A stretch of 64,000 nucleotides of DNA from Acidobacteria bacterium RIFCSPLOWO2_12_FULL_68_19 (GCA_001767525.1 MELF01000023.1:4682-68681); one strand, 5' to 3'; positions 1 through 64,000 are shown, counted from the stretch's first letter. The notes: generated from the letters alone by a model not told the origin. Program-made: numbers and translations.

Positions 1-909
1 GTCGAGGCTGACGCCCATCTGGAAATCGAGCAGCGCGCCCGCTCCGAGACCCGACGGCGGCTTGCCGCCGACGGTGGCCGTGACTTGCGGGCGTGGCGGA
101 CGATTGGCCCGCCACGCGGTCGGGACGCGCACGACGATGCCAGCGGCTTCGAGGCGGGGAACATCGGTCAACAGTTGAAACGCCTCGGCGGGCGTCCACC
201 GCAACGGCTGATAGATCTCGCCCGCCTCGACCATCGTCTTCAGCCACGGACAGTCGGCGGCGGCACGCTGGACCGGCAGGAGCAACGAGAGTAGTCGCGT
301 CTTGTTGGCGGCGCCAGCGTATTCACTCAGCGCGCGGCCAAGCGGCAGATGCTGGGCCCTGGCCTGGGTCGACAACTTCGTCGTGTAGGTCGCCAGAAAC
401 GCGAACGGCGCCTCATCATCGCGGCGGTTCTCGGCAAGGTTGAAGTGCACGCGGCCGACAAGATGCCACGCTGGGCTCCTACGTTGGAGAAAGTCCTGAA
501 CCGACGCATTGGATTCGGCAAGCTCAATTCGAAGCGCCGCCTCCATCTCGGTCCAGAGCGTTTCAAGGACCGAGGCTGCGATGTACTCGGCGCCGGTCAT
601 TGGCGGCGCCGCGGCGGCGAAGGCTTCGAGCTCGCCGGTCGGAGGCGCTGATATCGGCGTGACGTGTGCGTCGAGATCCGAGTGCGTGCAGACGGCCGTG
701 ACAAACCGCGCGGCAAACTCGCGCCAGTAGCTGAAGTCCGGTGGCAGCGTGGTCCCGACTTCGACGGCCCCGAGATCGAGCAAGCCGTGACCGGAACCGC
801 GAGCAAATGCCCCTTCGACGCTGTGCGAGAGTGCGGCCGACGGCCCGATGTCGTCGTCAGCGACCGTGAACAACAGGTGACCGCGCGGGGTCAGCGTCAG
901 CGACGGCAT
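1..909 (-). CDS. SNF2-family helicase, N-terminal portion (gene starts in window and runs off the left edge)
   Basis: Absent from the ORF track because it is open at the window edge. Manual minus-strand translation from ATG 909-907 gives MPSLTLTPRGHLLFTVADDD...VHFNLAENRRDDEAPFAFLATYTTKLS...EIYQPLRWTPAEAFQLLTDVPRLEAAGIVVRVPTAWR. I checked all in-frame triplets down to base 1 and found no stop. It resembles the SNF2-helicase-associated N-terminal region of bacterial SNF2/RapA-like proteins (from memory). Confidence 0.55.
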   Translation of the reverse strand, partial: MPSLTLTPRGHLLFTVADDDIGPSAALSHSVEGAFARGSGHGLLDLGAVEVGTTLPPDFSYWREFAARFVTAVCTHSDLDAHVTPISAPPTGELEAFAAAAPPMTGAEYIAASVLETLWTEMEAALRIELAESNASVQDFLQRRSPAWHLVGRVHFNLAENRRDDEAPFAFLATYTTKLSTQARAQHLPLGRALSEYAGAANKTRLLSLLLPVQRAAADCPWLKTMVEAGEIYQPLRWTPAEAFQLLTDVPRLEAAGIVVRVPTAWRANRPPRPQVTATVGGKPPSGLGAGALLDFQMGVSLD

Positions 910-1003
910 TGGGGGTGCCTTAGGGGCGCCGCGGTACTCTAGCCGGTCTCCGACCACGCCGCGGTTTGATCGTATCGGCCATGAGGACTCTGGGGATGAG
1001 AAG

Positions 1004-1273
1004 CTACGACTGCTTGGTGCGAGCCGCCCGACCGCGCGACTTGACCCGCTCGGCGAGTTGCCGACCCGAGGTCTTGTCGTAGGCACGGCCCTCGCCCCGA
1101 GCCAACTGATCAAAGCCCGCCTGCACGTCGGCACGAAGTTCCTCGCGCGCCTGGTCGCGTTCCTTCAGGAGTCGCAGTGCTTCGCGGACAACTTCGCTCG
1201 CCGTCTGATACAAACCGCTGTCGACCTTCTCATTGACGAGTCGTTCGAGCTCTGGCGTGAGCGAAACGTTCAT
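1004..1273 (-). CDS. parD: ParD-like ribbon-helix-helix type II antitoxin, no adjacent toxin
   Basis: 89 aa. MNVSLTPELERLVNEKVDSGLYQTASEVVREALRLL is a typical ParD/COG3609 N-terminus. No ParE-like ORF lies downstream; only 94 bp separate it from the SNF2 start. Confidence 0.8.
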   Translation of the reverse strand: MNVSLTPELERLVNEKVDSGLYQTASEVVREALRLLKERDQAREELRADVQAGFDQLARGEGRAYDKTSGRQLAERVKSRGRAARTKQS

Positions 1274-1675
1274 ATGGAACTGCCCTCACATCGAAGTTAG
1301 GCGCGATAACGAGTCTTGTCAAGATTTGTCATAATTGGACAGTACGAACAGGTCAGGACTGTCCCCACGATTGTCCCTGAGACGCGCCAAAACAGCGCCT
1401 CCAGAGCCAACGCGAATTCCAACGAGAACACTCGCGATCGTCTGAAGCGAGTATGGGCACACGCGTGGGAAGACATCGAGATTCTCAGACCTTGCCGATG
1501 GCGCAAGTTGTGCGTCGTTAACGTTCCAGGATGTCGCCTCGCGTTGACCGTTACGCTTTGCCTGGCCAGGCCCAACGGTGCCGCGGCCTGGGCTGAGCCA
1601 CGGTCTCCCGTATCGGGTCGCGGACTCTGTCTACTGCCATAGACAGATTCAGGTGCCATCAGCTATGCTGATCTA

Positions 1676-1882
1676 GTGACCGCGAAGGACCTTCGGCGCA
1701 TCCTGAGGTCCCTCCGTTGTGTCGAGAGCCGGCAACGCGGGTCGCATCTGCGCATTGAGTGTGGCCGGTGTGTGACGACCGTACCGGTTCATGCCGGTGA
1801 AGACATCGGGCCTGGTCTACTGCGCCGCATCGAGCGCGACTTGGAGCCGTGTCTCGGAAAGGGATGGTTGAAGAAGCCGTGA
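1676..1882 (+). CDS. hicA: HicA mRNA-interferase toxin
   Basis: 68 aa, GTG start. KDLRRILRSL...RQRGSHLRIE...VPVHAGEDIGPGLLRRIERDL fits the HicA/YcfA family pattern. Followed by an overlapping hicB. Confidence 0.85.
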   Translation: MTAKDLRRILRSLRCVESRQRGSHLRIECGRCVTTVPVHAGEDIGPGLLRRIERDLEPCLGKGWLKKP

Positions 1883-2274
1883 AGACCTACCGTGTCGCCT
1901 ATGAACGTGACGAATCGGGCTGGTGGGTTGCGTCGGTGCGTGGCGTCCAGGGTTGCCACACGCAGGGTCGCACCGTCGACGAAGCTCGCCGACGGATTCG
2001 AGAAGCGCTGGAGCTGTTCGTCGACGATGCGCGCCAGGCCTCCATTGTGGATGACGTGAAGTTGCCGAGTGCTGCGGCACGGGCGATTCGCGCCTACGCC
2101 ACTCTTCGCAAGAGGGCCGATCAGGAAGACCGCCGCGCAGCCCTCGCGGCTCGACGCGCGGTCCGGGTACTACGCACGGGCAAGCTGAGGATGAGCGCAC
2201 GCGACGCTGGCCGGCTCCTCGGACTGTCGCATCAACGCGTCCATCAACTCACGCAAGAAGAGGGTGCTCGATAG
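1849..2274 (+). CDS. hicB: HicB antitoxin with C-terminal HTH-like tail
   Basis: YRVAYERDESGWWVASVRGVQGCHTQGRTVDEARRRIREALELF is the HicB/UPF0150 fold signature. The C-terminal MSARDAGRLLGLSHQRVHQL is HTH-like. ATG at 1864 is an alternative start. Confidence 0.8.
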   Translation: MSRKGMVEEAVKTYRVAYERDESGWWVASVRGVQGCHTQGRTVDEARRRIREALELFVDDARQASIVDDVKLPSAAARAIRAYATLRKRADQEDRRAALAARRAVRVLRTGKLRMSARDAGRLLGLSHQRVHQLTQEEGAR

Positions 2275-2343
2275 ACATTGCCAGCGGCCCGAAAATGGCT
2301 GGAGAACGCTCGCCGCCCGAGCTGGACTTGCTGACCTCGATGG

Positions 2344-3846
2344 GTGGGCGCCACGGCGCATCGATGCAGGGCCGAAGGGTCGGATGAAGACACGGGAGAT
2401 CGGACGGCGGTGAGGGCGGTGGGTCGCAACGATTCGTGTCCCTGCGGCAGCGGCCGTAAGTTCAAGCACTGTTGCCTTCGCAGCCAGGATGTCGAAGACA
2501 ACCTGCGAGTTCGGTTGCGTTCCGCCGAGGGTGCGCTCGTACCCGTTCTGTTCTCCTACGCCGCTCACGAGTTCGGACGTGAATATTTCGACGAAGCCTG
2601 GGACGAGTTCTTCTTGTGGAACGACGTGCCAGACGACATCGCGAACTCCAAGGAGTGTGGAACCACCTTCGATCCGTTCTTTGTGTTCGACTTCGTACCG
2701 GATGCCGCCGAGGAGCCGCTGCCAGATGGCTGGCCGACCGAGCCGCTGGCGCTGCACTTCCTCCACTACGAGGTTGAATCCGGTCCCGAACTGCACCGCG
2801 AATTCATCGAGCGAGCCTGCAAGAGCCCTGCAAGCTTCTTCGTGGTCGAAGCTGTCTTCGCCGGGCGAGCTCTCGACATCAAAGACATCCTCACTGGGCG
2901 CCGATTCCACGTGCTCGAACAAAGCGCCTCGCGCACCCTGCACGTCGGTGATCTGCTCTTCACGCGAGTCGTCACCGCAGGCGGCGGGAGCATCATGATC
3001 GGGGCCTGCCCCTGGGTGATCCCCGCGTCGTGGCACATTCCGATTATCGATACGCGCGAACGTCTCCGCCCGAAGGGGCTCCTGTCGCGTGAAGACTTGT
3101 TCGACTTCGACTTCGAGATCCGTCAGGCGTACCACGAGATCGTCGAGGCACTGCTGCACCCCGCGCCTCCCGTCATCCAGAACACGGACGGCGACCCGCT
3201 CGAATTGACGACGCTGACCTATGAGCTCGGCATCACGGTGAACGAGGCCGTCGAGCGGCTGATGCCGTTGGCCACGCTGCGCGGCGAAGTCCACATCGCA
3301 GACGACGTGCGGGATGCCACCGGTGCGCTCATGGCCGCTGCGCTGACCTGGATCAAGGCCGGCAATCGCAAGCACAAGGATTGGGACAACACCACACTCG
3401 GAACGCTTCGCCTCGAGGGTTCGAGACTCGTGGTCGAGGTCAACTCCGCACGTCGCCGTCGTCGCATCGAGAAAGAGATCGCGAAATCTCTCGGATCGGC
3501 AGCGACGCTGGTCGACGCGACGATCACTGACATGACCGAGGCTCTCGGGCGCCGGCGCGAGAGGCGCGCCATCACGCCACTGCACCTGGCGACGCCAGCC
3601 GATTCGCCGCGGCCGCCCGAATTCGAAGCGATTGAGGCCGAGCTCGCACGCAAGCACTGGGACGCCTGGCTCGACACCAAAGTGCCGGCGCTTGGCGACC
3701 GCACGCCGCGGCAAGCGGCCAAGACCGCGTCCGGTCGTGAGCGGCTCGAAGCCCTTCTGGCCGACTATTCCCAGAAGAGTGTCAGCGGTCGTACCGCGTT
3801 CGAGCCGGACATCGGCACCTTGAAGCGGAAGCTGGGGCTGGGCTGA
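2344..3846 (+). CDS. SEC-C motif protein with C-terminal Xre/MbcA/ParS(DUF2384)-like segment
   Basis: N-terminal [18 protein letters not shown] is a SecA-type metal-binding SEC-C motif. C-terminal [35 protein letters not shown] resembles the toxin-binding domain of Xre/MbcA/ParS antitoxins. The true start is probably a GTG near 2410, just before the SEC-C motif. Confidence 0.7.
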
Positions 3847-4055
3847 CACGTCGCGCGCGAATCGCACCAATGCCTCGCCGACTCGAGCGCCGTTGCGGTC
3901 GCGACCGGTCCTGAAGTGCCTCTGCGGCTATGCCTTTCGAAGACGACCGAGCGTCGCGCTTGCGAAGCGGGCATAACGAGCTCGGACTGTAGGAAGCCTC
4001 GCCACACCCGTCCACTCGCCGACATTGACGGACTCGAGATGATCGTTCTGGGCAC

Positions 4056-4409
4056 TCAGTCGCTCGGCAGGATACGAAAGGGCTTCCGGCCTCTGATTCT
4101 GTAGGCTGAGAAATCCGTACGATCCGTCGTGAACACGGAGGTGCAATCGAGCTCCTCGGCCAACGCGACAAGCGTGGCATCCGCAAAGTCCATCGGCAGA
4201 TCGGCATGCTTGTCGAGCAGCTTCCGGACACGCTGTAATGACGCCGTGCTCGAAGGAACGAGAAGCGCGCCCCCGGAGAGGAAGAAATCGACGCAGGCGG
4301 CGCGTCCGCCTTGAACACCGGCCAAGAGGTAAGTGGCTTCAGCCAGCACTGCAGCGGGCAAGGTGCTCGCGGGTCGGCTCGCGACTCCGACCTTCGACGT
4401 GTGCCCCAC
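4056..4409 (-). pseudogene. PIN-domain (VapC-like) toxin lacking its N-terminal segment
   Basis: LPAAVLAEATYLL...LLDKHADLPMDFADATLVALAEELDCTSVFTTDRTDFSAYR...FRILP matches the middle and C-terminus of PIN toxins. An in-frame TGA at 4425-4427 lies just upstream of the GTG, so the usual N-terminal xxDTxxL acidic motif has no room. No antitoxin ORF is seen upstream. Confidence 0.5.
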
Positions 4410-4629
4410 ACGCGATCGAGGAAGTCAATCGTCAACCGGCCCTGACGGTGCACGGGCTGCGCACCGCAGTACGTGGCACCCTGCACGGGCCGATGTTGTT
4501 ACTGGTGAATCGGCAAGGGCGTGAGCTGTTTCTCACGGCGCCCGCATCATGACGGCCTGCAGGTCGGCGCGGTCGATCCGGGGCGGCGACGACCTTGTCG
4601 CAGGGTCGAAGCTGGAATAGATTGCCGTC

Positions 4630-6096
4630 GTGGCCCCGCGCGTCCGCTTTGCCCCCTCGCCCACGGGCTACCTGCACGTCGGCGGCGCGCGCACGGCGCT
4701 CTTCAACTGGCTGTACGCGCGCCGGCACGGCGGCACGTTCGTCCTCCGCATCGAAGACACCGACGTGCAGCGGTCGTCGGCCGACATGGTCACCGGCATC
4801 CTCGACGGGCTGCGGTGGCTGGGGCTCGACTGGGACGAGGGGCCCGAGGCCGGCGGTCCGCACGGGCCGTACTTCCAGTCGGAGCGGCTCGACCGGTACC
4901 GCGCGGCCGCCGCCCGCCTGGTCGCGGAGGGGCACGCGTACTTCTGTTACTGTTCGCCCGAGCGGCTGCGCGACGAGCGCGAGAAGGCGGAGGCGCGCGG
5001 CGAGGCGTGGCGGTACGACCGCGCGTGCCTGGCGCTGGCGCCGGAGCGGGTGGCCGAGCTCGAAGCGGTTGCCGCGCCGCGGGCGGTCCGCTTCAAGGTG
5101 CCTGCGACCCACACGGCATTCGACGATGTCGTGCACGGCCCTATCGCGTTCGATCCGCGGAGCATCGAGGATTTCGTCGTGCTCCGCTCCGATGACCATC
5201 CCACCTACCACCTCTCGGTCGTCGTCGACGACGTGGAGATGGGGATCACGCACGTGATCCGGGGCGACGACCACATCTCGAACACGCCGAAGCACCTGCT
5301 GCTCTTCGAAGCGCTCGGCGCGGCGCCGCCGACCTTCGCGCACGTGCCGCTCATCCTCGGCGCGGACAAGAAGCGGCTCAGCAAGCGGCACGGCGCCACC
5401 TCGGTCACCGAGTACCGGCGGCAGGGGTACCTGCCGGCCGCGATGGTGAACTTCCTGGCGCTGCTCGGCTGGTCGCCCGGCGACGACTGCGAGTTGATGT
5501 CGATGGCGGAGCTCGTCGGCAGCTTCTCGCTCGAGGGCATCAGCGGCAGTAGCGCCGTCTTCAACGTCGAGAAGCTCGATTGGATGAACGGGCAGTACCT
5601 CGCGCGGCTGCCCGCGGGCGAGCTGGCGGCCGCCGTGGCGCCGTTGCTCGTCGCCGCCGGCCTGTCGGCGCCGGGCGACCCGGCCTGGTTTCATCGGCTG
5701 CTCGATCTGCTGCGGCCGCGGGCGAAGCGGCTGACCGATGTCGCCGACCTCGCGCGGCCGTTTCTCGTCGAGACGGTTGAGTACGACCCCCAGGCCATGG
5801 AGAAGCACCTGGAAGGAAGCGACGTGCCCGGGCACGTCGCCGCGCTCGCCGCGGCGCTCGGCACGACCGATCCCTTCGACGAACCGCATGTGGAAGCGAC
5901 CGTGCGAGCAACGGCGGCTGACCGGGGGGTGAAGGCCGGCGTGCTCATCCACGCCGCGCGCGTCGCCGTGACCGGGCGGACCACGAGCCCCGGCCTCTTC
6001 GAGGTGCTCGTGCTGCTCGGTCGGGATCGCAGCGTGGCGCGGCTCGAACGGCTCGTCGACTTCCTGGCCACGCCCCGGGCCGGCACTATTCCCTGA
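4630..6096 (+). CDS. gltX: glutamate--tRNA ligase
   Basis: 488 aa. HIGH-type motif PSPTGYLHVGGARTALFNW, IEDTD, and KMSKS-type RLSKRHG; full-length class I GluRS architecture. Confidence 0.97.
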   Translation: MAPRVRFAPSPTGYLHVGGARTALFNWLYARRHGGTFVLRIEDTDVQRSSADMVTGILDGLRWLGLDWDEGPEAGGPHGPYFQSERLDRYRAAAARLVAEGHAYFCYCSPERLRDEREKAEARGEAWRYDRACLALAPERVAELEAVAAPRAVRFKVPATHTAFDDVVHGPIAFDPRSIEDFVVLRSDDHPTYHLSVVVDDVEMGITHVIRGDDHISNTPKHLLLFEALGAAPPTFAHVPLILGADKKRLSKRHGATSVTEYRRQGYLPAAMVNFLALLGWSPGDDCELMSMAELVGSFSLEGISGSSAVFNVEKLDWMNGQYLARLPAGELAAAVAPLLVAAGLSAPGDPAWFHRLLDLLRPRAKRLTDVADLARPFLVETVEYDPQAMEKHLEGSDVPGHVAALAAALGTTDPFDEPHVEATVRATAADRGVKAGVLIHAARVAVTGRTTSPGLFEVLVLLGRDRSVARLERLVDFLATPRAGTIP

Positions 6097-6332
6097 GCAA
6101 ATCTGCCTCTGGACCACCCGTGCGCATGCCGTTCATGGCGCGCGCCGCGCGCTGCTCGCCGGGGAGTTGCCGCCGTGTGACGCCACGGCCCGAGCGCCGC
6201 TCGATCCGGTGCGACGTCCTCTCGAGCGGCCGGCATCTCGGTTTGCGCCAGGCCGCGTTCTCTCTGTACAATTCGAGGTTCCTGCCCTGCGGGTGTTTGC
6301 CCTCTAGCGCGGACCGACACGCGACCAGGTAC

Positions 6333-6406
6333 TGGGAGGTCGTTCAACGGTAGGACACGTGGCTCTGGACCACGTTATCGGGGTTCGAATCCCTGCCTCC
6401 CAGCCA
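6333..6406 (+). tRNA. tRNA-Gln (anticodon CUG), CCA encoded
   Basis: 74 nt folded by hand. Acceptor stem TGGGAGG/CCTCCCA, D stem GTTC/GGAC, anticodon stem CGTGG/CCACG with loop CTCTGGA (anticodon CTG), T stem CGGGG/CCCTG with loop TTCGAAT. U1-A72 pair and G73 discriminator are as in bacterial tRNA-Gln. Confidence 0.95.
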
Positions 6407-6773
6407 CTAAGTCGTTCACTAGCAACAACTTACGGCACGAGAGATCCGGCCCGATCAACTGGTCTTGCGCCACATTATCAGTCTCGGTATCGACACCCGA
6501 GCAACCGCTTGACGTTCAAGGGGTTAGCGAACGCCAGGGCCACGTTCGCCGATTCGCCCAGAGACACGAATGAGACACGCGGCAAATTCGATCGCCGTCC
6601 CGCGCGCGCGCCCACACCTCGTCCTGTCCGATGCCGGCGGGCGATGAGCTCGGGCCTGGATGCTGGGGCGACGATGCTATCGTCGTCGGGCCGGGGCGAT
6701 ATCGATGCGCCAAGGATGAAGGCCATCGAGAACGGATGTCGCCATGGAGCGGGCTGTCACGCGCTGAACTGCG

Positions 6774-7412
6774 ATGTCGGATTTGGTTCATCAGGTCACT
6801 GTCGACCACTCCGAGAGGCGCTCGGCATTACTGGATGCTGTGCGTCGGACCGGCGCGTTCCAGGTGCGGATGGCGCGTCTCGCGACCGGTGACTATCTGA
6901 TTGGGAACGATGTGCTCATCGAGCGGAAGTCGGTCGCCGACTTGGCCGCCTCTCTCGTCGACGGACGCCTGTTTCCGCAGGTGGCACGACTGGCTCACAG
7001 CGGCTACCGATCCCTTCTGCTGATCGAAGGCTCGGCGACCACGTCGATTCCTGATGTGCATCCCCACTCGCTCGAAGGCGCACTCGTGTCGATCACGGCC
7101 ATGTGGCGCGTGCCGGTGCTGCATTCGTCCGATGCGGAACAGTCGGCGCGCATGCTGCACTTCCTTGCCGATCAGGTGCGTGGACCGCACGAGCGAGTTC
7201 TGCGGCGATTCGACCAGAAGCCGAAACGCCTCGCATCGAGAAAGCTCTTCCTGTTGCAGGGGCTACCAGGCGTCGGTCCTGCTCTCGCGCAGCGCCTGCT
7301 CGACCACTTCGGGACCATCGAACGCGTCTTCACGGCTGACGCGTCCGCACTGGGTGAGGTCCGAGGTGTCGGTCCCAGGAAGGCCGCCCGCATCCGGGAA
7401 CTCGTTCTCTGA
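6774..7412 (+). CDS. ERCC4/XPF-type nuclease with C-terminal (HhH)2, copy 1
   Basis: 212 aa. Has the ERCC4 catalytic signature LATGDYLIGNDVLIERKSVADLAASL (GDY...ERKxxxD). The C-terminus has two helix-hairpin-helix motifs: LQGLPGVGPALAQRLLDHFG and VRGVGPRKAARIRELV. Confidence 0.8.
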   Translation: MSDLVHQVTVDHSERRSALLDAVRRTGAFQVRMARLATGDYLIGNDVLIERKSVADLAASLVDGRLFPQVARLAHSGYRSLLLIEGSATTSIPDVHPHSLEGALVSITAMWRVPVLHSSDAEQSARMLHFLADQVRGPHERVLRRFDQKPKRLASRKLFLLQGLPGVGPALAQRLLDHFGTIERVFTADASALGEVRGVGPRKAARIRELVL

Positions 7413-7475
7413 CGTGGGGCACGGCTCTATCGATCGGTTGCCTCTCCATCGCTGACGATCTATATTGATCGAGAA

Positions 7476-7889
7476 GTGGCCACACGGCGCAGCCTGCCCG
7501 TCCGAGGGCGATCGCTCCTGAAGGGCGGGCGCAAGCGTGTCCTCGTCGTTTTGTTCGTCCCGAGCGTCGAGCGTGATGGGAGGGCTCCCATCGACCAGGA
7601 TCGCTGGGTCGACGCTGCCTTGGACATGTTCGGGCGTGTGTTTGGAGGGGCGACCGCCTATCCAAAGGCGAAGGGTGTCTGGCGCGACGATGAACGAAAC
7701 GGCGCACTGGTGAAAGACGAACCAGTCGTCGTCCATTGCTACACGACGCGCGCCGACATCGAGGACGCCAGACACCTGGCGGAACTCGGGACCTTCTGCA
7801 GAACGATGGGCCGCGACGCCCGTCAGGGCGAGGTTGGGTTGGTCATTGGAGACGAGTATTTTGCGATCCGTGAGTTCACGGAGGAGTGA
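7476..7889 (+). CDS. hypothetical protein (137 aa), second gene of ERCC4 cassette
   Basis: GTG start. Non-Arg-biased composition: VLVVLFVPSVERDGRAPIDQDRWVDAALDMFGRVFGGATAYPKAKGVWRDDERNGALVKDEPVVVHCY. Tightly spaced with flanking same-strand genes. No family recognised. Confidence 0.55.
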   Translation: MATRRSLPVRGRSLLKGGRKRVLVVLFVPSVERDGRAPIDQDRWVDAALDMFGRVFGGATAYPKAKGVWRDDERNGALVKDEPVVVHCYTTRADIEDARHLAELGTFCRTMGRDARQGEVGLVIGDEYFAIREFTEE

Positions 7890-7892
7890 CAG

Positions 7893-8258
7893 ATGAAGTC
7901 GAGCCTCGACATGAACAAGATCGCTCGTGGGCTTCGCGCGGAACGCAAGGGCACAGTCTCGGTCGGCGGCGGCTACTTCGGGGCGATGCAGCTGCTGGCG
8001 GAGATCGAGGCGCGCTTCCGCGTGCCGATGGGCGGAGGGCGGGCAACGGATCCCGAGTGGACCGAACGACGGCTGGTCCCGTTGGCCCCCCGAACCCTCA
8101 AGCGTCTCGAGGCGATCACGGAAGGCGTCAGAGCGCGGAGCGGCGTGAGCGTGGAACCGATGCAGCTCGCCGCCTTGTTGCTCGAGAAGACGACCGAACA
8201 GCTCAACGACGATGACGTGAGGGATCTAGTCACTGGCCAGCGGCGTGCGAGTCGGTGA
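7893..8258 (+). CDS. hypothetical protein (121 aa), third gene of ERCC4 cassette
   Basis: ATG 4 nt after the previous stop, with GGAGGAG upstream. Sequence includes MNKIARGLRAERKGTVSVGGGYFGAMQLLAEIEARFRVPMGGGRATDPEWTERRLVPLAPRTLKRLEAI. No family recognised. Confidence 0.55.
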   Translation: MKSSLDMNKIARGLRAERKGTVSVGGGYFGAMQLLAEIEARFRVPMGGGRATDPEWTERRLVPLAPRTLKRLEAITEGVRARSGVSVEPMQLAALLLEKTTEQLNDDDVRDLVTGQRRASR

Positions 8259-8262
8259 TTGA

Positions 8263-8577
8263 GGGCAAACGCCCACGCATCTGGATGCCACAGACATTCA
8301 AGTTCAGGCCGACGCTGGACCATGTTCACGAACCGCAAGAGACCAGCTCGACACGGATGAGGCCGAAATCCGCCGGCGATATGCCACACGCCTCTTTCAG
8401 CAGCGCCTGCACCAGCGCGAGTTCCGCGAGCGCGTCGTGCGGGCGTACCAGCATCACTGTGCAGTCTGCCGCCTGCGGCGCGATGAGCTTCTCGACGCGG
8501 CTCACATCGTACTGAAGCGGTGGCGTCGAACACTCGAACAAAACCGAGCGGAGCGGCACGGAGCGCCACCGGTCCGC
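8263..8577 (+). pseudogene. HNH (HNH_2-type restriction-endonuclease-like) fragment, truncated at the islet junction
   Basis: In-frame LDTDEAEIRRRYATRLFQQRLHQREFRERVVRAYQHHCAVCRLRRDELLDAAHIV matches the FR..V..AY...CAvC......L.AAHI core of HNH_2 nucleases. There is no N-terminal domain or start codon. Homology is lost after AAHIV, and the frame runs into the tRNA-fragment repeat. Confidence 0.5.
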
Positions 8578-8625
8578 GGCTCTTTGGACCACGTTATCGG
8601 GGTTCGAATCCCTGCCTCACCGCCA
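8578..8625 (+). repeat. degenerate copy of tRNA-Gln 3-prime half (att-like)
   Basis: GGCTCTTTGGACCACGTTATCGGGGTTCGAATCCCTGCCTCACCGCCA versus tRNA 6361-6406: a 2-nt insertion in the anticodon-loop part and two substitutions in the acceptor arm. No 5-prime half upstream. Confidence 0.75.
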
Positions 8626-8636
8626 TTTAAGTTGTT

Positions 8637-8888
8637 CTATCCATTCACATTTCCTCCGAGCTCAGGCCCCGTCTCCCCCAGGTCTCCAAGATTCCTGCAG
8701 GACGAGGGCTGATCCAGCAGCCGAATCGCACCGTCCAGCGCTGCCGGACTCAGGTGCATGTACCGCTGTGTCATGCCGAGCTCACCGTCGCAGACGCTGA
8801 TGACGTCGAGCACACGTTCGAGTTCCGATCGATGGTCGTGCCCACAGGTCACGCCCTGTATGCGCGAGAGCGCGTGCCTGAGGGGCAA
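8637..8888 (-). pseudogene. tyrosine-recombinase (integrase) C-terminal remnant
   Basis: GHDHRSELERVLDVISVCDGELGMTQRYMHLSPAALDGAIRLLD resembles the box II region (H.LRH ... LGH....T..Y.HL) that carries the catalytic Tyr. There is no room for the remaining roughly 300 aa. It lies directly after an att-like repeat. Confidence 0.45.
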
Positions 8889-9230
8889 GAGGGCTACGAG
8901 TTCTCCGTCCTCGGCGACTTCGACGCCAACGCGTGGGACCTATTCAGGTTGCTGTACGACCGGATTCAGCACGGACTCGCCGTCCGCCACGTGGAACGAG
9001 GCGAGCTCGGCTGGCGGATCACGGACGCACGTCATCTCGTCGGCCGCATCACGTGGGATCCTGACCGCGCCGGGGAGGTTCCGCTGTTGGTCATCGACGG
9101 CCGACCCTTCACCTGGGATCAGGTGGGCCGGATGTTGATGTCCTTCGAGGGCTTCACGCTTCGGGCGTTCGTGGACGACAGCATCGAGGTCATCGGAGGC
9201 CCACTTCTGGACGAAGAGGGGAAAGTCTGA
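8754..9230 (+). CDS. hypothetical protein
   Basis: GYEFSVLGDFDANAWDLFRLLYDRIQHGL...LVGRITWDPDRAGEVPLLVIDGRPFTWDQVGRMLMSFEGFTLRAFVDD looks protein-like. The N-terminal about 26 codons overlap the integrase remnant on the other strand, so ATG 8832 is the more likely start. Confidence 0.45.
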   Translation: MHVPLCHAELTVADADDVEHTFEFRSMVVPTGHALYARERVPEGQEGYEFSVLGDFDANAWDLFRLLYDRIQHGLAVRHVERGELGWRITDARHLVGRITWDPDRAGEVPLLVIDGRPFTWDQVGRMLMSFEGFTLRAFVDDSIEVIGGPLLDEEGKV

Positions 9231-9296
9231 ATCGGGAATCCTTTCCGCTTGATTCTCGTCTGGCGACGATGACATCGTCGTCGTGCGGAATCGGAT

Positions 9297-9944
9297 ATGG
9301 ACGCGCGAAGAACGAAAGGGTCGCTTGCTTCAAGGATCACTACGTCGCCGGGCATCCCTGACTCTGTCCATCAGCTCGCTGTCGACCACTCCGAGCGCGA
9401 CTCGGTATTGCTGGACGCGGTGCGTCGGAGCGGCTGGTTCGACGTGCGGATGGCACGTCTGGCTACCGGCGATTACTTGGTGAACGGCGAAGTGCTGGTC
9501 GAGCGAAAGACCATTCGTGACCTGGTCGCCTCGCTCGTTGACGGTCGCCTGTTTCCGCAAGTGGCACGATTGGCTCACAGCCCACACCGATCGCTGCTCC
9601 TGATCGAAGGTCCGACGCCTTTCTCGCTGCCGGACGTGCATCACCACTCGGTGGAAGGAGCACTCGTTTCGATCGCCGCCATGTGGCGGCTTCCCGTGCT
9701 GCAATCATCCGACTCGGAACAATCGACCCGCATGCTGCGGTTCCTGGCGGAGCAGGTGCGCGGACCACAGGAGCGAATCCTGCGGCGATTCGACAGGAAG
9801 CCGAAACGTCTTGCGTCGAGGCGGCTTTTCCTGCTGCAGGGGCTGCCAGGAGTGGGACCCGCGCTCGCACACCGGCTCCTCTGCCACTTCGGTTCAATCG
9901 AGCGGATCGTCACCGTGGACGCCGCCACACTGGCCGAGGTGTGA
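9297..9944 (+). CDS. ERCC4/XPF-type nuclease, copy 2, ended by an in-frame TGA before the last HhH
   Basis: Paralog of 6774-7412 (RMARLATGDYLVNGEVLVERKTIRDLVASLVDGRLFPQVARLAHS...LLQGLPGVGPALAHRLLCHFG). TGA at 9942-9944 sits where copy 1 has CGA (Arg). The homologous GIGARTAARIRELV continues in frame up to 10049. Confidence 0.7.
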   Translation: MDARRTKGSLASRITTSPGIPDSVHQLAVDHSERDSVLLDAVRRSGWFDVRMARLATGDYLVNGEVLVERKTIRDLVASLVDGRLFPQVARLAHSPHRSLLLIEGPTPFSLPDVHHHSVEGALVSIAAMWRLPVLQSSDSEQSTRMLRFLAEQVRGPQERILRRFDRKPKRLASRRLFLLQGLPGVGPALAHRLLCHFGSIERIVTVDAATLAEV

Positions 9945-10306
9945 GGCATCGGCGCAAGAACGGCGGCGCGTATTCGAGAGCTCGTTGGCAGTCCATCTCC
10001 GGGCGGCTCTATCCACCACCTCGCACAGGAGGACCAAACACGCGGCTGACGAACGTCGAGCGGAGACCACATAGCGATGCGAAAGAAACCAGTCGGCACC
10101 AGAAAACCGAAGGCGCTTCGCGAGCGTGTCGAGGCTCTGAGGAGAGCCGGCGTGATCGCGTGGAGCGGACGGCGGCTGCGACCAGCGAAGCCCGCGGGGC
10201 AAGGTCCGTGGCATCAGGACTATCGCCGACGTGCTTGTCGAGAACCGCGAGTAACGGTGTCTTCAACGCGAGTGCTTCGGTTAGCCGTCGTCCTGGAGGA
10301 GGTCCA

Positions 10307-10816
10307 TCACGAGCGATCTGTCGATGTCGCATTCGCTGGTTCTGCGCCTTCTCCCACGTGCGCGAGCGATTCGCGAATCAGAGCGGGTGCGATGCGGAAG
10401 CCCTCCGCGACGAGCGCGTCAAGCACGGGCTTGAGTGCAGGGAGCAATGCCCGTCGTCGCGCGTGAACGAGCACGCCGAGTGTTCCCCGCACGGCGAGAC
10501 CACGCGCCTGTGCCACCTTCCGGCCCACTCGCTCGTCGATCAGAAGGAGATCGGCCCGAAGAGATTCGGCGACGAGTATCGCCGCGGTCTCTCCTGGATC
10601 CAGCCCAAGGTCTGACTGTGGCGAGGGCTCATCGACGACACGCAACCATCGCGCATGGCGGAGCGCGTCAACGCCAGGCGCGGACGGACGCCGTTCCACG
10701 GCTTCATCCCACACCGCTCTTGGCACCACGACGTCCTCAAAGAGCGCTGGAAGGAGGTGAAGGGCTCCGACCCGCGAGAGATAGATCAGGGGCGAGCTGT
10801 CTGCGACGACCAGCAC
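10307..10816 (-). CDS. DUF3368 PIN-like toxin
   Basis: MLVVADSSPLIYLSRVGALHLLPALFEDVVVPRAVWDE...DPGETAAILVAESLRADLLLIDERVGRKVAQARGLAVRGTLGVLV is the typical DUF3368/COG2405 pattern. It lies downstream of a UPF0175 partner. Confidence 0.8.
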   Translation of the reverse strand: MLVVADSSPLIYLSRVGALHLLPALFEDVVVPRAVWDEAVERRPSAPGVDALRHARWLRVVDEPSPQSDLGLDPGETAAILVAESLRADLLLIDERVGRKVAQARGLAVRGTLGVLVHARRRALLPALKPVLDALVAEGFRIAPALIRESLAHVGEGAEPANATSTDRS

Positions 10817-10822
10817 GCGGCC

Positions 10823-11077
10823 TCAGCGCTGGCTCTTCGGAATGGCTCCGAGCTCTTGCCTGAACTCTTCGACGTCGTGATCGATGGCGTAGAGGCCGTG
10901 CCGGCCGGCCTCGATGAGGAAGTCGTCGAGCGTCATGTCGAGTGCGCGTGCCGCGGAGGCACGAGTCAATCGGCCGGCTCGTACTTCGTCGATGACCAGG
11001 AGAAGACGCGCGCGCCTGGCCAATTCGTCGGTCGGCTGCTCAGAGAGCGGGCCCGGAATCTCGACTGTGATCTCCAT
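10823..11077 (-). CDS. UPF0175-family antitoxin
   Basis: MEITVEIPGPLSEQPTDELARRARLLLVIDEVRAGRLTRASAARALDMTLDDFLIEAGRHGL fits the UPF0175/COG2886 pattern. Start taken at internal ATG 11077, not the track start 11272. Confidence 0.75.
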   Translation of the reverse strand: MEITVEIPGPLSEQPTDELARRARLLLVIDEVRAGRLTRASAARALDMTLDDFLIEAGRHGLYAIDHDVEEFRQELGAIPKSQR

Positions 11078-11280
11078 GGAACTTCTCATTCCGATTGTAG
11101 CCGTACCATCCGCTCCCAGCGGCATCCTGAAGCGAGGCTGCACAGAGCGACAGGGCCTGAGACACAATGAGACATTTTGTGCGTGAACAAAGCAGAACGG
11201 AGGGGAGCCTACCGAAGCGATAACGTCGAAAACTGGAACAAGACAGAGCGGGGCGGCACGGGCCGCACCCATTCACCGCT

Positions 11281-11324
11281 CTCTGGACCACGTTATCGGG
11301 GTTCGAATCCCTGCCTCCCAGCCA
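11281..11324 (+). repeat. exact copy of tRNA-Gln 3-prime half (att-like)
   Basis: 44/44 nt identical to 6363-6406 (anticodon loop through CCA). Upstream sequence cannot form the anticodon stem or 5-prime half. Confidence 0.9.
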
Positions 11325-11616
11325 AGTTCGAACCCCGGGTCGCACACCGACAGAACATCAATCATTTCGAACACTTCCACGCTCGAATACATGCAGTCGG
11401 ACTGGGAACGTCAAACCGATCTTGGACACTTTGGCGACTAAGAACTCAGCCAATTGTCGAAATTCCTAATGTTGTCGCCGGGCCGGTCCGCTTCAGCACT
11501 CGCGAGAATTGACCCGCGTCTGCTCGCCGAGAATGGACCACTCGCAGCAGGCTCGCATCGTGTATCTGGGGCTGACGTGCGTGCATGCTATCGTATCGAA
11601 TCTGTCAGGAGGCGCT

Positions 11617-12402
11617 GTGCGCTACGCCGAGTTCCGTGATCGACTCGAAGATGCGCTTCAGGAGGCGGGGCTCTTCTTCCAAGGCGCTGATCGGCACGTC
11701 GAGACGATTGACCTCGCGCACGCCGCACGGAGCTGGAAGGTTCATCTCTTCGGAGCGGCACTTCCGAGCGCAGATCCCTTCCACGTTTCGGCGGAGATCG
11801 GTTTTGAGTGGAGTCCCGTCGATGCGGCTCGCGCGTACACCACCGAAGAAGACCTCCTCACGGAACTCGTGGGCAGGAGGCGGCGACCGATCAGGACGGA
11901 GCGCAGGTGGACACGGATAGACCTTTCGCTTCACGCGAGCCTCCCGTACGGTTCGACGACGTCGATGCCGGACTCCCGCGTTCTCGGCTCGTGGACGGCT
12001 TCTGTTGTAGAGAAGGCTGATGCTGCCTTCACCGACATCGAGGAGAAGAAAGGGCGCGTCGTGGCCGTCCTCGGCGGGCACGGGGACGTCGAAGTGCACG
12101 CGCACTGCAAACCTGACGGCGTCATTTCGCTGAGGGCGGTGGCCATCTCCGGCTTCCGCTTGGTTCGTGTGCCCCGGGTCTGGGACGATCCCGAGCGCCG
12201 CGAGGCCGAGAGGGACCTCGCCGACCTTGGTGGACTGGCGCGGAGGCTCAAGACCGCACTCGATGAGTGGACGAGGAGTGTCTCGGAACTCGCGACCTGG
12301 ATCCGGTACTCGCCGCCGCCACCGGAAGCGAAACCAGCCGAACCGTGGGTCGAGGATCAATCCGAGGACGACAATGACAGCGGGCCGGAGACGACGCACT
12401 GA
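11617..12402 (+). CDS. hypothetical protein (261 aa), convergent with SWIM-SNF2 helicase
   Basis: GTG at 11617 preceded by AGGAGG (11607-11612). Sequence includes VRYAEFRDRLEDALQEAGLFF and an acidic, Pro-rich C-terminus. No family recognised. Confidence 0.5.
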   Translation: MRYAEFRDRLEDALQEAGLFFQGADRHVETIDLAHAARSWKVHLFGAALPSADPFHVSAEIGFEWSPVDAARAYTTEEDLLTELVGRRRRPIRTERRWTRIDLSLHASLPYGSTTSMPDSRVLGSWTASVVEKADAAFTDIEEKKGRVVAVLGGHGDVEVHAHCKPDGVISLRAVAISGFRLVRVPRVWDDPERREAERDLADLGGLARRLKTALDEWTRSVSELATWIRYSPPPPEAKPAEPWVEDQSEDDNDSGPETTH

Positions 12403-12503
12403 CTGAGAGCGCGCCGATAGCGGCGTTGTTGCGCTGGTTCGCCGTGTGCGGCTGCCTCGATGAAGCGGCGCGACAGTTTCTCTGCGCGATCGATCTTGCT
12501 CAA

Positions 12504-15263
12504 CTACGCGTTCGGTCGAACGCGCCGAGTGGGACCTCTTCCGGTGGCCGGCGGTGTGGCGGCGGCCTGGAGCAGCTGCGCCATCCCGGAGAAGAGCGCT
12601 CCCAACGTCGACGCGGCTTCAGGCGGCGCCTCGATGACCAATCCGCCGCTGGCGGTACGTCGCACGGTCACGCCGGCCACGAGACGCTGGATGGCGGCAG
12701 CCGAATCCGCTGGCTCGGGCGCGTTGGCGATTGTGGCGAGCGCCACGTCATGCGACTCGTCCCCTGCCGCCACAACCGCCTCGATCTCGCGCTCGGCACC
12801 ATCGTTCTCGGCCACGCTGACATCCTCAGCGCGGCTCGGCGCGGGCGAGATCGCCGGCACGACGATACGCTCGATGCGGGAGAGAAAACTTCCGGAGCGC
12901 TCGAAGACCACCGCGTCGGTCGTCCCGTCGAACAGTCCAGTGAAGAGCGCCTGCTTGGACCCGACGAGCTCGGCGATCCGTGACTCGATTCCCGGCTCGC
13001 TCACCAGGTTGTAGACGTCAATCGGGCGGCGCTGTCCGAGACGGTAGATCCGGCCGATGCGCTGCTCGAGCACGGCGGGATTCCAGGGAAGCTCGATGTT
13101 GATGCAGGCGCTCGCGGCGCGTTGCAGGTTGAGGCCGACGCCGCCGGCGTCGGTTGCGAAGAGCACGCGGCAGGCGGGGTCGTCGTGGAAGTCGACGATG
13201 TTCTGCGTGCGCCGCTTCTGGCCCTCCTCGCCGGTGAAGAACGCCGGTCTGACGCCCTCTCGCGAGAGCTGGTCGCGCGTCGCCCAGTGCGCGAGTCGGA
13301 GCATCCGCCGCCACTGGCTGAACACCACCACCTTGCGCCCTTCGGTCAGCGCGAGCTGACCGATCAGCTCACGCAGTTCCACCAGTTTCGGGCTCGCCAG
13401 TCCCCGAAGCGTGGAGTCGGTGGGCCGCTCGATCCGCGACAGGTCGGGCCAGACCTGTTCGAAGCGCAGCTGGGCCAGGCCGTTGGCGATGATGCGCTGC
13501 GTGGTGAGCAGCGTCATCAGACGGAGGAACTCCGCCTGCGTGAGCGGACGCCGCTTTGCGCGGCCGAGGATCTGCGCGATCGGCATGGTGAGCGCGTCGT
13601 GCTCGTCGATCTGCTCCGCGGTCATCTCGATGGGAATCCGCGTGTCGGTCCGCGCGGGCAGCTGCGAAAGCACCTCTCGCCGCACGCGCCGGACCATGCA
13701 CACGGCTAGACGGGTCCGCAGCGTCTCGAGGTTCCGGGCGCCGCTGATCTCCGTTGTTCCATCCACGGGCGTGGTGTGCCACGCGGCCAGGCGCCATTTC
13801 GGCTCCAGCGCCAGGTCGTCGACCCACTCGACAATCGACGCGAGCTCGTCGAGCCGGTTCTCCATCGGTGTGCCGGTCAGCACGAGACGGTACGGTGGAT
13901 CCAGGCGCTTCACGGTCAGCGCGGTCTTCGTCGCCCAGTTCTTGATCCGCTGGGCCTCGTCGAGCACTACGATGTCGGGCGCCCATTCGCGAACGACGTC
14001 GATGTCGCGAATGAGCTGCTCGTAGTTGCCCAGGAGGAATCCGCGCCGACACGCCTCGAACGCCGCGCAGCGCTGGGAGGGTGTCCCCTCGACGACGGTG
14101 GCCGGAGCGTCGGTGAAGGCCTGCCACTCACGAAGCCACTGCGGCTTGAGCGCGGCGGGGACAACGATGAGGCCACGGCGGACGCGGCCAGCATGCCAAA
14201 GAGCGTGGCAGGCGGCAATCGCCTGCGCGGTCTTGCCGAGACCCATATCGTCGGCAAGGAGCAGGCGTCCCCGCACGAAGAACCGGTCAACGCCGTCGCG
14301 CTGATAGGGATAGAGCGATTGCTTGAGGGTGTGCAGCGCGCGGTGCAGGCGCGTCCGGGTGCTCGCGGTCTGCACCTGACGCGCGAGCCGCACGCGCTCT
14401 TGCTGCAGCAGTGCGTGCAGTGCCGGCTCGCTGTTGCCGTCGCTGAGCACGCCGAGCAACCGATCCACGAGCGTCCGCCGCTGCTGCAGCCCTTCGGGAA
14501 TCGCGGCGGTCCAGCCACGTCCCTTCGTTGAGCGCAGCCAGCGCCGCAGACCGCGATCGGGCACACCGTCGACCCAGCGCACGCGCGCCAGCCAGTGGCC
14601 AAGGCCGGTCAGCGGGCGGACGGGATCCCACCGCAACGGTGCCGGCGCGGGAGCCTCCTCGCGTTCGATATCCACCCGACGCCGCTTCGAGACCACGTCC
14701 TCGAGGACGGCGACGAGGTGCTTGCACAGCCCGAGCGAGTTCCGGAGGAAATCGGCGCAGTCGCAACTGCCGTCGAGCGGCTCGATCCGACGGAGGAGCG
14801 TGCGGTACGGGCGTGCGCGCGACCCACGGCGCCTGGTCGCGTACAGACCCAGCAGCCGGCTCCGTGGACGTCCGACGATCTGAATCTCGTCCACGTGAGT
14901 GGACGCGCAGCGGCGAAGCACCGCCTCGAGCGCGTCGCGCTGGATGGGCCAGTCGCCTCCCTGCGTGACCGACAGGACGTGGCGCACGATGCGCTCGGCC
15001 GGCACGCCGCCCGTTCGCCGGCGCGCGCGCGCGAGCAGCGTCTGGTAGGCCTCGCTCTCGGTGATGGCGATCGTCTCGGGCTGAGATGAACGACTCTGCA
15101 TATCTTCCCCGTTGTCGGAAGTTGGGATCGGTGTCGGCGAGTCGACGTATTCTTCCACAGACGCGATAAACGGAGCTGGGACGTCGTTTTGAACTCCGAT
15201 ATCGACGGTGCGAGGTGGCCGCATGGCGAAGAAGCGTCGAGCACAGGCCGTGGGCATGAACAA
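12504..15263 (-). CDS. SNF2-family helicase with N-terminal SWIM zinc finger
   Basis: SWIM motif CDCADFLRNSLGLCKH. Helicase motifs LLADDMGLGKTAQAIA (I), VLDEAQRIKN (II), LTGTPMENRLDEL (III), LFATDAGGVGLNLQ (V), ELPWNPAVLEQRIGRIYRLGQ (VI). The N-terminal boundary is uncertain (see the frameshift finding); ATG at 15101 is an alternative start. Confidence 0.85.
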   Translation of the reverse strand: MFMPTACARRFFAMRPPRTVDIGVQNDVPAPFIASVEEYVDSPTPIPTSDNGEDMQSRSSQPETIAITESEAYQTLLARARRRTGGVPAERIVRHVLSVTQGGDWPIQRDALEAVLRRCASTHVDEIQIVGRPRSRLLGLYATRRRGSRARPYRTLLRRIEPLDGSCDCADFLRNSLGLCKHLVAVLEDVVSKRRRVDIEREEAPAPAPLRWDPVRPLTGLGHWLARVRWVDGVPDRGLRRWLRSTKGRGWTAAIPEGLQQRRTLVDRLLGVLSDGNSEPALHALLQQERVRLARQVQTASTRTRLHRALHTLKQSLYPYQRDGVDRFFVRGRLLLADDMGLGKTAQAIAACHALWHAGRVRRGLIVVPAALKPQWLREWQAFTDAPATVVEGTPSQRCAAFEACRRGFLLGNYEQLIRDIDVVREWAPDIVVLDEAQRIKNWATKTALTVKRLDPPYRLVLTGTPMENRLDELASIVEWVDDLALEPKWRLAAWHTTPVDGTTEISGARNLETLRTRLAVCMVRRVRREVLSQLPARTDTRIPIEMTAEQIDEHDALTMPIAQILGRAKRRPLTQAEFLRLMTLLTTQRIIANGLAQLRFEQVWPDLSRIERPTDSTLRGLASPKLVELRELIGQLALTEGRKVVVFSQWRRMLRLAHWATRDQLSREGVRPAFFTGEEGQKRRTQNIVDFHDDPACRVLFATDAGGVGLNLQRAASACINIELPWNPAVLEQRIGRIYRLGQRRPIDVYNLVSEPGIESRIAELVGSKQALFTGLFDGTTDAVVFERSGSFLSRIERIVVPAISPAPSRAEDVSVAENDGAEREIEAVVAAGDESHDVALATIANAPEPADSAAAIQRLVAGVTVRRTASGGLVIEAPPEAASTLGALFSGMAQLLQAAATPPATGRGPTRRVRPNA

Positions 15264-15264
15264 C

Positions 15265-15429
15265 GACGGACAAGCGGGTCGCTGCGTTGACCGGCAGCAC
15301 GACGCCCTGAGGTTTGCTGAAGAGGACGGTGGCGTAACAATCGCCGAGGGTGGTTGTTGACGTCACCTCACACGGTGTGCTGTGACCGAGCCGATCGAGG
15401 AGCTTACGAGTGCGGCGTACGACGACCAT
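15265..15429 (-). pseudogene. DUF6933-like leader ORF in a different frame from, and abutting, the SNF2 ORF
   Basis: MVVVRRTRKLLDRLGHSTPCEVTSTTTLGDCYATVLFSKPQGVVLPVNAATRLSV resembles the DUF6933 N-terminus as I remember it (..KLL..LG....STT.LGDWYA......q.lvL.v...trL.vv.P). After about 15265 this frame becomes Arg-rich nonsense, while the similarity seems to continue in the SNF2 frame (MPTACARRFFAM...VPAPFIASVEEYV). Confidence 0.4.
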
Positions 15430-15601
15430 GGGTCACTCGTCCCCGTTGGTCGGGGCGCACCGGACCGGCCGCTGCGCCCTCAGGCGTCGGGGCTGGCGGG
15501 CGTTCCATGCAGGCGTCAGCGTCCGAGCGCGCAGTAGCCCCGGCAACTTCGTGATCTCGATGTTGCAAACTACGGCACCTTGCGATGCGCCGTCAGGCGC
15601 G

Positions 15602-15898
15602 TCAGCGGTCGATTCTCGATCGCCAGTAATCGGGGCGGCGGCTTTGATGGGCGAGGACCTCGACGCGCACCACATCGGGCGGCAGGCTGTAGATCAGCGA
15701 GAACGGGAAGCGCTGGAGACCATACTTGCGTAGATCGGCGTCGACGGAGATTCCAATCTCTGGATGCGCCAGCAGAATGTCGAGCGCCCGTCGAACATCC
15801 GCGCCGAAACGCTGGCCGAGGCCAGAGACCTGATGCTCGTAGTATGCCGCCGCCTCAATGAATTCCAACTCCGCTTCCGGGTGGAATTCAAGTCTCAT
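15602..15898 (-). CDS. ParE/RelE-family type II toxin
   Basis: 98 aa. MRLEFHPEAELEFIEAAAYYEHQVSGLGQRF...RFPFSLIYSLPPDVVRVEVLAHQSRRPDYW is the plasmid-stabilisation ParE-like pattern. A 4-nt overlap joins it to the upstream antitoxin. Confidence 0.8.
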   Translation of the reverse strand: MRLEFHPEAELEFIEAAAYYEHQVSGLGQRFGADVRRALDILLAHPEIGISVDADLRKYGLQRFPFSLIYSLPPDVVRVEVLAHQSRRPDYWRSRIDR

Positions 15899-16128
15899 CG
15901 ATTCAAGCGCGCGCGAAGGTTTTCGAAGACACGGTCGCCCGAAACGGGCTGGACCTTCCCGTCAATAACCTCGCGGTGTCGCCGTTGGGCCTCGTCGATC
16001 CACGCCAGCTCAACGTCGGCCTCGACTGGTCCGTCGAGTTCGGCAAGCAGTGCGCGAATGAGGCCCGTCCTGTCGTCCGAGTCCAACGATCGGATCTGTG
16101 CTTCCAGTTCGGCAACAACTCTCGACAT
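15895..16128 (-). CDS. addiction-module antitoxin (putative addiction module component type)
   Basis: 77 aa. VAELEAQIRSLDSDDRTGLIRALLAELDGP...AWIDEAQRRHREVIDGKVQPVSGDRVFENLRARL is typical of the small helical antitoxins paired with ParE/RelE toxins. Confidence 0.7.
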   Translation of the reverse strand: MSRVVAELEAQIRSLDSDDRTGLIRALLAELDGPVEADVELAWIDEAQRRHREVIDGKVQPVSGDRVFENLRARLNR

Positions 16129-16468
16129 GTCACCTCCGTACAGCCAGCGTTGGCCGTCTCCATATTCTACAGCCGTGACCCACGGTGGCAGATTGACCGT
16201 CCCCCTGGCATTCCGGCCGTGCGCCCATCGGCTTGATCTACTCCTTGTGGGAGACGTTCCGAGTGCACTCCGGAGATTCCCTTCGATGAAACTCGGGGAA
16301 GCCCTTTACGTCGAGTGTCATTTCGAGTGTCATTGCGCTGGCAAAATACGAAAACGGACGCGAACGGACGAAAGCCGACGACAGAAGGCGAAAACGCTAA
16401 ATCGCTGGCTTCTCGCGAGTTCCAGCGACACGGCCCATGTCTATTGGTGTTTCGTGAGGTTGGCTCGG

Positions 16469-16489
16469 CGAATCCCTGCCTCCCAGCCA
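16469..16489 (+). repeat. short copy of tRNA-Gln 3-prime end (last 21 nt)
   Basis: CGAATCCCTGCCTCCCAGCCA is identical to 6386-6406. Upstream sequence diverges. Confidence 0.6.
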
Positions 16490-16742
16490 AATACGCCTCT
16501 GACTGTCAGTCATTTAGTCGCGGGTGATCGCGCCATCCCCGATTACGTGGTCTGCGAACACATTCTGAACGTTTCACGGCTGCGTTGGTAAACGTCACCA
16601 CGAAGTTGCTGGACGTCAAGGAGTTGGACGGTTCCGTCACGACGGTCCGATTGAGTAGGGACCTCGAGCTCTTGACGAAAAGTTGACGAGCTGGCCGCTA
16701 TGACTGCGTCCGTACGCGGTCCGGTCAGTCCCTCCGGTATTC

Positions 16743-18731
16743 TTGGGCGCGGCATTGACCAAACCATCTGCACGCGCGTCCGCGTACTACTCCAGACCCG
16801 TGGATCTCTTTCTCGCTACCGATCCGTACGAGGTGCTTGGTGCTCTGAGTGCGGCACACATCTACGACCTCGAAGTCGAGCAGCGTCAGGCGTGGGAAGA
16901 GGAGTTGAACATCCTAAGAGTCGCTCTACGGGGGCTATCTGGCACTCTCTGTCTCGAATTCGACGTCCCGCGCCTTGGCAGCCGAATCGACGCCGTGCTG
17001 GTTTCTGGGCCAGCAATCTTTCCCATCGAGTTCAAGTGCGGAGAACGTCAGTTCCGTCTCCCCGACTACAACCAGGCGTGGGACTACGCGTTGGACCTCA
17101 AGAACTTTCACGCTGCGAGTCACGACGCACCGATTTGTCCCGTCCTCGTGGCGACGGAATCTGACACCGCCGATGAGACCTGGCAGGGCCCATATCCGGA
17201 CGGCGTGCGGCCGCCGTATCGTTGCGGCGCTCGCCACCTCGGCGATGTTCTTCAACGTGGTCTCGCACTGACCAGCGGACCTCCGATCGACGGCGAGGCT
17301 TGGGGAGCCGCTCCATATCAGCCGACGCCAACCATCATTGAGGCGGCCCGGGCTCTCTACGCGCGACACTCGGTCGAGGCGATTTCGCGCAGCGACGCCG
17401 GCGCCAAGAACCTACGCGTCACGTCAGCCAGCGTCGAGGAGATCATCGAGCGCTCCCGAGGCGACCGTGACAAGTGTGTCGTCTTCGTCACGGGCGTACC
17501 CGGCGCCGGGAAGACGCTCGTGGGCTTGAACGTGGCGACACGGCGGCGGATGTTGGGAGAAGCCCGTGCGGTCTATTTGTCAGGAAACGGTCCGCTGGTG
17601 GCTGTTCTTCAGGAGGCGCTCACGCGTGACGAACTCGCGCGCATCGGACACACCGAACGGAAGGGGGCGGTGCGCCAGAGGGTGAAGCCGTTCATTCAGA
17701 ACGTCCACCACTTCCGGGATGAGGGCGTGCGCACGACCATTGCCCCTTACGACCACGTGGTCATCTTTGATGAAGCACAGCGCGCGTGGACGCGGGCGAA
17801 GACCGCCGACTTCATGAAGCGTCGGAAGAAGATTGCGACTTTCGACCAGTCCGAACCGGAGTTCCTTATTTCCTATCTGGACCGGCACGATACGTGGGCG
17901 GTTGTCATCTGTCTCGTTGGAGGCGGGCAGGAGATCCACACGGGCGAGGCGGGGATCGGCGAATGGCTCGAGGCCGTTCGGCTCCACTTCCCGCACTGGC
18001 GTGTTCATGTTTCACCGAATCTCACCGACTCTGAATACGCGGCGCAGTCACCTCTGGAGCGCCTCGCCGCCGTGGCGTCGATCGTCTGGGACGATCGACT
18101 CCATCTCGCAACGTCAATGCGATCGTTCCGGGCGGAGAAGGTGTCCGCGTTCGTCAAGGCTGTTCTCGACAGTGACGTAGTCTCGGCCCGAACACTGCTC
18201 CGGGAGGTTACGCGGCGGTATCCGATTGTCGTCACGCGCGACCTGGCACGCGCGAAGACATGGATCCGCAGCCACGCTCGTGGTTCCGAGCGCTACGGGC
18301 TGGTCGCATCGTCGCAGGCCCAACGCCTCAAGCCACACGCGATCGATGTCCGCGTCAACGTCGATCCGGTCCAGTGGTTCCTGAACGACAGGCATGACAC
18401 GCGATCGAGCTATTACCTGGAGGATGCCGCAACCGAATTTCAGGTGCAGGGTCTCGAGCTCGACTGGGTCTGCGTGACGTGGGATGCAGATTTGCGACGC
18501 CATGCGGAGTCATGGCGCTACCACTCGTTTCGCGGAGACGGATGGACGACAGTCCACAAGGAAGACCGGAAGCGCTATCTGCTGAACGCCTACCGCGTTC
18601 TGTTGACACGGGCGCGCCAGGGAATGGTCATCTTCGTGCCGCCTGGCGACGAGTCGGACCCGACTCGTGCTCCGTCGTTTTACGACGACACCTACCAGTA
18701 CCTCACCGGCCTTGGAGTCGCCGAGGTCTGA
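16743..18731 (+). CDS. DUF2075-family P-loop NTPase with N-terminal PD-(D/E)xK-like nuclease motif
   Basis: 662 aa. N-terminus RIDAVLVSGPAIFPIEFKCGE (a D...E.K restriction-endonuclease-like motif) and QAWDYALDLKNFH. Walker A VTGVPGAGKTLVG and Walker B VVIFDEAQRAW. ICLVGGGQEIHTGEAG is typical of DUF2075. Confidence 0.8.
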   Translation: MGAALTKPSARASAYYSRPVDLFLATDPYEVLGALSAAHIYDLEVEQRQAWEEELNILRVALRGLSGTLCLEFDVPRLGSRIDAVLVSGPAIFPIEFKCGERQFRLPDYNQAWDYALDLKNFHAASHDAPICPVLVATESDTADETWQGPYPDGVRPPYRCGARHLGDVLQRGLALTSGPPIDGEAWGAAPYQPTPTIIEAARALYARHSVEAISRSDAGAKNLRVTSASVEEIIERSRGDRDKCVVFVTGVPGAGKTLVGLNVATRRRMLGEARAVYLSGNGPLVAVLQEALTRDELARIGHTERKGAVRQRVKPFIQNVHHFRDEGVRTTIAPYDHVVIFDEAQRAWTRAKTADFMKRRKKIATFDQSEPEFLISYLDRHDTWAVVICLVGGGQEIHTGEAGIGEWLEAVRLHFPHWRVHVSPNLTDSEYAAQSPLERLAAVASIVWDDRLHLATSMRSFRAEKVSAFVKAVLDSDVVSARTLLREVTRRYPIVVTRDLARAKTWIRSHARGSERYGLVASSQAQRLKPHAIDVRVNVDPVQWFLNDRHDTRSSYYLEDAATEFQVQGLELDWVCVTWDADLRRHAESWRYHSFRGDGWTTVHKEDRKRYLLNAYRVLLTRARQGMVIFVPPGDESDPTRAPSFYDDTYQYLTGLGVAEV

Positions 18732-18745
18732 CTGAATCGGGCCGT

Positions 18746-19213
18746 TCAACGCCTTAATAGACGCTCATCGAAATCGAATGGATGTGGATCGCCGACGCGA
18801 ACGGCTCCGAAATCCTGGTGTCGCGGATTCAACAGGTAGTTCAACTCCGATTCAATGACAGCGCTCGGCACTTTCAGGACCGCTGACCTGCCCGCCTTAA
18901 CCCATTCGTCACCAATCAGCTGGAGCTCGGGCGGAGCCGGATACGAGCGCCAGTTAGGGGGAAGGCGCTTCGAGTCGAGACGCTCCACAAGGGCTTCATC
19001 GAACGTACAGGCGATGAGGACGTACGCACTCAGGATCGACCGGCGCCGCAGGTGGACTAACAGCTCCAACGTCGCTAACGCCGCGCTCTCGGACGCGTAG
19101 ACGAGGGGCGTGCCTGGTGAATTCCAGCGTCCGCCTTCGAGACGAGCGCCCTCGCCATCGAAAGCGTTCGCGGCGTGTCTGGCCTTGACGATCCGCCAAG
19201 CCGTAATCGCCAC
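18746..19213 (-). CDS. RES-domain toxin
   Basis: AWRIVKARHAANAFDGEGARLEGGRWNSPGTPLVYASESAALATLELLVH...VLKVPSAVI carries the R-E-S residues pattern. GTG at 19213 shares one base with the TAG of the upstream antitoxin. The track N-terminal extension is rejected. Confidence 0.85.
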   Translation of the reverse strand: MAITAWRIVKARHAANAFDGEGARLEGGRWNSPGTPLVYASESAALATLELLVHLRRRSILSAYVLIACTFDEALVERLDSKRLPPNWRSYPAPPELQLIGDEWVKAGRSAVLKVPSAVIESELNYLLNPRHQDFGAVRVGDPHPFDFDERLLRR

Positions 19214-19731
19214 TACGAGAAGACGCCGTGCTCGAGGCGGCCGACCAGCCGCTCCACCTCTTGAACACCTAGCTCGGTACGCGCAAGGTCCAAAGGAATA
19301 CCGCCGCCCAAGGCCGGCTGTGCTGTTGTGAGCCATTCCACTGCGGCATCGCGATCGCCTTCAAAGAGCTGGAGCGCCTTTCCGAACAGTCTGGCGGCCC
19401 GTAGAAGGCGATCGGATTCATCCGAAAGGAATCGGCTGTCTGTTTTGCGGCGCGTCAGCGTGCGGCGTGGAATGTTGATGAGGTCGATAAGGCGATCAAC
19501 CGACAGCGAAGTGTTTCGCTGGAATCGCTCGAACGCGCGATACGGGATGCCGCGCTGAACCGCTCGGAGCAAGCCTGGCGCGTCGAACGTATCGAGGCCC
19601 AACAGGACGACGTACGCGTGCGGCCCGGGCTGACCCGCTCGGAGCTGCTGCCGAAAGCGATCGAGGTCCTTGGTGGTCTCGGTTCCCTCATGAAGCGCGG
19701 CGGCTGCGGTCTTGGCCATATGGCCATCCAT
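19213..19731 (-). CDS. Xre/MbcA/ParS-type antitoxin (DUF2384) of the RES toxin
   Basis: GIPYRAFERFQRNTSLSVDRLIDLINIPRRTLTRRK...SDRLLRAARLFGKALQLFEGDRDAAVEWLTTAQPALGGGIPLDLARTELGVQEVERLVGRLEHGVF. Start at ATG 19731 or 19719. Confidence 0.85.
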   Translation of the reverse strand: MDGHMAKTAAAALHEGTETTKDLDRFRQQLRAGQPGPHAYVVLLGLDTFDAPGLLRAVQRGIPYRAFERFQRNTSLSVDRLIDLINIPRRTLTRRKTDSRFLSDESDRLLRAARLFGKALQLFEGDRDAAVEWLTTAQPALGGGIPLDLARTELGVQEVERLVGRLEHGVFS

Positions 19732-19871
19732 TATGCGCCATTTGCGCCCTTGACGAACACTTGACAGATTGCGCACGAAGGGGCCGTCCCCGACCGGAGA
19801 CGCCCGACGATCTGCCCGATTTTCCTAAGGAAACCGAAGCAACCCAGAATCACCCACGTCGATTGGGCCGC

Positions 19872-19915
19872 CTCTGGACCGCGTTATCGGGGTTCGAATC
19901 CCTGCCTCCCAGCCA
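19872..19915 (+). repeat. copy of tRNA-Gln 3-prime half, right boundary of the islet array
   Basis: 43/44 nt identical to 6363-6406 (A to G at 19881). No 5-prime half; preceding bases cannot pair as an anticodon stem. Confidence 0.9.
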
Positions 19916-19960
19916 CACCCCTCCGTTGACGGCCCACTCCAATCGACGATAATCGGCGCC

Positions 19961-20719
19961 ATGCGACTGCGACTCCTGCCGCTCGCGCTGGCCTTCCCCC
20001 TCGCGTCGTCCGCCTTCGGCGAAGAGCTGAAGGTCCATGCCGCCGCCGGCGTGAAGGCCCCCTTCCTGAAGCTGGCCGCCGACTACGAGGCGAAGACGGG
20101 CCACACGGTCACCGTCGTCTTCGACACGGCGGGGGCCGCCAACAAGCGCTTCCTCGCGGACCCGGATGCGGCGCTCCTCATCACGACGCAGGCGCTCGTC
20201 GGCGAGGGGGAGAAGAACGGCCGGCTCGCCGGCGGGACGAGCTATCGCCTCGGCGAGACGGTGGCCGGCTTTGCCGCGCCGCCGGGATCCCCGAAGCCGG
20301 ACATCTCGACGCCGGAGAAGCTGAAGGCGGCGCTGCGCTCGGCGCGCCGCATCGCCTTCTCCGACCCGGCCAGGGGCGCCACCGCGGGCACGCACTTCAT
20401 GAAGGTGATCGAGACGCTCGGCATCAGGGACGAAGTGCTGAAGAAGGCTACGCTCGCCCAGGACGGCGTCGAGACGATGCGCCTCGTGCTCGAGGGGACG
20501 GTCGATCTGGGCGTCACCCAGACGAGCGAGATCGTCCAGGCCAATCGCGCGGCGCTCGTCGGTCCCTTCCCGAAGGAGTTCGACCTGGCGACCACCTATT
20601 CCCTGTGGCACCGGGCCGGTCTGTCTCCGGCGGCGAGCGGTTTCGTCGCCCTGATCACCAGCCCCGCCGGACGGGCGAGGCTGGCGGAAGACGGCGTGCG
20701 GTCGGCTGCCGGACGATAG
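19961..20719 (+). CDS. periplasmic substrate-binding protein, ModA/molybdate-binding-like
   Basis: Signal peptide MRLRLLPLALAFPLASSAFG. LKVHAAAGVKAPFLKLAADYEAKTGHTVTVVFDTAG resembles type-2 periplasmic-binding-fold (ModA-like) proteins. Confidence 0.55.
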   Translation: MRLRLLPLALAFPLASSAFGEELKVHAAAGVKAPFLKLAADYEAKTGHTVTVVFDTAGAANKRFLADPDAALLITTQALVGEGEKNGRLAGGTSYRLGETVAGFAAPPGSPKPDISTPEKLKAALRSARRIAFSDPARGATAGTHFMKVIETLGIRDEVLKKATLAQDGVETMRLVLEGTVDLGVTQTSEIVQANRAALVGPFPKEFDLATTYSLWHRAGLSPAASGFVALITSPAGRARLAEDGVRSAAGR

Positions 20720-20743
20720 CCGGCTGGCGCACGGCTTCCCGCG

Positions 20744-22078
20744 TCACGGGGCGAGCGCCTTGCGCTCCGCGTCCACGTCGGCTTCCCACGACGCGATGAG
20801 CGGACGCAGCGCGCGGATGAGATCGACGCGCTCTCGCGCCAGATCGTCGTGTTCGCCGACATCCGCGCGCAGGTTGAAGACGAACAGCGCGTTCCCTTCG
20901 ACCAGGAGCTTCCAGTCGCCTCGCCTCACGGCCTTCTGCGTCCGCGTGCGCCAGAAGAAGGTGCGCTCGACGGGCGGCGCCTGGCCGGCCAGGATCGGGA
21001 GAAGATTGATGCCTTCGAGGCGCGCCTCGGGCGGCACGGGCGTCCCGGTCGCGGCGAGAATCGACGCGGTGAGATCCATGAAGATGCCCGGCTGGCCGCT
21101 GGTCCTGCCGGCCGGCAGCCGCCCGGGCCAGCGGAAGATCGCCGGCACGCGCACCCCGCCTTCCCACAGCGTCCCCTTCCGGTTCGACAGCGGCGTGTTC
21201 CGCGACAGCCATTCGCCACCGTTGTCGTTGGTGACGACGACCAGCGTGTTCCGCTCGAGCCCGAGCGTCGCCAGCGTCCGCAGAATCTCGCCGATGCCCG
21301 CATCGGCCCGCTCCAGCATCGCCGCATAGTCCCGCCTGGTCGGCGGCGGATCGTCGGTCGGCGCCTGCAGCGCCACCTGCCTCGCCTTCACGTAGCGATC
21401 CGGCGGCTGCCACGGCCAGTGGGCCGCGTTGTAGGAGACATCCACGAAGAACGGCTCGGCCGCGTGCTGCTCGATGAACCTGACGGCGCGAGCCGTGATC
21501 AGGTCGGTCATGTAGCCGTCGACTTGGACGGGCGTCGTGTTCTCGAACAAGTCGTCGAGGCCGCTGGCGGCCTCGTGGGTGTAGAAGTCGATGGCCCCGC
21601 TCTTGAAACCGAAGAAGTAGTCGAAGCCGTGCTCGTTCGGGGCGAACTCGGGCTTCCAGCCGAGATGCCACTTCCCGATGAGTCCCGTGGCGTACCCGTT
21701 CTTCTTCAGCAACTGGGGCAGCGAGCGGCCCGTCGGGAGCAGCCCGCGGTCCCTCGGCCCGGCGCTCGCAAGCGCCTCTTCCAGACCGACCCGCTGCTGA
21801 TATCGTCCGGTGATGAGCGACGCGCGCGTCGGCGTGCAGACCGGCGCGGCATAGAAGTCGGTCAGCCTGACCCCTTCCTTCGCCAGACGGTCGATGTGCG
21901 GCGTCCTGATGTCGGTCGCCCCATACGCCCCGAAGTCGCCGTAGCCGACATCGTCGGTGACGATCAGGACGACATTCGGACGCTCGGGACCGCGTGAGGG
22001 ACCCTGCCCGGCCGCGGCAGCCGGCCCGCCGGCCAGCAGGACTGCCGCCGCGATGAGAATCGTCGCCGAACGGGCCAT
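20744..22078 (-). CDS. arylsulfatase-family sulfatase
   Basis: Signal peptide. NVVLIVTDDVGYGDFGAYG and formylglycine motif CTPTRASLITGR. SD GGAGGTG before the ATG. Confidence 0.9.
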   Translation of the reverse strand: MARSATILIAAAVLLAGGPAAAAGQGPSRGPERPNVVLIVTDDVGYGDFGAYGATDIRTPHIDRLAKEGVRLTDFYAAPVCTPTRASLITGRYQQRVGLEEALASAGPRDRGLLPTGRSLPQLLKKNGYATGLIGKWHLGWKPEFAPNEHGFDYFFGFKSGAIDFYTHEAASGLDDLFENTTPVQVDGYMTDLITARAVRFIEQHAAEPFFVDVSYNAAHWPWQPPDRYVKARQVALQAPTDDPPPTRRDYAAMLERADAGIGEILRTLATLGLERNTLVVVTNDNGGEWLSRNTPLSNRKGTLWEGGVRVPAIFRWPGRLPAGRTSGQPGIFMDLTASILAATGTPVPPEARLEGINLLPILAGQAPPVERTFFWRTRTQKAVRRGDWKLLVEGNALFVFNLRADVGEHDDLARERVDLIRALRPLIASWEADVDAERKALAP

Positions 22079-22100
22079 GTCACCTCCTGCGCCGCCCGCG

Positions 22101-24119
22101 CTACTCCCTGGGTAGGCGCAGTGCGAGCAGCTCGCTGCTGTAATTGCCGCCGCCGATGGCCACGATGATGTGCTGCCGGCCGTCCAGCATGTAAGTCATC
22201 GGCGATCCGGTCTGCGGCGCCGGCATGTACATCGCCCCCCGCTCCTGCCCCGTCGCCTTGTCGTAGGCACGGAGCATCGCCCCGCGGCGGCCATCGGGCA
22301 GCGTGAAGAACCCGCCTTCGCCGGCGATCACGAGCGTCTTCGTCGTCAGCGTTCCAAGGCGTCCCTGGCGCCCCGTGCGCGGGATGGTCAGGCCCTTGAG
22401 CGCCGGGTGGTTGCGGATGTTGTCCGGCGTCTCGCCGTGGGCGATCTGCCACACGATCTCGCCCTTGTTGAGATCGATTGCCGTGATGCGTCCGTAGGGC
22501 GGCTTGATGAGCGGGAGCCCCTGCACGGTGACCGTTCCGCCGCCCTCGTCCCCGCCTCCACCTCCACCGGCGGTCGCCGGCGGAGGCGCCTTCGGGTTCG
22601 GGGCGACGCCGCGGATGTAGTCCATGTCCGACCGCTTCGGGTCGTTGATGAGCCCCAGCGGCGTCACCGTCGTCGTCGAATAGACGTAGAGGATGCCCGT
22701 GTCCGGGTCGTAGGAGCCGCCCGGCCAGTTCGCGCCGCCGCCCGCCGACGGCAGCATGAGCGTCCCGAGCGGGCCCTCGAACCGGCTGACGACGGCCGGG
22801 GTGAAGATCGGGCCGATCTTGTAGCGTGACGCGATCTTTACCGCCTCGGCCTTCAGCTCCGGCGTGAAGTCGATCAGGTCATCGAGGGTGACCCCTTGCC
22901 GATCGAAGGCGGGCGGCCTGGTCGGAAACCGCTGCGTCGGCGAATACCACTCGGTCGGGATGTCACCTTTCGGAACGGGCCGCTCCTCGATCGGCCAGAC
23001 GGGCTGTCCGGTCGCCCGGTCGAGGACGTAGACCCACGACTGCTTGGTCGGCTGCGCGATGGCCCGAATCTGCCTGCCGTTCACGGTGATGTCGGCGAGG
23101 ATCGGCGCGCACGGAATGTCCCAGTCCCAGATGTCGTGATGGATGAACTGGTAGTGCCACTTGCGCTGGCCGGTCCGGAGGTCCAGGGCGACCAGGCCGG
23201 AGCTGAACAGATTGGCGCCGGGACGATGGCCGCCGTAGTAGTCGCCGGTGGCATCCTCGACCGGCAGGTACACCAGGCCGAGCTCCTCGTCTATGGCCAT
23301 GTGCGCCCACACGCCCGCGTTGCCGGTGTAGCTCCACGACTCGTTCTCCCAGGTGTCGATGCCGAACTCGCCGAGCCGCGGGATCGTGTGGAAGATCCAG
23401 AGGCGCTTGCCCGTCACCACGTCGAAGGCGCGAACGTACCCCTTCTGGTTCCTGCGGCTCTTGGGCGCCGCGCCCGACAGGTGCGCCGCGCCGATGACGA
23501 TCGTGTTCCCGGAGACGACCGGCGCCGCGTGCAGCCCGATCTCGCCGGTGACGAGATCCATCTCCTGGTCGTTCTGGAGCTTGAGATCCACGATGCCGTT
23601 CCTGCCGAAGGTGGGCACCGGACGGCCGATCTTCGCGTCGAGCGCGACGAGCTGATAGCCCGGCGTGACGTAGAGAATCCGCTCTTCCTTCCCGTTGGTC
23701 CAGTACGCCACCCCTCGGCCCGACAACTGCCTCGGCGCCGCCTCGCCGCGCTTGCCCTCATCCAGGCTGAACTTCCAGAGCAGTTCGCCCGTGCCGGCGT
23801 TCAGCGCGATCACGGAGCGGCGCGTGCCCGCCGTCGCGTAGAGCACGCCGCCAACCATCAGCGGGGTCGTCTGGAGATTGAATTCAGGACGCGGACCGAG
23901 GTTGTCGGTCTTGAACCGCCACGCGACTTCCAGCTTGCTGAAGTTGTCGGCGTCGATCTGATCGAGCGGGGAGTAGCGGGTCTGGCGGAGGTCGCCGCCG
24001 TAGGTCCGCCATTCGCCCGTCCTCGCGCCCGACTGCCCTCTCACGGGCATCGTGAGCACCAGGAGCAGACAGCTCACCAGCCCAAGTCCGATGACGAAGC
24101 GAGAGAACGTTCGCGTCAT
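22101..24119 (-). CDS. PQQ-dependent dehydrogenase (glucose/quinate-type beta-propeller)
   Basis: 672 aa, signal peptide. WRTYGGDLRQTRYSPLDQIDADNFSKLEVAWRF plus repeated W-containing propeller blades. Confidence 0.85.
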   Translation of the reverse strand: MTRTFSRFVIGLGLVSCLLLVLTMPVRGQSGARTGEWRTYGGDLRQTRYSPLDQIDADNFSKLEVAWRFKTDNLGPRPEFNLQTTPLMVGGVLYATAGTRRSVIALNAGTGELLWKFSLDEGKRGEAAPRQLSGRGVAYWTNGKEERILYVTPGYQLVALDAKIGRPVPTFGRNGIVDLKLQNDQEMDLVTGEIGLHAAPVVSGNTIVIGAAHLSGAAPKSRRNQKGYVRAFDVVTGKRLWIFHTIPRLGEFGIDTWENESWSYTGNAGVWAHMAIDEELGLVYLPVEDATGDYYGGHRPGANLFSSGLVALDLRTGQRKWHYQFIHHDIWDWDIPCAPILADITVNGRQIRAIAQPTKQSWVYVLDRATGQPVWPIEERPVPKGDIPTEWYSPTQRFPTRPPAFDRQGVTLDDLIDFTPELKAEAVKIASRYKIGPIFTPAVVSRFEGPLGTLMLPSAGGGANWPGGSYDPDTGILYVYSTTTVTPLGLINDPKRSDMDYIRGVAPNPKAPPPATAGGGGGGDEGGGTVTVQGLPLIKPPYGRITAIDLNKGEIVWQIAHGETPDNIRNHPALKGLTIPRTGRQGRLGTLTTKTLVIAGEGGFFTLPDGRRGAMLRAYDKATGQERGAMYMPAPQTGSPMTYMLDGRQHIIVAIGGGNYSSELLALRLPRE

Positions 24120-24132
24120 GCTGCCTCCCAGG

Positions 24133-24954
24133 TCAGGGCGCCAGCCCTTCGGTCACCTCGATATAGGTGCCCCAGGGATCGGTCAGGAACGCGACCCTCG
24201 TCCGCGTATTCGGAACCTGGCGCGGCGGCGCGTCGAACTTCAGGCCATCGGCGGCGAGCCTCTTCTCGAACTCCTCGATGTTCTTCACGTCGAAGCCGAG
24301 GTGATCGATCGCGCGGCCCCTGGTCGGCGCGAGCTTCCCGGCGCCGGCCGAGAACGAGAGATTGAACCGATGGAAGTAGTCGCAGTCGATGAGCCCCGGC
24401 CTCGCCACGCGCTGGCGCTTGCCGGGCAAGCCTCCGAAGACCCTGGCGTACCACGCCTGCATCGCCGGAATGTCCGCCTCGGTCGGATAGAGGTGCACGT
24501 GATCCATGCCGACCGATCCCGGCAGCGACGGGTCGCCGAATACCTCCACGCGAATCCCGCTGTCGGGGGCGTAGACGTATCCCTGATTCGGATTCACCTC
24601 TCCGACGTCGAACTTCACGCCCGCCGCCTTCCAGCGGGCGCGCGCGGCGGCGATGTCCTTGTACACGAACCCGAAATGATCGAAGACCGATCCGGCGGCC
24701 GGCTCTGCAGCATCCGCCTGCCGGAGCATGATGAACACGCCGGGGAACTGGACCAGCGTGAGCGGGCCGTTGGTGACCAGCGTCCCCCCGAGCGCGTCGG
24801 TCCAGAACCGCTTCTGCGCCTCGACGTCCTTCACCGCCACATGGATGTGGCCGAGCGCCACACCCATGTCGTTCGGCGGCGCCAACTGCGCCGGCGCCGG
24901 AGTCGACCACGCAAGAACGAGCAGCCAGGCAACGAGCCAGTGTCGCGTCTTCAT
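24133..24954 (-). CDS. VOC (glyoxalase/bleomycin-resistance/dioxygenase) family protein with signal peptide
   Basis: Start taken at MKTRHWLVAWLLVLAWSTPAPAQ (ATG 24954). Two VOC-like halves: LGHIHVAVKDVEAQKRFW and IDHLGFDVKNIEEFEKRL. The Arg-rich track extension is rejected. Confidence 0.7.
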   Translation of the reverse strand: MKTRHWLVAWLLVLAWSTPAPAQLAPPNDMGVALGHIHVAVKDVEAQKRFWTDALGGTLVTNGPLTLVQFPGVFIMLRQADAAEPAAGSVFDHFGFVYKDIAAARARWKAAGVKFDVGEVNPNQGYVYAPDSGIRVEVFGDPSLPGSVGMDHVHLYPTEADIPAMQAWYARVFGGLPGKRQRVARPGLIDCDYFHRFNLSFSAGAGKLAPTRGRAIDHLGFDVKNIEEFEKRLAADGLKFDAPPRQVPNTRTRVAFLTDPWGTYIEVTEGLAP

Positions 24955-24974
24955 GGCGCAGCCGTCGCCCGGGG

Positions 24975-26090
24975 CTACCGCGAGCTGGTCGTCGTCCGGG
25001 GCGAGCTCTCGGCCACGAGCGTATTGGTCAGCGTGCCGAGCCCCTCGTAGGAGCAGACCTGGACGTCCCCTGGGATCAGGTGCCGGCCGAGGCCGCCGTG
25101 CGATCCGGGAGGCGTGCCGAGGGCAATCACGGTGCCCACCGGCAAGGTGAGCATGTTCGAGAGGTAAGCCGCGTACTCGTACATGCTGTGCCACGCCTGG
25201 TTCGTGTTCGAATTCTGCACGAGGGTGCCGGCCACCGTCATCTTCAACTGCAGGTTGAGCGGATCGACGAACTCCTGCGGGACGACGAACGGGCCGACCG
25301 GCTTGAAGCTGTCCCATCCCTTCTGCACCAGCCAGTCCTGGCGGATCGGGTCGGGCGATCGCTCCTGGCGATCGGAGATGTCGTTCGTGTTCGCGTAGCC
25401 GAACATGTAGTTCTTCACCTGGTCCACCGGGACGCGGCGCATCGGCCTGCCGACGATGCCGAGCAGCTCGCATTCGTACTCGTAGTCCTTGCGCCGGTCG
25501 GCGTGCCAGTTGACGACCGGGTCGCCGTCGCCGATGAAGACCTCCGGCGTGTTCGGAATCATGAAGAGGCGCGGGTTCTGCGGCCGATCGTCACTCGCCG
25601 CGCGCTCCCAGATGCCCGGCATCGACTCGGGGATCTTGCGCGCCGCCGCGGGCGGCGGAGTCCCCGGCGCCGGCCGGTAATTGGAGAAGCCGTAGAAAGC
25701 CAGCCGCGGCACGAACGGCCGCAGCGCGTCCACCGCCCTGTAGTCGTGGACGTAGGCCGGCCGCTTCGCCGGAAGCATCGGGCCCACCTGCGCGACAATC
25801 TGCTTGATCCTGGGGCCCACCGTGCTCCACTGGTCCATGATCGACAGCAGGTCGCCGGGAATGCCGGTCACGTTGGCCGCCTTCGCCGCCGGCGGCAGCT
25901 CCACGACGAACCCGCCAACCTGCTGCGGCTCGAGCGGATGCCGTATGACCACGCCCAGAAAGGTCCGATTCTGATACGCAAACATGCCAAGACCGAACCG
26001 TTCCGCCGTCTGAGCCTGCAGCGCCGGGACCGAGGCGCCGGCGAGGGCCAGCAGCACGGCGACGGTAAGAGCCGAAAGAACCTTTCGCAT
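24975..26090 (-). CDS. fumarylacetoacetate hydrolase (FAH) family protein with signal peptide
   Basis: Signal peptide MRKVLSALTVAVLLALAGASVPALQA. YECELLGIVGRPMRRVP...FGYANTNDISDRQ...GTPPG...LIPGDVQVCSYEGLGTLTNTLV fits the FAH C-terminal domain. Confidence 0.8.
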   Translation of the reverse strand: MRKVLSALTVAVLLALAGASVPALQAQTAERFGLGMFAYQNRTFLGVVIRHPLEPQQVGGFVVELPPAAKAANVTGIPGDLLSIMDQWSTVGPRIKQIVAQVGPMLPAKRPAYVHDYRAVDALRPFVPRLAFYGFSNYRPAPGTPPPAAARKIPESMPGIWERAASDDRPQNPRLFMIPNTPEVFIGDGDPVVNWHADRRKDYEYECELLGIVGRPMRRVPVDQVKNYMFGYANTNDISDRQERSPDPIRQDWLVQKGWDSFKPVGPFVVPQEFVDPLNLQLKMTVAGTLVQNSNTNQAWHSMYEYAAYLSNMLTLPVGTVIALGTPPGSHGGLGRHLIPGDVQVCSYEGLGTLTNTLVAESSPRTTTSSR

Positions 26091-26207
26091 CGATGTCCTC
26101 CGCGACGTGGCCCCGAGCGGGATCCACGGAAAGGCCCATCTTCCGAGCCGACCATGCGCCTGTCAAGGGAAAAGGCCGGGGGTCATGCTAGGATTCGGCC
26201 GCTTTCC

Positions 26208-26837
26208 ATGCGTCCAGTGCTGCTCGCGTGGGGTTTCCTCGTCAGCGGCGTCCTCTTCGCAGGCGAAGCGGCCGCACAGGACACGGCGGTCCGCCTCGAG
26301 GGAGACGGCAGGCTCGGCCCGGCCGCCGAGGAACACCGCGGCGCCTCCGCCGCGTACGGCTACGAAGGCACCCCGTCGGCTGTCGTTCCCGCCATGATCG
26401 CGCTGGCCGGCCTCACGAGCGATGACGTGGTCTACGAGCCCGGGTGCGGCGACGCCCGGGTGCTCATCGCCGCCGTCCAGGCCGGAGCGGCAAGGGGGCT
26501 CGGCGTCGACATCGACCCGGACCTCGCGGAGGTGGCCTATGCGGCCGTGAACGCCGCCGGCCTCGAGAACCAAATCGAGATCCGCTGGGGCAATGCGCTG
26601 GGCGTCGACATGTCCGACGCCACGGTCGTGTTCCTGTTCATGGGCGAAGCCTTCAACCTGCGGATGCGCCCCTTGCTCTGGAAGCAGCTTCGCCCCGGCG
26701 CGCGCGTCGTGTCGAACGACTTCGGCATGGGCGACTGGATGCCCGACAGGACGGTTCGCGTCGAAACCCCCGGCCGCACCTACGTGCTGTACCGGTGGAC
26801 GATGACGCAGGCGATCAAGGACAAGGCAACCGAGTAG
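26208..26837 (+). CDS. class I SAM-dependent methyltransferase-like protein with N-terminal signal/anchor
   Basis: Only the last 209 codons of track ORF 25080-26837 look real. MRPVLLAWGFLVSGVLFAGEAAAQ, then VVYEPGCGDARVLIAAVQAGAARGLGVDIDPDL (motif I) and ATVVFLFMG. Confidence 0.7.
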   Translation: MRPVLLAWGFLVSGVLFAGEAAAQDTAVRLEGDGRLGPAAEEHRGASAAYGYEGTPSAVVPAMIALAGLTSDDVVYEPGCGDARVLIAAVQAGAARGLGVDIDPDLAEVAYAAVNAAGLENQIEIRWGNALGVDMSDATVVFLFMGEAFNLRMRPLLWKQLRPGARVVSNDFGMGDWMPDRTVRVETPGRTYVLYRWTMTQAIKDKATE

Positions 26838-26844
26838 CCCTTCA

Positions 26845-28992
26845 TCACCGGCTGCTCGACACCGGTGCCTGCAGTCCCGCGTGCGCCTGCGCGATGACAT
26901 AGGCCCGAACGGCCTCGGCCTCGTCCGCGTCGAGGACCTCTGCGAACGACGCCATCCCGTTGGCCTTCATCGCGCCGCCAAGGACGACGGCGGCCCACGC
27001 CTCCTTCGACGCGAGCGCCGCGCTGTAGCGCAGGTCCGGCAGGATGCCGAAGTTGACCGCCCCGTCCGGGCCGTGGCACCGCCCGCAGTAGTTCCGGTAC
27101 TCGGCTTCGCCGCGCGCGACGACCGCCGCGGCGGCAACGGCCGGCGGCGGCGTGAGCCTCCGCTCCGGGAGCGGCGGCGGCGGCGGAAGCGCCGCCTTGC
27201 CGTCGAGCGCGTAGACGAGCAGACGCGAAATGTTCGGGAGCGAGTTCCCCTTCGCGTTCGCCCGGGCGCCAGACATCGCCCACGACCCGCCGGTACCCAC
27301 CACGATCGCGACATACTGCGTGCCGCCCACCGAGTAGCTCATCGGCGCGGCAATCACGCCCGTCTGCGTCTCGGCCGCCCAGAGCTCCTTGCCGGTGGTC
27401 GCCTCGAGCGCCTCGACGCGTCCGGTGCCGGTCCCCTGGAAGACGAGCCCGCCCGCGGTGGAGAGCACGCCGCCGTTGGCCGCGCCCTCGCGCGGCACGC
27501 GCCACACCTCGCGCTGCCGCACCGGGTCCCACGCAATGAGCCGGCCGCCGACGGTGGCGAGCGTCTTCTGCATGGCCGCCGCCCGCGCCGCGGGGTCCGC
27601 CGGGGCGTTGCTCCGCTGGATGCCGAGGTTCGTCGTGAGCGGCGACGGCCGAAACGCGTCATCGTGCGCGAACGTGTAGTTCGCCATGTGCACCGGCAGG
27701 TAGACGAGGCCGGTACGCGGGCTGAACGACATCGGATGCCACGTATGCGCGCCGTTTGGATTCTGCAGCGAGACGAACGGCCGGCGCGTACTGTAGAAGC
27801 GCGCACCCGGCGTCTCGGCCGGCCGGCCGGTCTTCGTATCGACGTGCGTGGCCCAGCTCGTCTCGGTGAACTTCTCCGCCGAGACGAGCTGGCCGGTCTT
27901 GGCGTCGAGCACGTAGAAGAAGCCGTTCTTCGGCGCCTGCATCACCACGCGGCGCGTCCCGCCCTCGAAATCGAGGTCCGCGACGATGATGTGCTGCGTC
28001 GCCGTGTGGTCCCACGTCTCTCCCGGCGAGGTCTGGTAGTGCCAGACGTACGACCCGTCGTCGGGGTCGAGCGCGACGATGGAGGCGAGAAAGAGGTTGT
28101 CGCCCTTCCCTTGGCTGCGGAGGAAGTGGTTCCACGGCGAGCCGTTCCCGACGCCGACGTAGAGCAGATCGAGCTCCGGGTCGTAGGCCATCGAGTCCCA
28201 CACCGTGCCGCCGCCGCCCAGCTTCCACCACTCGCCGCTCCACGTGGAGGCGGCCATCTTCAGCGCCGGGCTCTCGAAGCCGTCGGCGGGATTGCCCGGC
28301 ACGGTGTAGAAGCGCCACGCGAGCTGTCCCGTCTCCGCGTCGTAGGCCGACAGGTACCCGCGCACGCCGAACTCGGCGCCGCCGTTGCCGATGAGCACCT
28401 TCCCCTTGACGACGCGCGGCGCGCCGGTGATCGTGTAGGGCTTGCTGCGGTCGATCGTATTGACGTCCCAGAGCTCCCGGCCGGTCGCGGCGTCGAGCGC
28501 GATGAGGCGTCCGTCGAAGGAGCCGACGAACACCTTGCCGTTCCACACGGCGACGCCCCGATTGACGACGTCGCAGCAGGCGTTGACGGCCCACTCGCCG
28601 GGCACCTCCGGGTCGTACGCCCAGAGCGGCTTGCCCGTGGCGGCGTCGTACGCCTTCACCCGGCTCCACGCCGTCGAGACGTACAGCACGCCGTCGACGA
28701 CAATCGGCGTCGCCTCCTGGCCCCGCCGCGAATCGAGATCGGCGTACCACGCGAGGCCGAGCCGGCCGACGCTCTGGGCGTCGATCCGATCGAGCGGGCT
28801 GAACCGCTGCTCGCCGTAGGTCCGGCCGTGCGACATCCACTGGCCGGGCTCCGTCTCGGCCGCCGCGAGCCGCGTGGCGGTCACGGCGGCCGGCGCGGGC
28901 GCGTCCTCGGCCGCCGGGTCGCGTGAAGGGGTGCATCCGGATACGGCAGAAGCGATGAGCAGCAGTCCGAACACGCACGCACGCTCGACCAT
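26845..28992 (-). CDS. quinohemoprotein alcohol dehydrogenase (PQQ propeller plus C-terminal cytochrome c)
   Basis: 715 aa. Lipoprotein-type signal (SAVSGC). WMSHGRTYGEQRFSPLDRIDAQSVGRLGLAWY, vicinal Cys ACCDVVNRG, and C-terminal heme motif CGRCHG. Confidence 0.9.
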   Translation of the reverse strand: MVERACVFGLLLIASAVSGCTPSRDPAAEDAPAPAAVTATRLAAAETEPGQWMSHGRTYGEQRFSPLDRIDAQSVGRLGLAWYADLDSRRGQEATPIVVDGVLYVSTAWSRVKAYDAATGKPLWAYDPEVPGEWAVNACCDVVNRGVAVWNGKVFVGSFDGRLIALDAATGRELWDVNTIDRSKPYTITGAPRVVKGKVLIGNGGAEFGVRGYLSAYDAETGQLAWRFYTVPGNPADGFESPALKMAASTWSGEWWKLGGGGTVWDSMAYDPELDLLYVGVGNGSPWNHFLRSQGKGDNLFLASIVALDPDDGSYVWHYQTSPGETWDHTATQHIIVADLDFEGGTRRVVMQAPKNGFFYVLDAKTGQLVSAEKFTETSWATHVDTKTGRPAETPGARFYSTRRPFVSLQNPNGAHTWHPMSFSPRTGLVYLPVHMANYTFAHDDAFRPSPLTTNLGIQRSNAPADPAARAAAMQKTLATVGGRLIAWDPVRQREVWRVPREGAANGGVLSTAGGLVFQGTGTGRVEALEATTGKELWAAETQTGVIAAPMSYSVGGTQYVAIVVGTGGSWAMSGARANAKGNSLPNISRLLVYALDGKAALPPPPPLPERRLTPPPAVAAAAVVARGEAEYRNYCGRCHGPDGAVNFGILPDLRYSAALASKEAWAAVVLGGAMKANGMASFAEVLDADEAEAVRAYVIAQAHAGLQAPVSSSR

Positions 28993-29133
28993 GGCGATGT
29001 CCCTCCGGTGGGGGCGATTATGAGCCGCGGCAAGAGACGTGGCAAGACGCCGATTGTGCCAATCCTGCGTCTCTCCTCATCCTGGTGTTCGCCCTACCGG
29101 GCTGGGGCGTTTGTACTTGGTGAAGGAGGGGAG

Positions 29134-29229
29134 ATGAATACCATCGATGTTCTCTTCATGGTGGGCTCTTGGATTGGCGGCCTCGCCTATTACGCCCTGC
29201 TGGTGTCGTCTACGTCCGGTCTGGCGTGA
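29134..29229 (+). CDS. candidate 31-aa hydrophobic small protein
   Basis: ATG preceded by GAAGGAGGGG. MNTIDVLFMVGSWIGGLAYYALLVSSTSGLA forms one predicted TM helix. Divergent from the quinohemoprotein ADH gene. Confidence 0.3.
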   Translation: MNTIDVLFMVGSWIGGLAYYALLVSSTSGLA

Positions 29230-29309
29230 AGCCGGTGCCGTCGCGCCTGTTGCTGTCGAGGCGTAGCGGAGGCGCGAGCGTTCGGCCAGAACGATCCTGC
29301 TGGTCGTGG

Positions 29310-29342
29310 TCCCGAAACCGCACCTCGAATGCGGTTCCGGGA
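29310..29342. terminator. hairpin between convergent genes
   Basis: TCCCGAAACCGCA-cctcgaa-TGCGGTTCCGGGA (13-bp stem, one mismatch). No clear T-tract. Confidence 0.35.
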
Positions 29343-29397
29343 CGCATGTCGCCCCGATCGGCCCCTCTGCCGAGCGCCCTGCGCGCCGGCGAACCCG

Positions 29398-30220
29398 TCA
29401 CTCCTCGAGCGTGACGTTCTGGCTCCAGTAGACCCACCCGCGCCCTTCGGGCGGCCCGAGCTGCCTGGCCGGCGCCGCCGGCTCGTTCGACGGCGGCGGC
29501 GATCCGGGCAGCGGTTCGAGATACGTCACCTTGGCCCGCAGCGCGATCGCCTGCTGCTGGATCTTCGCGTTCATCCGCAGTTGATAGGCGCGGTTCACCA
29601 GGTCGTATATCGACCCCGCCGTCAGCACAAAGCCGTCACCGGCGAGGAGCACGCCTGCCCTCTTCGCCAACGCCTCGACGACCGCACTCCCGGTCGCGGG
29701 ACTGGCAACGAGCGGAAGGCCGTTGGCGAGGAATCCGCCGCCGTTGACGATGGGACGCAGTGTGAGGGGACCGGTCGTGAAGGCGACGACCTCGGGCGGC
29801 CGCGCGTAGAGCACGGCCTTCACGTCGGGCCGGGCCTTGTAGATCTCGCCGTGCAGATTAGGTTTCCCGCGCCTGATCGTCGCGCGGACCATTGACGGAA
29901 TTGCTGTCGAGATCGTTCTCGATGAAGTCGCTCGTGGACACCCCGCCGGGCGAGAGGAACCGGGCGATGTAGTAATGATTCGGATTCGTCCGGCTGCGCG
30001 CGGTCACGTGCCCCTGGATGTCCAGGATGTCCGCTTCACGCGCGAGGATCCGGTTGGCGAGCGCCAGCTCCTCGAGCAGCGCCTGTTCGGGATGCGCGGC
30101 GGCGGCAGGCGTTTCCCCGGTGCGAGTCTCCTCGGCACGGGGTTCCGACGCGCAGCCCCAGAGGAAGAGAGTTCCCAGCGCGATCACGACAGGGGCGCGC
30201 AGCAGCGTTCGACCAGTCAT
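29398..30220 (-). pseudogene. class II aldolase/adducin-family lipoprotein split by a frameshift near 29860-29890
   Basis: The N-terminal half (30220-29858) has a lipobox LFLWGC and LALANRILAREADILDIQGHVTARS. The C-terminal half (29892-29398, other frame) has GKPNLHGEIYKARPDVKAVLYARPPEVVAF. Together they make one aldolase_II domain. Confidence 0.6.
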
Positions 30221-30279
30221 GATTGTCACCTCCCGGCGAGGCAAGTATAGTGGACCGCCCCGTGACCAGGAGGTTGCCC

Positions 30280-30969
30280 GTGCGGCAGGTTCGTTCAGCG
30301 GTGCGCCGTGTCGTTGCCTCGGTTCTCGTGGTGGTGCCCTTCTGGGCGTCCGCGGTCCTTGCCGCGCAGGCGCCGCCGAGGGATCCCGACCGGTGGGAAC
30401 CGTCCGTCGCCGCCTTCGAGGAACAGGATCGCAGGAGTCCGCCGCCGAGAGGAGGCGTCGTCTTCGTGGGCGCGTCGAGCATCGTGCGCTGGAACGTCGC
30501 GCATTTCTTCCCGGACCTGCCGGTGATCAACCGCGGGTTCGGCGGATCCGAGATGGCCGACACGGCCCACTTCGCCCCGCGCACCGTCCTTCCGTACCAG
30601 CCCCGCATCGTCGTCCTCTACCCCGGCGAGAACGACATCGCCCGCGGCGTGGCGCCGGAAGCGGTGGCGGCCGGATTCGAACGGTTCGTCAGGACCGTGC
30701 GCGGCGCCCTGCCGCAGACGCGCATCCTCGTCATCGGCCTCAAGCCGACGCCGGCGCGCTGGCGCTTCAACGATCAGATGCTCGAGACGAACCGGCGGCT
30801 GCGCGAGATCGCCGGTCGCCATGAGGGGATCACGTATATCAGCGTGGAAAAGGCGATGCTCGGACCCGACAGGCAGCCGCGCCCCGATCTGTTCATCCAG
30901 GACGGCCAGCACATGACCGAGGCGGGGTACGAGATCTGGACGGACATTCTCCGCCCGCACCTGCGCTAA
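30280..30969 (+). CDS. SGNH/GDSL-family hydrolase
   Basis: GTG 30280 with AGGAGG 6 nt upstream, preferred over track start 30223, which would overlap the divergent gene. Signal peptide. VVFVGASSIVRW, YPGENDI and DGQHMTEAGYEIW blocks. Confidence 0.75.
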   Translation: MRQVRSAVRRVVASVLVVVPFWASAVLAAQAPPRDPDRWEPSVAAFEEQDRRSPPPRGGVVFVGASSIVRWNVAHFFPDLPVINRGFGGSEMADTAHFAPRTVLPYQPRIVVLYPGENDIARGVAPEAVAAGFERFVRTVRGALPQTRILVIGLKPTPARWRFNDQMLETNRRLREIAGRHEGITYISVEKAMLGPDRQPRPDLFIQDGQHMTEAGYEIWTDILRPHLR

Positions 30970-31292
30970 GCCGCACTATTCATGAATCAGTCGTTCACGC
31001 TTCTCGGTGCGTGGTGCTCGGTTCGTGTTCACGGTCGGTTCGCGGGTTCGCGGTTCACTGGGCGGAGGTCTCTGGCTCGTCCTCGCCGGAACACCTCGAA
31101 CCGGCTCGACGGGGAACGAGGAACGGCAGCACCGAACCGGAACACGAACGGAGAAGGGAGAACCCAGCAGTGTGAACGACGCGTTCGTGAATAATCCAGG
31201 TTAAGGGAGGCGGCGTCCGGCTTCGGAGGGACCACTCCCGGACGGGGGCGACCGGCGCTCGCCGAGAGCGCCGGTCGCCGCAATTGCCGACT

Positions 31293-33182
31293 CTACAGAT
31301 ACGACGCGAGCACCAGCAGCTCGGCCGCCTGCGCCGGCGTCAGCCACTTGCCGCTGATCGCCCGGAGCTCGTTCTCGAACGCCCCGAGCGAGCCGTGCCG
31401 CAGTTTGACGATCACCGAGTTGGCCACGCCGCCGTTGCTGATCCAGCTGCGAATCAGCGCCTCGACGGCGTCGAGCGTCACGTTCACCTGCACGCTGAAC
31501 GACCCGGCGGCACTGTTGCCCGAATCGTCGGTCGCGGTGCACGAAACCGTCGTCGTGCCAATCGGGAACATCGAGCCAGACGCCGGCACGCAGGCGACGT
31601 CCACGGAGGCGTCGACGCTGTCGCTGGCCGTTGCCGAGAAGCTCACCGCCGCGCCCCCCGCGCCCGTGGCCGCGGCCGTCACGTCGCCCGGCATCGTCAG
31701 CACCGGCGGCGTCGTGTCCACCACCGCCACGTCGAACGACGCGCTGGCGGTGTTGCCCGCGGCGTCAGTCGCCTCGCACGTCACGGTCGTCGTGCCGAGC
31801 GGGAACGTCGATCCCGACGCCGGCTCGCAACTGACGGCCACGGCGCCATCGACGTCGTCGAGCGCGGAGGCCACGTAGCCGACCGTCGCCCCGGCGCCGG
31901 AGGTCGCCTCGGCGTTGATCTGGTTCGGCACGGACATCTCCGGAGCCGTGGTGTCCTCGGGCTCCGCGAGGTGAGTAATCACCAGGGCCGGCCGCTTGTC
32001 CGCCTCCTCGTTGTCCGACGACCAGAAGTAGTAGTAGTTTCCGTTCTCGCAGACGGCGTTCGAGCGGCTGATGGCGAACCCGTAGTTCGGCTGACTCTCG
32101 TCGCGCCAGCTCTTGTAGAGGTTCGTGATGTCGATCTCGGCGAAATTCAGGAACCCGGGGTTGCCGCTCGAGGGCAACGTCACCGAGGCTTCGACGGACG
32201 GGGACACCGGTGGACGCGTGTTCCAGGTCAGCGTCATTTCGTTCCACGGGACCGTAACCCGCTGGACAACGAAGGTGGACGTTGGCGGTTCCGCACCGTA
32301 GGACCCGCCAAGCTTCATGTACAGCTTGAGTTTCACGCTCGTCACGTCCGCCGCGGTGGGCAGCGACGAGACGTCGAACTGGAGGTAGCTGCGGGCGTGC
32401 CAGCCGTTGCAGGTGCTGTTCCAGTGAGCCAGCAGCGAGTGGCTGCCCAGGTTGAGCGTGGCACGGTAAGGGTCGTCGTCGGTGTGCCAGTCCCACGTGT
32501 CCTTGCCGGCTGTCTCGCTGCCTTCGTCCGACCCGTTATTTGCGCCGGGGCCGGGACGGAACGTCAGGGTCGTTGTCGGAGGCAGAGGCTCGCCGCCGTC
32601 CAGCGCAAGATTGTCCACCGTCACCTGGCCGTTGCCTCCCATGCAGGAACGCACATGGAGTATGACCCTCACGCGATCGGGATCGCCTGACAGGCTCGTC
32701 ATGCCAACCTGCCACCGGCCGGTGGCACGCGTGCCGGCAGGGACGTTCAACGCCTCCCCAAACCGGTCGTATCCGACCCTGACCCATCCGACGTCCGTCG
32801 CGCCACTGAAGAATCCAAAGGACGCTTGGGCTCGGTTGTGCGAAATCACACCAAGGAGATCGAAGTCACCGTCGAATTCCACCTTTGCTGACTGTCGGTC
32901 CACGGGACTCCCAAAGTTGAACTCCTTGGAGACGAAGTAGCTGCCGCACGTGGAACCGCAGCCGGCCATGAAGGCCCGAATCGCGCTCGACCCGTCGAAT
33001 GGCGACAGCACCTCGCCCCACGTCCGGGTCCCAACGCAGGGATCGTGAGGAGCATAGGTCCAGGTTGCCGCGGATCCTGGAGGAATCGGGTCGAGGACTT
33101 GGACGTTCGCCTCCGCCACGCCGGAGACGAACAACGTAAGAATGGCGATGAAGGCCCCTCGTCTGGCACACGCAGCAATCAT
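31293..33182 (-). CDS. secreted protein with DNRLRE/CBM-like domain and two HYR (hyalin-repeat) domains
   Basis: Start at MIAACARRGAFIAILTLFVSGVAEA (ATG 33182). LQFDVSSLPTAADVTSVKLKLYM...WNEMTLTWNTRP...YGFAIS. Two repeats of DxTxPxxxxP...A.....GA.V.......D..D....V.C.P.SGS.FP.GTTTV.C.A.D..GN. Confidence 0.7.
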   Translation of the reverse strand: MIAACARRGAFIAILTLFVSGVAEANVQVLDPIPPGSAATWTYAPHDPCVGTRTWGEVLSPFDGSSAIRAFMAGCGSTCGSYFVSKEFNFGSPVDRQSAKVEFDGDFDLLGVISHNRAQASFGFFSGATDVGWVRVGYDRFGEALNVPAGTRATGRWQVGMTSLSGDPDRVRVILHVRSCMGGNGQVTVDNLALDGGEPLPPTTTLTFRPGPGANNGSDEGSETAGKDTWDWHTDDDPYRATLNLGSHSLLAHWNSTCNGWHARSYLQFDVSSLPTAADVTSVKLKLYMKLGGSYGAEPPTSTFVVQRVTVPWNEMTLTWNTRPPVSPSVEASVTLPSSGNPGFLNFAEIDITNLYKSWRDESQPNYGFAISRSNAVCENGNYYYFWSSDNEEADKRPALVITHLAEPEDTTAPEMSVPNQINAEATSGAGATVGYVASALDDVDGAVAVSCEPASGSTFPLGTTTVTCEATDAAGNTASASFDVAVVDTTPPVLTMPGDVTAAATGAGGAAVSFSATASDSVDASVDVACVPASGSMFPIGTTTVSCTATDDSGNSAAGSFSVQVNVTLDAVEALIRSWISNGGVANSVIVKLRHGSLGAFENELRAISGKWLTPAQAAELLVLASYL

Positions 33183-33422
33183 TGGCGATGTCCTTTCTAT
33201 GAACGCCTCCGTAGAAGGTAGGTGCCACCGAGAAGACAGACAATGCGTGGATCCACGTATGTGCCTCTTCCGCACACGCGAACGTCACGAGTGCGAACTA
33301 TTTCGCGAAGCGGCGCACGTAACGGCCGCTGGCGCAGGCGCTCTATCGACAACCTGTTCGGCGCACCAGTGCACGTTGGTACGTAGATTCACGTATGCCG
33401 CTACGCCGCGAGCAGTGGCAGC

Positions 33423-34028
33423 ATGGCCATGATGTCGCGGCTCACCGCACACGATCTGACGCGGCTGTGGCAATTGCTGCACGAACTGCACGCACTGCTC
33501 GTCCCGCTCGCGGCAACCGGCGACGGCGCGCTCAACGAGCGATTCAGGCACGCCCGGAATCGACGGCTGCGGCTGCCGGTTCGGCTGACCACCTGGATCC
33601 GACGACGGCTGCAGCCGTTTCCGGACGTTCAGCCGCCGACGCTGCACGAACCGCTGGCCGTGAGAGTTGCCGGACGCCGATTGGCAATCCGCTTCGTCGA
33701 CACACCGAGCGGGCACGTCCTCCACGTCAGCGACGATCCCCGGGCGGCGCCTCCCGCGCCCCTGGCGACGTGGCGACTCACCGGGCGCGAAGCCGAAGTC
33801 CTGCGGTGGCTCATCGAGGGGAAGACGAACGCCGAGATCGCGCGGATCCTGGCCACGCAGCCGCGCACGGTCGACAAGCACTGCGAGCGGATCTACCAGA
33901 AGCTCGGGGTCGAGAATCGCACCGCCGCGGTGCGTCAGGTCCTCGATGGGACGCCTCTCGGCGAGCTGCACCCGCGCCGGACCGCCGCGAAAAAACCCGC
34001 CGTCGCCCGTCGAGCCTCGATCGGATAA
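33423..34028 (+). CDS. LuxR-family transcriptional regulator (short paralog)
   Basis: C-terminal HTH LTGREAEVLRWLIEGKTNAEIARILATQPRTVDKHCERIYQKLGVENRTAAV. Confidence 0.85.
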   Translation: MAMMSRLTAHDLTRLWQLLHELHALLVPLAATGDGALNERFRHARNRRLRLPVRLTTWIRRRLQPFPDVQPPTLHEPLAVRVAGRRLAIRFVDTPSGHVLHVSDDPRAAPPAPLATWRLTGREAEVLRWLIEGKTNAEIARILATQPRTVDKHCERIYQKLGVENRTAAVRQVLDGTPLGELHPRRTAAKKPAVARRASIG

Positions 34029-34038
34029 GCTCGGTGCG

Positions 34039-35169
34039 ATGGGCTCCACGCCAAGGCTGTCGGCGCGCGATTTCGACGCGCTCTGGCGGCTGGTGCACGA
34101 CCTGCACGGCGTGCTCGAGCCGGAGGCGTTCGTCCGTCTCGTCCTCGTCCAGCTCCCGGCGCTGATTCCCTCCGAGATCACCACGTTCGACGAGATGTGC
34201 CCGTCCACGGGCGCGTCCCGTCACTGGGTTGCGCCGGAAGCCGCCGTTCCGCTCGGTCTGATCTCCATCTGGCAGCAGGTCATGCACGAGCATCCGGTGC
34301 TCGCCTACATGCTGCGGACCGGCGACTCGAGCGCGTACAAGATCTCCGACTTCTCAACCCGGCGACAGTTCCGCGACTCGACGTTCTACAACGAGTGGTA
34401 CCGGCGGATCGGCGTCGAGCACGCGTTGAACACGTCGGTGGCTGCCTCTCTTGCCGACGGGCTCGTCGTCGGGCTCGGCCTGCACCGGCGCGATCCGGAT
34501 TTCACCGAGCGCGACCGGACGATGCTCAACCTGCTGCGGCCGCACCTGGTGCAGGCGTACCAGAACTCGCTCGTCGTGTCCGGGCTGACCTCCGTCATCG
34601 ACGGCCGGCACAACGGCGCCGTCGTGCTCGGTCGCGACGGACGCGTCCTGGCGGCGACGCCGGCGGCCCGGGCGGCGCTGAACGCGTTCTTCGAGCGCAA
34701 CGGCCGGGATGCGGCGCGGCTGCCCGAACCGATCGAACGCTGGCTGACGGCGCAAATGAAGGAGTTCGGGTCGAAGGACCGGCTGCCCGTGCCGCATCTG
34801 CCGCTCACGGTCGACGGCCCGCGCGGACGGCTCGTCGTGCGCCTCCTCGACTCGGCTGCCGGACCGGTACTCCACCTGACGGAGGAGCGCCACTCCATTC
34901 CCCCCGAGGCGCTCGACGAGTGGAAGCTCACGGCTCGCGAGGCCGAGGTGCTGACGTGGCTGGTCGAAGGCAAGACGAACGCCGAGATTGCCGTCATCCT
35001 GAGCGTCCGGGCCCGCACCGTGGACAAGCACTGCGAGCGGGTGTACCAGAAGCTCAGCGTCGAGAACCGGACGGCGGCGGTGCGGTATGTGCTGGACCGT
35101 GCGCCGGCGGTCGTGCGGCCGCTGCACCCGACGCATGTGGCCTCGCCGGGCGGCCGAGGCAACGCATGA
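34039..35169 (+). CDS. LuxR-family transcriptional regulator with N-terminal sensor region
   Basis: Start at MGSTPRLSARDFDALWRLVHDLHGVL (ATG 34039). C-terminal LTAREAEVLTWLVEGKTNAEIAVILSVRARTVDKHCERVYQKLSVENRTAAV. Confidence 0.85.
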   Translation: MGSTPRLSARDFDALWRLVHDLHGVLEPEAFVRLVLVQLPALIPSEITTFDEMCPSTGASRHWVAPEAAVPLGLISIWQQVMHEHPVLAYMLRTGDSSAYKISDFSTRRQFRDSTFYNEWYRRIGVEHALNTSVAASLADGLVVGLGLHRRDPDFTERDRTMLNLLRPHLVQAYQNSLVVSGLTSVIDGRHNGAVVLGRDGRVLAATPAARAALNAFFERNGRDAARLPEPIERWLTAQMKEFGSKDRLPVPHLPLTVDGPRGRLVVRLLDSAAGPVLHLTEERHSIPPEALDEWKLTAREAEVLTWLVEGKTNAEIAVILSVRARTVDKHCERVYQKLSVENRTAAVRYVLDRAPAVVRPLHPTHVASPGGRGNA

Positions 35170-36206
35170 AGCCGCCCGGTCTCACCTCGATGGCGGCGCT
35201 GTGCCTCCTGTGCCTGCAGGCCGGGCCGAGCGACGCCCGCGGGCAGGCCGCACAGGCGCCGGTCGCCGCCGGGACCGCGAGCGAAATCGCCGGCGTGGTG
35301 AGAGGCGGCGCGGCAATCGACCAAGTCCTGACCGGATTCAACGGACTCGACGATCCCATCGGGCTCACCGACGGGACGCTCGTCTTCTCCGAGCCTGGCG
35401 CCGGCCGCCTCCACCGGCTGAACCCGCAGACCGGCGAGGTCTCGGTGCTGGTGGCCGACTCGAACGAATCACACGGGGTGACCGAGGACGCCCGGGGACG
35501 CCTGATCTCGGCGCAGGCATGGGATGGATCGACGCGCATCGGCGTGATCTATCCGCCAGGCAGCGTGGCGACGCTCGCGGACAGCTACGACGGGCAGCCG
35601 TTCAGCCGGCCGAACGATCTCGTCGCGGCCAGAAGCGGCGGCGTCTACTTCACCGATCCCGGGCTGACCAGGCAGCAGGCGGACGCGCTGGTGAAGCGGC
35701 TCGGCAGGCCGCTCGGGCCGCGGCTGCCGCCGGCGGTGTACTACATCCCGCCCGGCGGCCGCGCCATCCGGATCGAGGTCACGATGATCCGGCCCAACGG
35801 GATTCAGTTGAGCCGCGACGAAAAGGTGCTCTACGTCAGCGACTCGAACGGGACCGAGGTGATTGCCTGGGACATTCAGGGGGACGGCCTGGTGCGCAAC
35901 CGGCGTCCCTTCGGCACGCTCACGGGGCGCAGCGCCCGCGACAACGGCCTCGGCGGCGTGCCGACCTTCGCCGACGGGATGACGATCGACAACGACGGCC
36001 GCCTCTACGTCGCCACCGGCGGCGGCGTCGAGGTGCTCGGCGCCGAGGGGCGGCACCTCGGCACGATTCCGGTGAAGTGCCCGCCGGCGGACTGTCAGAA
36101 TCTCGCCTTCAGCGGCCCGGAGAAGCGCACGCTCTACATTGCCGGCGCCGGCTCGCTCTACCGGGTGCAGATGATCGCGCGCGGATTCGCCGGCCGGGCC
36201 AAGTAG
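35166..36206 (+). CDS. SMP-30/gluconolactonase/LRE-family protein
   Basis: ATGA overlap with the upstream regulator. Signal peptide. FSRPNDLVAARSGGVYFTDP, IRPNGIQLSRDEKVLYVSDS, ADGMTIDNDGRLYVA and NLAFSGPEKRTLYI are typical propeller blades. Confidence 0.85.
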   Translation: MKPPGLTSMAALCLLCLQAGPSDARGQAAQAPVAAGTASEIAGVVRGGAAIDQVLTGFNGLDDPIGLTDGTLVFSEPGAGRLHRLNPQTGEVSVLVADSNESHGVTEDARGRLISAQAWDGSTRIGVIYPPGSVATLADSYDGQPFSRPNDLVAARSGGVYFTDPGLTRQQADALVKRLGRPLGPRLPPAVYYIPPGGRAIRIEVTMIRPNGIQLSRDEKVLYVSDSNGTEVIAWDIQGDGLVRNRRPFGTLTGRSARDNGLGGVPTFADGMTIDNDGRLYVATGGGVEVLGAEGRHLGTIPVKCPPADCQNLAFSGPEKRTLYIAGAGSLYRVQMIARGFAGRAK

Positions 36207-37586
36207 CTACCGGGTCGCCCGCGCCCCGGTCCATTTCGCCCGCAGCGCCGCGCGGTCCACCGCCTGCCCGCGAAGATAGACGGCGTTGATGCGGCGTGTG
36301 TTGTGGATGTTCTCGAGCGGGTTCGCGTCGAGCACGATGAAGTCGGCGCTCTTGCCCGCGGCCACCGTGCCGAGCCGGTCGAGCCCGAGAATCTCCGCCG
36401 AGTTGCGGGTGGCCACGGTGATGGCCTCCTCCGGCGTCAGCCCCGCCTCCACCATGCTCGCCATCTCCATGTGCGAGCCGAACCCGAAGTACTGCGCGCC
36501 GTTGGTGGCCCCGGCGTCGTCGCCGAGGCCGAAGCGCACGCCCGCCGCCTTCAGCCTGGCCACGCCGCGCGGCACCACCCCCGCCTTCCAGCGCGCCGGC
36601 GCGTCCGGGGGCACCTTCGGGTTCTCCAGCAGCCGGATGTCCTCCTCGGTGAACGTTTCGCGCAGCAGCGGATCGTCGATCCACGCCGGCCGCGGACCGA
36701 AGATCTGGTTGCGCGTGCCCCAGAGCGTCAGCAGCACGAAGACGTGGGGCCGCGCCTTGACGAGCGCCACCAGCTCGTCATCGACCTCCTGGCCGAGCCG
36801 CCACGGCGGGTGCGCCAAGCCGTCGATCCCGGCGCGAAGGATCGCCTTCACGTCCTCGCGGTCCTGCGTGTGGGTGATCGTCCGCAGCCCGAGCCTGTGC
36901 GCCTCGTCTATCGCCGCGGTGAAGAGCTCCGGCGTCAGCTTCCTGACCTGCCCCTCGCGGTCGTCCACCCAGATCTTGACGTAGCGATCGATCTGCTTCG
37001 ACCCGAGCTCGCGCACGGCGGCGCGCGCCTCCTCCGGCGTCGATACGCCGTACGGCGCATCCCGCAGCGGCGGCGCCGGCCCGCCGCTCGGCATCGCCAG
37101 CCCGCGGCCCGCCGTCAGGAAGAGCGCCATGCCGGCCGGGGGCGCTGCGCGCAGCTCGTCCCGCAGCGCGTAGCCGAGGTCGCGCTCGGTGCCCATGCTC
37201 ATGAACGCCGCCACGCCGTGGTAGGCCAGTCGCTGCAGGTGATCCAGCAGGTTCTCCCGCGTGTAGTTCTCCACGAGAAAGCTCGCGCTCCGGCGGTAGC
37301 CGAGATGCCCGTGGGCGTCGATGATGGCCGGCATCACGGTCTTGCCCGCGAGGCTCACCCGCAAGGCGCCCTCCGGCGCCTGCACGTCGGCCGCGCGCCC
37401 CACCTGGGCGAACGCGCCACCTTCCACCACGAACACCGCGTTCTCGATCGGCGGACGCTCGTCGCCGACGATGAGCCGGGCCCCCTCGAAGAGCACGGCG
37501 CTCGACCGCGGCGCGGCCGGGGGCGGCGCGCAGCCGGAGAGCACGAGCAGTGCCGAGACGATCAGCGCGATGGTGTGGACAGCCAT
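36207..37586 (-). CDS. amidohydrolase-family metallohydrolase (lipoprotein)
   Basis: Lipobox LVLSGC. VMPAIIDAHGHLGY. C-terminal DFIVLDANPLENIHNTRRINAVYLRG. Paralog of 50167-51633. Confidence 0.85.
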   Translation of the reverse strand: MAVHTIALIVSALLVLSGCAPPPAAPRSSAVLFEGARLIVGDERPPIENAVFVVEGGAFAQVGRAADVQAPEGALRVSLAGKTVMPAIIDAHGHLGYRRSASFLVENYTRENLLDHLQRLAYHGVAAFMSMGTERDLGYALRDELRAAPPAGMALFLTAGRGLAMPSGGPAPPLRDAPYGVSTPEEARAAVRELGSKQIDRYVKIWVDDREGQVRKLTPELFTAAIDEAHRLGLRTITHTQDREDVKAILRAGIDGLAHPPWRLGQEVDDELVALVKARPHVFVLLTLWGTRNQIFGPRPAWIDDPLLRETFTEEDIRLLENPKVPPDAPARWKAGVVPRGVARLKAAGVRFGLGDDAGATNGAQYFGFGSHMEMASMVEAGLTPEEAITVATRNSAEILGLDRLGTVAAGKSADFIVLDANPLENIHNTRRINAVYLRGQAVDRAALRAKWTGARATR

Positions 37587-38542
37587 TCCTTTGCGAGCTC
37601 GCTGTAGGTGTTCGCCCCAGTGATTCGGCCGAGCAGCTCCGGCGCGAGCGGCGGCCGGCTCGACACCTCGCCATTGTCCTTCAGTTCACGAAAGATTGCG
37701 TCGCACAGCGCCAGCGCGGCGCTCGAGACGATGTTCGGGTAGATGTTGACCTTCATGCGGGTGCCCGCCAGGTGCGTCTTCGGCACGCCAATTCCGAGCA
37801 CCGGAACCGGCACCTCCCGGGCGATGCGGTTGATCGTCTCGGCGCTCATGCCGGTGAAGCTGTTCATGACGATGTCGGCGCCCGCCTGGGCAAACGCGAC
37901 GCCCCGGCGGATCACCGTGTCCGGATCCTCCGCGACCGTGCGGCCGATGACGACGAAGTCGCGGACGGTGCGCGCCTCGACGGCCGCCTGCAGCCGCTCG
38001 CGCATCTGCTCCACCGGCTGCAGCTCGGTGGTCGTCGGCCCGCCCGGACCCGCCCACGTCTCCATCTTCTTCGGGTTCCGGCTGTCCTCGATGTGCAAGG
38101 CGGCGATGCCGGCCCGCTCGTACAGTTGCACCGTCCGGTACACGTTCAGCGACGTCTCACCCGCCTGGTCGGCGTCGACGATGGCGGGGATCGACACCTC
38201 GCGTGCGATGCGGCCGGCGATCTCCACCATGTCGGTCGTCGTGATGACGCCCCAGTCGGGCACGCCGAGGTAGGTCATCGACATCATGTTGCCGCCGATG
38301 TAGATGGCGTCGAACCCACGCGCCTCGGCGAGCTTGCCGGCGATGACGGTGTAGGCCTCCGGGGCGATGACGAGCCCGGGGCGCTCGAGCAGCGCCCGGA
38401 GCCGGCCGGCCGGCGCGCCTGGTGCGGCCGATGACGTCTGCGCCGCAGCGGCGGCAGACGGCGTGCTCCCGAGGGCGAATACTCCGCCCGCGGCCGCGCC
38501 CGCCCGCTGCAGGAAATCGCGGCGGGATGATGAACTCTCCAT
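37562..38542 (-). CDS. isocitrate lyase/PEP mutase-family enzyme with twin-arginine signal
   Basis: MESSSSRRDFLQRAGAAAGGVFALG is a Tat motif (SRRDFL). IVDADQAGETSLNVYRTVQLYERAGIAALHIEDS is the ICL/PEPM (PrpB-like) barrel signature. Confidence 0.8.
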   Translation of the reverse strand: MESSSSRRDFLQRAGAAAGGVFALGSTPSAAAAAQTSSAAPGAPAGRLRALLERPGLVIAPEAYTVIAGKLAEARGFDAIYIGGNMMSMTYLGVPDWGVITTTDMVEIAGRIAREVSIPAIVDADQAGETSLNVYRTVQLYERAGIAALHIEDSRNPKKMETWAGPGGPTTTELQPVEQMRERLQAAVEARTVRDFVVIGRTVAEDPDTVIRRGVAFAQAGADIVMNSFTGMSAETINRIAREVPVPVLGIGVPKTHLAGTRMKVNIYPNIVSSAALALCDAIFRELKDNGEVSSRPPLAPELLGRITGANTYSELAKEWLSTPSR

Positions 38543-38705
38543 GGGGACTCCTGCAGGCTCAGTGCCTGAATACGGACTGCGGCGTGGTGAACACCGCGCG
38601 GTTCTCGCGCGGCAGGGATTGGGTGGGGTACATCAGCTCGTCGATCGTGTTCGGGAGGGTGGACGTCCCGACGTCCACCCTCCTCCAGGAGAGCCGCCCC
38701 GACAA

Positions 38706-40883
38706 CTACCTGGCGAGCGGGTTGGGACGGATCTGGAAATGGACCGCCTTGCTCGTCGCGCCCTTGCCACCCTCGTAGTGCCACGGGTTATAGCTCCCGT
38801 AGTTCGCCCACAGGCCGCGCCCCTTCCAGCCGCCCTTCGGATCGTCTATGCGACCCTCGACGCCGCGATGGTAGAAGCCCATCGGGTAGGGGACGCGGAG
38901 CACGACGAACTTCCCGCCGACGAGCGCGAGCAGCGCGTCCGAGTAGGAGCCGGTGGCAATCGGGACGTTCCGGCCGAGGCCGAGCGTGTCGAACTGATCC
39001 ACCCAGTTGTAGTAGAGCATGTCGGCGTTCGACTCGTCGCCGACCCCCTTGAAGTTCGGACCCGGCGTCAGGTACAGCGACCACCCCTCGGGGCAGTGCT
39101 GCCCGGTCGCCGCCGGGCCGTTCAGCACCGTGCACTTCCGCCGATCGAAGCTCGCCAGGTGGCTGCTCCCGGCGAGCGCGGTCCAGACGACCCCGTTGCG
39201 ATCGATGTCGATGCCGCGCGGCAGGTACGCGCTGACCCGCGACCGCGGGTTGTTGAACGGCGGCTCGTACACCTCGGCGAGCGCGGTGGCCGCCGGATTC
39301 GGACCCGGCACCACCCGGATGATGGCGCCGGGCACGCCCGGCGCCGCCGTCCAGACCGAGCCGTCGACCGGGCTCGGGATCACGCCGTAGCTCCCGCCCT
39401 GGATCCGCTTGTCCCTGGCGGGATCGATCGGATCGTTCGGCTCCACGTAGGCGTCGCGCCGGCCGTTGCCGTTCGTGTCGATGACGTAGGGCGTCCATCC
39501 CTGGGCCCGCTGGGCGTCGCCGGTCTCGTCGTAGAGCTTCGTGTTGAACCAGCCGAGCACCTGCCGGCCGGCGCTGTTGCCGCTGCTGAACCAGAGCGTG
39601 TGGTTCGGGTCCTCGCCGAACTGCAGGTGGTGCGTCGTGAAACAGGTGTCGATGAAGGTGAACTGCTTCGTCTTCGGGTCGTACAGCGACAGATGACGGC
39701 CCGACTCATCGAGCGGGAATTGCTGCGCCGACGGATGGCTCGATCCGGCCTTGCAGAACGCGGGGTTGTTGCCGCCGCGGATCGCGTGCGTGAGCCACAC
39801 GCGCCCCGTCTGGTCCATCATCGGGTTGTGCAGGCTCGGGCGGCTCGCCCAGATGACCTCCTCGCCCCAGTAGGGCGACGGCTGCACCACCTTCTGCGGC
39901 GTCGCAAACGGCGTGTCCGGGTCGCGCACCGGCACGGTCACACCCGTGGCCGTGTGCCGCACCGGATCGAGGATGTTCATCTCGGGCGCGCTGAAGCGCG
40001 AAATGCTGTAGACCAGGCCGTTCGGGTTGAGCGTCGGGTTGCGCTTGTCGGTGGAGATCGTGTCGTGCACGAACCCGCGGTCCGTGTTCCAGTCCCACAT
40101 GCTGATCACGACGTTCCGCTCGGCGCCCTGGGGCCGCGGCGGCGCCTGCGGTACCTCGCCGGCGGCGATGCGGTCGGTCCAGTCGGCGTACATCGCCAGG
40201 GCGCGCGTGCGGCCCATCCGCGTGACCGTCCCGTACATGTTGGAGCCGATCTGGCCCGACTGCAGCCGCCGCTCCCAGGCGGCGGTCGAGGAATCGAACA
40301 CGCCGAGGCTCTTCGGGAACTCCCGCGTCGCCTTGCTGCCGATCTGGTGGCACGCGCCGCATCGCATCTCCGTCAGCCAGTCGGCCTGGGTCCGCATCGC
40401 CGGCGCGATGCCGTTCCCCTTGTCGCCGGTGCCAGGGAACTCGTGCTTGCCGGGCGGCTGCGCGAGGGCGTACCAGTAGCTGGACGGGTAGTACTCCGCC
40501 GCGGCGCGCGGTGTCGGGGCGGCAACGGCCGTGAGGTTCAGTTGCCGGCCCGGCCGGGCCTGGACCTTCGGCGAGTCGACCAGCCCGTACCCGCGCACCC
40601 ACACGTCATAGTTCGCAGCCGGCAGGTCGGGCACGACGTAGCGGCCGCGGTCGTCGGTGACGACGATTCGCGCGAACTTCGTCGGGAGGTCGCGGGTTTC
40701 CGCGATCACCCAGACGCCCGCCTCTGGGCCGCGTGCGCCGGCGACGACCCCTCCGATGTCATCGCTGTCGATCGGGACGGCGCCGCCATTCACCTGCGAG
40801 GCGGAGGTCGCCACGAGCGACATCATGAGAAACACGACGAGGCCCCAGCCGAGCGGCCCCAGGGACGGCAGTCGCTTGCGCAT
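38706..40883 (-). CDS. carboxypeptidase-regulatory-like domain protein with CXXCH heme motif
   Basis: Signal peptide. VWVIAETRDLPTKFARIVVTDDRGRYVVPDLPAANYDVWVRGYG (CarboxypepD_reg-like). MRCGACHQIG (CXXCH). Long propeller-like C-terminus. SD AGGAGGG. Confidence 0.7.
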   Translation of the reverse strand: MRKRLPSLGPLGWGLVVFLMMSLVATSASQVNGGAVPIDSDDIGGVVAGARGPEAGVWVIAETRDLPTKFARIVVTDDRGRYVVPDLPAANYDVWVRGYGLVDSPKVQARPGRQLNLTAVAAPTPRAAAEYYPSSYWYALAQPPGKHEFPGTGDKGNGIAPAMRTQADWLTEMRCGACHQIGSKATREFPKSLGVFDSSTAAWERRLQSGQIGSNMYGTVTRMGRTRALAMYADWTDRIAAGEVPQAPPRPQGAERNVVISMWDWNTDRGFVHDTISTDKRNPTLNPNGLVYSISRFSAPEMNILDPVRHTATGVTVPVRDPDTPFATPQKVVQPSPYWGEEVIWASRPSLHNPMMDQTGRVWLTHAIRGGNNPAFCKAGSSHPSAQQFPLDESGRHLSLYDPKTKQFTFIDTCFTTHHLQFGEDPNHTLWFSSGNSAGRQVLGWFNTKLYDETGDAQRAQGWTPYVIDTNGNGRRDAYVEPNDPIDPARDKRIQGGSYGVIPSPVDGSVWTAAPGVPGAIIRVVPGPNPAATALAEVYEPPFNNPRSRVSAYLPRGIDIDRNGVVWTALAGSSHLASFDRRKCTVLNGPAATGQHCPEGWSLYLTPGPNFKGVGDESNADMLYYNWVDQFDTLGLGRNVPIATGSYSDALLALVGGKFVVLRVPYPMGFYHRGVEGRIDDPKGGWKGRGLWANYGSYNPWHYEGGKGATSKAVHFQIRPNPLAR

Positions 40884-40951
40884 ACGCTCTGACCCTCCTG
40901 CAGTCAGCGGCGACGATACACCCGCGGAACTCGACGGTCAATCGGCCGGCC

Positions 40952-41052
40952 GGTAGCCGGTAGGCGGTAGCCGGTAGGCAAGGCGCAAGCATTCACTGCC
41001 AACTCCCAACCGCCAACTCCCAACGCCCAACTGCCTACCGGCTACCAGCTAG
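40952..41052. repeat. GGTAGC/GCTACC palindromic intergenic element (REP-like), copy 1
   Basis: GGTAGCCGGTAGGC occurs twice at 40952-40979. The inverted partner TGCCTACCGGCTACCAGCTAG is at 41032-41052. The loop carries three CCAACTCCCAAC-like units. The right arm overlaps the stop codon of the MBL gene. Confidence 0.7.
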
Positions 41053-42591
41053 TTGGTCGCCGGCTGCCCGACGATCTTCACGAACTCGTCGTTGGTGCCG
41101 ACGCGCCCGTGGATCGGCACGTGCTGCGCCACGTCGAGCCGCAGCCGCTGGATCGTCTGCTGGAGCGCCCGCATGTTCGGGTTGGGCATTGGCAGCGGCG
41201 CGCCCTGCGCCGGCGGCGAGTACAGATCCGCGTTCAGCAGGATCCGCTCGCGCGGCAGGTGCACGACGAGCATCGTCGCGGCGTGGTTGAGCCCCTGCAC
41301 GGGATGGACGTCCATCGTGCGCGTGCCGTCGCTGATGACGTACTTCTGATTGACCAGCTCGAACACCGGATCCCGGACCTGGTCGGGGTTGACGAGGAAG
41401 AGCCGATCGGGCTGGAGCGTCCGCGGCGCCGGCGAGAAGTGCACCTTCTCGTAGAACTCGCGGTTGGCCTGGTGGGTGACAATCGCCGCCCCTTCGGCCA
41501 CGAACGGGCGCATGCCGCCCGAGTGGTCGAAGTGGTGGTGCGTGTTCACGAGATAGCGGATCGGCTTCTTCGGGGCGAGCCGGTACGCCTCCGCAATCAC
41601 CGCGAGACCGCGCTCCTCGTTGAGTGGTCCCTCGACGACCGCGACGAAGTCGCGGAACTCGACGGCCATGCTGTTGTGGGAACCGCCGCCGATGTACCAG
41701 ACGCCCTCGGCGAGCTTCTGCGACTCCACGCGGGACAGCGGCGGCGCCGGCGCCTTCACCGCGTCGGGCGCCGCCACCACCTGCACGGGCGCGTTCGCCT
41801 GGACGGCGCTCACCTGGATCTCCATCGTGTTGTGCCCCGGGTTCAGCCGATCGTCGCCCTGATGGTGATGCAAGACCGACGGGAACTTCACGCTGCCGAA
41901 CTGCTTGTACGGACCGTAACGCGTCTCGTACAGCAGGTCGCCGAAGGCCGGGTTGGCCACGCGCGTCTGCACGAACTCGACCTCGTTGCGATCGTTGATC
42001 GTCGCGGTGACGCGGTACTTGCCGAGCGCCGTGATCGAGACGTTCGTCACCTGCCGGCCCCGCGGCATCGACGTCACGACCGTTGGATTCGCGCCCTGCG
42101 CCAGCGCCGCTTTGACGAACCCGTGCGGCGTCATGATGATGTCGAGCTGCCGCTGCTCCGCCACCGGCAGGCCGTCGAGATATCCCCGCACGATCGGCTG
42201 GGGCATGGTCCCCTGCATGTTCCACGCGACGTTGCCGCTGACCAGGAAGTCGAGCCGCTGCTCGCCCTGAATCGGCGTACCGCCGCCGCCGCGCGGCGGA
42301 TAGTTCCCCTGCCGCCGCGTGACCTGCTCGCGGGAGAAGCGCGCGCCGAAATCGATCGCCTTGGTGTAGCTCGTCACCTCGAACTTCGGCCAGTCGTCAG
42401 AGGGACTGAAGCTCTGACCTGGAGCCGCGTTCCATCCGGTCCCGGAGATCTGGAGCGTCGTCAGATTGTCGGCGCCGATGTTCTTCGCCACGGCCTGCAG
42501 GAGGGCCCGGCCGTCCTGCGCGCCCACGCTCCCGACCATCAGCGCCAGCAACGCCGACACAGTGATTAGTCTGGTTGCCACGTCCGCCTCC
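41049..42591 (-). CDS. MBL-fold metallo-hydrolase (exported)
   Basis: GTG 42591 preceded by GAGGAGG. Signal peptide VATRLITVSALLALMVGSVGAQ. Metal motif NTHHHFDHSGG. The track N-terminal extension to 42923 is rejected. Confidence 0.8.
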
Positions 42592-42757
42592 TCTCTTGTG
42601 ATAGCCGCATAACTATGCCTGAAGCCCTCCGCGGTGGGAAGGCCCAGAACGCCCGCGGCCGTTGGGCCGCTATGCGGACCGGAACGCGAATTTCGTACTC
42701 GTTGCGTCCGCCCGCATAGCGGTCCCAGCCGCGCGACGCGCGGCAGAAGAGACTGGC

Positions 42758-42838
42758 AACCAGCCAAGGGGTTCCGCGGGGATATCAAGGGGCGGAGCCC
42801 CTTGGCTGGTTTGACAGGGGGGACACGCCGGGTATACT
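42758..42838 (+). promoter_or_regulatory. 14-bp perfect inverted repeat abutting a near-consensus sigma70-type promoter
   Basis: AACCAGCCAAGGGG (42758-42771) and CCCCTTGGCTGGTT (42798-42811). TTGACA (42811-42816), a 16-nt spacer, then TATACT (42833-42838). Located upstream of 42958. Confidence 0.45.
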
Positions 42839-42957
42839 CCGACCCGGACGAAGGGGGATCGATGAACCGGAACACGCTCCGCCTCAGCCAGGAGTTCATC
42901 CTCGCCGACCGGCGAGACGTCACGTCGCGGGAATCCGGCGCAAGTCCGGTGGACTAA

Positions 42958-43902
42958 GTGGCGCCAGGACCCGCGCGCGGCGCACCTCGCCGCATCGACT
43001 TCCATCACCACTTCGTGCCCCCGCGTCACCTCGACGCGATCCTGGCGCAGCGGGAGAGCGGCCGGACGCCGTCCTGGTCGGCGGATCTCTCGGTGGCGGA
43101 AATGGACAGGAACGGGATTGCCACCGCCATCTGCTCGCTCGTGCAGCCTGGCGTCTGGCTCGGCGGGGTGGAGTCGTCGCGGGCGCTCGCCCGGGAGTGC
43201 AACGAGTACGGCGCGCGGATGGTGGCGGACCATCCGGGGCGGTTCGGCCTGTTCGCCGCCATTCCGCTTCCCGACGTGGACGGGAGCCTGCGCGAGATCG
43301 AGTACGCGCTGGACGGCCTCGGGGCGGACGGCATCGGCCTGATGACGAGCGTCGAGGAGAAGTACCTCGGCGATCCGGCGTTCGTCCCGGTCTACGAGGA
43401 ACTGGATCGGCGGCGGGCCCTGGTCTACGTCCACCCGACGCAGCCGACGTGCTGCAAGGGGCTCGTGCCCGGCGTCACGGTCTCGACCATCGAGTACGCC
43501 ACCGACACCACCCGCACGATCGCCAGCCTGATCTTCAGCGGCACCGTGGCGAAGTTCCCGAACATTCGGTTCATCTTCTCGCACGGCGGCGGCACAGTGC
43601 CCTTCCTGCTCGGCCGCTTCGAGCGCCTGGCGACCGAGAAGAAGGACCCGTGGCTAAAGGACGGCGCGGCGCCGCTGCTCAGGACGTTTCATTACGAGAT
43701 CGCCCAGGCCAACCATCCCGGGGCGCTCGATGCGCTGCTCCGGCTGGCGCCGGTCTCGAACGTGCTGTTCGGGAGCGATTATCCGTTTCGCCCCGCGTCG
43801 GAAGCGGTCGCGGGGCTGGCGGCCTATGCGTTCACGGACGACCAGCGCCGCGCCATCGATCGCGACAACGCCGAACGTCTCGTGCCGAAACTGAAGGGCT
43901 AG
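42958..43902 (+). CDS. amidohydrolase_2 (ACMSD/LigW-like) family protein
   Basis: RIDFHHHFVPP metal-binding start, IPLPDVDGSLREIEYAL, VYVHP, and FIFSHGGG...FGSDYPF end motif. Confidence 0.85.
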   Translation: MAPGPARGAPRRIDFHHHFVPPRHLDAILAQRESGRTPSWSADLSVAEMDRNGIATAICSLVQPGVWLGGVESSRALARECNEYGARMVADHPGRFGLFAAIPLPDVDGSLREIEYALDGLGADGIGLMTSVEEKYLGDPAFVPVYEELDRRRALVYVHPTQPTCCKGLVPGVTVSTIEYATDTTRTIASLIFSGTVAKFPNIRFIFSHGGGTVPFLLGRFERLATEKKDPWLKDGAAPLLRTFHYEIAQANHPGALDALLRLAPVSNVLFGSDYPFRPASEAVAGLAAYAFTDDQRRAIDRDNAERLVPKLKG

Positions 43903-43904
43903 GT

Positions 43905-43964
43905 GGTAGCCGGTAGCGGGCATCGGTGGTGACAGTGGCTACCGGCTACCAGCTACGAGCTAGC
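43905..43964. repeat. GGTAGC/GCTACC palindromic intergenic element, copy 2
   Basis: GGTAGCCGGTAGC (43905-43917) and its perfect complement GCTACCGGCTACC (43938-43950), followed by AGCTACGAGCTAGC. Lies between convergent genes. Confidence 0.7.
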
Positions 43965-43966
43965 GA

Positions 43967-46930
43967 TCAGAACGTCGCCCTGAACCCGAGCTGCAGCATC
44001 CGCGGCTGATACGCCACGTTCCCGTTGAAGGCCGGCTTGCCGTACTCCGGGCTGCTCTCGTTGAACACGTACGCACCGAAGTTCTCGTGGTTGAAGAGGT
44101 TGAACACCTCGAGGATGCCGTCGATCGACAGCCGCCCCACGATCGGCAGCCGCTGCTGCACGCGCATGTCGACGCGGTGGATCGGCTCGCCGACGATCCC
44201 GTTGCGGGGCAGGAACGAGCCGTCGGCGCGGAACCGCAGGCTCGGGGCAGCCGCACCCACGCCTTCAACGCGCCGGTCCACGCCGGTGGTCGTGGCAAAG
44301 CGCTCGCCGGACCCGAAGAAGTAGATGCCGCTCACCTGCAGGCCAGCGCCGACCTCCCAGAGACCATTGATGACGGCCCGGTGCCGCTGATCCCCGGCCT
44401 GGCCGAAGCCGGCCGCCAGCCACTGGCCGGCGTAGCCGTATTCGCCGCCCATGTCCGGCGCGAGCGGAAAGCCCGTCGGCCGCCGTGCCACCACGCCGTT
44501 GGAGCCGAGGTACCACTGATCTCGAACCGGCGTCGCGTCCCTGAAATACGAGAGCGTATAGGTCGCCATCGCTTGCCACCGGTTGCTGTACCGCTTGGTC
44601 CACGTGAAGTCTCCGGCGTGGTAGTTCGACCACCCCTCCAGCAGCTCGAAGTTCACCAGCCCCCAGTCGGGGAATGGCCGGCGGCTGATGTCGTTGAAGG
44701 AATAATTGGCGCCGGTCGCGGGGTTGTACGACAGGTTGGCGTTCACCTGGACTTCCTCGAGCCGCCCGCCCGTGTAGACGTAGTTGGCTTCGACGGACAT
44801 GTCGTTGCCGAGCTGGTGCTGAACGCCGGCCGAGGCCTGATGGCTGTAGGAGGTGTGCCGTCCGGGATAGTTGATCTCCTGGTTCAGCGTCCGCCGCACG
44901 CACCCGGGCACGAAGTTGACGTCGCAGGCGCGTAGCAGCGCCTGGGCCCGCGTCGGCTTCGGCCCGCCGAACTCGCCCTCGCCGCTCGGGCCCGTCCCGA
45001 ACCAGTTCGGCACGAAGTTGGAACGGCCGTCGCTGACGATCTCCATCTCGAAGGTCCGCTGGTACAGCTCCGACTGCTGCACGCCGTCATTGGGCGCGAA
45101 GGCGAAGAACAGGCCGTACCCGCCCCGGATCACGGTCCGGTCGTTGACGCGGAGGTTCAGGCCGACGCGCGGCGCCACGTTGTTGCTGTCGCGCGGCTGA
45201 TCGCCCGACAGCCACGGCAGGAACTTCAGCTTCTCGGAGTGGCCGTTGCTGTCGATATCGTACCGCACGCCGAGGTTGAGCGTCAGGTTGTCGCTCATCC
45301 TCCAGTCGTCCTGGAGCCATGCGGCAAAGACGTGGCGGGTGATGTAGTGCTTGTAGTCGTCATCCGACAGGCCGTGAAACACCCGAGTCGTAATCGGCGA
45401 AAGCGGGGCCAGGTTCCACGTGGATATGTCGTTCCATGTCGGGAAGAGCGCCTGAATGTTGGCTGGGACCGGGAAGTTGCGCGCGTCGAGCTCGCCCATG
45501 CAGCGGAGGCACCAGCGGAACTCGTTGTGAAAGCGGAAGTACTCGCCGCCGAGCTTCACGTCGTGCCGGCCGCCCCAGTCGTACGACGTCGTGAAATCGT
45601 CGCGGAGGGTCTGCGTGTCCTGGAAGATATTGAGCGCATTGGCGCCGATGGTATAGCCGCGCAGCTGCACGAGCGGCGGGCTGCCCTGCAGCACCGGATG
45701 GAAGGGGATCGGACCGCCCTTCCAGTTCACGTTCGGCTGGTCCTCTCGCGCGTAGTCGGTGGCGCCGGCGCGGACCTCGTTCACCGCCCGGCTGCTGAGC
45801 ACCTGGGTGAACGTGCCGTTGTACTGCGGCGCCACCCGCTTCCGCGTACCGCCCGCCGAAGGATGCGTGGTGGCGCTGCTGTTGCCGCCAAGCGCGTAGA
45901 AGAGGTTGTTGAACCCCGAGGCGCGCACCGACAGGCGCGTCTGCGACGTGAACTGGTAATCGAGGCGCCCCATCATCTTGTGCACGCGGCTCGGGAAGTT
46001 GACGTCGACGTTGAAGCTCGGGTACGGGCTCGTGTAGTAGAAGATCTTCGGCTCGCGCTCGTACTCGTACGCGCCGAAGAAATGGATGCGGTCCCGCCGG
46101 ATCGGCCCGCCGAAGGTCGTGCTCACCTGCTGGTTGGAATAGGACAGGACGCGCTTCTGAATGAAGTCCTCCGCGTTGAAGTTGTCGCTGCGGAAGTAGC
46201 CGCCGACGCTCCCGGCGAACGCGTTCGTTCCGGACTTCGTCACCGCATTCACGATCATCCCGGACGAACGCCCCATCGTCGCGTCGAACCGGTTGGCGAC
46301 CACGGTGAACTCGGCGATCGCGTCCCGGCTGAATCCCACCTGCTCGGTATCGGTCTGCGAGTGGTAGTTGATCGTCAACTGCTGACCGTCCACGTTGGTC
46401 TGCGAGTACCCCTGCCGGAACTGCACCATCCCGCCCCCCTCGTTCCGGCGGGCGCCCGGCGCCAGCAGCGTCAGGTCCATCCAGTTGCGTCCGTTGATCG
46501 GCAGCTCCTGCATCTGCCGCGGGTCGATGTTGGCGCCGATGGTCGAGCCGGTCGTGTCCACGAGCGGCGCCTCGCCGGTGACTGTGACCGTCTCCTGGAC
46601 CGCCGACGGCGACATCTGCAGGGGGACCGGGAGCGTCTGCCCGATCAGGATCTGGACCGCCCGCGTCACCGTGGTGAAGCCGGCGAGCTCGGCCGTAATC
46701 CGATAGTTCCCGACGCGCACCGGCAGCCGGAACTCGCCGCGCTCGTCGGTGACGGCGGTGAACGTGTTGCCGCTGGCTTCGTGCACCGCGGTAATCGTGA
46801 CGCCGGGCAGGACCCCGCCCGTGGAGTCGGCCACCGCACCGGCGAAGGTGGCTTCCTGGGCGTACGCGCCGGTAGGGAGCAGCAGGACCAGGGACACGAG
46901 AAGCACCCTCTTCAGGACGTCGGCTGTCAT
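43967..46930 (-). CDS. TonB-dependent receptor with N-terminal carboxypeptidase-regulatory-like domain (paralog 1)
   Basis: Start at MTADVLKRVLLVSLVLLLPTGAYAQ (ATG 46930). GGVLPGVTITAVHEASGNTFTAVTDERGEFRLPVRVGNYRI. Plug-like VDTTGSTIGANIDPRQMQELPINGRNW. C-terminal ...YQPRMLQLGFRATF. Confidence 0.9.
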   Translation of the reverse strand: MTADVLKRVLLVSLVLLLPTGAYAQEATFAGAVADSTGGVLPGVTITAVHEASGNTFTAVTDERGEFRLPVRVGNYRITAELAGFTTVTRAVQILIGQTLPVPLQMSPSAVQETVTVTGEAPLVDTTGSTIGANIDPRQMQELPINGRNWMDLTLLAPGARRNEGGGMVQFRQGYSQTNVDGQQLTINYHSQTDTEQVGFSRDAIAEFTVVANRFDATMGRSSGMIVNAVTKSGTNAFAGSVGGYFRSDNFNAEDFIQKRVLSYSNQQVSTTFGGPIRRDRIHFFGAYEYEREPKIFYYTSPYPSFNVDVNFPSRVHKMMGRLDYQFTSQTRLSVRASGFNNLFYALGGNSSATTHPSAGGTRKRVAPQYNGTFTQVLSSRAVNEVRAGATDYAREDQPNVNWKGGPIPFHPVLQGSPPLVQLRGYTIGANALNIFQDTQTLRDDFTTSYDWGGRHDVKLGGEYFRFHNEFRWCLRCMGELDARNFPVPANIQALFPTWNDISTWNLAPLSPITTRVFHGLSDDDYKHYITRHVFAAWLQDDWRMSDNLTLNLGVRYDIDSNGHSEKLKFLPWLSGDQPRDSNNVAPRVGLNLRVNDRTVIRGGYGLFFAFAPNDGVQQSELYQRTFEMEIVSDGRSNFVPNWFGTGPSGEGEFGGPKPTRAQALLRACDVNFVPGCVRRTLNQEINYPGRHTSYSHQASAGVQHQLGNDMSVEANYVYTGGRLEEVQVNANLSYNPATGANYSFNDISRRPFPDWGLVNFELLEGWSNYHAGDFTWTKRYSNRWQAMATYTLSYFRDATPVRDQWYLGSNGVVARRPTGFPLAPDMGGEYGYAGQWLAAGFGQAGDQRHRAVINGLWEVGAGLQVSGIYFFGSGERFATTTGVDRRVEGVGAAAPSLRFRADGSFLPRNGIVGEPIHRVDMRVQQRLPIVGRLSIDGILEVFNLFNHENFGAYVFNESSPEYGKPAFNGNVAYQPRMLQLGFRATF

Positions 46931-47027
46931 GGACACACCCTCCTCAGGTTTGGAACACAACCGAGAGACGAGGCCGGGACCGACGCCGGAATGAATGATG
47001 GAGCAGGAATAACGGAAGACAGGGTGG

Positions 47028-47057
47028 ACACTAGGCCATCGGCGGGCCCGGTGTCAA
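47028..47057 (-). promoter_or_regulatory. candidate promoter of TonB receptor paralog 1
   Basis: Minus strand reads TTGACA (47057-47052), an 18-nt spacer, then TAGTGT (47033-47028), about 100 nt upstream of ATG 46930. Confidence 0.3.
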
Positions 47058-47060
47058 TAC

Positions 47061-47127
47061 GCACTGGCGGTAGCACTGGCGGTAGCCGGTAGGCGGTAGC
47101 TGGTAGCCGCTACCGACTACCAGCTCC
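47061..47127. repeat. GGTAGC/GCTACC palindromic intergenic element, copy 3
   Basis: GCACTGGCGGTAGCACTGGCGGTAGCCGGTAGGCGGTAGCTGGTAGCCGCTACCGACTACCAGCT. Lies immediately downstream of the stop of TonB receptor paralog 2. Confidence 0.7.
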
Positions 47128-47136
47128 GAGCGGTCT

Positions 47137-50088
47137 TCAGAACGCGAGGCGGAAGCCGATCTGCAGCATCCGCGGCTGGTACGCCACGTTGCCGTTGAAC
47201 GACGGCTTCCCGTACTGCGCGTTGCCCTCGTTGGCGGTGTAGGAGCCGTAGTTCGCGTGATTGAACAGATTGAACACCTCGAAGAGGCCGTCGAGCGTCA
47301 CGCGCCCTCCCAGCGGGACCCGCTCCTGCAGTCGCAGGTCCACGCGGTGAATCGAATCGCCGATAATCGCCGCGCGTGGAATGATCGTGCCGTTGGCGCG
47401 CAGCCGCAACTCGGAGGCCGCGTTCGCCCCTTCGTTGCGCCGGTCGACACCGGTGTTGGTGGCAAACCGCTCGCCAGACCCGTAGAAGTAGATGCCGCTC
47501 ACCTGGAAGCCGTGCCCGGCGTCCCAGACGCCGTTCAGGACGGCCCGGTGGCGCTGGTCGCCCGCCTGGCCGAAGCCCGGGTTGATGGCCGAGCCGGCGT
47601 AGCCGTACGCCCCGCCCATGTCGGGGGCGAGCGGGACACCGACCGGCCGGCGCGCCATCACGCCGTCCGGCCCGAGGTACCACTGCGGCCGCTCCGGCAG
47701 CCCGTCCTTGAAGAACCCGAGGGTGTAGGTGGCGGTCGCCTGCCACCGGTTGCTGAAACGCCTGGTGAAGGTCAGATCCGTGCCGTGATAGTTGGACCGT
47801 CCTTCGAGATATTCGAGGAGCACGACACCCCAGTCGGGAAACGGCCGGCGGCTGATGTCGCTGAACGGATAGTTGGCGCCCGTGGCGGGGTTGTAGGTGA
47901 GGTTCGCGTTGTGGACGGTCTCTTCGAGGCGCCCCCCCGTGTACACGTAGTTCGCCTCGACCGACATCGTGTCCCCGATCTGGCGCTGCACGCCGACGGA
48001 GGCCTGATGGCTGTACGGCGTCCGGCGGCCGGGATAGCTGATTTCCTGCACGATGGCGCGCCGGACGCATCCGGCGACGAAGTTGACGTCGCACGCCCGC
48101 GCGAGCGACGCGTCCCAGCCCGGCCGCGGACCGCCCCATTCGCCGTCGCCGCCCGGGCCGGGACCGAACCAGTTTGGAACGAAATCGGCACGGCCGTCGT
48201 TGGCGATCTGGTACTCGAACCGGTGCACCATCGAGTAGCTCTGCTGGACGCCGTCGTTCGGCGAGAACGCAAAGAAGAGCCCGTAGCCGCCCCGGAGCAC
48301 CGTGCGGTCGTCGAGGCGGAGATTCACCCCCATCCGCGGCGCGACGTTGTTGCTGTCGTGCGGCAGATTGCCGGGGAGGAACGGCATCAGGGTCAGCTCC
48401 TCCGCATGCGCGTTGGAATCCCAGTCGTAGCGGACCCCGAGATTGAGCGTGAGCCGGTCGCCCAGGCGCCAGTCGTCCTGGATCCAACCGGCAAGGAGGT
48501 GGCGGACGACGTTGTAGTGGTGCTCGGTGTCCGACACCGAGTGGAACACCTGCGAGGTGAGCGGCGCCAGCGGCTGCAGGTTCCAGGTCGACGCATCGTT
48601 CCAGACGGGGAACAGCGCCTCGAGATTGGCCGGCGGCCGGCCCAGGCGCGCATCGATCTCGCCCATGCACCGGTTGCACCAGCCGAAGTCCACTTCGAAA
48701 CGGAAATACTCACCACCCATCTTGACGTCGTGGCGGCCGCCCCAGGCGTAGCTCGTCGTGTAGTCGTCGCGAACGCTCTGCGTGTTCTGGAAGATGTGGA
48801 ACGAGTTGGCACCGATCGTGTACCCCTGGAACTGGATGACGGGGGCGTTGCCGTTCAGCACAGGGCGGTACGGGAACTGTCCTCCCTTCCACCTGACCGA
48901 GGGCGCGTCCTGCCGCTCGTAGTCGGTCACCCCCACCCGGACTTCGTTCACCGACCGGTTGCTGAGCACCTGGGTCAGCGTCCCGTTGTACTGCGGCGTC
49001 TCACGGGTGCGCAGGCCGCCGGCCGACGGGTGACTCGTCGCCCCGCCGCCGGCATAGAACTCGTTGTTGAAGTACGACACGCGCCCCGAGAGCCGCGTCT
49101 GCGGCGTGAACTGTGCGTCGATTCGGCCGAGCACCTTGTGCACCCGGGTCGGGAATTCCTGGTCGATGTTGAAGCTCGGATAGGGGCTCGTGTACGTGTA
49201 GGTCTTCGGCTCGCGCTCGTACTCGTAGGCGCCGAAGAAGTGCACGCGATCGCGGCGGATCGGCCCGCCGACGGTCGTGCTCACCTGCTGGTTGGAGTAG
49301 GGCAGTACGCGGCGCGTGATGAAGTCCTTCGCATTGAAATCGTCGCTTCGGAAGTAGCCGCCGACCGAGCCTGCAAACGTGTTGGTCCCCGACTTGGTGA
49401 CCGCGTTGACGACCATCCCCTGGGAGCGTCCCTGCGTCGCGTCGAACCGGTTCGCGACCACTTCGAATTCTGCGATCGCATCCCGGCTGAACCCGGGCTG
49501 TTCCGTGTCGGTCTGCGAGTGATAGTTGACGGTGAGCTGCTGCCCGTCGACGTTGGTCTGCGAGTAGCCCTGGCGGAACTGCGCCAGGCCGCCCCCTTCG
49601 TTCCGCCGCGCGCCCGGTGCCAGCAGCGTCAGATCCATCCAGTTGCGGCCGTTGATCGGCAGCTCCTGCATCTGCCGCGGATCGATGTTCGCGCCGATCG
49701 TGGAGCTGGTCGTATCGACGAGCGGCGTCTCGCCGGTGACCGTCACCGTTTCCTGTACGGCCGACGGCATCATCTGCACGTCCATGTCGACCGTCTGACC
49801 GATGAGGACCTGGAGCGACCGGCTCACGGTGGTGAAGCCGGCCAGTTCCGCCGCAATCCGGTAGATTCCGACGCGCACGGGCAGCCGGAACTCGCCGCGC
49901 TCGTCGGTCACCGTCGTGAACGTGTTGCCGCTCGCCTCATGGACGGCGGTGATGGTGACGCCCGGCAGCACCCCGCCGGTCGCGTCGGTGATGCTCCCCG
50001 TGAAGGTCGCCTCCTGCGCGGAGGCAAACATGGGCAGGAACAGGATCACCAAAATGGCCAGGAACCAACGCGGCAATACCGATCTCAT
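47137..50088 (-). CDS. TonB-dependent receptor with carboxypeptidase-regulatory-like domain (paralog 2)
   Basis: 983 aa. Collinear with paralog 1 throughout (GGVLPGVTITAVHEASGNTFTTVTDERGEFRLPVRVGIYRI ... YQPRMLQIGFRLAF). SD AGGAGGG. Confidence 0.9.
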   Translation of the reverse strand: MRSVLPRWFLAILVILFLPMFASAQEATFTGSITDATGGVLPGVTITAVHEASGNTFTTVTDERGEFRLPVRVGIYRIAAELAGFTTVSRSLQVLIGQTVDMDVQMMPSAVQETVTVTGETPLVDTTSSTIGANIDPRQMQELPINGRNWMDLTLLAPGARRNEGGGLAQFRQGYSQTNVDGQQLTVNYHSQTDTEQPGFSRDAIAEFEVVANRFDATQGRSQGMVVNAVTKSGTNTFAGSVGGYFRSDDFNAKDFITRRVLPYSNQQVSTTVGGPIRRDRVHFFGAYEYEREPKTYTYTSPYPSFNIDQEFPTRVHKVLGRIDAQFTPQTRLSGRVSYFNNEFYAGGGATSHPSAGGLRTRETPQYNGTLTQVLSNRSVNEVRVGVTDYERQDAPSVRWKGGQFPYRPVLNGNAPVIQFQGYTIGANSFHIFQNTQSVRDDYTTSYAWGGRHDVKMGGEYFRFEVDFGWCNRCMGEIDARLGRPPANLEALFPVWNDASTWNLQPLAPLTSQVFHSVSDTEHHYNVVRHLLAGWIQDDWRLGDRLTLNLGVRYDWDSNAHAEELTLMPFLPGNLPHDSNNVAPRMGVNLRLDDRTVLRGGYGLFFAFSPNDGVQQSYSMVHRFEYQIANDGRADFVPNWFGPGPGGDGEWGGPRPGWDASLARACDVNFVAGCVRRAIVQEISYPGRRTPYSHQASVGVQRQIGDTMSVEANYVYTGGRLEETVHNANLTYNPATGANYPFSDISRRPFPDWGVVLLEYLEGRSNYHGTDLTFTRRFSNRWQATATYTLGFFKDGLPERPQWYLGPDGVMARRPVGVPLAPDMGGAYGYAGSAINPGFGQAGDQRHRAVLNGVWDAGHGFQVSGIYFYGSGERFATNTGVDRRNEGANAASELRLRANGTIIPRAAIIGDSIHRVDLRLQERVPLGGRVTLDGLFEVFNLFNHANYGSYTANEGNAQYGKPSFNGNVAYQPRMLQIGFRLAF

Positions 50089-50166
50089 GACGACCCTCCT
50101 ACGAGGCGGCGGCTCCGCCGAAATGTGATGTCTTGCTGCTATGTCCAGGGTGGTGGGTGGGGCATT

Positions 50167-51633
50167 CTAGCGCCGGTCGCCGAGGGAGCGCCAGCGCGCC
50201 AGCAGACCGGCCCGGTCCACTTGCCGGCCCCGCAGGTAGACGCCGGCGATCCGGCGCGTATTGGAGATGTTCTCCAGCGGATTGGCGTCGAGCACGATGA
50301 AATCGGCGCTCCGGCCGGGCGCCACTAGACCGGTATTCATCCGCGCGATGTCGGCGGCGTCGCGCGTGGCGGCGACAAGGGCCTCGGCCGGCGTCATCCC
50401 GATCGCGACGAGCGATTCCAGCTCCAGGTGGGCGAAGTACCCGATCCGGTGCCGGATCTGCCCCGTGTCGGTCCCGACGACGACGCGGATTCCCGCCGCG
50501 CGGAGCCGCATGGCGTTGCGGCCGTCGCGTTCGAGCGCCCGGCGCGCCTCCTCCACCTGCGCCGGCGTCAGCCGCGCCAGCTCGTCGGCCAGCTGCTCCT
50601 GGTTCTGCTGCGGCGGATACGTCTCGCCGAGCAGCGGATCGTCCAGCCACGCCGGGCGGCCGCCGCCCTGCGCGTTCATCCACGCGGGCCGAAGGCCCGG
50701 CGTCATCCACATGCGCGGCCGGTCGTTCTCCGCGACTCGCGCCCGGACCATCGCCAGGATCTCATCATCGACCTCGTCGCCGCCGCGCACCGGGACGTGC
50801 GTCCATCCTTCGACGCCGGCGCGCACCAGCTCCTTCGCGTCGGCGAGCGTCACGTTGTGGGCCGCGACGGGAATATTGCGCTTGGACGCTTCCTCGACAA
50901 TCGCGCGGTAGATCGGCGGCGTCAGCTTCTTCGCGCGTCCCTCTCGATCGTCCACCCAGATCTTGATGAAGTCCGGCTTCAGGCGGGCGTAGTCCTCGAC
51001 CGCCGCGCGCGCCTCGTCGACCGTCGTCACCGGGTAGGGCACGTCGGCGCGCGAGGGATGTCCCTGCGCGCCGGAGCCGGGCCACGCAATCCCCGGTCCG
51101 GTCGTGCGGAAGAGCGCCGCGCCCGGAACGATCTCTCCCTGGAGCCGCATCGGCACGTCGCCCCAGCCGGTCCGGCCGCCGCGCAGATCCGCGCGGTCCA
51201 CGAGATCGGCGATGCTCACCACGCCGGCGATGCCGTGGTAGGCCAGGCGCTCGAGATGATCGATGAGATTCTCGCGGGTGTACATCTGCTTCGACATCGA
51301 TCCGGCCGGCACGTCCTGGTAGCCGATGTGGCCGTGGAGGTCGACCATGGCGGGCATCACCGTCTTGCCGGTCAGATCCACGCGCCGGGCATCGTCGGGC
51401 ACCGGCAGCGCGCCCCGGCGGCCGGCCGCCGTGAACCGATCGCCCTGGACGAGGAAGACCGCGTCCTCGACGGCGGGGCCGCCGTCCCCTGAGATGAGCC
51501 GCGCCCCTTCGAAGGCGGTGACGTTGCCGGCCTGGCGCTCGGCCGGCGGCGAGCAGGCCGCCCCCGCGGCGAGACCGACGACGAGGAACAAGTAGATCGG
51601 GCAGGGCGCCGCTGGCGTCCGGACGTGGCGCAT
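50167..51633 (-). CDS. amidohydrolase-family metallohydrolase
   Basis: VMPAMVDLHGHIGY and DFIVLDANPLENISNTRRIAGVYLRG. N-terminal signal/lipobox (AGAACS). Paralog of 36207-37586. Confidence 0.85.
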   Translation of the reverse strand: MRHVRTPAAPCPIYLFLVVGLAAGAACSPPAERQAGNVTAFEGARLISGDGGPAVEDAVFLVQGDRFTAAGRRGALPVPDDARRVDLTGKTVMPAMVDLHGHIGYQDVPAGSMSKQMYTRENLIDHLERLAYHGIAGVVSIADLVDRADLRGGRTGWGDVPMRLQGEIVPGAALFRTTGPGIAWPGSGAQGHPSRADVPYPVTTVDEARAAVEDYARLKPDFIKIWVDDREGRAKKLTPPIYRAIVEEASKRNIPVAAHNVTLADAKELVRAGVEGWTHVPVRGGDEVDDEILAMVRARVAENDRPRMWMTPGLRPAWMNAQGGGRPAWLDDPLLGETYPPQQNQEQLADELARLTPAQVEEARRALERDGRNAMRLRAAGIRVVVGTDTGQIRHRIGYFAHLELESLVAIGMTPAEALVAATRDAADIARMNTGLVAPGRSADFIVLDANPLENISNTRRIAGVYLRGRQVDRAGLLARWRSLGDRR

Positions 51634-51642
51634 GGAAGGCTC

Positions 51643-52869
51643 CTAGACTGTCTGTTGCCTGAGGGGCACGGCGACGTGCGGCGCCGGGAACGGGTACGCG
51701 CCGAGGCGCGACACCAGCAGGCTGGCGCCGAGGAGCGCCGCGGCAAACGCCACCAGCGTCACGTCGTAGGACCGCGTCAGGTCGAAGGCGAGCGCCATCA
51801 GCACCGGCCCGAGGCCGGTGCCGAGCGTGAAGATGGCGAACAGGTACCCGTAGATCTCGCCGTAGGCGCGGAGGCCGAAGTACCGCCCCGCGAGGAAGCC
51901 GATCACGTCGACTTCGGCGCCGAGACCGAACCCGAGCGCCACGGCCGCCACGAGCGGCGCCACGCCGGCGGCCCCGGATGTCAGCAGCCCGATCGCGACG
52001 AGCGGCAGCAGAAAGATCGCGGCCGCGACGTACGGCCCGAAGAAGCGATCCATCAGATACCCGGAGATCACGCGCCCGCCGATCGTCGAGAGGCCGACCC
52101 CCGACAGCGTGGCGGTCGCCCGGCGCACGTCGACGCCGCGGTCGGTGAGCATCGGCACCAGGTGCCCGACCATCCCGTTGATCGTGGTGACGACCAGGAA
52201 CACCGCCACGGCCAGCAACCAGAAGCTCGGCGAGCGAAGGGCGGCGGCGACGGTGAGGCCCGGCAGCGCCGGATCCGCGCGACCAGGGGCCACCGCTCCA
52301 CGATCCGGTTCGCGGATGAACAATGCGACGGAGGGAAAGGCGACGGCAAACGTCAGCGCGCCGAGCGCGACATATCCCGCCCGCCATCCATATCCCTGAA
52401 TCACCCATCGGGCGAACTGCGGCACCAGCGTCGCACCCAGTCCGATGCCGGCCATCGCGATCCCCAGCGCCAGCCCGCGCCGCTCGTCGAACCAGGCCGA
52501 CACCGCCTTCGCGTACGCCGGCGGCGCCTGCCCGACGCTGACGAGTCCGCAGAAGCCGGCCAGGACGATGAAGACGACCGGCGAGGCCGGGCTGAGCGCG
52601 ACGGCGGCCGTGGCCAGGGCGAAGATCGGAATGAAGGTGAGCGTCACGCGGCGGATGCCGAGGCGATCGATCGCGCGCCCCATGAACGGATAGGCGAGCG
52701 CCGCCAGCGTGTGGCCGGCCAGCAGCGACGAGGCAAAGGTCGCCCGGTCCCACCCGAACTCGGTGGTAATCGGACCGAGGAACAGCCCGAACGTGAAGAA
52801 CACGATCGGGCCGTTGGCCACCATCAAGCCGAGCGTCGCGCCGAACACGACCCACCAGGGGCTCTTCAT
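51643..52869 (-). CDS. MFS transporter
   Basis: Start at MKSPWWVVFGATLGLMV (ATG 52869, ATGA overlap with the upstream gene). About 12 hydrophobic segments, with GRAIDRLGIRR between TM2 and TM3. Confidence 0.85.
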   Translation of the reverse strand: MKSPWWVVFGATLGLMVANGPIVFFTFGLFLGPITTEFGWDRATFASSLLAGHTLAALAYPFMGRAIDRLGIRRVTLTFIPIFALATAAVALSPASPVVFIVLAGFCGLVSVGQAPPAYAKAVSAWFDERRGLALGIAMAGIGLGATLVPQFARWVIQGYGWRAGYVALGALTFAVAFPSVALFIREPDRGAVAPGRADPALPGLTVAAALRSPSFWLLAVAVFLVVTTINGMVGHLVPMLTDRGVDVRRATATLSGVGLSTIGGRVISGYLMDRFFGPYVAAAIFLLPLVAIGLLTSGAAGVAPLVAAVALGFGLGAEVDVIGFLAGRYFGLRAYGEIYGYLFAIFTLGTGLGPVLMALAFDLTRSYDVTLVAFAAALLGASLLVSRLGAYPFPAPHVAVPLRQQTV

Positions 52870-53903
52870 CTGCGCAGGTCGAAGAACCGTTCCACGTTCG
52901 TCGTGAAGATCGCCTGCTGCTCGGCCTCCGAACACGACGAGTTCCTGACCGAATCGATGCTGGCCTGGATCGACCAGTAGCCGCCGGTCGCGTCAAACGG
53001 CGCGTCGCTGCCGAAGAGCAGGCGGCCGGCGCCGAGGAAGTCGCGGGCCACGTTGACGGCGCCCGCCGAGAACGCGCCGATGTCGCCGTAGAACCGGCGG
53101 AAGTAGTCGAGCGGCGGGCGCGTCAGCCGGCCGCCGGTCTCGACCTTCAGCTCCTCGGCGAACATCTCGAACATCGACTGCATGCGGCCGTGGAAGAACG
53201 GCACCATGGCAACGGTGTGGTGCACGAGGATCTCGAGCTCGGGATGGTCCTGCATGATCCCGCCGAAGACGAGCCGCATCATCGCCGCCGTGCTCTCGTA
53301 CGGCCAGCCGAACACCTGCCAGACGAGGTATTTCGAGTCGCCCTCGGCGGTGTAGTCCGCGTGGTCCCGCCCGCGAGCCGGATGCAGCAGGATCGGCACG
53401 CGCCGCTCGGCGAGCGTCCTGAACACGGCGCGGAACTCCGGCGCGTCGAGCGGACGGCCGTTCACGTTCGAGTAGATCTGCACCGCGCAGAGCCCGAGCT
53501 GCCCGGTGGCCCGCTCGATCTCGCGGCAGGCGAGATCGGGTTCGTTCATCGGCACGGCCGCGGCGGCGCCGGCGAAGCGGTCAGGGTACTTCGCCACGAG
53601 CCCGGCGAGCTCGTCGTTGGCGATGGTGGCGAGCTCCACGCTCGCCGCGGGTGCGATGCGTTCAGGTGGCGGACCGGCCAGGCTGATGACCTGCCGGTAC
53701 CCCTCGAAGCGGTCCATCATGCGGAACCGCGCGTCGAGGCTCGTCAGTCCTTCGTAATTGGGCGCTTTGCGCCCGGTGCGGACGTATTGCAGGTGCGCGG
53801 GGCTGCCGGCGGCGAAGTCGGCCGACCCGGCCCGCGCCCAGCGGGTTTCTTCGTATTTCGGCGGAATGATGTGGCAGAAGGCGTCAATCACGCGGCCGAT
53901 CAT
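52866..53903 (-). CDS. amidohydrolase_2 (ACMSD-like) family protein
   Basis: VIDAFCHIIPPKY start, VPILLHP, HHTVAMVPF, and FGSDAPFD end motif. Confidence 0.85.
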   Translation of the reverse strand: MIGRVIDAFCHIIPPKYEETRWARAGSADFAAGSPAHLQYVRTGRKAPNYEGLTSLDARFRMMDRFEGYRQVISLAGPPPERIAPAASVELATIANDELAGLVAKYPDRFAGAAAAVPMNEPDLACREIERATGQLGLCAVQIYSNVNGRPLDAPEFRAVFRTLAERRVPILLHPARGRDHADYTAEGDSKYLVWQVFGWPYESTAAMMRLVFGGIMQDHPELEILVHHTVAMVPFFHGRMQSMFEMFAEELKVETGGRLTRPPLDYFRRFYGDIGAFSAGAVNVARDFLGAGRLLFGSDAPFDATGGYWSIQASIDSVRNSSCSEAEQQAIFTTNVERFFDLRR

Positions 53904-53938
53904 ATACTTAGCGCCGGCTCGCAGGTGGGAGGTGTGTG

Positions 53939-54036
53939 GCCGGTAGTGGGGAGCCGCGGGCTCCCGCTACCGGCTGCAGCTACCGGCGCCACCCCCTACC
54001 GACTACCAGCTGCTACCAGCTGGCTGGCAGCTGGTC
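53939..54036. repeat. GGTAGC/GCTACC palindromic intergenic element, copy 4
   Basis: CCGGTAGTGGGGAGCCGCGGGCTCCCGCTACCGG hairpin, then GCAGCTACCGG...CTACCGACTACCAGCTGCTACCAGCTGG. Lies in a divergent intergenic spacer. Confidence 0.7.
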
Positions 54037-54049
54037 CAAGGAGGCCACC

Positions 54050-55063
54050 ATGTTCCGCACACGTCGCATCCGCGTGGCGCTCGGCGCCGTCCTGACGGCG
54101 TTCGCCCTCGCCGCCGGCGCCTGGGCGCAGGCCAATCCGTATCGGACCGTCGACAACTTCTTCAGGATGCCTGACGGGAGAAAGGTCGGATCGACCGCCG
54201 GCATCACGATCGACCGTGACGGCACGCACATCTGGGTGTTCGAACGCTGCGGCGGCAACTACTGCACCGAATCGGCGGTCGCGCCGATCCTGGAGTTCGA
54301 CCCATCGGGCACGGTCGTCCGGAGCTTCGGCGCGGGGATGTTCATCCGCCCGCACGGCATCCACATCGATCGCGACGGCAACGTCTGGGTGAGCGACGGC
54401 GAAGGGCCCGACGGCAAGGATCCCAAGCGGAACGGCAAGGGCCACCAGGTGTTCAAGTTCAGCCCGGAGGGAAGACTCCTGATGACGCTCGGCAAGGCGG
54501 GCGTCGCCGGCAGCGGGCCCGACACGTTCAACATGCCGTCGGCCATTCTGGTCGCGCCGAGCGGAGACCTCTTCATCGGCGACGGCCACGGAGGCAACTC
54601 GAACGCGCGCATCGTGAAGTTCTCGAAGGACGGACGGTTCATCAAGTCGTGGGGCAAGAAGGGAACCGCCCCGGGCGACTTCGAGACGCCGCACGCGCTC
54701 GCCATAGATTCGCGCGGCCGCCTCTTTGTCGGCGACCGCGGCAACAACCGTGTCCAGATCTTCGACCAGGACGGAAAGTTCCTCGAGGAATGGACGCAGT
54801 TCGGCCGGCCGAGCGGCGTGTTCATCGACCGCAACGACACGCTGTACGTCGCCGATCACCAGTCGGACGAGAAGACCAATCCGGGGTTCACCAAGGGGAT
54901 CCGGATCGGCAGCGTCCGCGACGGCAGGGTCACGGCCTTCGTCCCCGACCCCGATCCGAACGGGTCTCAGGAGGGGGTCGCCGTTGACGCCCAGGGCAAC
55001 ATCTACGGGTCGCTGACCGGCGGGATGGCGCTGAAGAAATACGTCAGGAGCGGCACGAACTGA
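54050..55063 (+). CDS. NHL-repeat beta-propeller protein (peptidyl-alpha-hydroxyglycine lyase-like)
   Basis: ATG 54050 with AAGGAGG upstream. Signal peptide. Repeats PHGIHIDRDGNVWVSD, PSAILVAPSGDLFIGD, PHALAIDSRGRLFVGDRGNNRVQIF, PSGVFIDRNDTLYVAD. The track extension to 53936 translates the repeat element. Confidence 0.8.
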   Translation: MFRTRRIRVALGAVLTAFALAAGAWAQANPYRTVDNFFRMPDGRKVGSTAGITIDRDGTHIWVFERCGGNYCTESAVAPILEFDPSGTVVRSFGAGMFIRPHGIHIDRDGNVWVSDGEGPDGKDPKRNGKGHQVFKFSPEGRLLMTLGKAGVAGSGPDTFNMPSAILVAPSGDLFIGDGHGGNSNARIVKFSKDGRFIKSWGKKGTAPGDFETPHALAIDSRGRLFVGDRGNNRVQIFDQDGKFLEEWTQFGRPSGVFIDRNDTLYVADHQSDEKTNPGFTKGIRIGSVRDGRVTAFVPDPDPNGSQEGVAVDAQGNIYGSLTGGMALKKYVRSGTN

Positions 55064-55069
55064 GGCCGC

Positions 55070-55504
55070 CTACCGCACCTCGGCGCCGAGGCGCTCGAAG
55101 AAGCGGTCCATCAGCATGCGGGCCGTGGCGTCGAGCAGCCTCGAGCCAACCGCCGACACCACGCCGCCGACCTGGCCGTCGGCATCGCAGATTGCCACAG
55201 TGCCGGCCCCGGCCGCGGTCAACTGAATCCGCGCGCTGCCCCGCACGAAGCCGGGCGCGCCTTTCCCCTCGACATGCAGTGTGAAGCGATCCGGCGGCTG
55301 CTGATCGGTCAGCCGCACCGTGCCGACATAGGCGCCCTTGACCGTCCCGATGCCGAGCCGCAGGTGCACGTCGTACTGGTCGTCGGCGGTCCGGACGAGG
55401 CGCTCGGCGCCCTCGATGCACCGCTGGAGCACGTCTGGATCGACCAGCGCCGCGAAGACCCGTGCCGGCGGCGCGGCGAGACGGTAGGTCCCGGTGAGCT
55501 TCAC
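55070..55504 (-). CDS. CoxG-like SRPBCC protein
   Basis: GTG 55504 (GTGA overlap with the upstream gene). KLTGTYRLAAPPARVFAALVDPDVLQRCIEGAERL...VGSRLLDATARMLMDRFFERL. Confidence 0.8.
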   Translation of the reverse strand: MKLTGTYRLAAPPARVFAALVDPDVLQRCIEGAERLVRTADDQYDVHLRLGIGTVKGAYVGTVRLTDQQPPDRFTLHVEGKGAPGFVRGSARIQLTAAGAGTVAICDADGQVGGVVSAVGSRLLDATARMLMDRFFERLGAEVR

Positions 55505-56340
55505 CTCGACGCGGCGCGCTGGAGCGCCCGCGCGGTGTTGACCCGCGCGAGGTGCGCCCGGTAGTCGGCCGACGCGTGGATGTCGGCCAGCGGGGTCACG
55601 CCCGCGGCCGCCTGTCCGGCGGCCGCCGCAAGACTTCCCTCGGCCAGTGCCTGTCCTTCCAGCGCCCTTTCGACGGCCGCCGCGCGGTACGGCACCGGCG
55701 CGACGCCGGTGATGCCGACGCGGACGCGCCTGGCTGTCGCGTCGACGACCGCCGCGACGCCGCAGAGCGCGAAGCCGCTCGCCTTCTGCTCCGTCTTCAC
55801 GTAGGCCGAGGCGGCCGCCGCCGTCACGCGAATCTCGCACAGGATCTCGCCCGGCTTCACCGCGGTCTCGAGGATGCCGGTGAAGAACGCGCCCGCCGTG
55901 ACCGTCCGGCGCCCCTGCGGGCCGGCGATCTCGATCTCCGCGTCGAGCGCGAGGATCGCCGCCGGCCAGTCGCCGGCCGGGTCCGCGTGCACGAGGCTGC
56001 CGCCGATCGTCCCCTTGTTGCGCACCTGCAGATCGCCGATGGCCGAGGCGACCTCGACGAGCAGCGGGCAGAGGTCGGCAAGCGTGCGGCTCGCGGCGAT
56101 CTCGGCATGCGTCACCATCGCGCCGATGGCGAGGCGGCCGTCGCGCGCCTCGATCTGCCGCAACCCGTCGAGGCGCCCGATGTCGACGACGAGTCTCGGC
56201 TGCGCCAGACGCAGCTTCATCGCCGGGATAAGGCTGTGTCCGCCGGCAAGGAGCCTCGCCTCGTCACCGTGCTTCGACAGCAGCGACAGCGCTTCGTCCA
56301 GCGTCTTCGGGCGGGCGTAATCGAACGGGGCGGCAAACAT
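55501..56340 (-). CDS. xanthine dehydrogenase-family FAD-binding medium subunit (CoxM-like)
   Basis: FDYARPKTLDEALSLLSKHGDEARLLAGGHSLIPAMKLRLAQP; 279 aa. Confidence 0.9.
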   Translation of the reverse strand: MFAAPFDYARPKTLDEALSLLSKHGDEARLLAGGHSLIPAMKLRLAQPRLVVDIGRLDGLRQIEARDGRLAIGAMVTHAEIAASRTLADLCPLLVEVASAIGDLQVRNKGTIGGSLVHADPAGDWPAAILALDAEIEIAGPQGRRTVTAGAFFTGILETAVKPGEILCEIRVTAAAASAYVKTEQKASGFALCGVAAVVDATARRVRVGITGVAPVPYRAAAVERALEGQALAEGSLAAAAGQAAAGVTPLADIHASADYRAHLARVNTARALQRAASR

Positions 56341-56395
56341 GATGTCTCCTCGCCGGGTCCGCGGCGGCCCGATCGAATCGGCCGCGGCACCCGGC

Positions 56396-58732
56396 CTACC
56401 TGCGGTTGATGGCGCGCCAGATCTTTTCCGGCGTGAGCGGCATATCCAGGTGCTTGACGCCGAGCGGCCGCAGCGCGTCGATGACGGCGTTGGCGATGGC
56501 GGGCGTGGCGCCGATGGTCCCGGCTTCCCCGACGCCCTTCACACCCAGCGGATTCGCCGTCGTCGGCGTCACCGTGGCGCCCATCGCGTATTCCGGAATG
56601 TCCTCGGCCCGGGGCAGCGCGTAGTCGGTGAACTCGCCGGTGAGCAACTGGCCGTTCTCGTCGTAGACCGTCCGTTCGAAGAGCGCCTGGCCGATCGACT
56701 GCGCGATGCCGCCCTGCAGCTGCCCTTCGATGAGCAGCGGGTTCATCTGGTTGCCGCAGTCGTCCACCGCCACGTACTTGACGATCGTGACCTTGCCGGT
56801 CTCGCGGTCGAGATCGACGGCGCAGATGTGGGTGCCGAATGGAAACGTGAAGTTCTCCGGCTCGAAGAAGGCCGACGCCTCCAGGCCCGGCTCGAACCCC
56901 GCCGGGAGGTTCTTCGCGACGTACGCCTCCGCGGCCAGATCGGTCCACCCGAGATCCCTGCCGGCGCCGCCCTTCAGAGAGAAGCGCCCCTCCTGGAACT
57001 CGACCTGCTCGGGCCTGGCGCCGAGCAGATGCGCCGCCAGGCGCTTCGCCTTGTCGACGACGCGATCGATGCACATTACGAGCGCCCCGCCGCCGACCGC
57101 CGTGGCGCGGCTGCCGTAGGTGTCGCGCCCGTAGTGGGCGATGCTCGTGTCGCCGTGCAGCACGACGATGTCGTCGATGGGCACGCCGAGGCGGTCGGCC
57201 GCGATCTGCGCGAAGCTCGTCTCCTGTCCCTGGCCGTGGGGCGTCGCGCCGGTGATGACCGTCACCTTGGCGGACATCTCGATGCGCACGCAGCCCCACT
57301 CCCAGCCGCCGGCCATCATCGCCTTGGACGGGCCCATGCCGCAGATCTCGACATAGGTCGAGACGCCGATGCCGAACAGCCCGCCGTCGCGCCGGCGTGC
57401 CTCCCGCCGGCCGACGAGCTCGTCCCAGCGCGCCAGCTCCATGGCCTTGCGGAGCGCCGCGTCGTAGTCGCCGCTGTCATAGGTCAGGCCGGTCGCCGTA
57501 GGGAACGGGAACTCCTGCGGCTTCGGGAAATGCCGGCGCCGCAGCTCGATCGGGTCCTGTCCCGTCTCGCCGGCGACCAGGTCCATGAGCCGTTCGATCA
57601 GGTACGTCGCCTCGGGCCGGCCGGCGCCGCGGTAGGCGTCGGCGGCCATCTTGTGGGTGTAGACGCCGATGACGTCCATGCGGACGGCCGGAATCTTGTA
57701 GCTCCCGGTCAGCACGAGGCCGGTCAGCGTCGGGATGGCCGGCGTGAGCAGTTGGAGGTAGGAGCCGAGGTCGGCAATCGTGCGATTGCGGAGCCCGAGA
57801 ATCGTGCCGTCGTTGCTGACGGCCACTTCGTAGTCGCCGATCTGGTCGCGGCCGTGAATGGTCGCCGCCGCGTTCTCGCGCCGCCGCTCGATCCACTTGA
57901 CGGGCGCGCCGAGGCGCATCGCCAGGTACGAGCAGATCGCCTCCTCGACGTACAGATTGAGCTTCGATCCGAAGCCGCCGCCGACCTCGGGCGCCACGAC
58001 GCGGAGCTTGTTCTCGGCGATGCCGATCATGCCGGGAAGGAGCGTCCGCACGAGGTGCGGGATCTGCGTCGAGGTCCAGAGCGTGAGCGTGCCGCTGCCG
58101 CGGTCGAACGACGCCACGCAGCCGCGCGGCTCGATCGCCATCGGCGTGAGGCGCTGGTGGTACATCCGCTGCCGGACCACCCGGTCGGCGTTCTTGAACG
58201 CGGCGTCGATGTCGCCGCCCGCCAGGTGCCACGTGAACGCCACGTTGGTCCCGAGGTCCGGGTGCGTGAGCGGCGAGCCTTTCTCGAGCGCCTTCTCGGC
58301 ATCGACGACGACCGGCAGCGGCTCGTACTCGACCTGCACGGCTTCGGCCGCATCGACGGCCGCGTAGGGCGTTGCCGCCACGACGACGGCCACCGGGTGG
58401 CCGACGAAGTAGACGCGGTCGGAGGCGAGCACGGTATGCTTCGGCGCCTTCAAGTCGGGCATGCTGGCGGCGCACGGCACGGTGCCGCAGTGCGCGTTCA
58501 GGTCGGCGCCGCTGAAGACGCCGGCGACGCCGGCGAGCGCCCGGGCGGCCGCGCCGTCGACGCGGCGGACGCGCGCGTGGGCGTGGGGACTGCGGACGAC
58601 CACCGCATGGAGCATCCCGGGCAGCCGCAGGTCGTCGACATAGGTGGCCAGCCCCTTCAGCAGGCGCGGGTCCTCCACCCGTTTCATCGCCCTGCCGACG
58701 TAGCCGACCTTTTCTTTGACGATTGTGCTCAT
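56396..58732 (-). CDS. molybdopterin-binding large subunit, form II CoxL-like
   Basis: 778 aa aldehyde-oxidase/xanthine-dehydrogenase family. The active-site loop reads AYRGAGR (in KMAADAYRGAGRPEATY), the form II signature rather than the AYxCSFR of genuine CO dehydrogenases. Confidence 0.9.
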   Translation of the reverse strand: MSTIVKEKVGYVGRAMKRVEDPRLLKGLATYVDDLRLPGMLHAVVVRSPHAHARVRRVDGAAARALAGVAGVFSGADLNAHCGTVPCAASMPDLKAPKHTVLASDRVYFVGHPVAVVVAATPYAAVDAAEAVQVEYEPLPVVVDAEKALEKGSPLTHPDLGTNVAFTWHLAGGDIDAAFKNADRVVRQRMYHQRLTPMAIEPRGCVASFDRGSGTLTLWTSTQIPHLVRTLLPGMIGIAENKLRVVAPEVGGGFGSKLNLYVEEAICSYLAMRLGAPVKWIERRRENAAATIHGRDQIGDYEVAVSNDGTILGLRNRTIADLGSYLQLLTPAIPTLTGLVLTGSYKIPAVRMDVIGVYTHKMAADAYRGAGRPEATYLIERLMDLVAGETGQDPIELRRRHFPKPQEFPFPTATGLTYDSGDYDAALRKAMELARWDELVGRREARRRDGGLFGIGVSTYVEICGMGPSKAMMAGGWEWGCVRIEMSAKVTVITGATPHGQGQETSFAQIAADRLGVPIDDIVVLHGDTSIAHYGRDTYGSRATAVGGGALVMCIDRVVDKAKRLAAHLLGARPEQVEFQEGRFSLKGGAGRDLGWTDLAAEAYVAKNLPAGFEPGLEASAFFEPENFTFPFGTHICAVDLDRETGKVTIVKYVAVDDCGNQMNPLLIEGQLQGGIAQSIGQALFERTVYDENGQLLTGEFTDYALPRAEDIPEYAMGATVTPTTANPLGVKGVGEAGTIGATPAIANAVIDALRPLGVKHLDMPLTPEKIWRAINRR

Positions 58733-58739
58733 GACCGCC

Positions 58740-59210
58740 TCACCGTCTGGCGGCGGCGTGCTCCACCGCGTCGATGATGTGCGTATAACCGGTGCAGCGA
58801 CAGAGATTGCCCCTGAGCGCGTGGGCGATCTCCTCGCGCGTCGGCCGCTTTCGATCCGCCAGCAGCTGGACCGCGGTCATCACCATGCCGGGCGTGCAGT
58901 AGCCGCACTGCAGCGCGTGCCGTTCCCAGAAGCCTTCCTGGACCGGATGCAGATCGCCGTTCACGGCCAGGCCCTCGATCGTGGTGAGGGCGCAGCCGTC
59001 GGCCTGGACGGCGAACATCGTGCACGACTTCACCGCCTTGCCGTCGACGAGGACGGTACAGGCGCCGCAGAGGCTCGTCTCGCAGCCGACGTGCGTGCCC
59101 GTCAGCCCGCAGACCTCCCGCAGGTAGTGCACGAGCAGCAGCCGGGGCTCGACCTCGTGCGTGTGGAGCGTGCCGTTGATGGTGACGCGAATCTGGACCG
59201 GACTGGCCAT
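58740..59210 (-). CDS. (2Fe-2S)-binding small subunit (CoxS-like)
   Basis: GTHVGCETSLCGACTVLVDG and GYCTPGMVM...GNLCRCTGY cysteine clusters. Confidence 0.92.
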   Translation of the reverse strand: MASPVQIRVTINGTLHTHEVEPRLLLVHYLREVCGLTGTHVGCETSLCGACTVLVDGKAVKSCTMFAVQADGCALTTIEGLAVNGDLHPVQEGFWERHALQCGYCTPGMVMTAVQLLADRKRPTREEIAHALRGNLCRCTGYTHIIDAVEHAAARR

Positions 59211-59386
59211 GTGGACCCCCGCGGAAGAGGCGGTCTGACGCGAAGGTCGAGATGATTCGTCAATCGGGAGGCGTTGTCAACTGCTGCGGGATCAGCCGCC
59301 GGCGAGCGCGCCGACGAGTACGCGTACACCGCTCATGCACCCCTTTGTCGAGAGCCACTATCATACGGCTCGAGGATGACGCCGGG

Positions 59387-60673
59387 ATGACGGGTCCGCG
59401 GACCGGGATCGCGCCCCGGGTGAACAGACCGGCCCAGGTGCTCTTTGCCAGCCTGGTCGGCACCACGATCGAATTCTTCGATTTCTACATCTACGGCACG
59501 GCCGCGGTACTCGTCTTTCCAACCGAGTTCTTCCCGGCCTCGGACCCGGCGACGGCCAGGCTCGCCTCGCTCGCCACCTTCGGCATCGCGTTCCTCGCGC
59601 GGCCGCTGGGCTCGGCGCTGTTCGGCCACTTCGGCGACCGCGTCGGGCGCAAGACGACGCTCATTGCAGCGCTCCTGACGATGGGCGTCTCCACGGTGGC
59701 GATCGGAGCGCTGCCGACCTACGGCACGATCGGGCTGGCCGCCCCGGCGCTGCTCGCGCTCTGCCGCTTCGGGCAGGGGCTCGGGCTCGGCGGCGAATGG
59801 GGCGGCGCCGTCCTGCTGGCGATCGAGAACGCGCCGCCGGGCCGGCGCGCCTGGTACGGAATGTTTCCGCAGCTTGGGGCGCCGCTCGGCTTCTTCATGT
59901 CGACCACCATCTTCCTCGGGTTGTCGGGATGGCTCGACGACGGGCAGTTCCTGGCGTTCGGCTGGAGGATTCCGTTCCTGGCGAGCGCGGTGCTCGTGCT
60001 CGTCGGGTTGTACGTGCGGCTCACGATTACCGAGACCCCCATGTTCACCGCCGTCATCGAGCGACAGGAGCGCGTCCGCGTGCCGATGCTGGTGGTGCTC
60101 CGCCGCCATCCGGGCGCGGTCGTCAGAGGGACGCTCATCTCGCTCGCCACCTTCGTCGTCTTCTATCTGATGACCGTCTTCACGCTGTCGTGGGGGACGA
60201 GCGAGCTGGGGTTCACGCGCGAGCAGTTCCTGCGGATCCAGCTCGTCGGCGTCGTGTGCTTCGCCGTCATGATTCCGGTCTCGGCGACGCTGGCGGAACA
60301 GGGGCGGCGGCGGGTGCTCGTCGCCGCGACCATCGGCATCGGGCTGTTCGGGCTGGCGCTGGCGCCTGTGTTCTCGCTGGGAACCGCCGGCGCCGTGCTG
60401 ACGCTTGGAATCGGTCTCGGCCTGATGGGGTTCACCTACGGGCCGCTCGGCACCGTGCTGTCGGAGCTCTTCCCGACGGCGGTGCGCTACACCGGCAGCT
60501 CGATCGCGTTCAACCTGGCCGGCATCTTCGGCGCGTCGCTCGCGCCGTACGCGGCGACATGGCTCGCCGGCACCTACGGCCTCGAGTATGTGGGCTACTA
60601 TCTGACAGGCGCCGCCCTGCTGACGCTGGCGGGACTCCTCGCGACGGGCGAAACCAAGGATCGCCACCTATGA
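59387..60673 (+). CDS. MFS transporter, metabolite:H+ symporter (MHS) type
   Basis: Start at MTGPRTG (ATG 59387). IEFFDFYIYGTAAVLVFP and LARPLGSALFGHFGDRVGRK are characteristic of the ProP/ShiA-like MHS family. Confidence 0.88.
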   Translation: MTGPRTGIAPRVNRPAQVLFASLVGTTIEFFDFYIYGTAAVLVFPTEFFPASDPATARLASLATFGIAFLARPLGSALFGHFGDRVGRKTTLIAALLTMGVSTVAIGALPTYGTIGLAAPALLALCRFGQGLGLGGEWGGAVLLAIENAPPGRRAWYGMFPQLGAPLGFFMSTTIFLGLSGWLDDGQFLAFGWRIPFLASAVLVLVGLYVRLTITETPMFTAVIERQERVRVPMLVVLRRHPGAVVRGTLISLATFVVFYLMTVFTLSWGTSELGFTREQFLRIQLVGVVCFAVMIPVSATLAEQGRRRVLVAATIGIGLFGLALAPVFSLGTAGAVLTLGIGLGLMGFTYGPLGTVLSELFPTAVRYTGSSIAFNLAGIFGASLAPYAATWLAGTYGLEYVGYYLTGAALLTLAGLLATGETKDRHL

Positions 60674-61371
60674 GAACTGCCCTCTGCGCCGCATGTGTCG
60701 CTTTCCTCGTCTGTGCGCCCGCCGCGCTCGGCGCCCCTGGGCCCGCCGCGCAAACAGCGGAGCCAGCGCCCGGCGGCCTGCCGGCGATCATCCCGATCTT
60801 TCCGCTCGAGAGCGCAACGCTGTTTCCGAACGGGTCCGCTCCGCTGCACATCTTCGAGCCGCGCTACCGCGCGATGGTGGCCGACGCCTTGAAGGGCGAC
60901 CGCATCATCGGGATGGTGATGCTGCAGCCGGGCCACGAAGCGGACTATGAGGGACGGCCGCCGATCTTTCCGGTCGGCTGCGCCGGGCTCATCACCGACT
61001 ACGAGCAACTGCCCGACGGCCGGTACAACATCGTGCTCGGCGGGCTGGTGAAGTTTCGCGTCATCGGCGAGGACCAGAGCCGGCCGTACCGACTCGCGCG
61101 CATCACGACGATCCCCGAACCGCTCGACGACAAGCAGACGGCGGCGCTGGCCGAGCGGCGGAAGCGCCTCGAGGCGCTCGTCGATGCGCTGTCGGACAAG
61201 GTGGCCGTCGGACAGCCGCCGCCGGGGATGCAGGACGACACTCTCGTGGACCTCCTGTCGCAGTACGTGCCGATGGACCGGCTGGCGCGGCAGCGGCTGC
61301 TCGAGCTGGAGGACCCGCTCGCCCGCGCCGGCACGCTCATCGAATTGCTGGAGGGGATGGTGCCGAAGTAG
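60670..61371 (+). CDS. LON N-terminal substrate-binding-domain protein
   Basis: ATGA overlap with the upstream gene. IPIFPLESATLFPNGSAPLHIFEPRYRAMV...GCAGLITDYEQLPDGRYNIVLGGLVKFRV fits the Lon N-terminal (PUA-like) domain. Confidence 0.8.
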   Translation: MRTALCAACVAFLVCAPAALGAPGPAAQTAEPAPGGLPAIIPIFPLESATLFPNGSAPLHIFEPRYRAMVADALKGDRIIGMVMLQPGHEADYEGRPPIFPVGCAGLITDYEQLPDGRYNIVLGGLVKFRVIGEDQSRPYRLARITTIPEPLDDKQTAALAERRKRLEALVDALSDKVAVGQPPPGMQDDTLVDLLSQYVPMDRLARQRLLELEDPLARAGTLIELLEGMVPK

Positions 61372-61372
61372 C

Positions 61373-61392
61373 GCGCAGGCCTCAGCCTGCGC
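61373..61392 (+). terminator. GC hairpin after the Lon-N gene
   Basis: GCGCAGGC-ctca-GCCTGCGC, a perfect 8-bp stem starting 2 nt after the stop. No T-tract. Confidence 0.35.
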
Positions 61393-61393
61393 G

Positions 61394-61540
61394 AACAACG
61401 CCGATGAGGCGGTCATCGATCGAGCGAAGCTTCGAGACTGTCTGCTGTCGGCAGAGCATCCTCACGGACGCTTCAAGACGCGAGTCTTTGCCGCCCTTGG
61501 CTTTTCACCTGCCATTGCTCTTGTACTTCGCCGTCGCTGA
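61394..61540 (+). pseudogene. DUF6883-like fragment
   Basis: NNADEAVIDRAKLRDCLLSAEHPHGRFKTRVFAALGFSP resembles the DUF6883 N-terminus (..i...KL..YLL...HP.G..KA.fF..lGF, from memory). No start codon, and it terminates after about 48 codons. Confidence 0.4.
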
Positions 61541-61616
61541 ACCTCACGATCCCAACCTGGCAGATGCTTGCCAGGTCGGCGTTGGCCGTCTCTACGTCGA
61601 CCGCAGCAAAGGACAT
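61473..61616 (-). pseudogene. DnaQ-like 3-prime-5-prime exonuclease N-terminal fragment
   Basis: MSFAAVDVETANADLASICQVGIVRFSDGEVQEQW carries the Exo I motif (DxE). Homology ends after about 35 aa and a stop follows. A normal domain is about 170 aa. Confidence 0.5.
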
Positions 61617-61746
61617 GGACAATGCATTCTCTCGGTCTTGGCACCCAACCCGGCTCTCTGCCGTCAACGGCACCGATGAGCCGCGGCGGCCATTGACTGA
61701 CGCTTCGAATCGCCCGATGTTCACTCGGCCGCCGTCGGTGCGCATG

Positions 61747-62085
61747 TTATGCCTCGGCGGAGCTGGTTGTGGGCAACCCGAGCCACATGCACACGGCTCG
61801 TTCAACGGACGCCAACTGAGGGCCGCCGAGTCTTCCCAACGAGCGAATCAACTTGGCGTGGGGAATGGTGACGAGATTCTGCGCATCGAACACGCCCACG
61901 CGCAGGAATGACACGGACACGGCCACCTCGAATCGGGACTGGCGTGGACTCGTGGTGTGCGGAACGACCGTCACAAGAGCACGGTCGGTGTCCTCCGCGG
62001 GGATGCTGATGACGAGCGCGGGGCGCACCTTCGCTGCCATGCCGAGGTCCACCAACCAGACCTCGCCCCGGCGCGGCGATGTCAT
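61747..62085 (-). CDS. mazF: MazF/PemK-family endoribonuclease toxin
   Basis: RRGEVWLVDLGMAAKVRPALVISIPAEDTDRALVTVVPHTTSPRQSRFEV...VFDAQNLVTIPHAKL. Confidence 0.85.
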   Translation of the reverse strand: MTSPRRGEVWLVDLGMAAKVRPALVISIPAEDTDRALVTVVPHTTSPRQSRFEVAVSVSFLRVGVFDAQNLVTIPHAKLIRSLGRLGGPQLASVERAVCMWLGLPTTSSAEA

Positions 62086-62270
62086 TCAGGCTGCTCGCGA
62101 CGATCGAGTTCGGTAAACAGGTGATCGGCGGCCGCCACCAAATCGTCGTCGTGCGGCAAGTCGTGCGGGGCCAAGGCCACCCGACGCGCGAGTTCCGCCA
62201 CGAGCTCCGACCGATCCCGATCCGGGAGCGCCTCGAATTCGTCGAGCAGCTTCTGCGTGGCCTGCGTCAC
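62082..62270 (-). CDS. cognate small antitoxin (addiction-module-component type)
   Basis: 62 aa. LLDEFEALPDRDRSELVAELARRV. ATGA overlap with mazF. Confidence 0.65.
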   Translation of the reverse strand: MTQATQKLLDEFEALPDRDRSELVAELARRVALAPHDLPHDDDLVAAADHLFTELDRREQPE

Positions 62271-62401
62271 GAAATCAGAGTCCCATGTTGTGTTCTTCGC
62301 GTCAAGATCGTCGGTGATTCAGAGGCATAACGGCCAGCGCTCACCAGCGGCCAGCCCGGGATTCCGCCCGCGGGCCGTCTGGTGCAGCGCATGTTGGGTC
62401 G

Positions 62402-62734
62402 CTACCCCAGTTCAAGGAAGGTCTCCTCGCCTTGTGCCTCGAACCTCCGGATGTCGTCTGCCCGCTGCCTCAGCAGTCGGGCGACGTCTTCGGTGGCGCA
62501 GTTCCCCAACCGGAGCCAGACGACCTTGGGCGGTGCGCCGCGGAGCACGCTCAGGCGATGAAAATCCTCATCCTTCGTGACCAGCAGGCAGTTGTGCTCG
62601 CGAGCTAATTGCCACACCGCGGCGTCCGCCGACCCGCCAGCACCAAGCAGGCGGATGTGGAGGCAACCAGGAAAGACGTCGGCCAGTGATTGCACAAGCT
62701 CTTCGGACAATTGTTCGTCGAAGAGCAGGCGCAC
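62402..62734 (-). CDS. DUF5615 PIN-like toxin
   Basis: MRLLFDEQLSEELVQSLADVFPGCLHIRLLG...DAAVWQLAREHNCLLVTKDEDF. Downstream of a DUF433 partner. Confidence 0.8.
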   Translation of the reverse strand: MRLLFDEQLSEELVQSLADVFPGCLHIRLLGAGGSADAAVWQLAREHNCLLVTKDEDFHRLSVLRGAPPKVVWLRLGNCATEDVARLLRQRADDIRRFEAQGEETFLELG

Positions 62735-62739
62735 AAGGT

Positions 62740-62967
62740 TCAGGCAGCTGGGATTCCGAGGGTCCGGCGCTCGCGCTCAGCCGCGTACGCCAGACACGCG
62801 CGGATGTCTTCTCGGGCGAGCTGCGGGAAATCGGCCAGGAGTTCGTCTTCCGACATCCCGCCCGCCAAATACCCGAGAATGTCGCCCACTGCGATACGGG
62901 TCCCGCGAACACAGGGCTTGCCGAACCGGATGGCCGGATCGATGCTAATGCGTTCCAGAGGGCTCAT
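62740..62967 (-). CDS. DUF433 antitoxin
   Basis: ISIDPAIRFGKPCVRGTRIAVGDILGYLAGGMSEDELLADFPQLAREDIRACLAYAA is the canonical DUF433 pattern. Confidence 0.85.
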   Translation of the reverse strand: MSPLERISIDPAIRFGKPCVRGTRIAVGDILGYLAGGMSEDELLADFPQLAREDIRACLAYAAERERRTLGIPAA

Positions 62968-63111
62968 GGGCCAAGTCTAAGGGAACCCGTAGACAGGGGC
63001 AAACAGGGAGTCTGTTCGTCGACCCAACGCTGCGGCTCACTTGCGGCGGCCGCACACTGCCGTTTCTATCGCCCGGATCCTACCGCGGCCGCCGACAAGT
63101 GCAGCCGCTTG

Positions 63112-63447
63112 TTATGCCTTGAGGATTGATTTCACTTGCCGCCGCACGTCTGGAATCCGGTGCTGCACCACGTCCCATACCAATTCGTAATCCACCCCAA
63201 AGTAGTCGTGAATCAGACGGTCACGCATGCCGGCCATGCCCCGCCAGTCGACGCCGGGATGCTGGGCGCGAAGGTCGACGGGCACCTTCTTCGCTGCCTC
63301 CCCGATGATTTCGAGGCTGCGAACGAAAGCCCGACACAGCGTTTGATTCGCGACGAACGCCTCGAATGAAAGACCGGGCGTCTGACTGAGCAGGTACTCA
63401 GCCTCTAGCAGGATGTGCCGAAGGTAGTCACGCGGCTCGAAGGACAT
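63112..63447 (-). CDS. hepT: HepT (DUF86) toxin
   Basis: [12 protein letters not shown]...[14 protein letters not shown]...[27 protein letters not shown], including the RxxxxH HEPN motif. Confidence 0.88.
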
Positions 63448-63745
63448 CCTGCGCCTCGGCCAAGATGCGAGGACCGAGGAACGGGGACAGCGCTTCAGTC
63501 GTCACCAACTCCACGCGGCGACGCAACAGGGATTCGAGCAACTCCGACAAGGCAATGAAATGCGCGTACGATTTCTGGCCCGGCGAGAACTGAACCAGGA
63601 CATCGACGTCGCTATCGGGGCGGGCCTCGTCGCGGGCCACCGAGCCAAATAGAGCCAGCCGAGCAACACCCAGCGCGCGGATCGCGGGCTCGGCTCCGGC
63701 AATTCGGGCCATCGCCACGTCGCAGGTTAGAGGCGCCGATTCCAT
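63428..63745 (-). CDS. mntA: MNT nucleotidyltransferase antitoxin
   Basis: [24 protein letters not shown] (GSxxRxxxxxxSDxD motif). A 20-nt overlap joins it to hepT. Confidence 0.85.
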
Positions 63746-63876
63746 ACCTTCAATGTAGCCTGTTTACCCCTACGGCCCCAACTCTCGCCGAGAGGCATAA
63801 CGCCACGAATGAGCCGCGCGCGTCCGCGAGCCAGCGCGCGACGGCTCCATTCGTTTGTTGGGCTGTCCCGCTTCGG

Positions 63877-63999
63877 CTATTCCGGTTCGGCTCGGGGTTC
63901 GACTCGGCCAACCGCTTCGTCGGTCGCCAAGTCGAGTTCGGCGAACTCTTCCACCGTGAGCGCGCGAATCCGCGTCTTGAGGCACGCCTTGGGAATCGC
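63877..63999 (-). CDS. C-terminal end of an unidentified protein (partial at window edge)
   Basis: Manual translation gives ...AIPKACLKTRIRALTVEEFAELDLATDEAVGRVEPRAEPE, with the stop codon (TAG on the minus strand) at 63877-63879. No family recognised. Confidence 0.25.
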   Translation of the reverse strand, partial: AIPKACLKTRIRALTVEEFAELDLATDEAVGRVEPRAEPE

Positions 64000-64000
64000 G

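Follow-up and report, generated by a model that had tools for sequence, protein, structure and literature searches.

A truncated DUF6933 gene adjoins the upstream region of an intact SWIM-SNF2 helicase gene in an islet at a glutamine tRNA gene

Does a short frame that resembles the N-terminus of DUF6933 proteins form one gene with the helicase frame that follows it, or do the two frames belong to different genes? The question arises in a 64,000-nt stretch of DNA from Acidobacteria bacterium RIFCSPLOWO2_12_FULL_68_19 (GCA_001767525.1, MELF01000023.1:4682-68681), which we refer to as the window. The first-pass annotation favoured a one-base frameshift, that is, a mutation, a sequencing error or a programmed +1 shift, which would yield a DUF6933-SWIM-SNF2 protein of the 970-aa class, and its second option was a separate partner gene that had been disrupted. 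We consider that the DUF6933 frame is very probably a dead 5' gene stump that was joined, by deletion or recombination and with no frameshift, to the promoter region of an unrelated and intact helicase gene.

The family of the upstream frame had been named correctly. The 55-aa segment that begins at ATG 15429 matches PF22016 with 30.3 bits (E 4.2e-7; profile positions 2-55 of 157), above the gathering cut-off of 27 bits, and the stump scores 28.5 bits when the genome is scanned with this profile. HMMs built from order-level DUF6933 proteins return 39.6-52.7 bits, with positions 1-62 aligned at 52.7 bits. The similarity keeps to its own frame as far as HMM position 61-62 (...RLSVVVHAHGL, 15247), beyond the ORF-finder start of the helicase frame, TTG 15263; the helicase start is therefore not the exact point of a frame change that it had been taken for. 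The stump thus occupies 15247-15429 on the minus strand and holds codons 1-61/62 of about 168. In L028, a related Acidobacteriota MAG, the intact 168-aa DUF6933 protein (L028:7001-7507) matches PF22016 end to end and PADLOC profile PDC-S63 with E 2.7e-17, and the stump is identical to it at 48 of 62 aa and at 86% of nucleotides. The stump aligns above the gathering score, but it contains the first third of the domain only, whereas the complete domain spans about 157 profile positions and intact proteins have about 165 aa. No further PF22016 piece was found in a profile scan of the whole genome, and no further DUF6933 piece in any frame of window positions 6000-21000; 106 codons are missing. 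In addition, the stump carries R in place of a near-invariant C (C6R; at least 90% C in the subfamily alignment) and C in place of an invariant W (W31C). PDC-S63 is a PADLOC candidate for single-gene phage defence, and an intact protein that matches its model would mark a member; the 62-codon window copy does not belong to it. The stump still has its ATG with a Shine-Dalgarno-like motif, and some translation of a nonsense-tailed product is therefore possible; we regard the stump as probably dead and expressed as nothing useful.

The helicase is a different gene with its own start. A 919-aa open frame runs from 15263 to 12504 on the minus strand, and the SWIM and SNF2 features reported for it are present: SNF2-rel_dom (PF00176, 121.5 bits) and Helicase_C (PF00271, 70 bits) identify an SNF2 family ATPase with a core at approximately residues 257-741 (nt 14333-12879), and the SWIM signature CDCADFLRNSLGLCKH (CxC...CxH, ~14700-14774) is conserved in all homologs read, with a Pfam SWIM (PF04434) score of 17.2-19.5 bits against a cut-off of 19.6 bits. 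The reported length did not stand. More than 100 homologs at 73-94% identity, of ~855-865 aa, start with MQSRSSQPE, which is ATG 15101 in the window, and a Shine-Dalgarno-like GGGGAAG motif precedes this codon. The helicase is therefore made as an ordinary 865-aa protein (12504-15101, minus strand). The supposed helicase-frame extension corresponds to a conserved non-coding region 5' of the helicase (15102-15245, minus strand), which overlaps the start of a neighbouring gene; its identity to L026 is 94%, and conservation can also be recognised in L003. In relatives the stretch 15263-15102 is occupied by other frames and contains in-frame stops. The extension has a GC3 of 0.63, as against 0.85 for the helicase body; the tail of a 380-aa ORF has 0.53. 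DNA with 67% GC commonly has long open frames, and those that seem to link the stump and the helicase are of this kind.

A frameshift fusion draws its appeal from the 88 codons by which the helicase frame stays open upstream of ATG 15101, reaching into the last part of the DUF6933 match, and from the start signals of the stump, but several results argue against it. The continuation of the domain that had been seen in the helicase frame (FMPTACARRFF...VPAPFIASVEEYV) gives no signal, its score against the DUF6933 HMM being -2 bits, and when the two frames are fused conceptually the Pfam score falls from 30.3 to 26.1 bits, with the match no longer than before. Likeness to the intact DUF6933 gene ends at ~15250 in all frames, and from there on the sequence shares 94% identity with the DNA upstream of the helicase in a relative that lacks DUF6933 at that place. 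Moreover, the distance from the stump to the helicase ATG is only 55 codons, as against the 106 DUF6933 codons that are missing, and the site has no slippery heptamer. Of the top 120 helicase homologs, not one has PF22016. In L002 and L003, stops close the upstream frame, and at homologous loci the gene upstream ends at a stop of its own, with no similarity running on into the helicase frame. The same sequence is also found in a second assembly. The frameshift, which had been the favoured option, is effectively refuted, and we regard it as extremely improbable.

What lies between the two genes is a change of parent sequence. According to three-way nucleotide alignments, the parent switches at 15244-15260 with no indel: the window resembles the TA-DUF6933 islet of L028 up to ~15250 (homology at 16489-15578 and 15429-15260) and then the helicase-upstream sequence of L026 and L003. 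In blastn, the match to L028 ends at 15260 and that to L026 at 15245, and base by base the junction has only a few bases of imperfect microhomology. The switch point is eight codons into p188, a divergent 188-aa gene that precedes the helicase in relatives, so that the p188 stump (MAKKRRAQ; 15223-15246, plus strand) and the DUF6933 stump lie head-on. The full gene is present in L003, L037 and L127; its starts were compared in L026 (MAKKRRAHDQEAW...), L037 (VAKKRRAHDDEAW...) and L003 (VANTRRARDAEAW...). Other scars occur at the same place, with ParE joined almost directly to the helicase in L027 and a p188 stump of 37+ codons in L026, and L041 keeps only the last 150 helicase codons.

A junction of this kind could also be produced by the mis-joining of two metagenome contigs at 15244-15260, and the source genome, with 52 contigs and a locus in a repeat-rich ladder, offers some occasion for it. 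However, the junction lies inside no repeat, the tRNA repeats being 1.2 kb and 3.9 kb away, and it is identical in L025, a separate ENA metagenome scaffold that is colinear with the window over 12.7 kb around the junction at 99.66% identity and departs from it elsewhere by SNPs (0.34%) and an indel of 42 nt. This scaffold, whose sample may be a related one, is the one assembly outside the source assembly that supports the junction, and the exact 31-nt junction had no match in JGI metagenome contigs. With a colinear scaffold of this length, an assembly chimera is hardly credible.

The two parents meet within an islet at a tRNA-Gln(CTG) gene (6333-6406), the source of the repeat copies that bound the islets. 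The left att-like boundary is a 44-nt copy of the tRNA 3' end (11281-11324; 100% identical to 6363-6406), and the right boundary is a 21-nt copy (16469-16489; 100% identical to the 3' end of the gene). These direct repeats are those of a tRNA-associated integrative islet, and the homology of the L028, L026 and L027 islets to the window begins exactly at the 16469-16489 repeat. No gene of 11324-16469 encodes an integrase domain. The window lies in a ladder at tRNA-Gln, in which small integrase-less islets follow one another with a copy of the tRNA 3' end as the boundary of every one, and the DUF6933 scar is ordinary decay within a mobile-element graveyard at this gene. Besides the helicase and the two stumps, the islet contains the toxin-antitoxin pair and the 261-aa ORF that the first-pass annotation had listed, and both are real, as is the SNF2 gene at the left window edge; the latter is of the DUF3670 type and encodes a different protein from the SWIM-SNF2 helicase, which has no Pfam SNF2_assoc or DUF3670 match. 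The antitoxin gene (15895-16128, minus strand; 77 aa) is Unstab_antitox/TIGR02574-like, scores 36.4 bits against PF09720 (cut-off 23.3 bits) and is 84% identical to the L028 antitoxin, and a sigma-70-like site lies beside it at 16191-16164. The ParE-family toxin gene (15602-15898, minus strand; 98 aa) scores 25.8 bits against PF05016 (cut-off 23 bits), overlaps the antitoxin stop by 4 nt and shares 85% identity with the ParE toxins of L028 and L027.

The intact relatives of the stump clarify which gene was disrupted. The module of L028 reads tRNA-Gln 3' repeat, antitoxin, ParE, full DUF6933 and tRNA-Gln. In the neighbourhoods compared here, intact DUF6933 genes sit behind toxin-antitoxin pairs, with no adjoining helicase of the SWIM-SNF2 family. 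Thus, a separate gene has indeed been disrupted, but it was not a partner of the helicase. Both genes are accessory, with patchy distributions: DUF6933 occurs in 39 of 201 genomes and the helicase in 8 of 121.

The stump, the junction, the intact parental arrangements, the helicase start and the accessory distribution of both genes are directly observed; the direction of events, and whether DNA was deleted or replaced, can be proposed with less certainty. Illegitimate recombination would have joined an L028-type islet (TA-DUF6933) with an L026-type islet (p188-helicase-p261), in the simplest version by a deletion between two neighbouring islets. Such a deletion would have removed DUF6933 codons 63-168, the inter-islet DNA and all but eight codons of p188, leaving the two 5' stumps head-on at 15244-15260. 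The helicase still has an upstream region of its own (145 nt), together with its Shine-Dalgarno-like motif and ATG 15101. The undeleted tandem (TA, full DUF6933, repeat, ..., full p188, helicase) was found in no genome examined, and the order of events is therefore one that we infer. In another history of the same scar, which appears unlikely, a TA-DUF6933 islet would have received the p188-helicase-p261 block by insertion or recombination, with the block taking the place of the 3' two-thirds of DUF6933. In its favour, the block of L026 has an MNT/HepT pair on one side and, at the repeat-proximal end, a DUF6933 relic with an internal deletion, and the neighbourhood of a close DUF6933 homolog, P0122, reads MNT, HepT, Fer4_19, DUF6933 without the block. 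The block is also found in several arrangements and states of decay, and the islets share ~195 nt beside the repeat that could support homologous exchange. However, p188 is cut at codon 8 in the window and at 37+ in L026, which defines no clean element end, and domain and defence-profile searches found no transposase or integrase in the block. Furthermore, the L026 relic has N-terminal residues of its own (CTRTLLDRL) downstream of the block, which misfits a simple split of one gene, and the window has no C-terminal DUF6933 piece beyond the block. Recombination between two islets, probably by deletion, is the history that we prefer.

The pieces around the scar may be of more interest than the scar itself. 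The helicase co-occurs with two unannotated proteins, p188 and p261. The gene p261 (11617-12402, plus strand), conserved and convergent with the helicase gene, has 305 homologs of ~261 aa with no Pfam domain, and their alignment has 41 invariant columns; its AF2 model (pLDDT 71.7) has no fold match in the PDB. It adjoins the helicase in the window, L025, L026, L033/L044 and L041, and the islet order of the L026 type is repeat, TA pair, p188, SWIM-SNF2 helicase, p261, repeat. From its sequence, the helicase might be an SNF2-type, ATP-driven translocase on dsDNA, of which the SWIM-containing N-terminal region would select the substrate, and it might act with p261 and p188 on the islet in a defence-like or element-maintenance role. 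For DUF6933, no paper that mentions the family and no known function were found. An AF2 model (pLDDT 91.8) is only loosely similar to the catalytic core, RNase H-like in fold, of retroviral-type integrases (TM ~0.5, E 5e-4), and the DDE triad is not conserved in the family alignment. The protein is small, would have an RNase H-like, integrase-core-like fold and is always tRNA-proximal in the minimal TA islets of the close subfamily; it may act in islet mobility or defence. That both proposals hold, with p188, helicase and p261 forming an undescribed accessory module for defence-like functions or element maintenance on integrase-less tRNA-Gln islets and DUF6933 serving islet mobility or defence, is a doubtful conjecture.

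Compared with known systems, the locus shows partial likenesses. Tandem islet accretion at a tRNA gene likewise has direct repeats of the tRNA 3' end at the islet boundaries and truncated genes at internal joints, but the islet here is without an integrase, and the DUF6933/helicase joint lies between two repeats and not at one; one repeat would therefore have been lost together with the deleted DNA. The toxin-antitoxin pair resembles type II pairs of ParE with TIGR02574/Unstab_antitox in its adjacent small genes, both above the Pfam cut-offs, and in the 4-nt overlap, and it is kept with DUF6933 in L028 and L046. However, the pair that precedes close-subfamily DUF6933 genes varies (ParD/ParE, MNT/HepT or Unstab/ParE), and with pairs swapped between families the TA-DUF6933 link is therefore positional and not that of a fixed three-gene system. 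Among defence helicases, the best PADLOC matches are ZorD (E 6e-59) and DpdE (E 2e-51), but the matches to ZorD, DpdE and DrmD cover the ATPase core only, and the NCBIfam scores lie far below the equivalog cut-offs (ZorD 101.6 against 1500, DpdE 94.6 against 500, DrmD 124.8 against 610). No partner genes of Zorya, Dpd or DISARM are present in the islet, and outside the core the helicase, with its SWIM signature in the N-terminal 250 aa and a further 120 aa at the C-terminus, matches nothing named. The core itself, a complete SNF2-rel_dom and Helicase_C unit, is like that of SNF2/Rad54-like ATPases and matches the structure of the Sulfolobus Rad54-like protein SsoRad54 (PDB 1z63) with E 2.8e-42. 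In Mycobacterium HelZ and Bacillus YwqA, a CxCxnCxH SWIM motif lies N-terminal to the SNF2 ATPase in one polypeptide; the helicase of the window, without an SNF2_assoc or DUF3670 match, has its SWIM signature in the corresponding place.

The 380-aa reading frame that opens at ATG 15429 on the reverse strand, behind an antitoxin gene and a ParE gene, was placed by the ORF finder one base out of register with the 919-aa frame of the SWIM-SNF2 helicase. Residues 1 to 55-60 of this frame are a true DUF6933 N-terminus, as the first-pass annotation had suspected: Pfam PF22016 matches the frame over profile positions 2-55 of 157 (E 4.2e-7, 30.3 bits against a cut-off of 27 bits), and it matches nothing else in the 4.2-Mb genome. 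The same annotation suggested that the DUF6933 sequence seems to continue in the helicase frame after a switch at 15265-15263, and one of its two readings was that a one-base frameshift fuses the leader to the helicase. However, HMMs that we built from complete DUF6933 proteins of the order to which the window genome belongs have their positions 1-62 matched wholly in the ATG 15429 frame (39.6 and 52.7 bits), to 15247 (...RLSVVVHAHGL), which is five to six codons beyond the proposed switch. The identity of the ORF therefore stands, and the details of the frame change do not. The helicase frame scores -2 bits against our own HMM and carries no DUF6933 signal, and when both frames are joined in a conceptual fusion, the Pfam score falls to 26.1 bits and the aligned region gains no length. 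PF22016 is likewise found in none of the best 120 of thousands of helicase relatives, most of them labelled as Acidobacteriota, Vicinamibacterales or Luteitalea MAGs. In all frames of the window and in the helicase-upstream regions of relatives, our HMMs match only at the stump (15429-15247). In the tail of this 380-aa frame GC3 is 0.53, which is typical of out-of-frame reading, and there are only 55 codons from the stump to the helicase ATG, against 106 that DUF6933 lacks. In an alignment with 25 intact relatives, two conserved positions are changed in the stump, near-invariant C6 to R and invariant W31 to C. Of the AF2 model of the intact protein, the stump covers strands 1-4 of five and the short first helix only, so it cannot fold as a DUF6933 domain.

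A search of the genome collection with the 60-aa stump returned a single relative, L028, a contig of an Acidobacteriota MAG. Here 20 nt that repeat the 3′ end of tRNA-Gln are followed by genes for Unstab_antitox (77 aa), ParE (98 aa) and full DUF6933 (168 aa) and by a tRNA-Gln(CTG) gene. Identity between the window and L028 amounts to 80% across 16489-15578 and 86% across 15429-15260. From the ParE stop to the DUF6933 ATG there are 172 nt in the window (15430-15601) and 53 nt in L028; the additional ~115 nt have 71% GC and recur in part in L027, a further relative. On the helicase side, the relative L026, whose helicase is 94% identical, shares nucleotide identity with the window from within the helicase back to exactly 15245. 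In L026 and in L003 (helicase 86% identical), the sequence upstream of the helicase runs into the divergently transcribed p188, a gene of 188 aa, of which the window retains eight codons only, on the forward strand from ATG 15223 (MAKKRRAQ; compare MAKKRRAHDQEAW in L026). In a three-way alignment, the window tracks L028 up to ~15250 and L026 from ~15246; between the two parts, microhomology is imperfect and limited to a few bases. Owing to this switch of parent two 5′ gene stumps, of DUF6933 and p188, meet head-on. The junction is the scar of a deletion or illegitimate recombination rather than an indel, and the proposed frameshift fusion is refuted. The junction is base-for-base identical in L025, a distinct scaffold from an ENA metagenome that belongs to the same species and differs from the window by 0.34% and by an indel away from the junction; the exact junction 31-mer has no match in JGI metagenome contigs. 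This 42-nt in-frame indel (14 aa, HDVALATIANAPEP) lies in the C-terminal linker of the helicase (window 12504-12900), and its longer form is present in more distant homologs.

The 919-aa frame, read from TTG 15263 to 12504 on the reverse strand, contains SNF2-rel_dom (121.5 bits), Helicase_C (70 bits) and the SWIM signature CDCADFLRNSLGLCKH, which Pfam scores at 17.2-19.5 bits, slightly below its cut-off of 19.6 bits. The SNF2 ATPase core is complete (residues ~257-741), and the nearest PDB entry is the Sulfolobus Rad54-like 1z63. The best 120 relatives are 73-98% identical (73-94% without the near-identical protein P0001) and typically ~855-865 aa long, and homologs that are read full length begin with MQSRSSQPE or close variants, which corresponds to ATG 15101 of the window. 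This ATG is preceded by GGGGAAG. The DNA of 15263-15102 is conserved in some relatives, where it either reads in other frames (VKEYVNS, CENTSTS, KNTSTRS) or meets stops 13-20 codons ahead of the helicase ATG; its GC3 is 0.63 versus 0.85 in the helicase body. The helicase start is ATG 15101; the TTG 15263 start and the 380-aa ORF are both spurious, a product of the frames that stay open in DNA of 67% GC. Reading the apparent frameshift or fusion in this GC-rich genome as a recombination scar averts mis-annotation as a 919-aa or fused 'DUF6933-SNF2' protein. A promoter scan gave one promoter-like site, that of the toxin-antitoxin (TA) genes, and nothing informative upstream of the helicase. Two unrelated kinds of sequence are found upstream of the helicase in different loci, one with divergent p188 (window 15102-15245, L026, L003) and one without similarity to it (L002, L027), and the change from one to the other lies no more than a few bases from the start codon, which suggests a cassette-like exchange at the 5′ edge of the gene. 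In the homolog P0013 (L003:5764-6010), 4-5 tandem copies of a 14-aa unit, GAPAARTVRGGVEP, directly follow MQSRSSQP.

The stump and the helicase lie in an islet, 11324-16469, within a series set by the tRNA-Gln gene (6333-6406) and the direct repeats of its 3′ end, at 8585-8618, 11281-11324, 16469-16489 and 19872-19916. The simplest history would be a deletion that merged an islet of TA genes and DUF6933 with a neighbouring islet of p188, helicase and p261, the last being a convergent gene of 261 aa (11617-12402, forward strand). The undeleted arrangement of these two islets was looked for in relatives and not found, and past the helicase block of the window our HMMs detect no remnant of the DUF6933 C-terminus. 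The main variant of this history would put replacement through recombination with another islet in place of the deletion. Relatives combine these blocks with other scars: L026 runs from a repeat through MNT/HepT, a stump of p188 (37+ codons), the helicase and p262 to a DUF6933 relic with an internal deletion, which a repeat follows; in L027 the antitoxin/ParE pair of the window is joined almost directly to the helicase via different upstream sequence; and in L041 p261 faces only the last 150 helicase codons, also beside tRNA-Gln repeats. Whether through deletion, the simpler course, or replacement, the finding is one of ordinary islet decay. On its own it is of small importance, and it adds a dated, base-resolved case of stacked tRNA islets that merge and decay. 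The helicase block is often broken up in relatives: decayed or rearranged copies occur in L035, L036, L037 and L041, as the N-terminal 540 aa followed by p188, as an internal fragment adjoining a p188 fragment, or as the C-terminal 150 aa alone. The next islet of the window encodes a 662-aa Schlafen-group-3/DUF2075 helicase (16743-18731, forward strand) with a full-length match to the PADLOC candidate PDC-S41 (E 9e-272, 901 bits). The gene that runs off the left edge, 1-1134 on the reverse strand, looks like the N-terminal part of another SNF2 protein, by eye of DUF3670/HelZ type and unrelated to the SWIM-SNF2 helicase.

The first-pass annotation alternatively considered a disrupted partner gene of the helicase. 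The disruption is real, but the partnership is not, given that no helicase, p188 or p261 occurs at the DUF6933 loci surveyed (20 in the order, 80 in metagenomes). One JGI contig carries a different, DUF3670-type SNF2 gene ~3 kb from a DUF6933 gene, plus a 261-aa ORF. Of 201 genomes of the order, 39 encode DUF6933, which matches the PADLOC candidate PDC-S63; neither name is mentioned in any paper that we found. The AF2 model of the intact protein (L028:7001-7507; m0d1ae5a8ef3f, pLDDT 91.8) is a single compact domain, predicted with high confidence; its RNase H-like fold bears no more than a loose likeness to the catalytic cores of retroviral-type integrases (TM ~0.5, E 5e-4). The family conserves E90, W31, S106 and P150, its alignment has no conserved DDE triad, and a PDB sequence search gave nothing meaningful. 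All five close relatives with context have a type II TA pair immediately before them, of Unstab_antitox/ParE, ParD/ParE or MNT/HepT families (L028:6043-7665, L046, L039 and the contigs of proteins P0122 and P0136). A constant place as third gene of a TA operon does not hold further out: among 19 more distant loci (20 upstream ORFs scanned), the upstream genes are heterogeneous, and TA-like genes stand at three. In L028, DUF6933 lies 85 nt from the tRNA-Gln gene, giving a minimal 1.5-kb islet without an integrase, and a distant DUF6933 adjoins a tRNA-Ala gene in L105. A family with a predicted RNase H-like fold that travels behind interchangeable TA pairs is a testable lead.

The helicase is an accessory gene: of 121 sampled genomes of the order, 8 carry it, spread over seven families and at 72-90% identity. 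That it occurs in ~7% of the order's genomes yet is 73-94% identical across families makes it a second lead open to testing. A third is offered by p188 (917 cluster representatives) and p261 (305 homologs), two sizeable families that lack a Pfam match and co-occur with the helicase. In the same 121 genomes, the helicase is also found in three of the four with p188 and in three of the four with p261 (Fisher's exact P = 7.5e-4 each; P = 0.0086 for p261 without the window genome). The three genes adjoin one another in several different orientations, and a joint function is plausible. A fold search with p261 gave no match (best TM < 0.26), and PHROGs gave no hits for DUF6933, p188 or p261. In L044:2632-14354 (genome shared with L128), a divergent helicase-p261 pair lies beside two Fic-domain proteins, a DUF5131 protein and an MmeI-like fragment, a patch that looks like a defence island. 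Very tentatively, the helicase may be an ATP-driven DNA translocase whose SWIM region would choose the substrate, in a defence-like or element-maintenance role. Partner genes of the ZorD, DpdE and DrmD systems are absent, and the helicase matches ZorD, DpdE, DrmD and others in PADLOC and NCBIfam at the level of the core, far under the family cut-offs.
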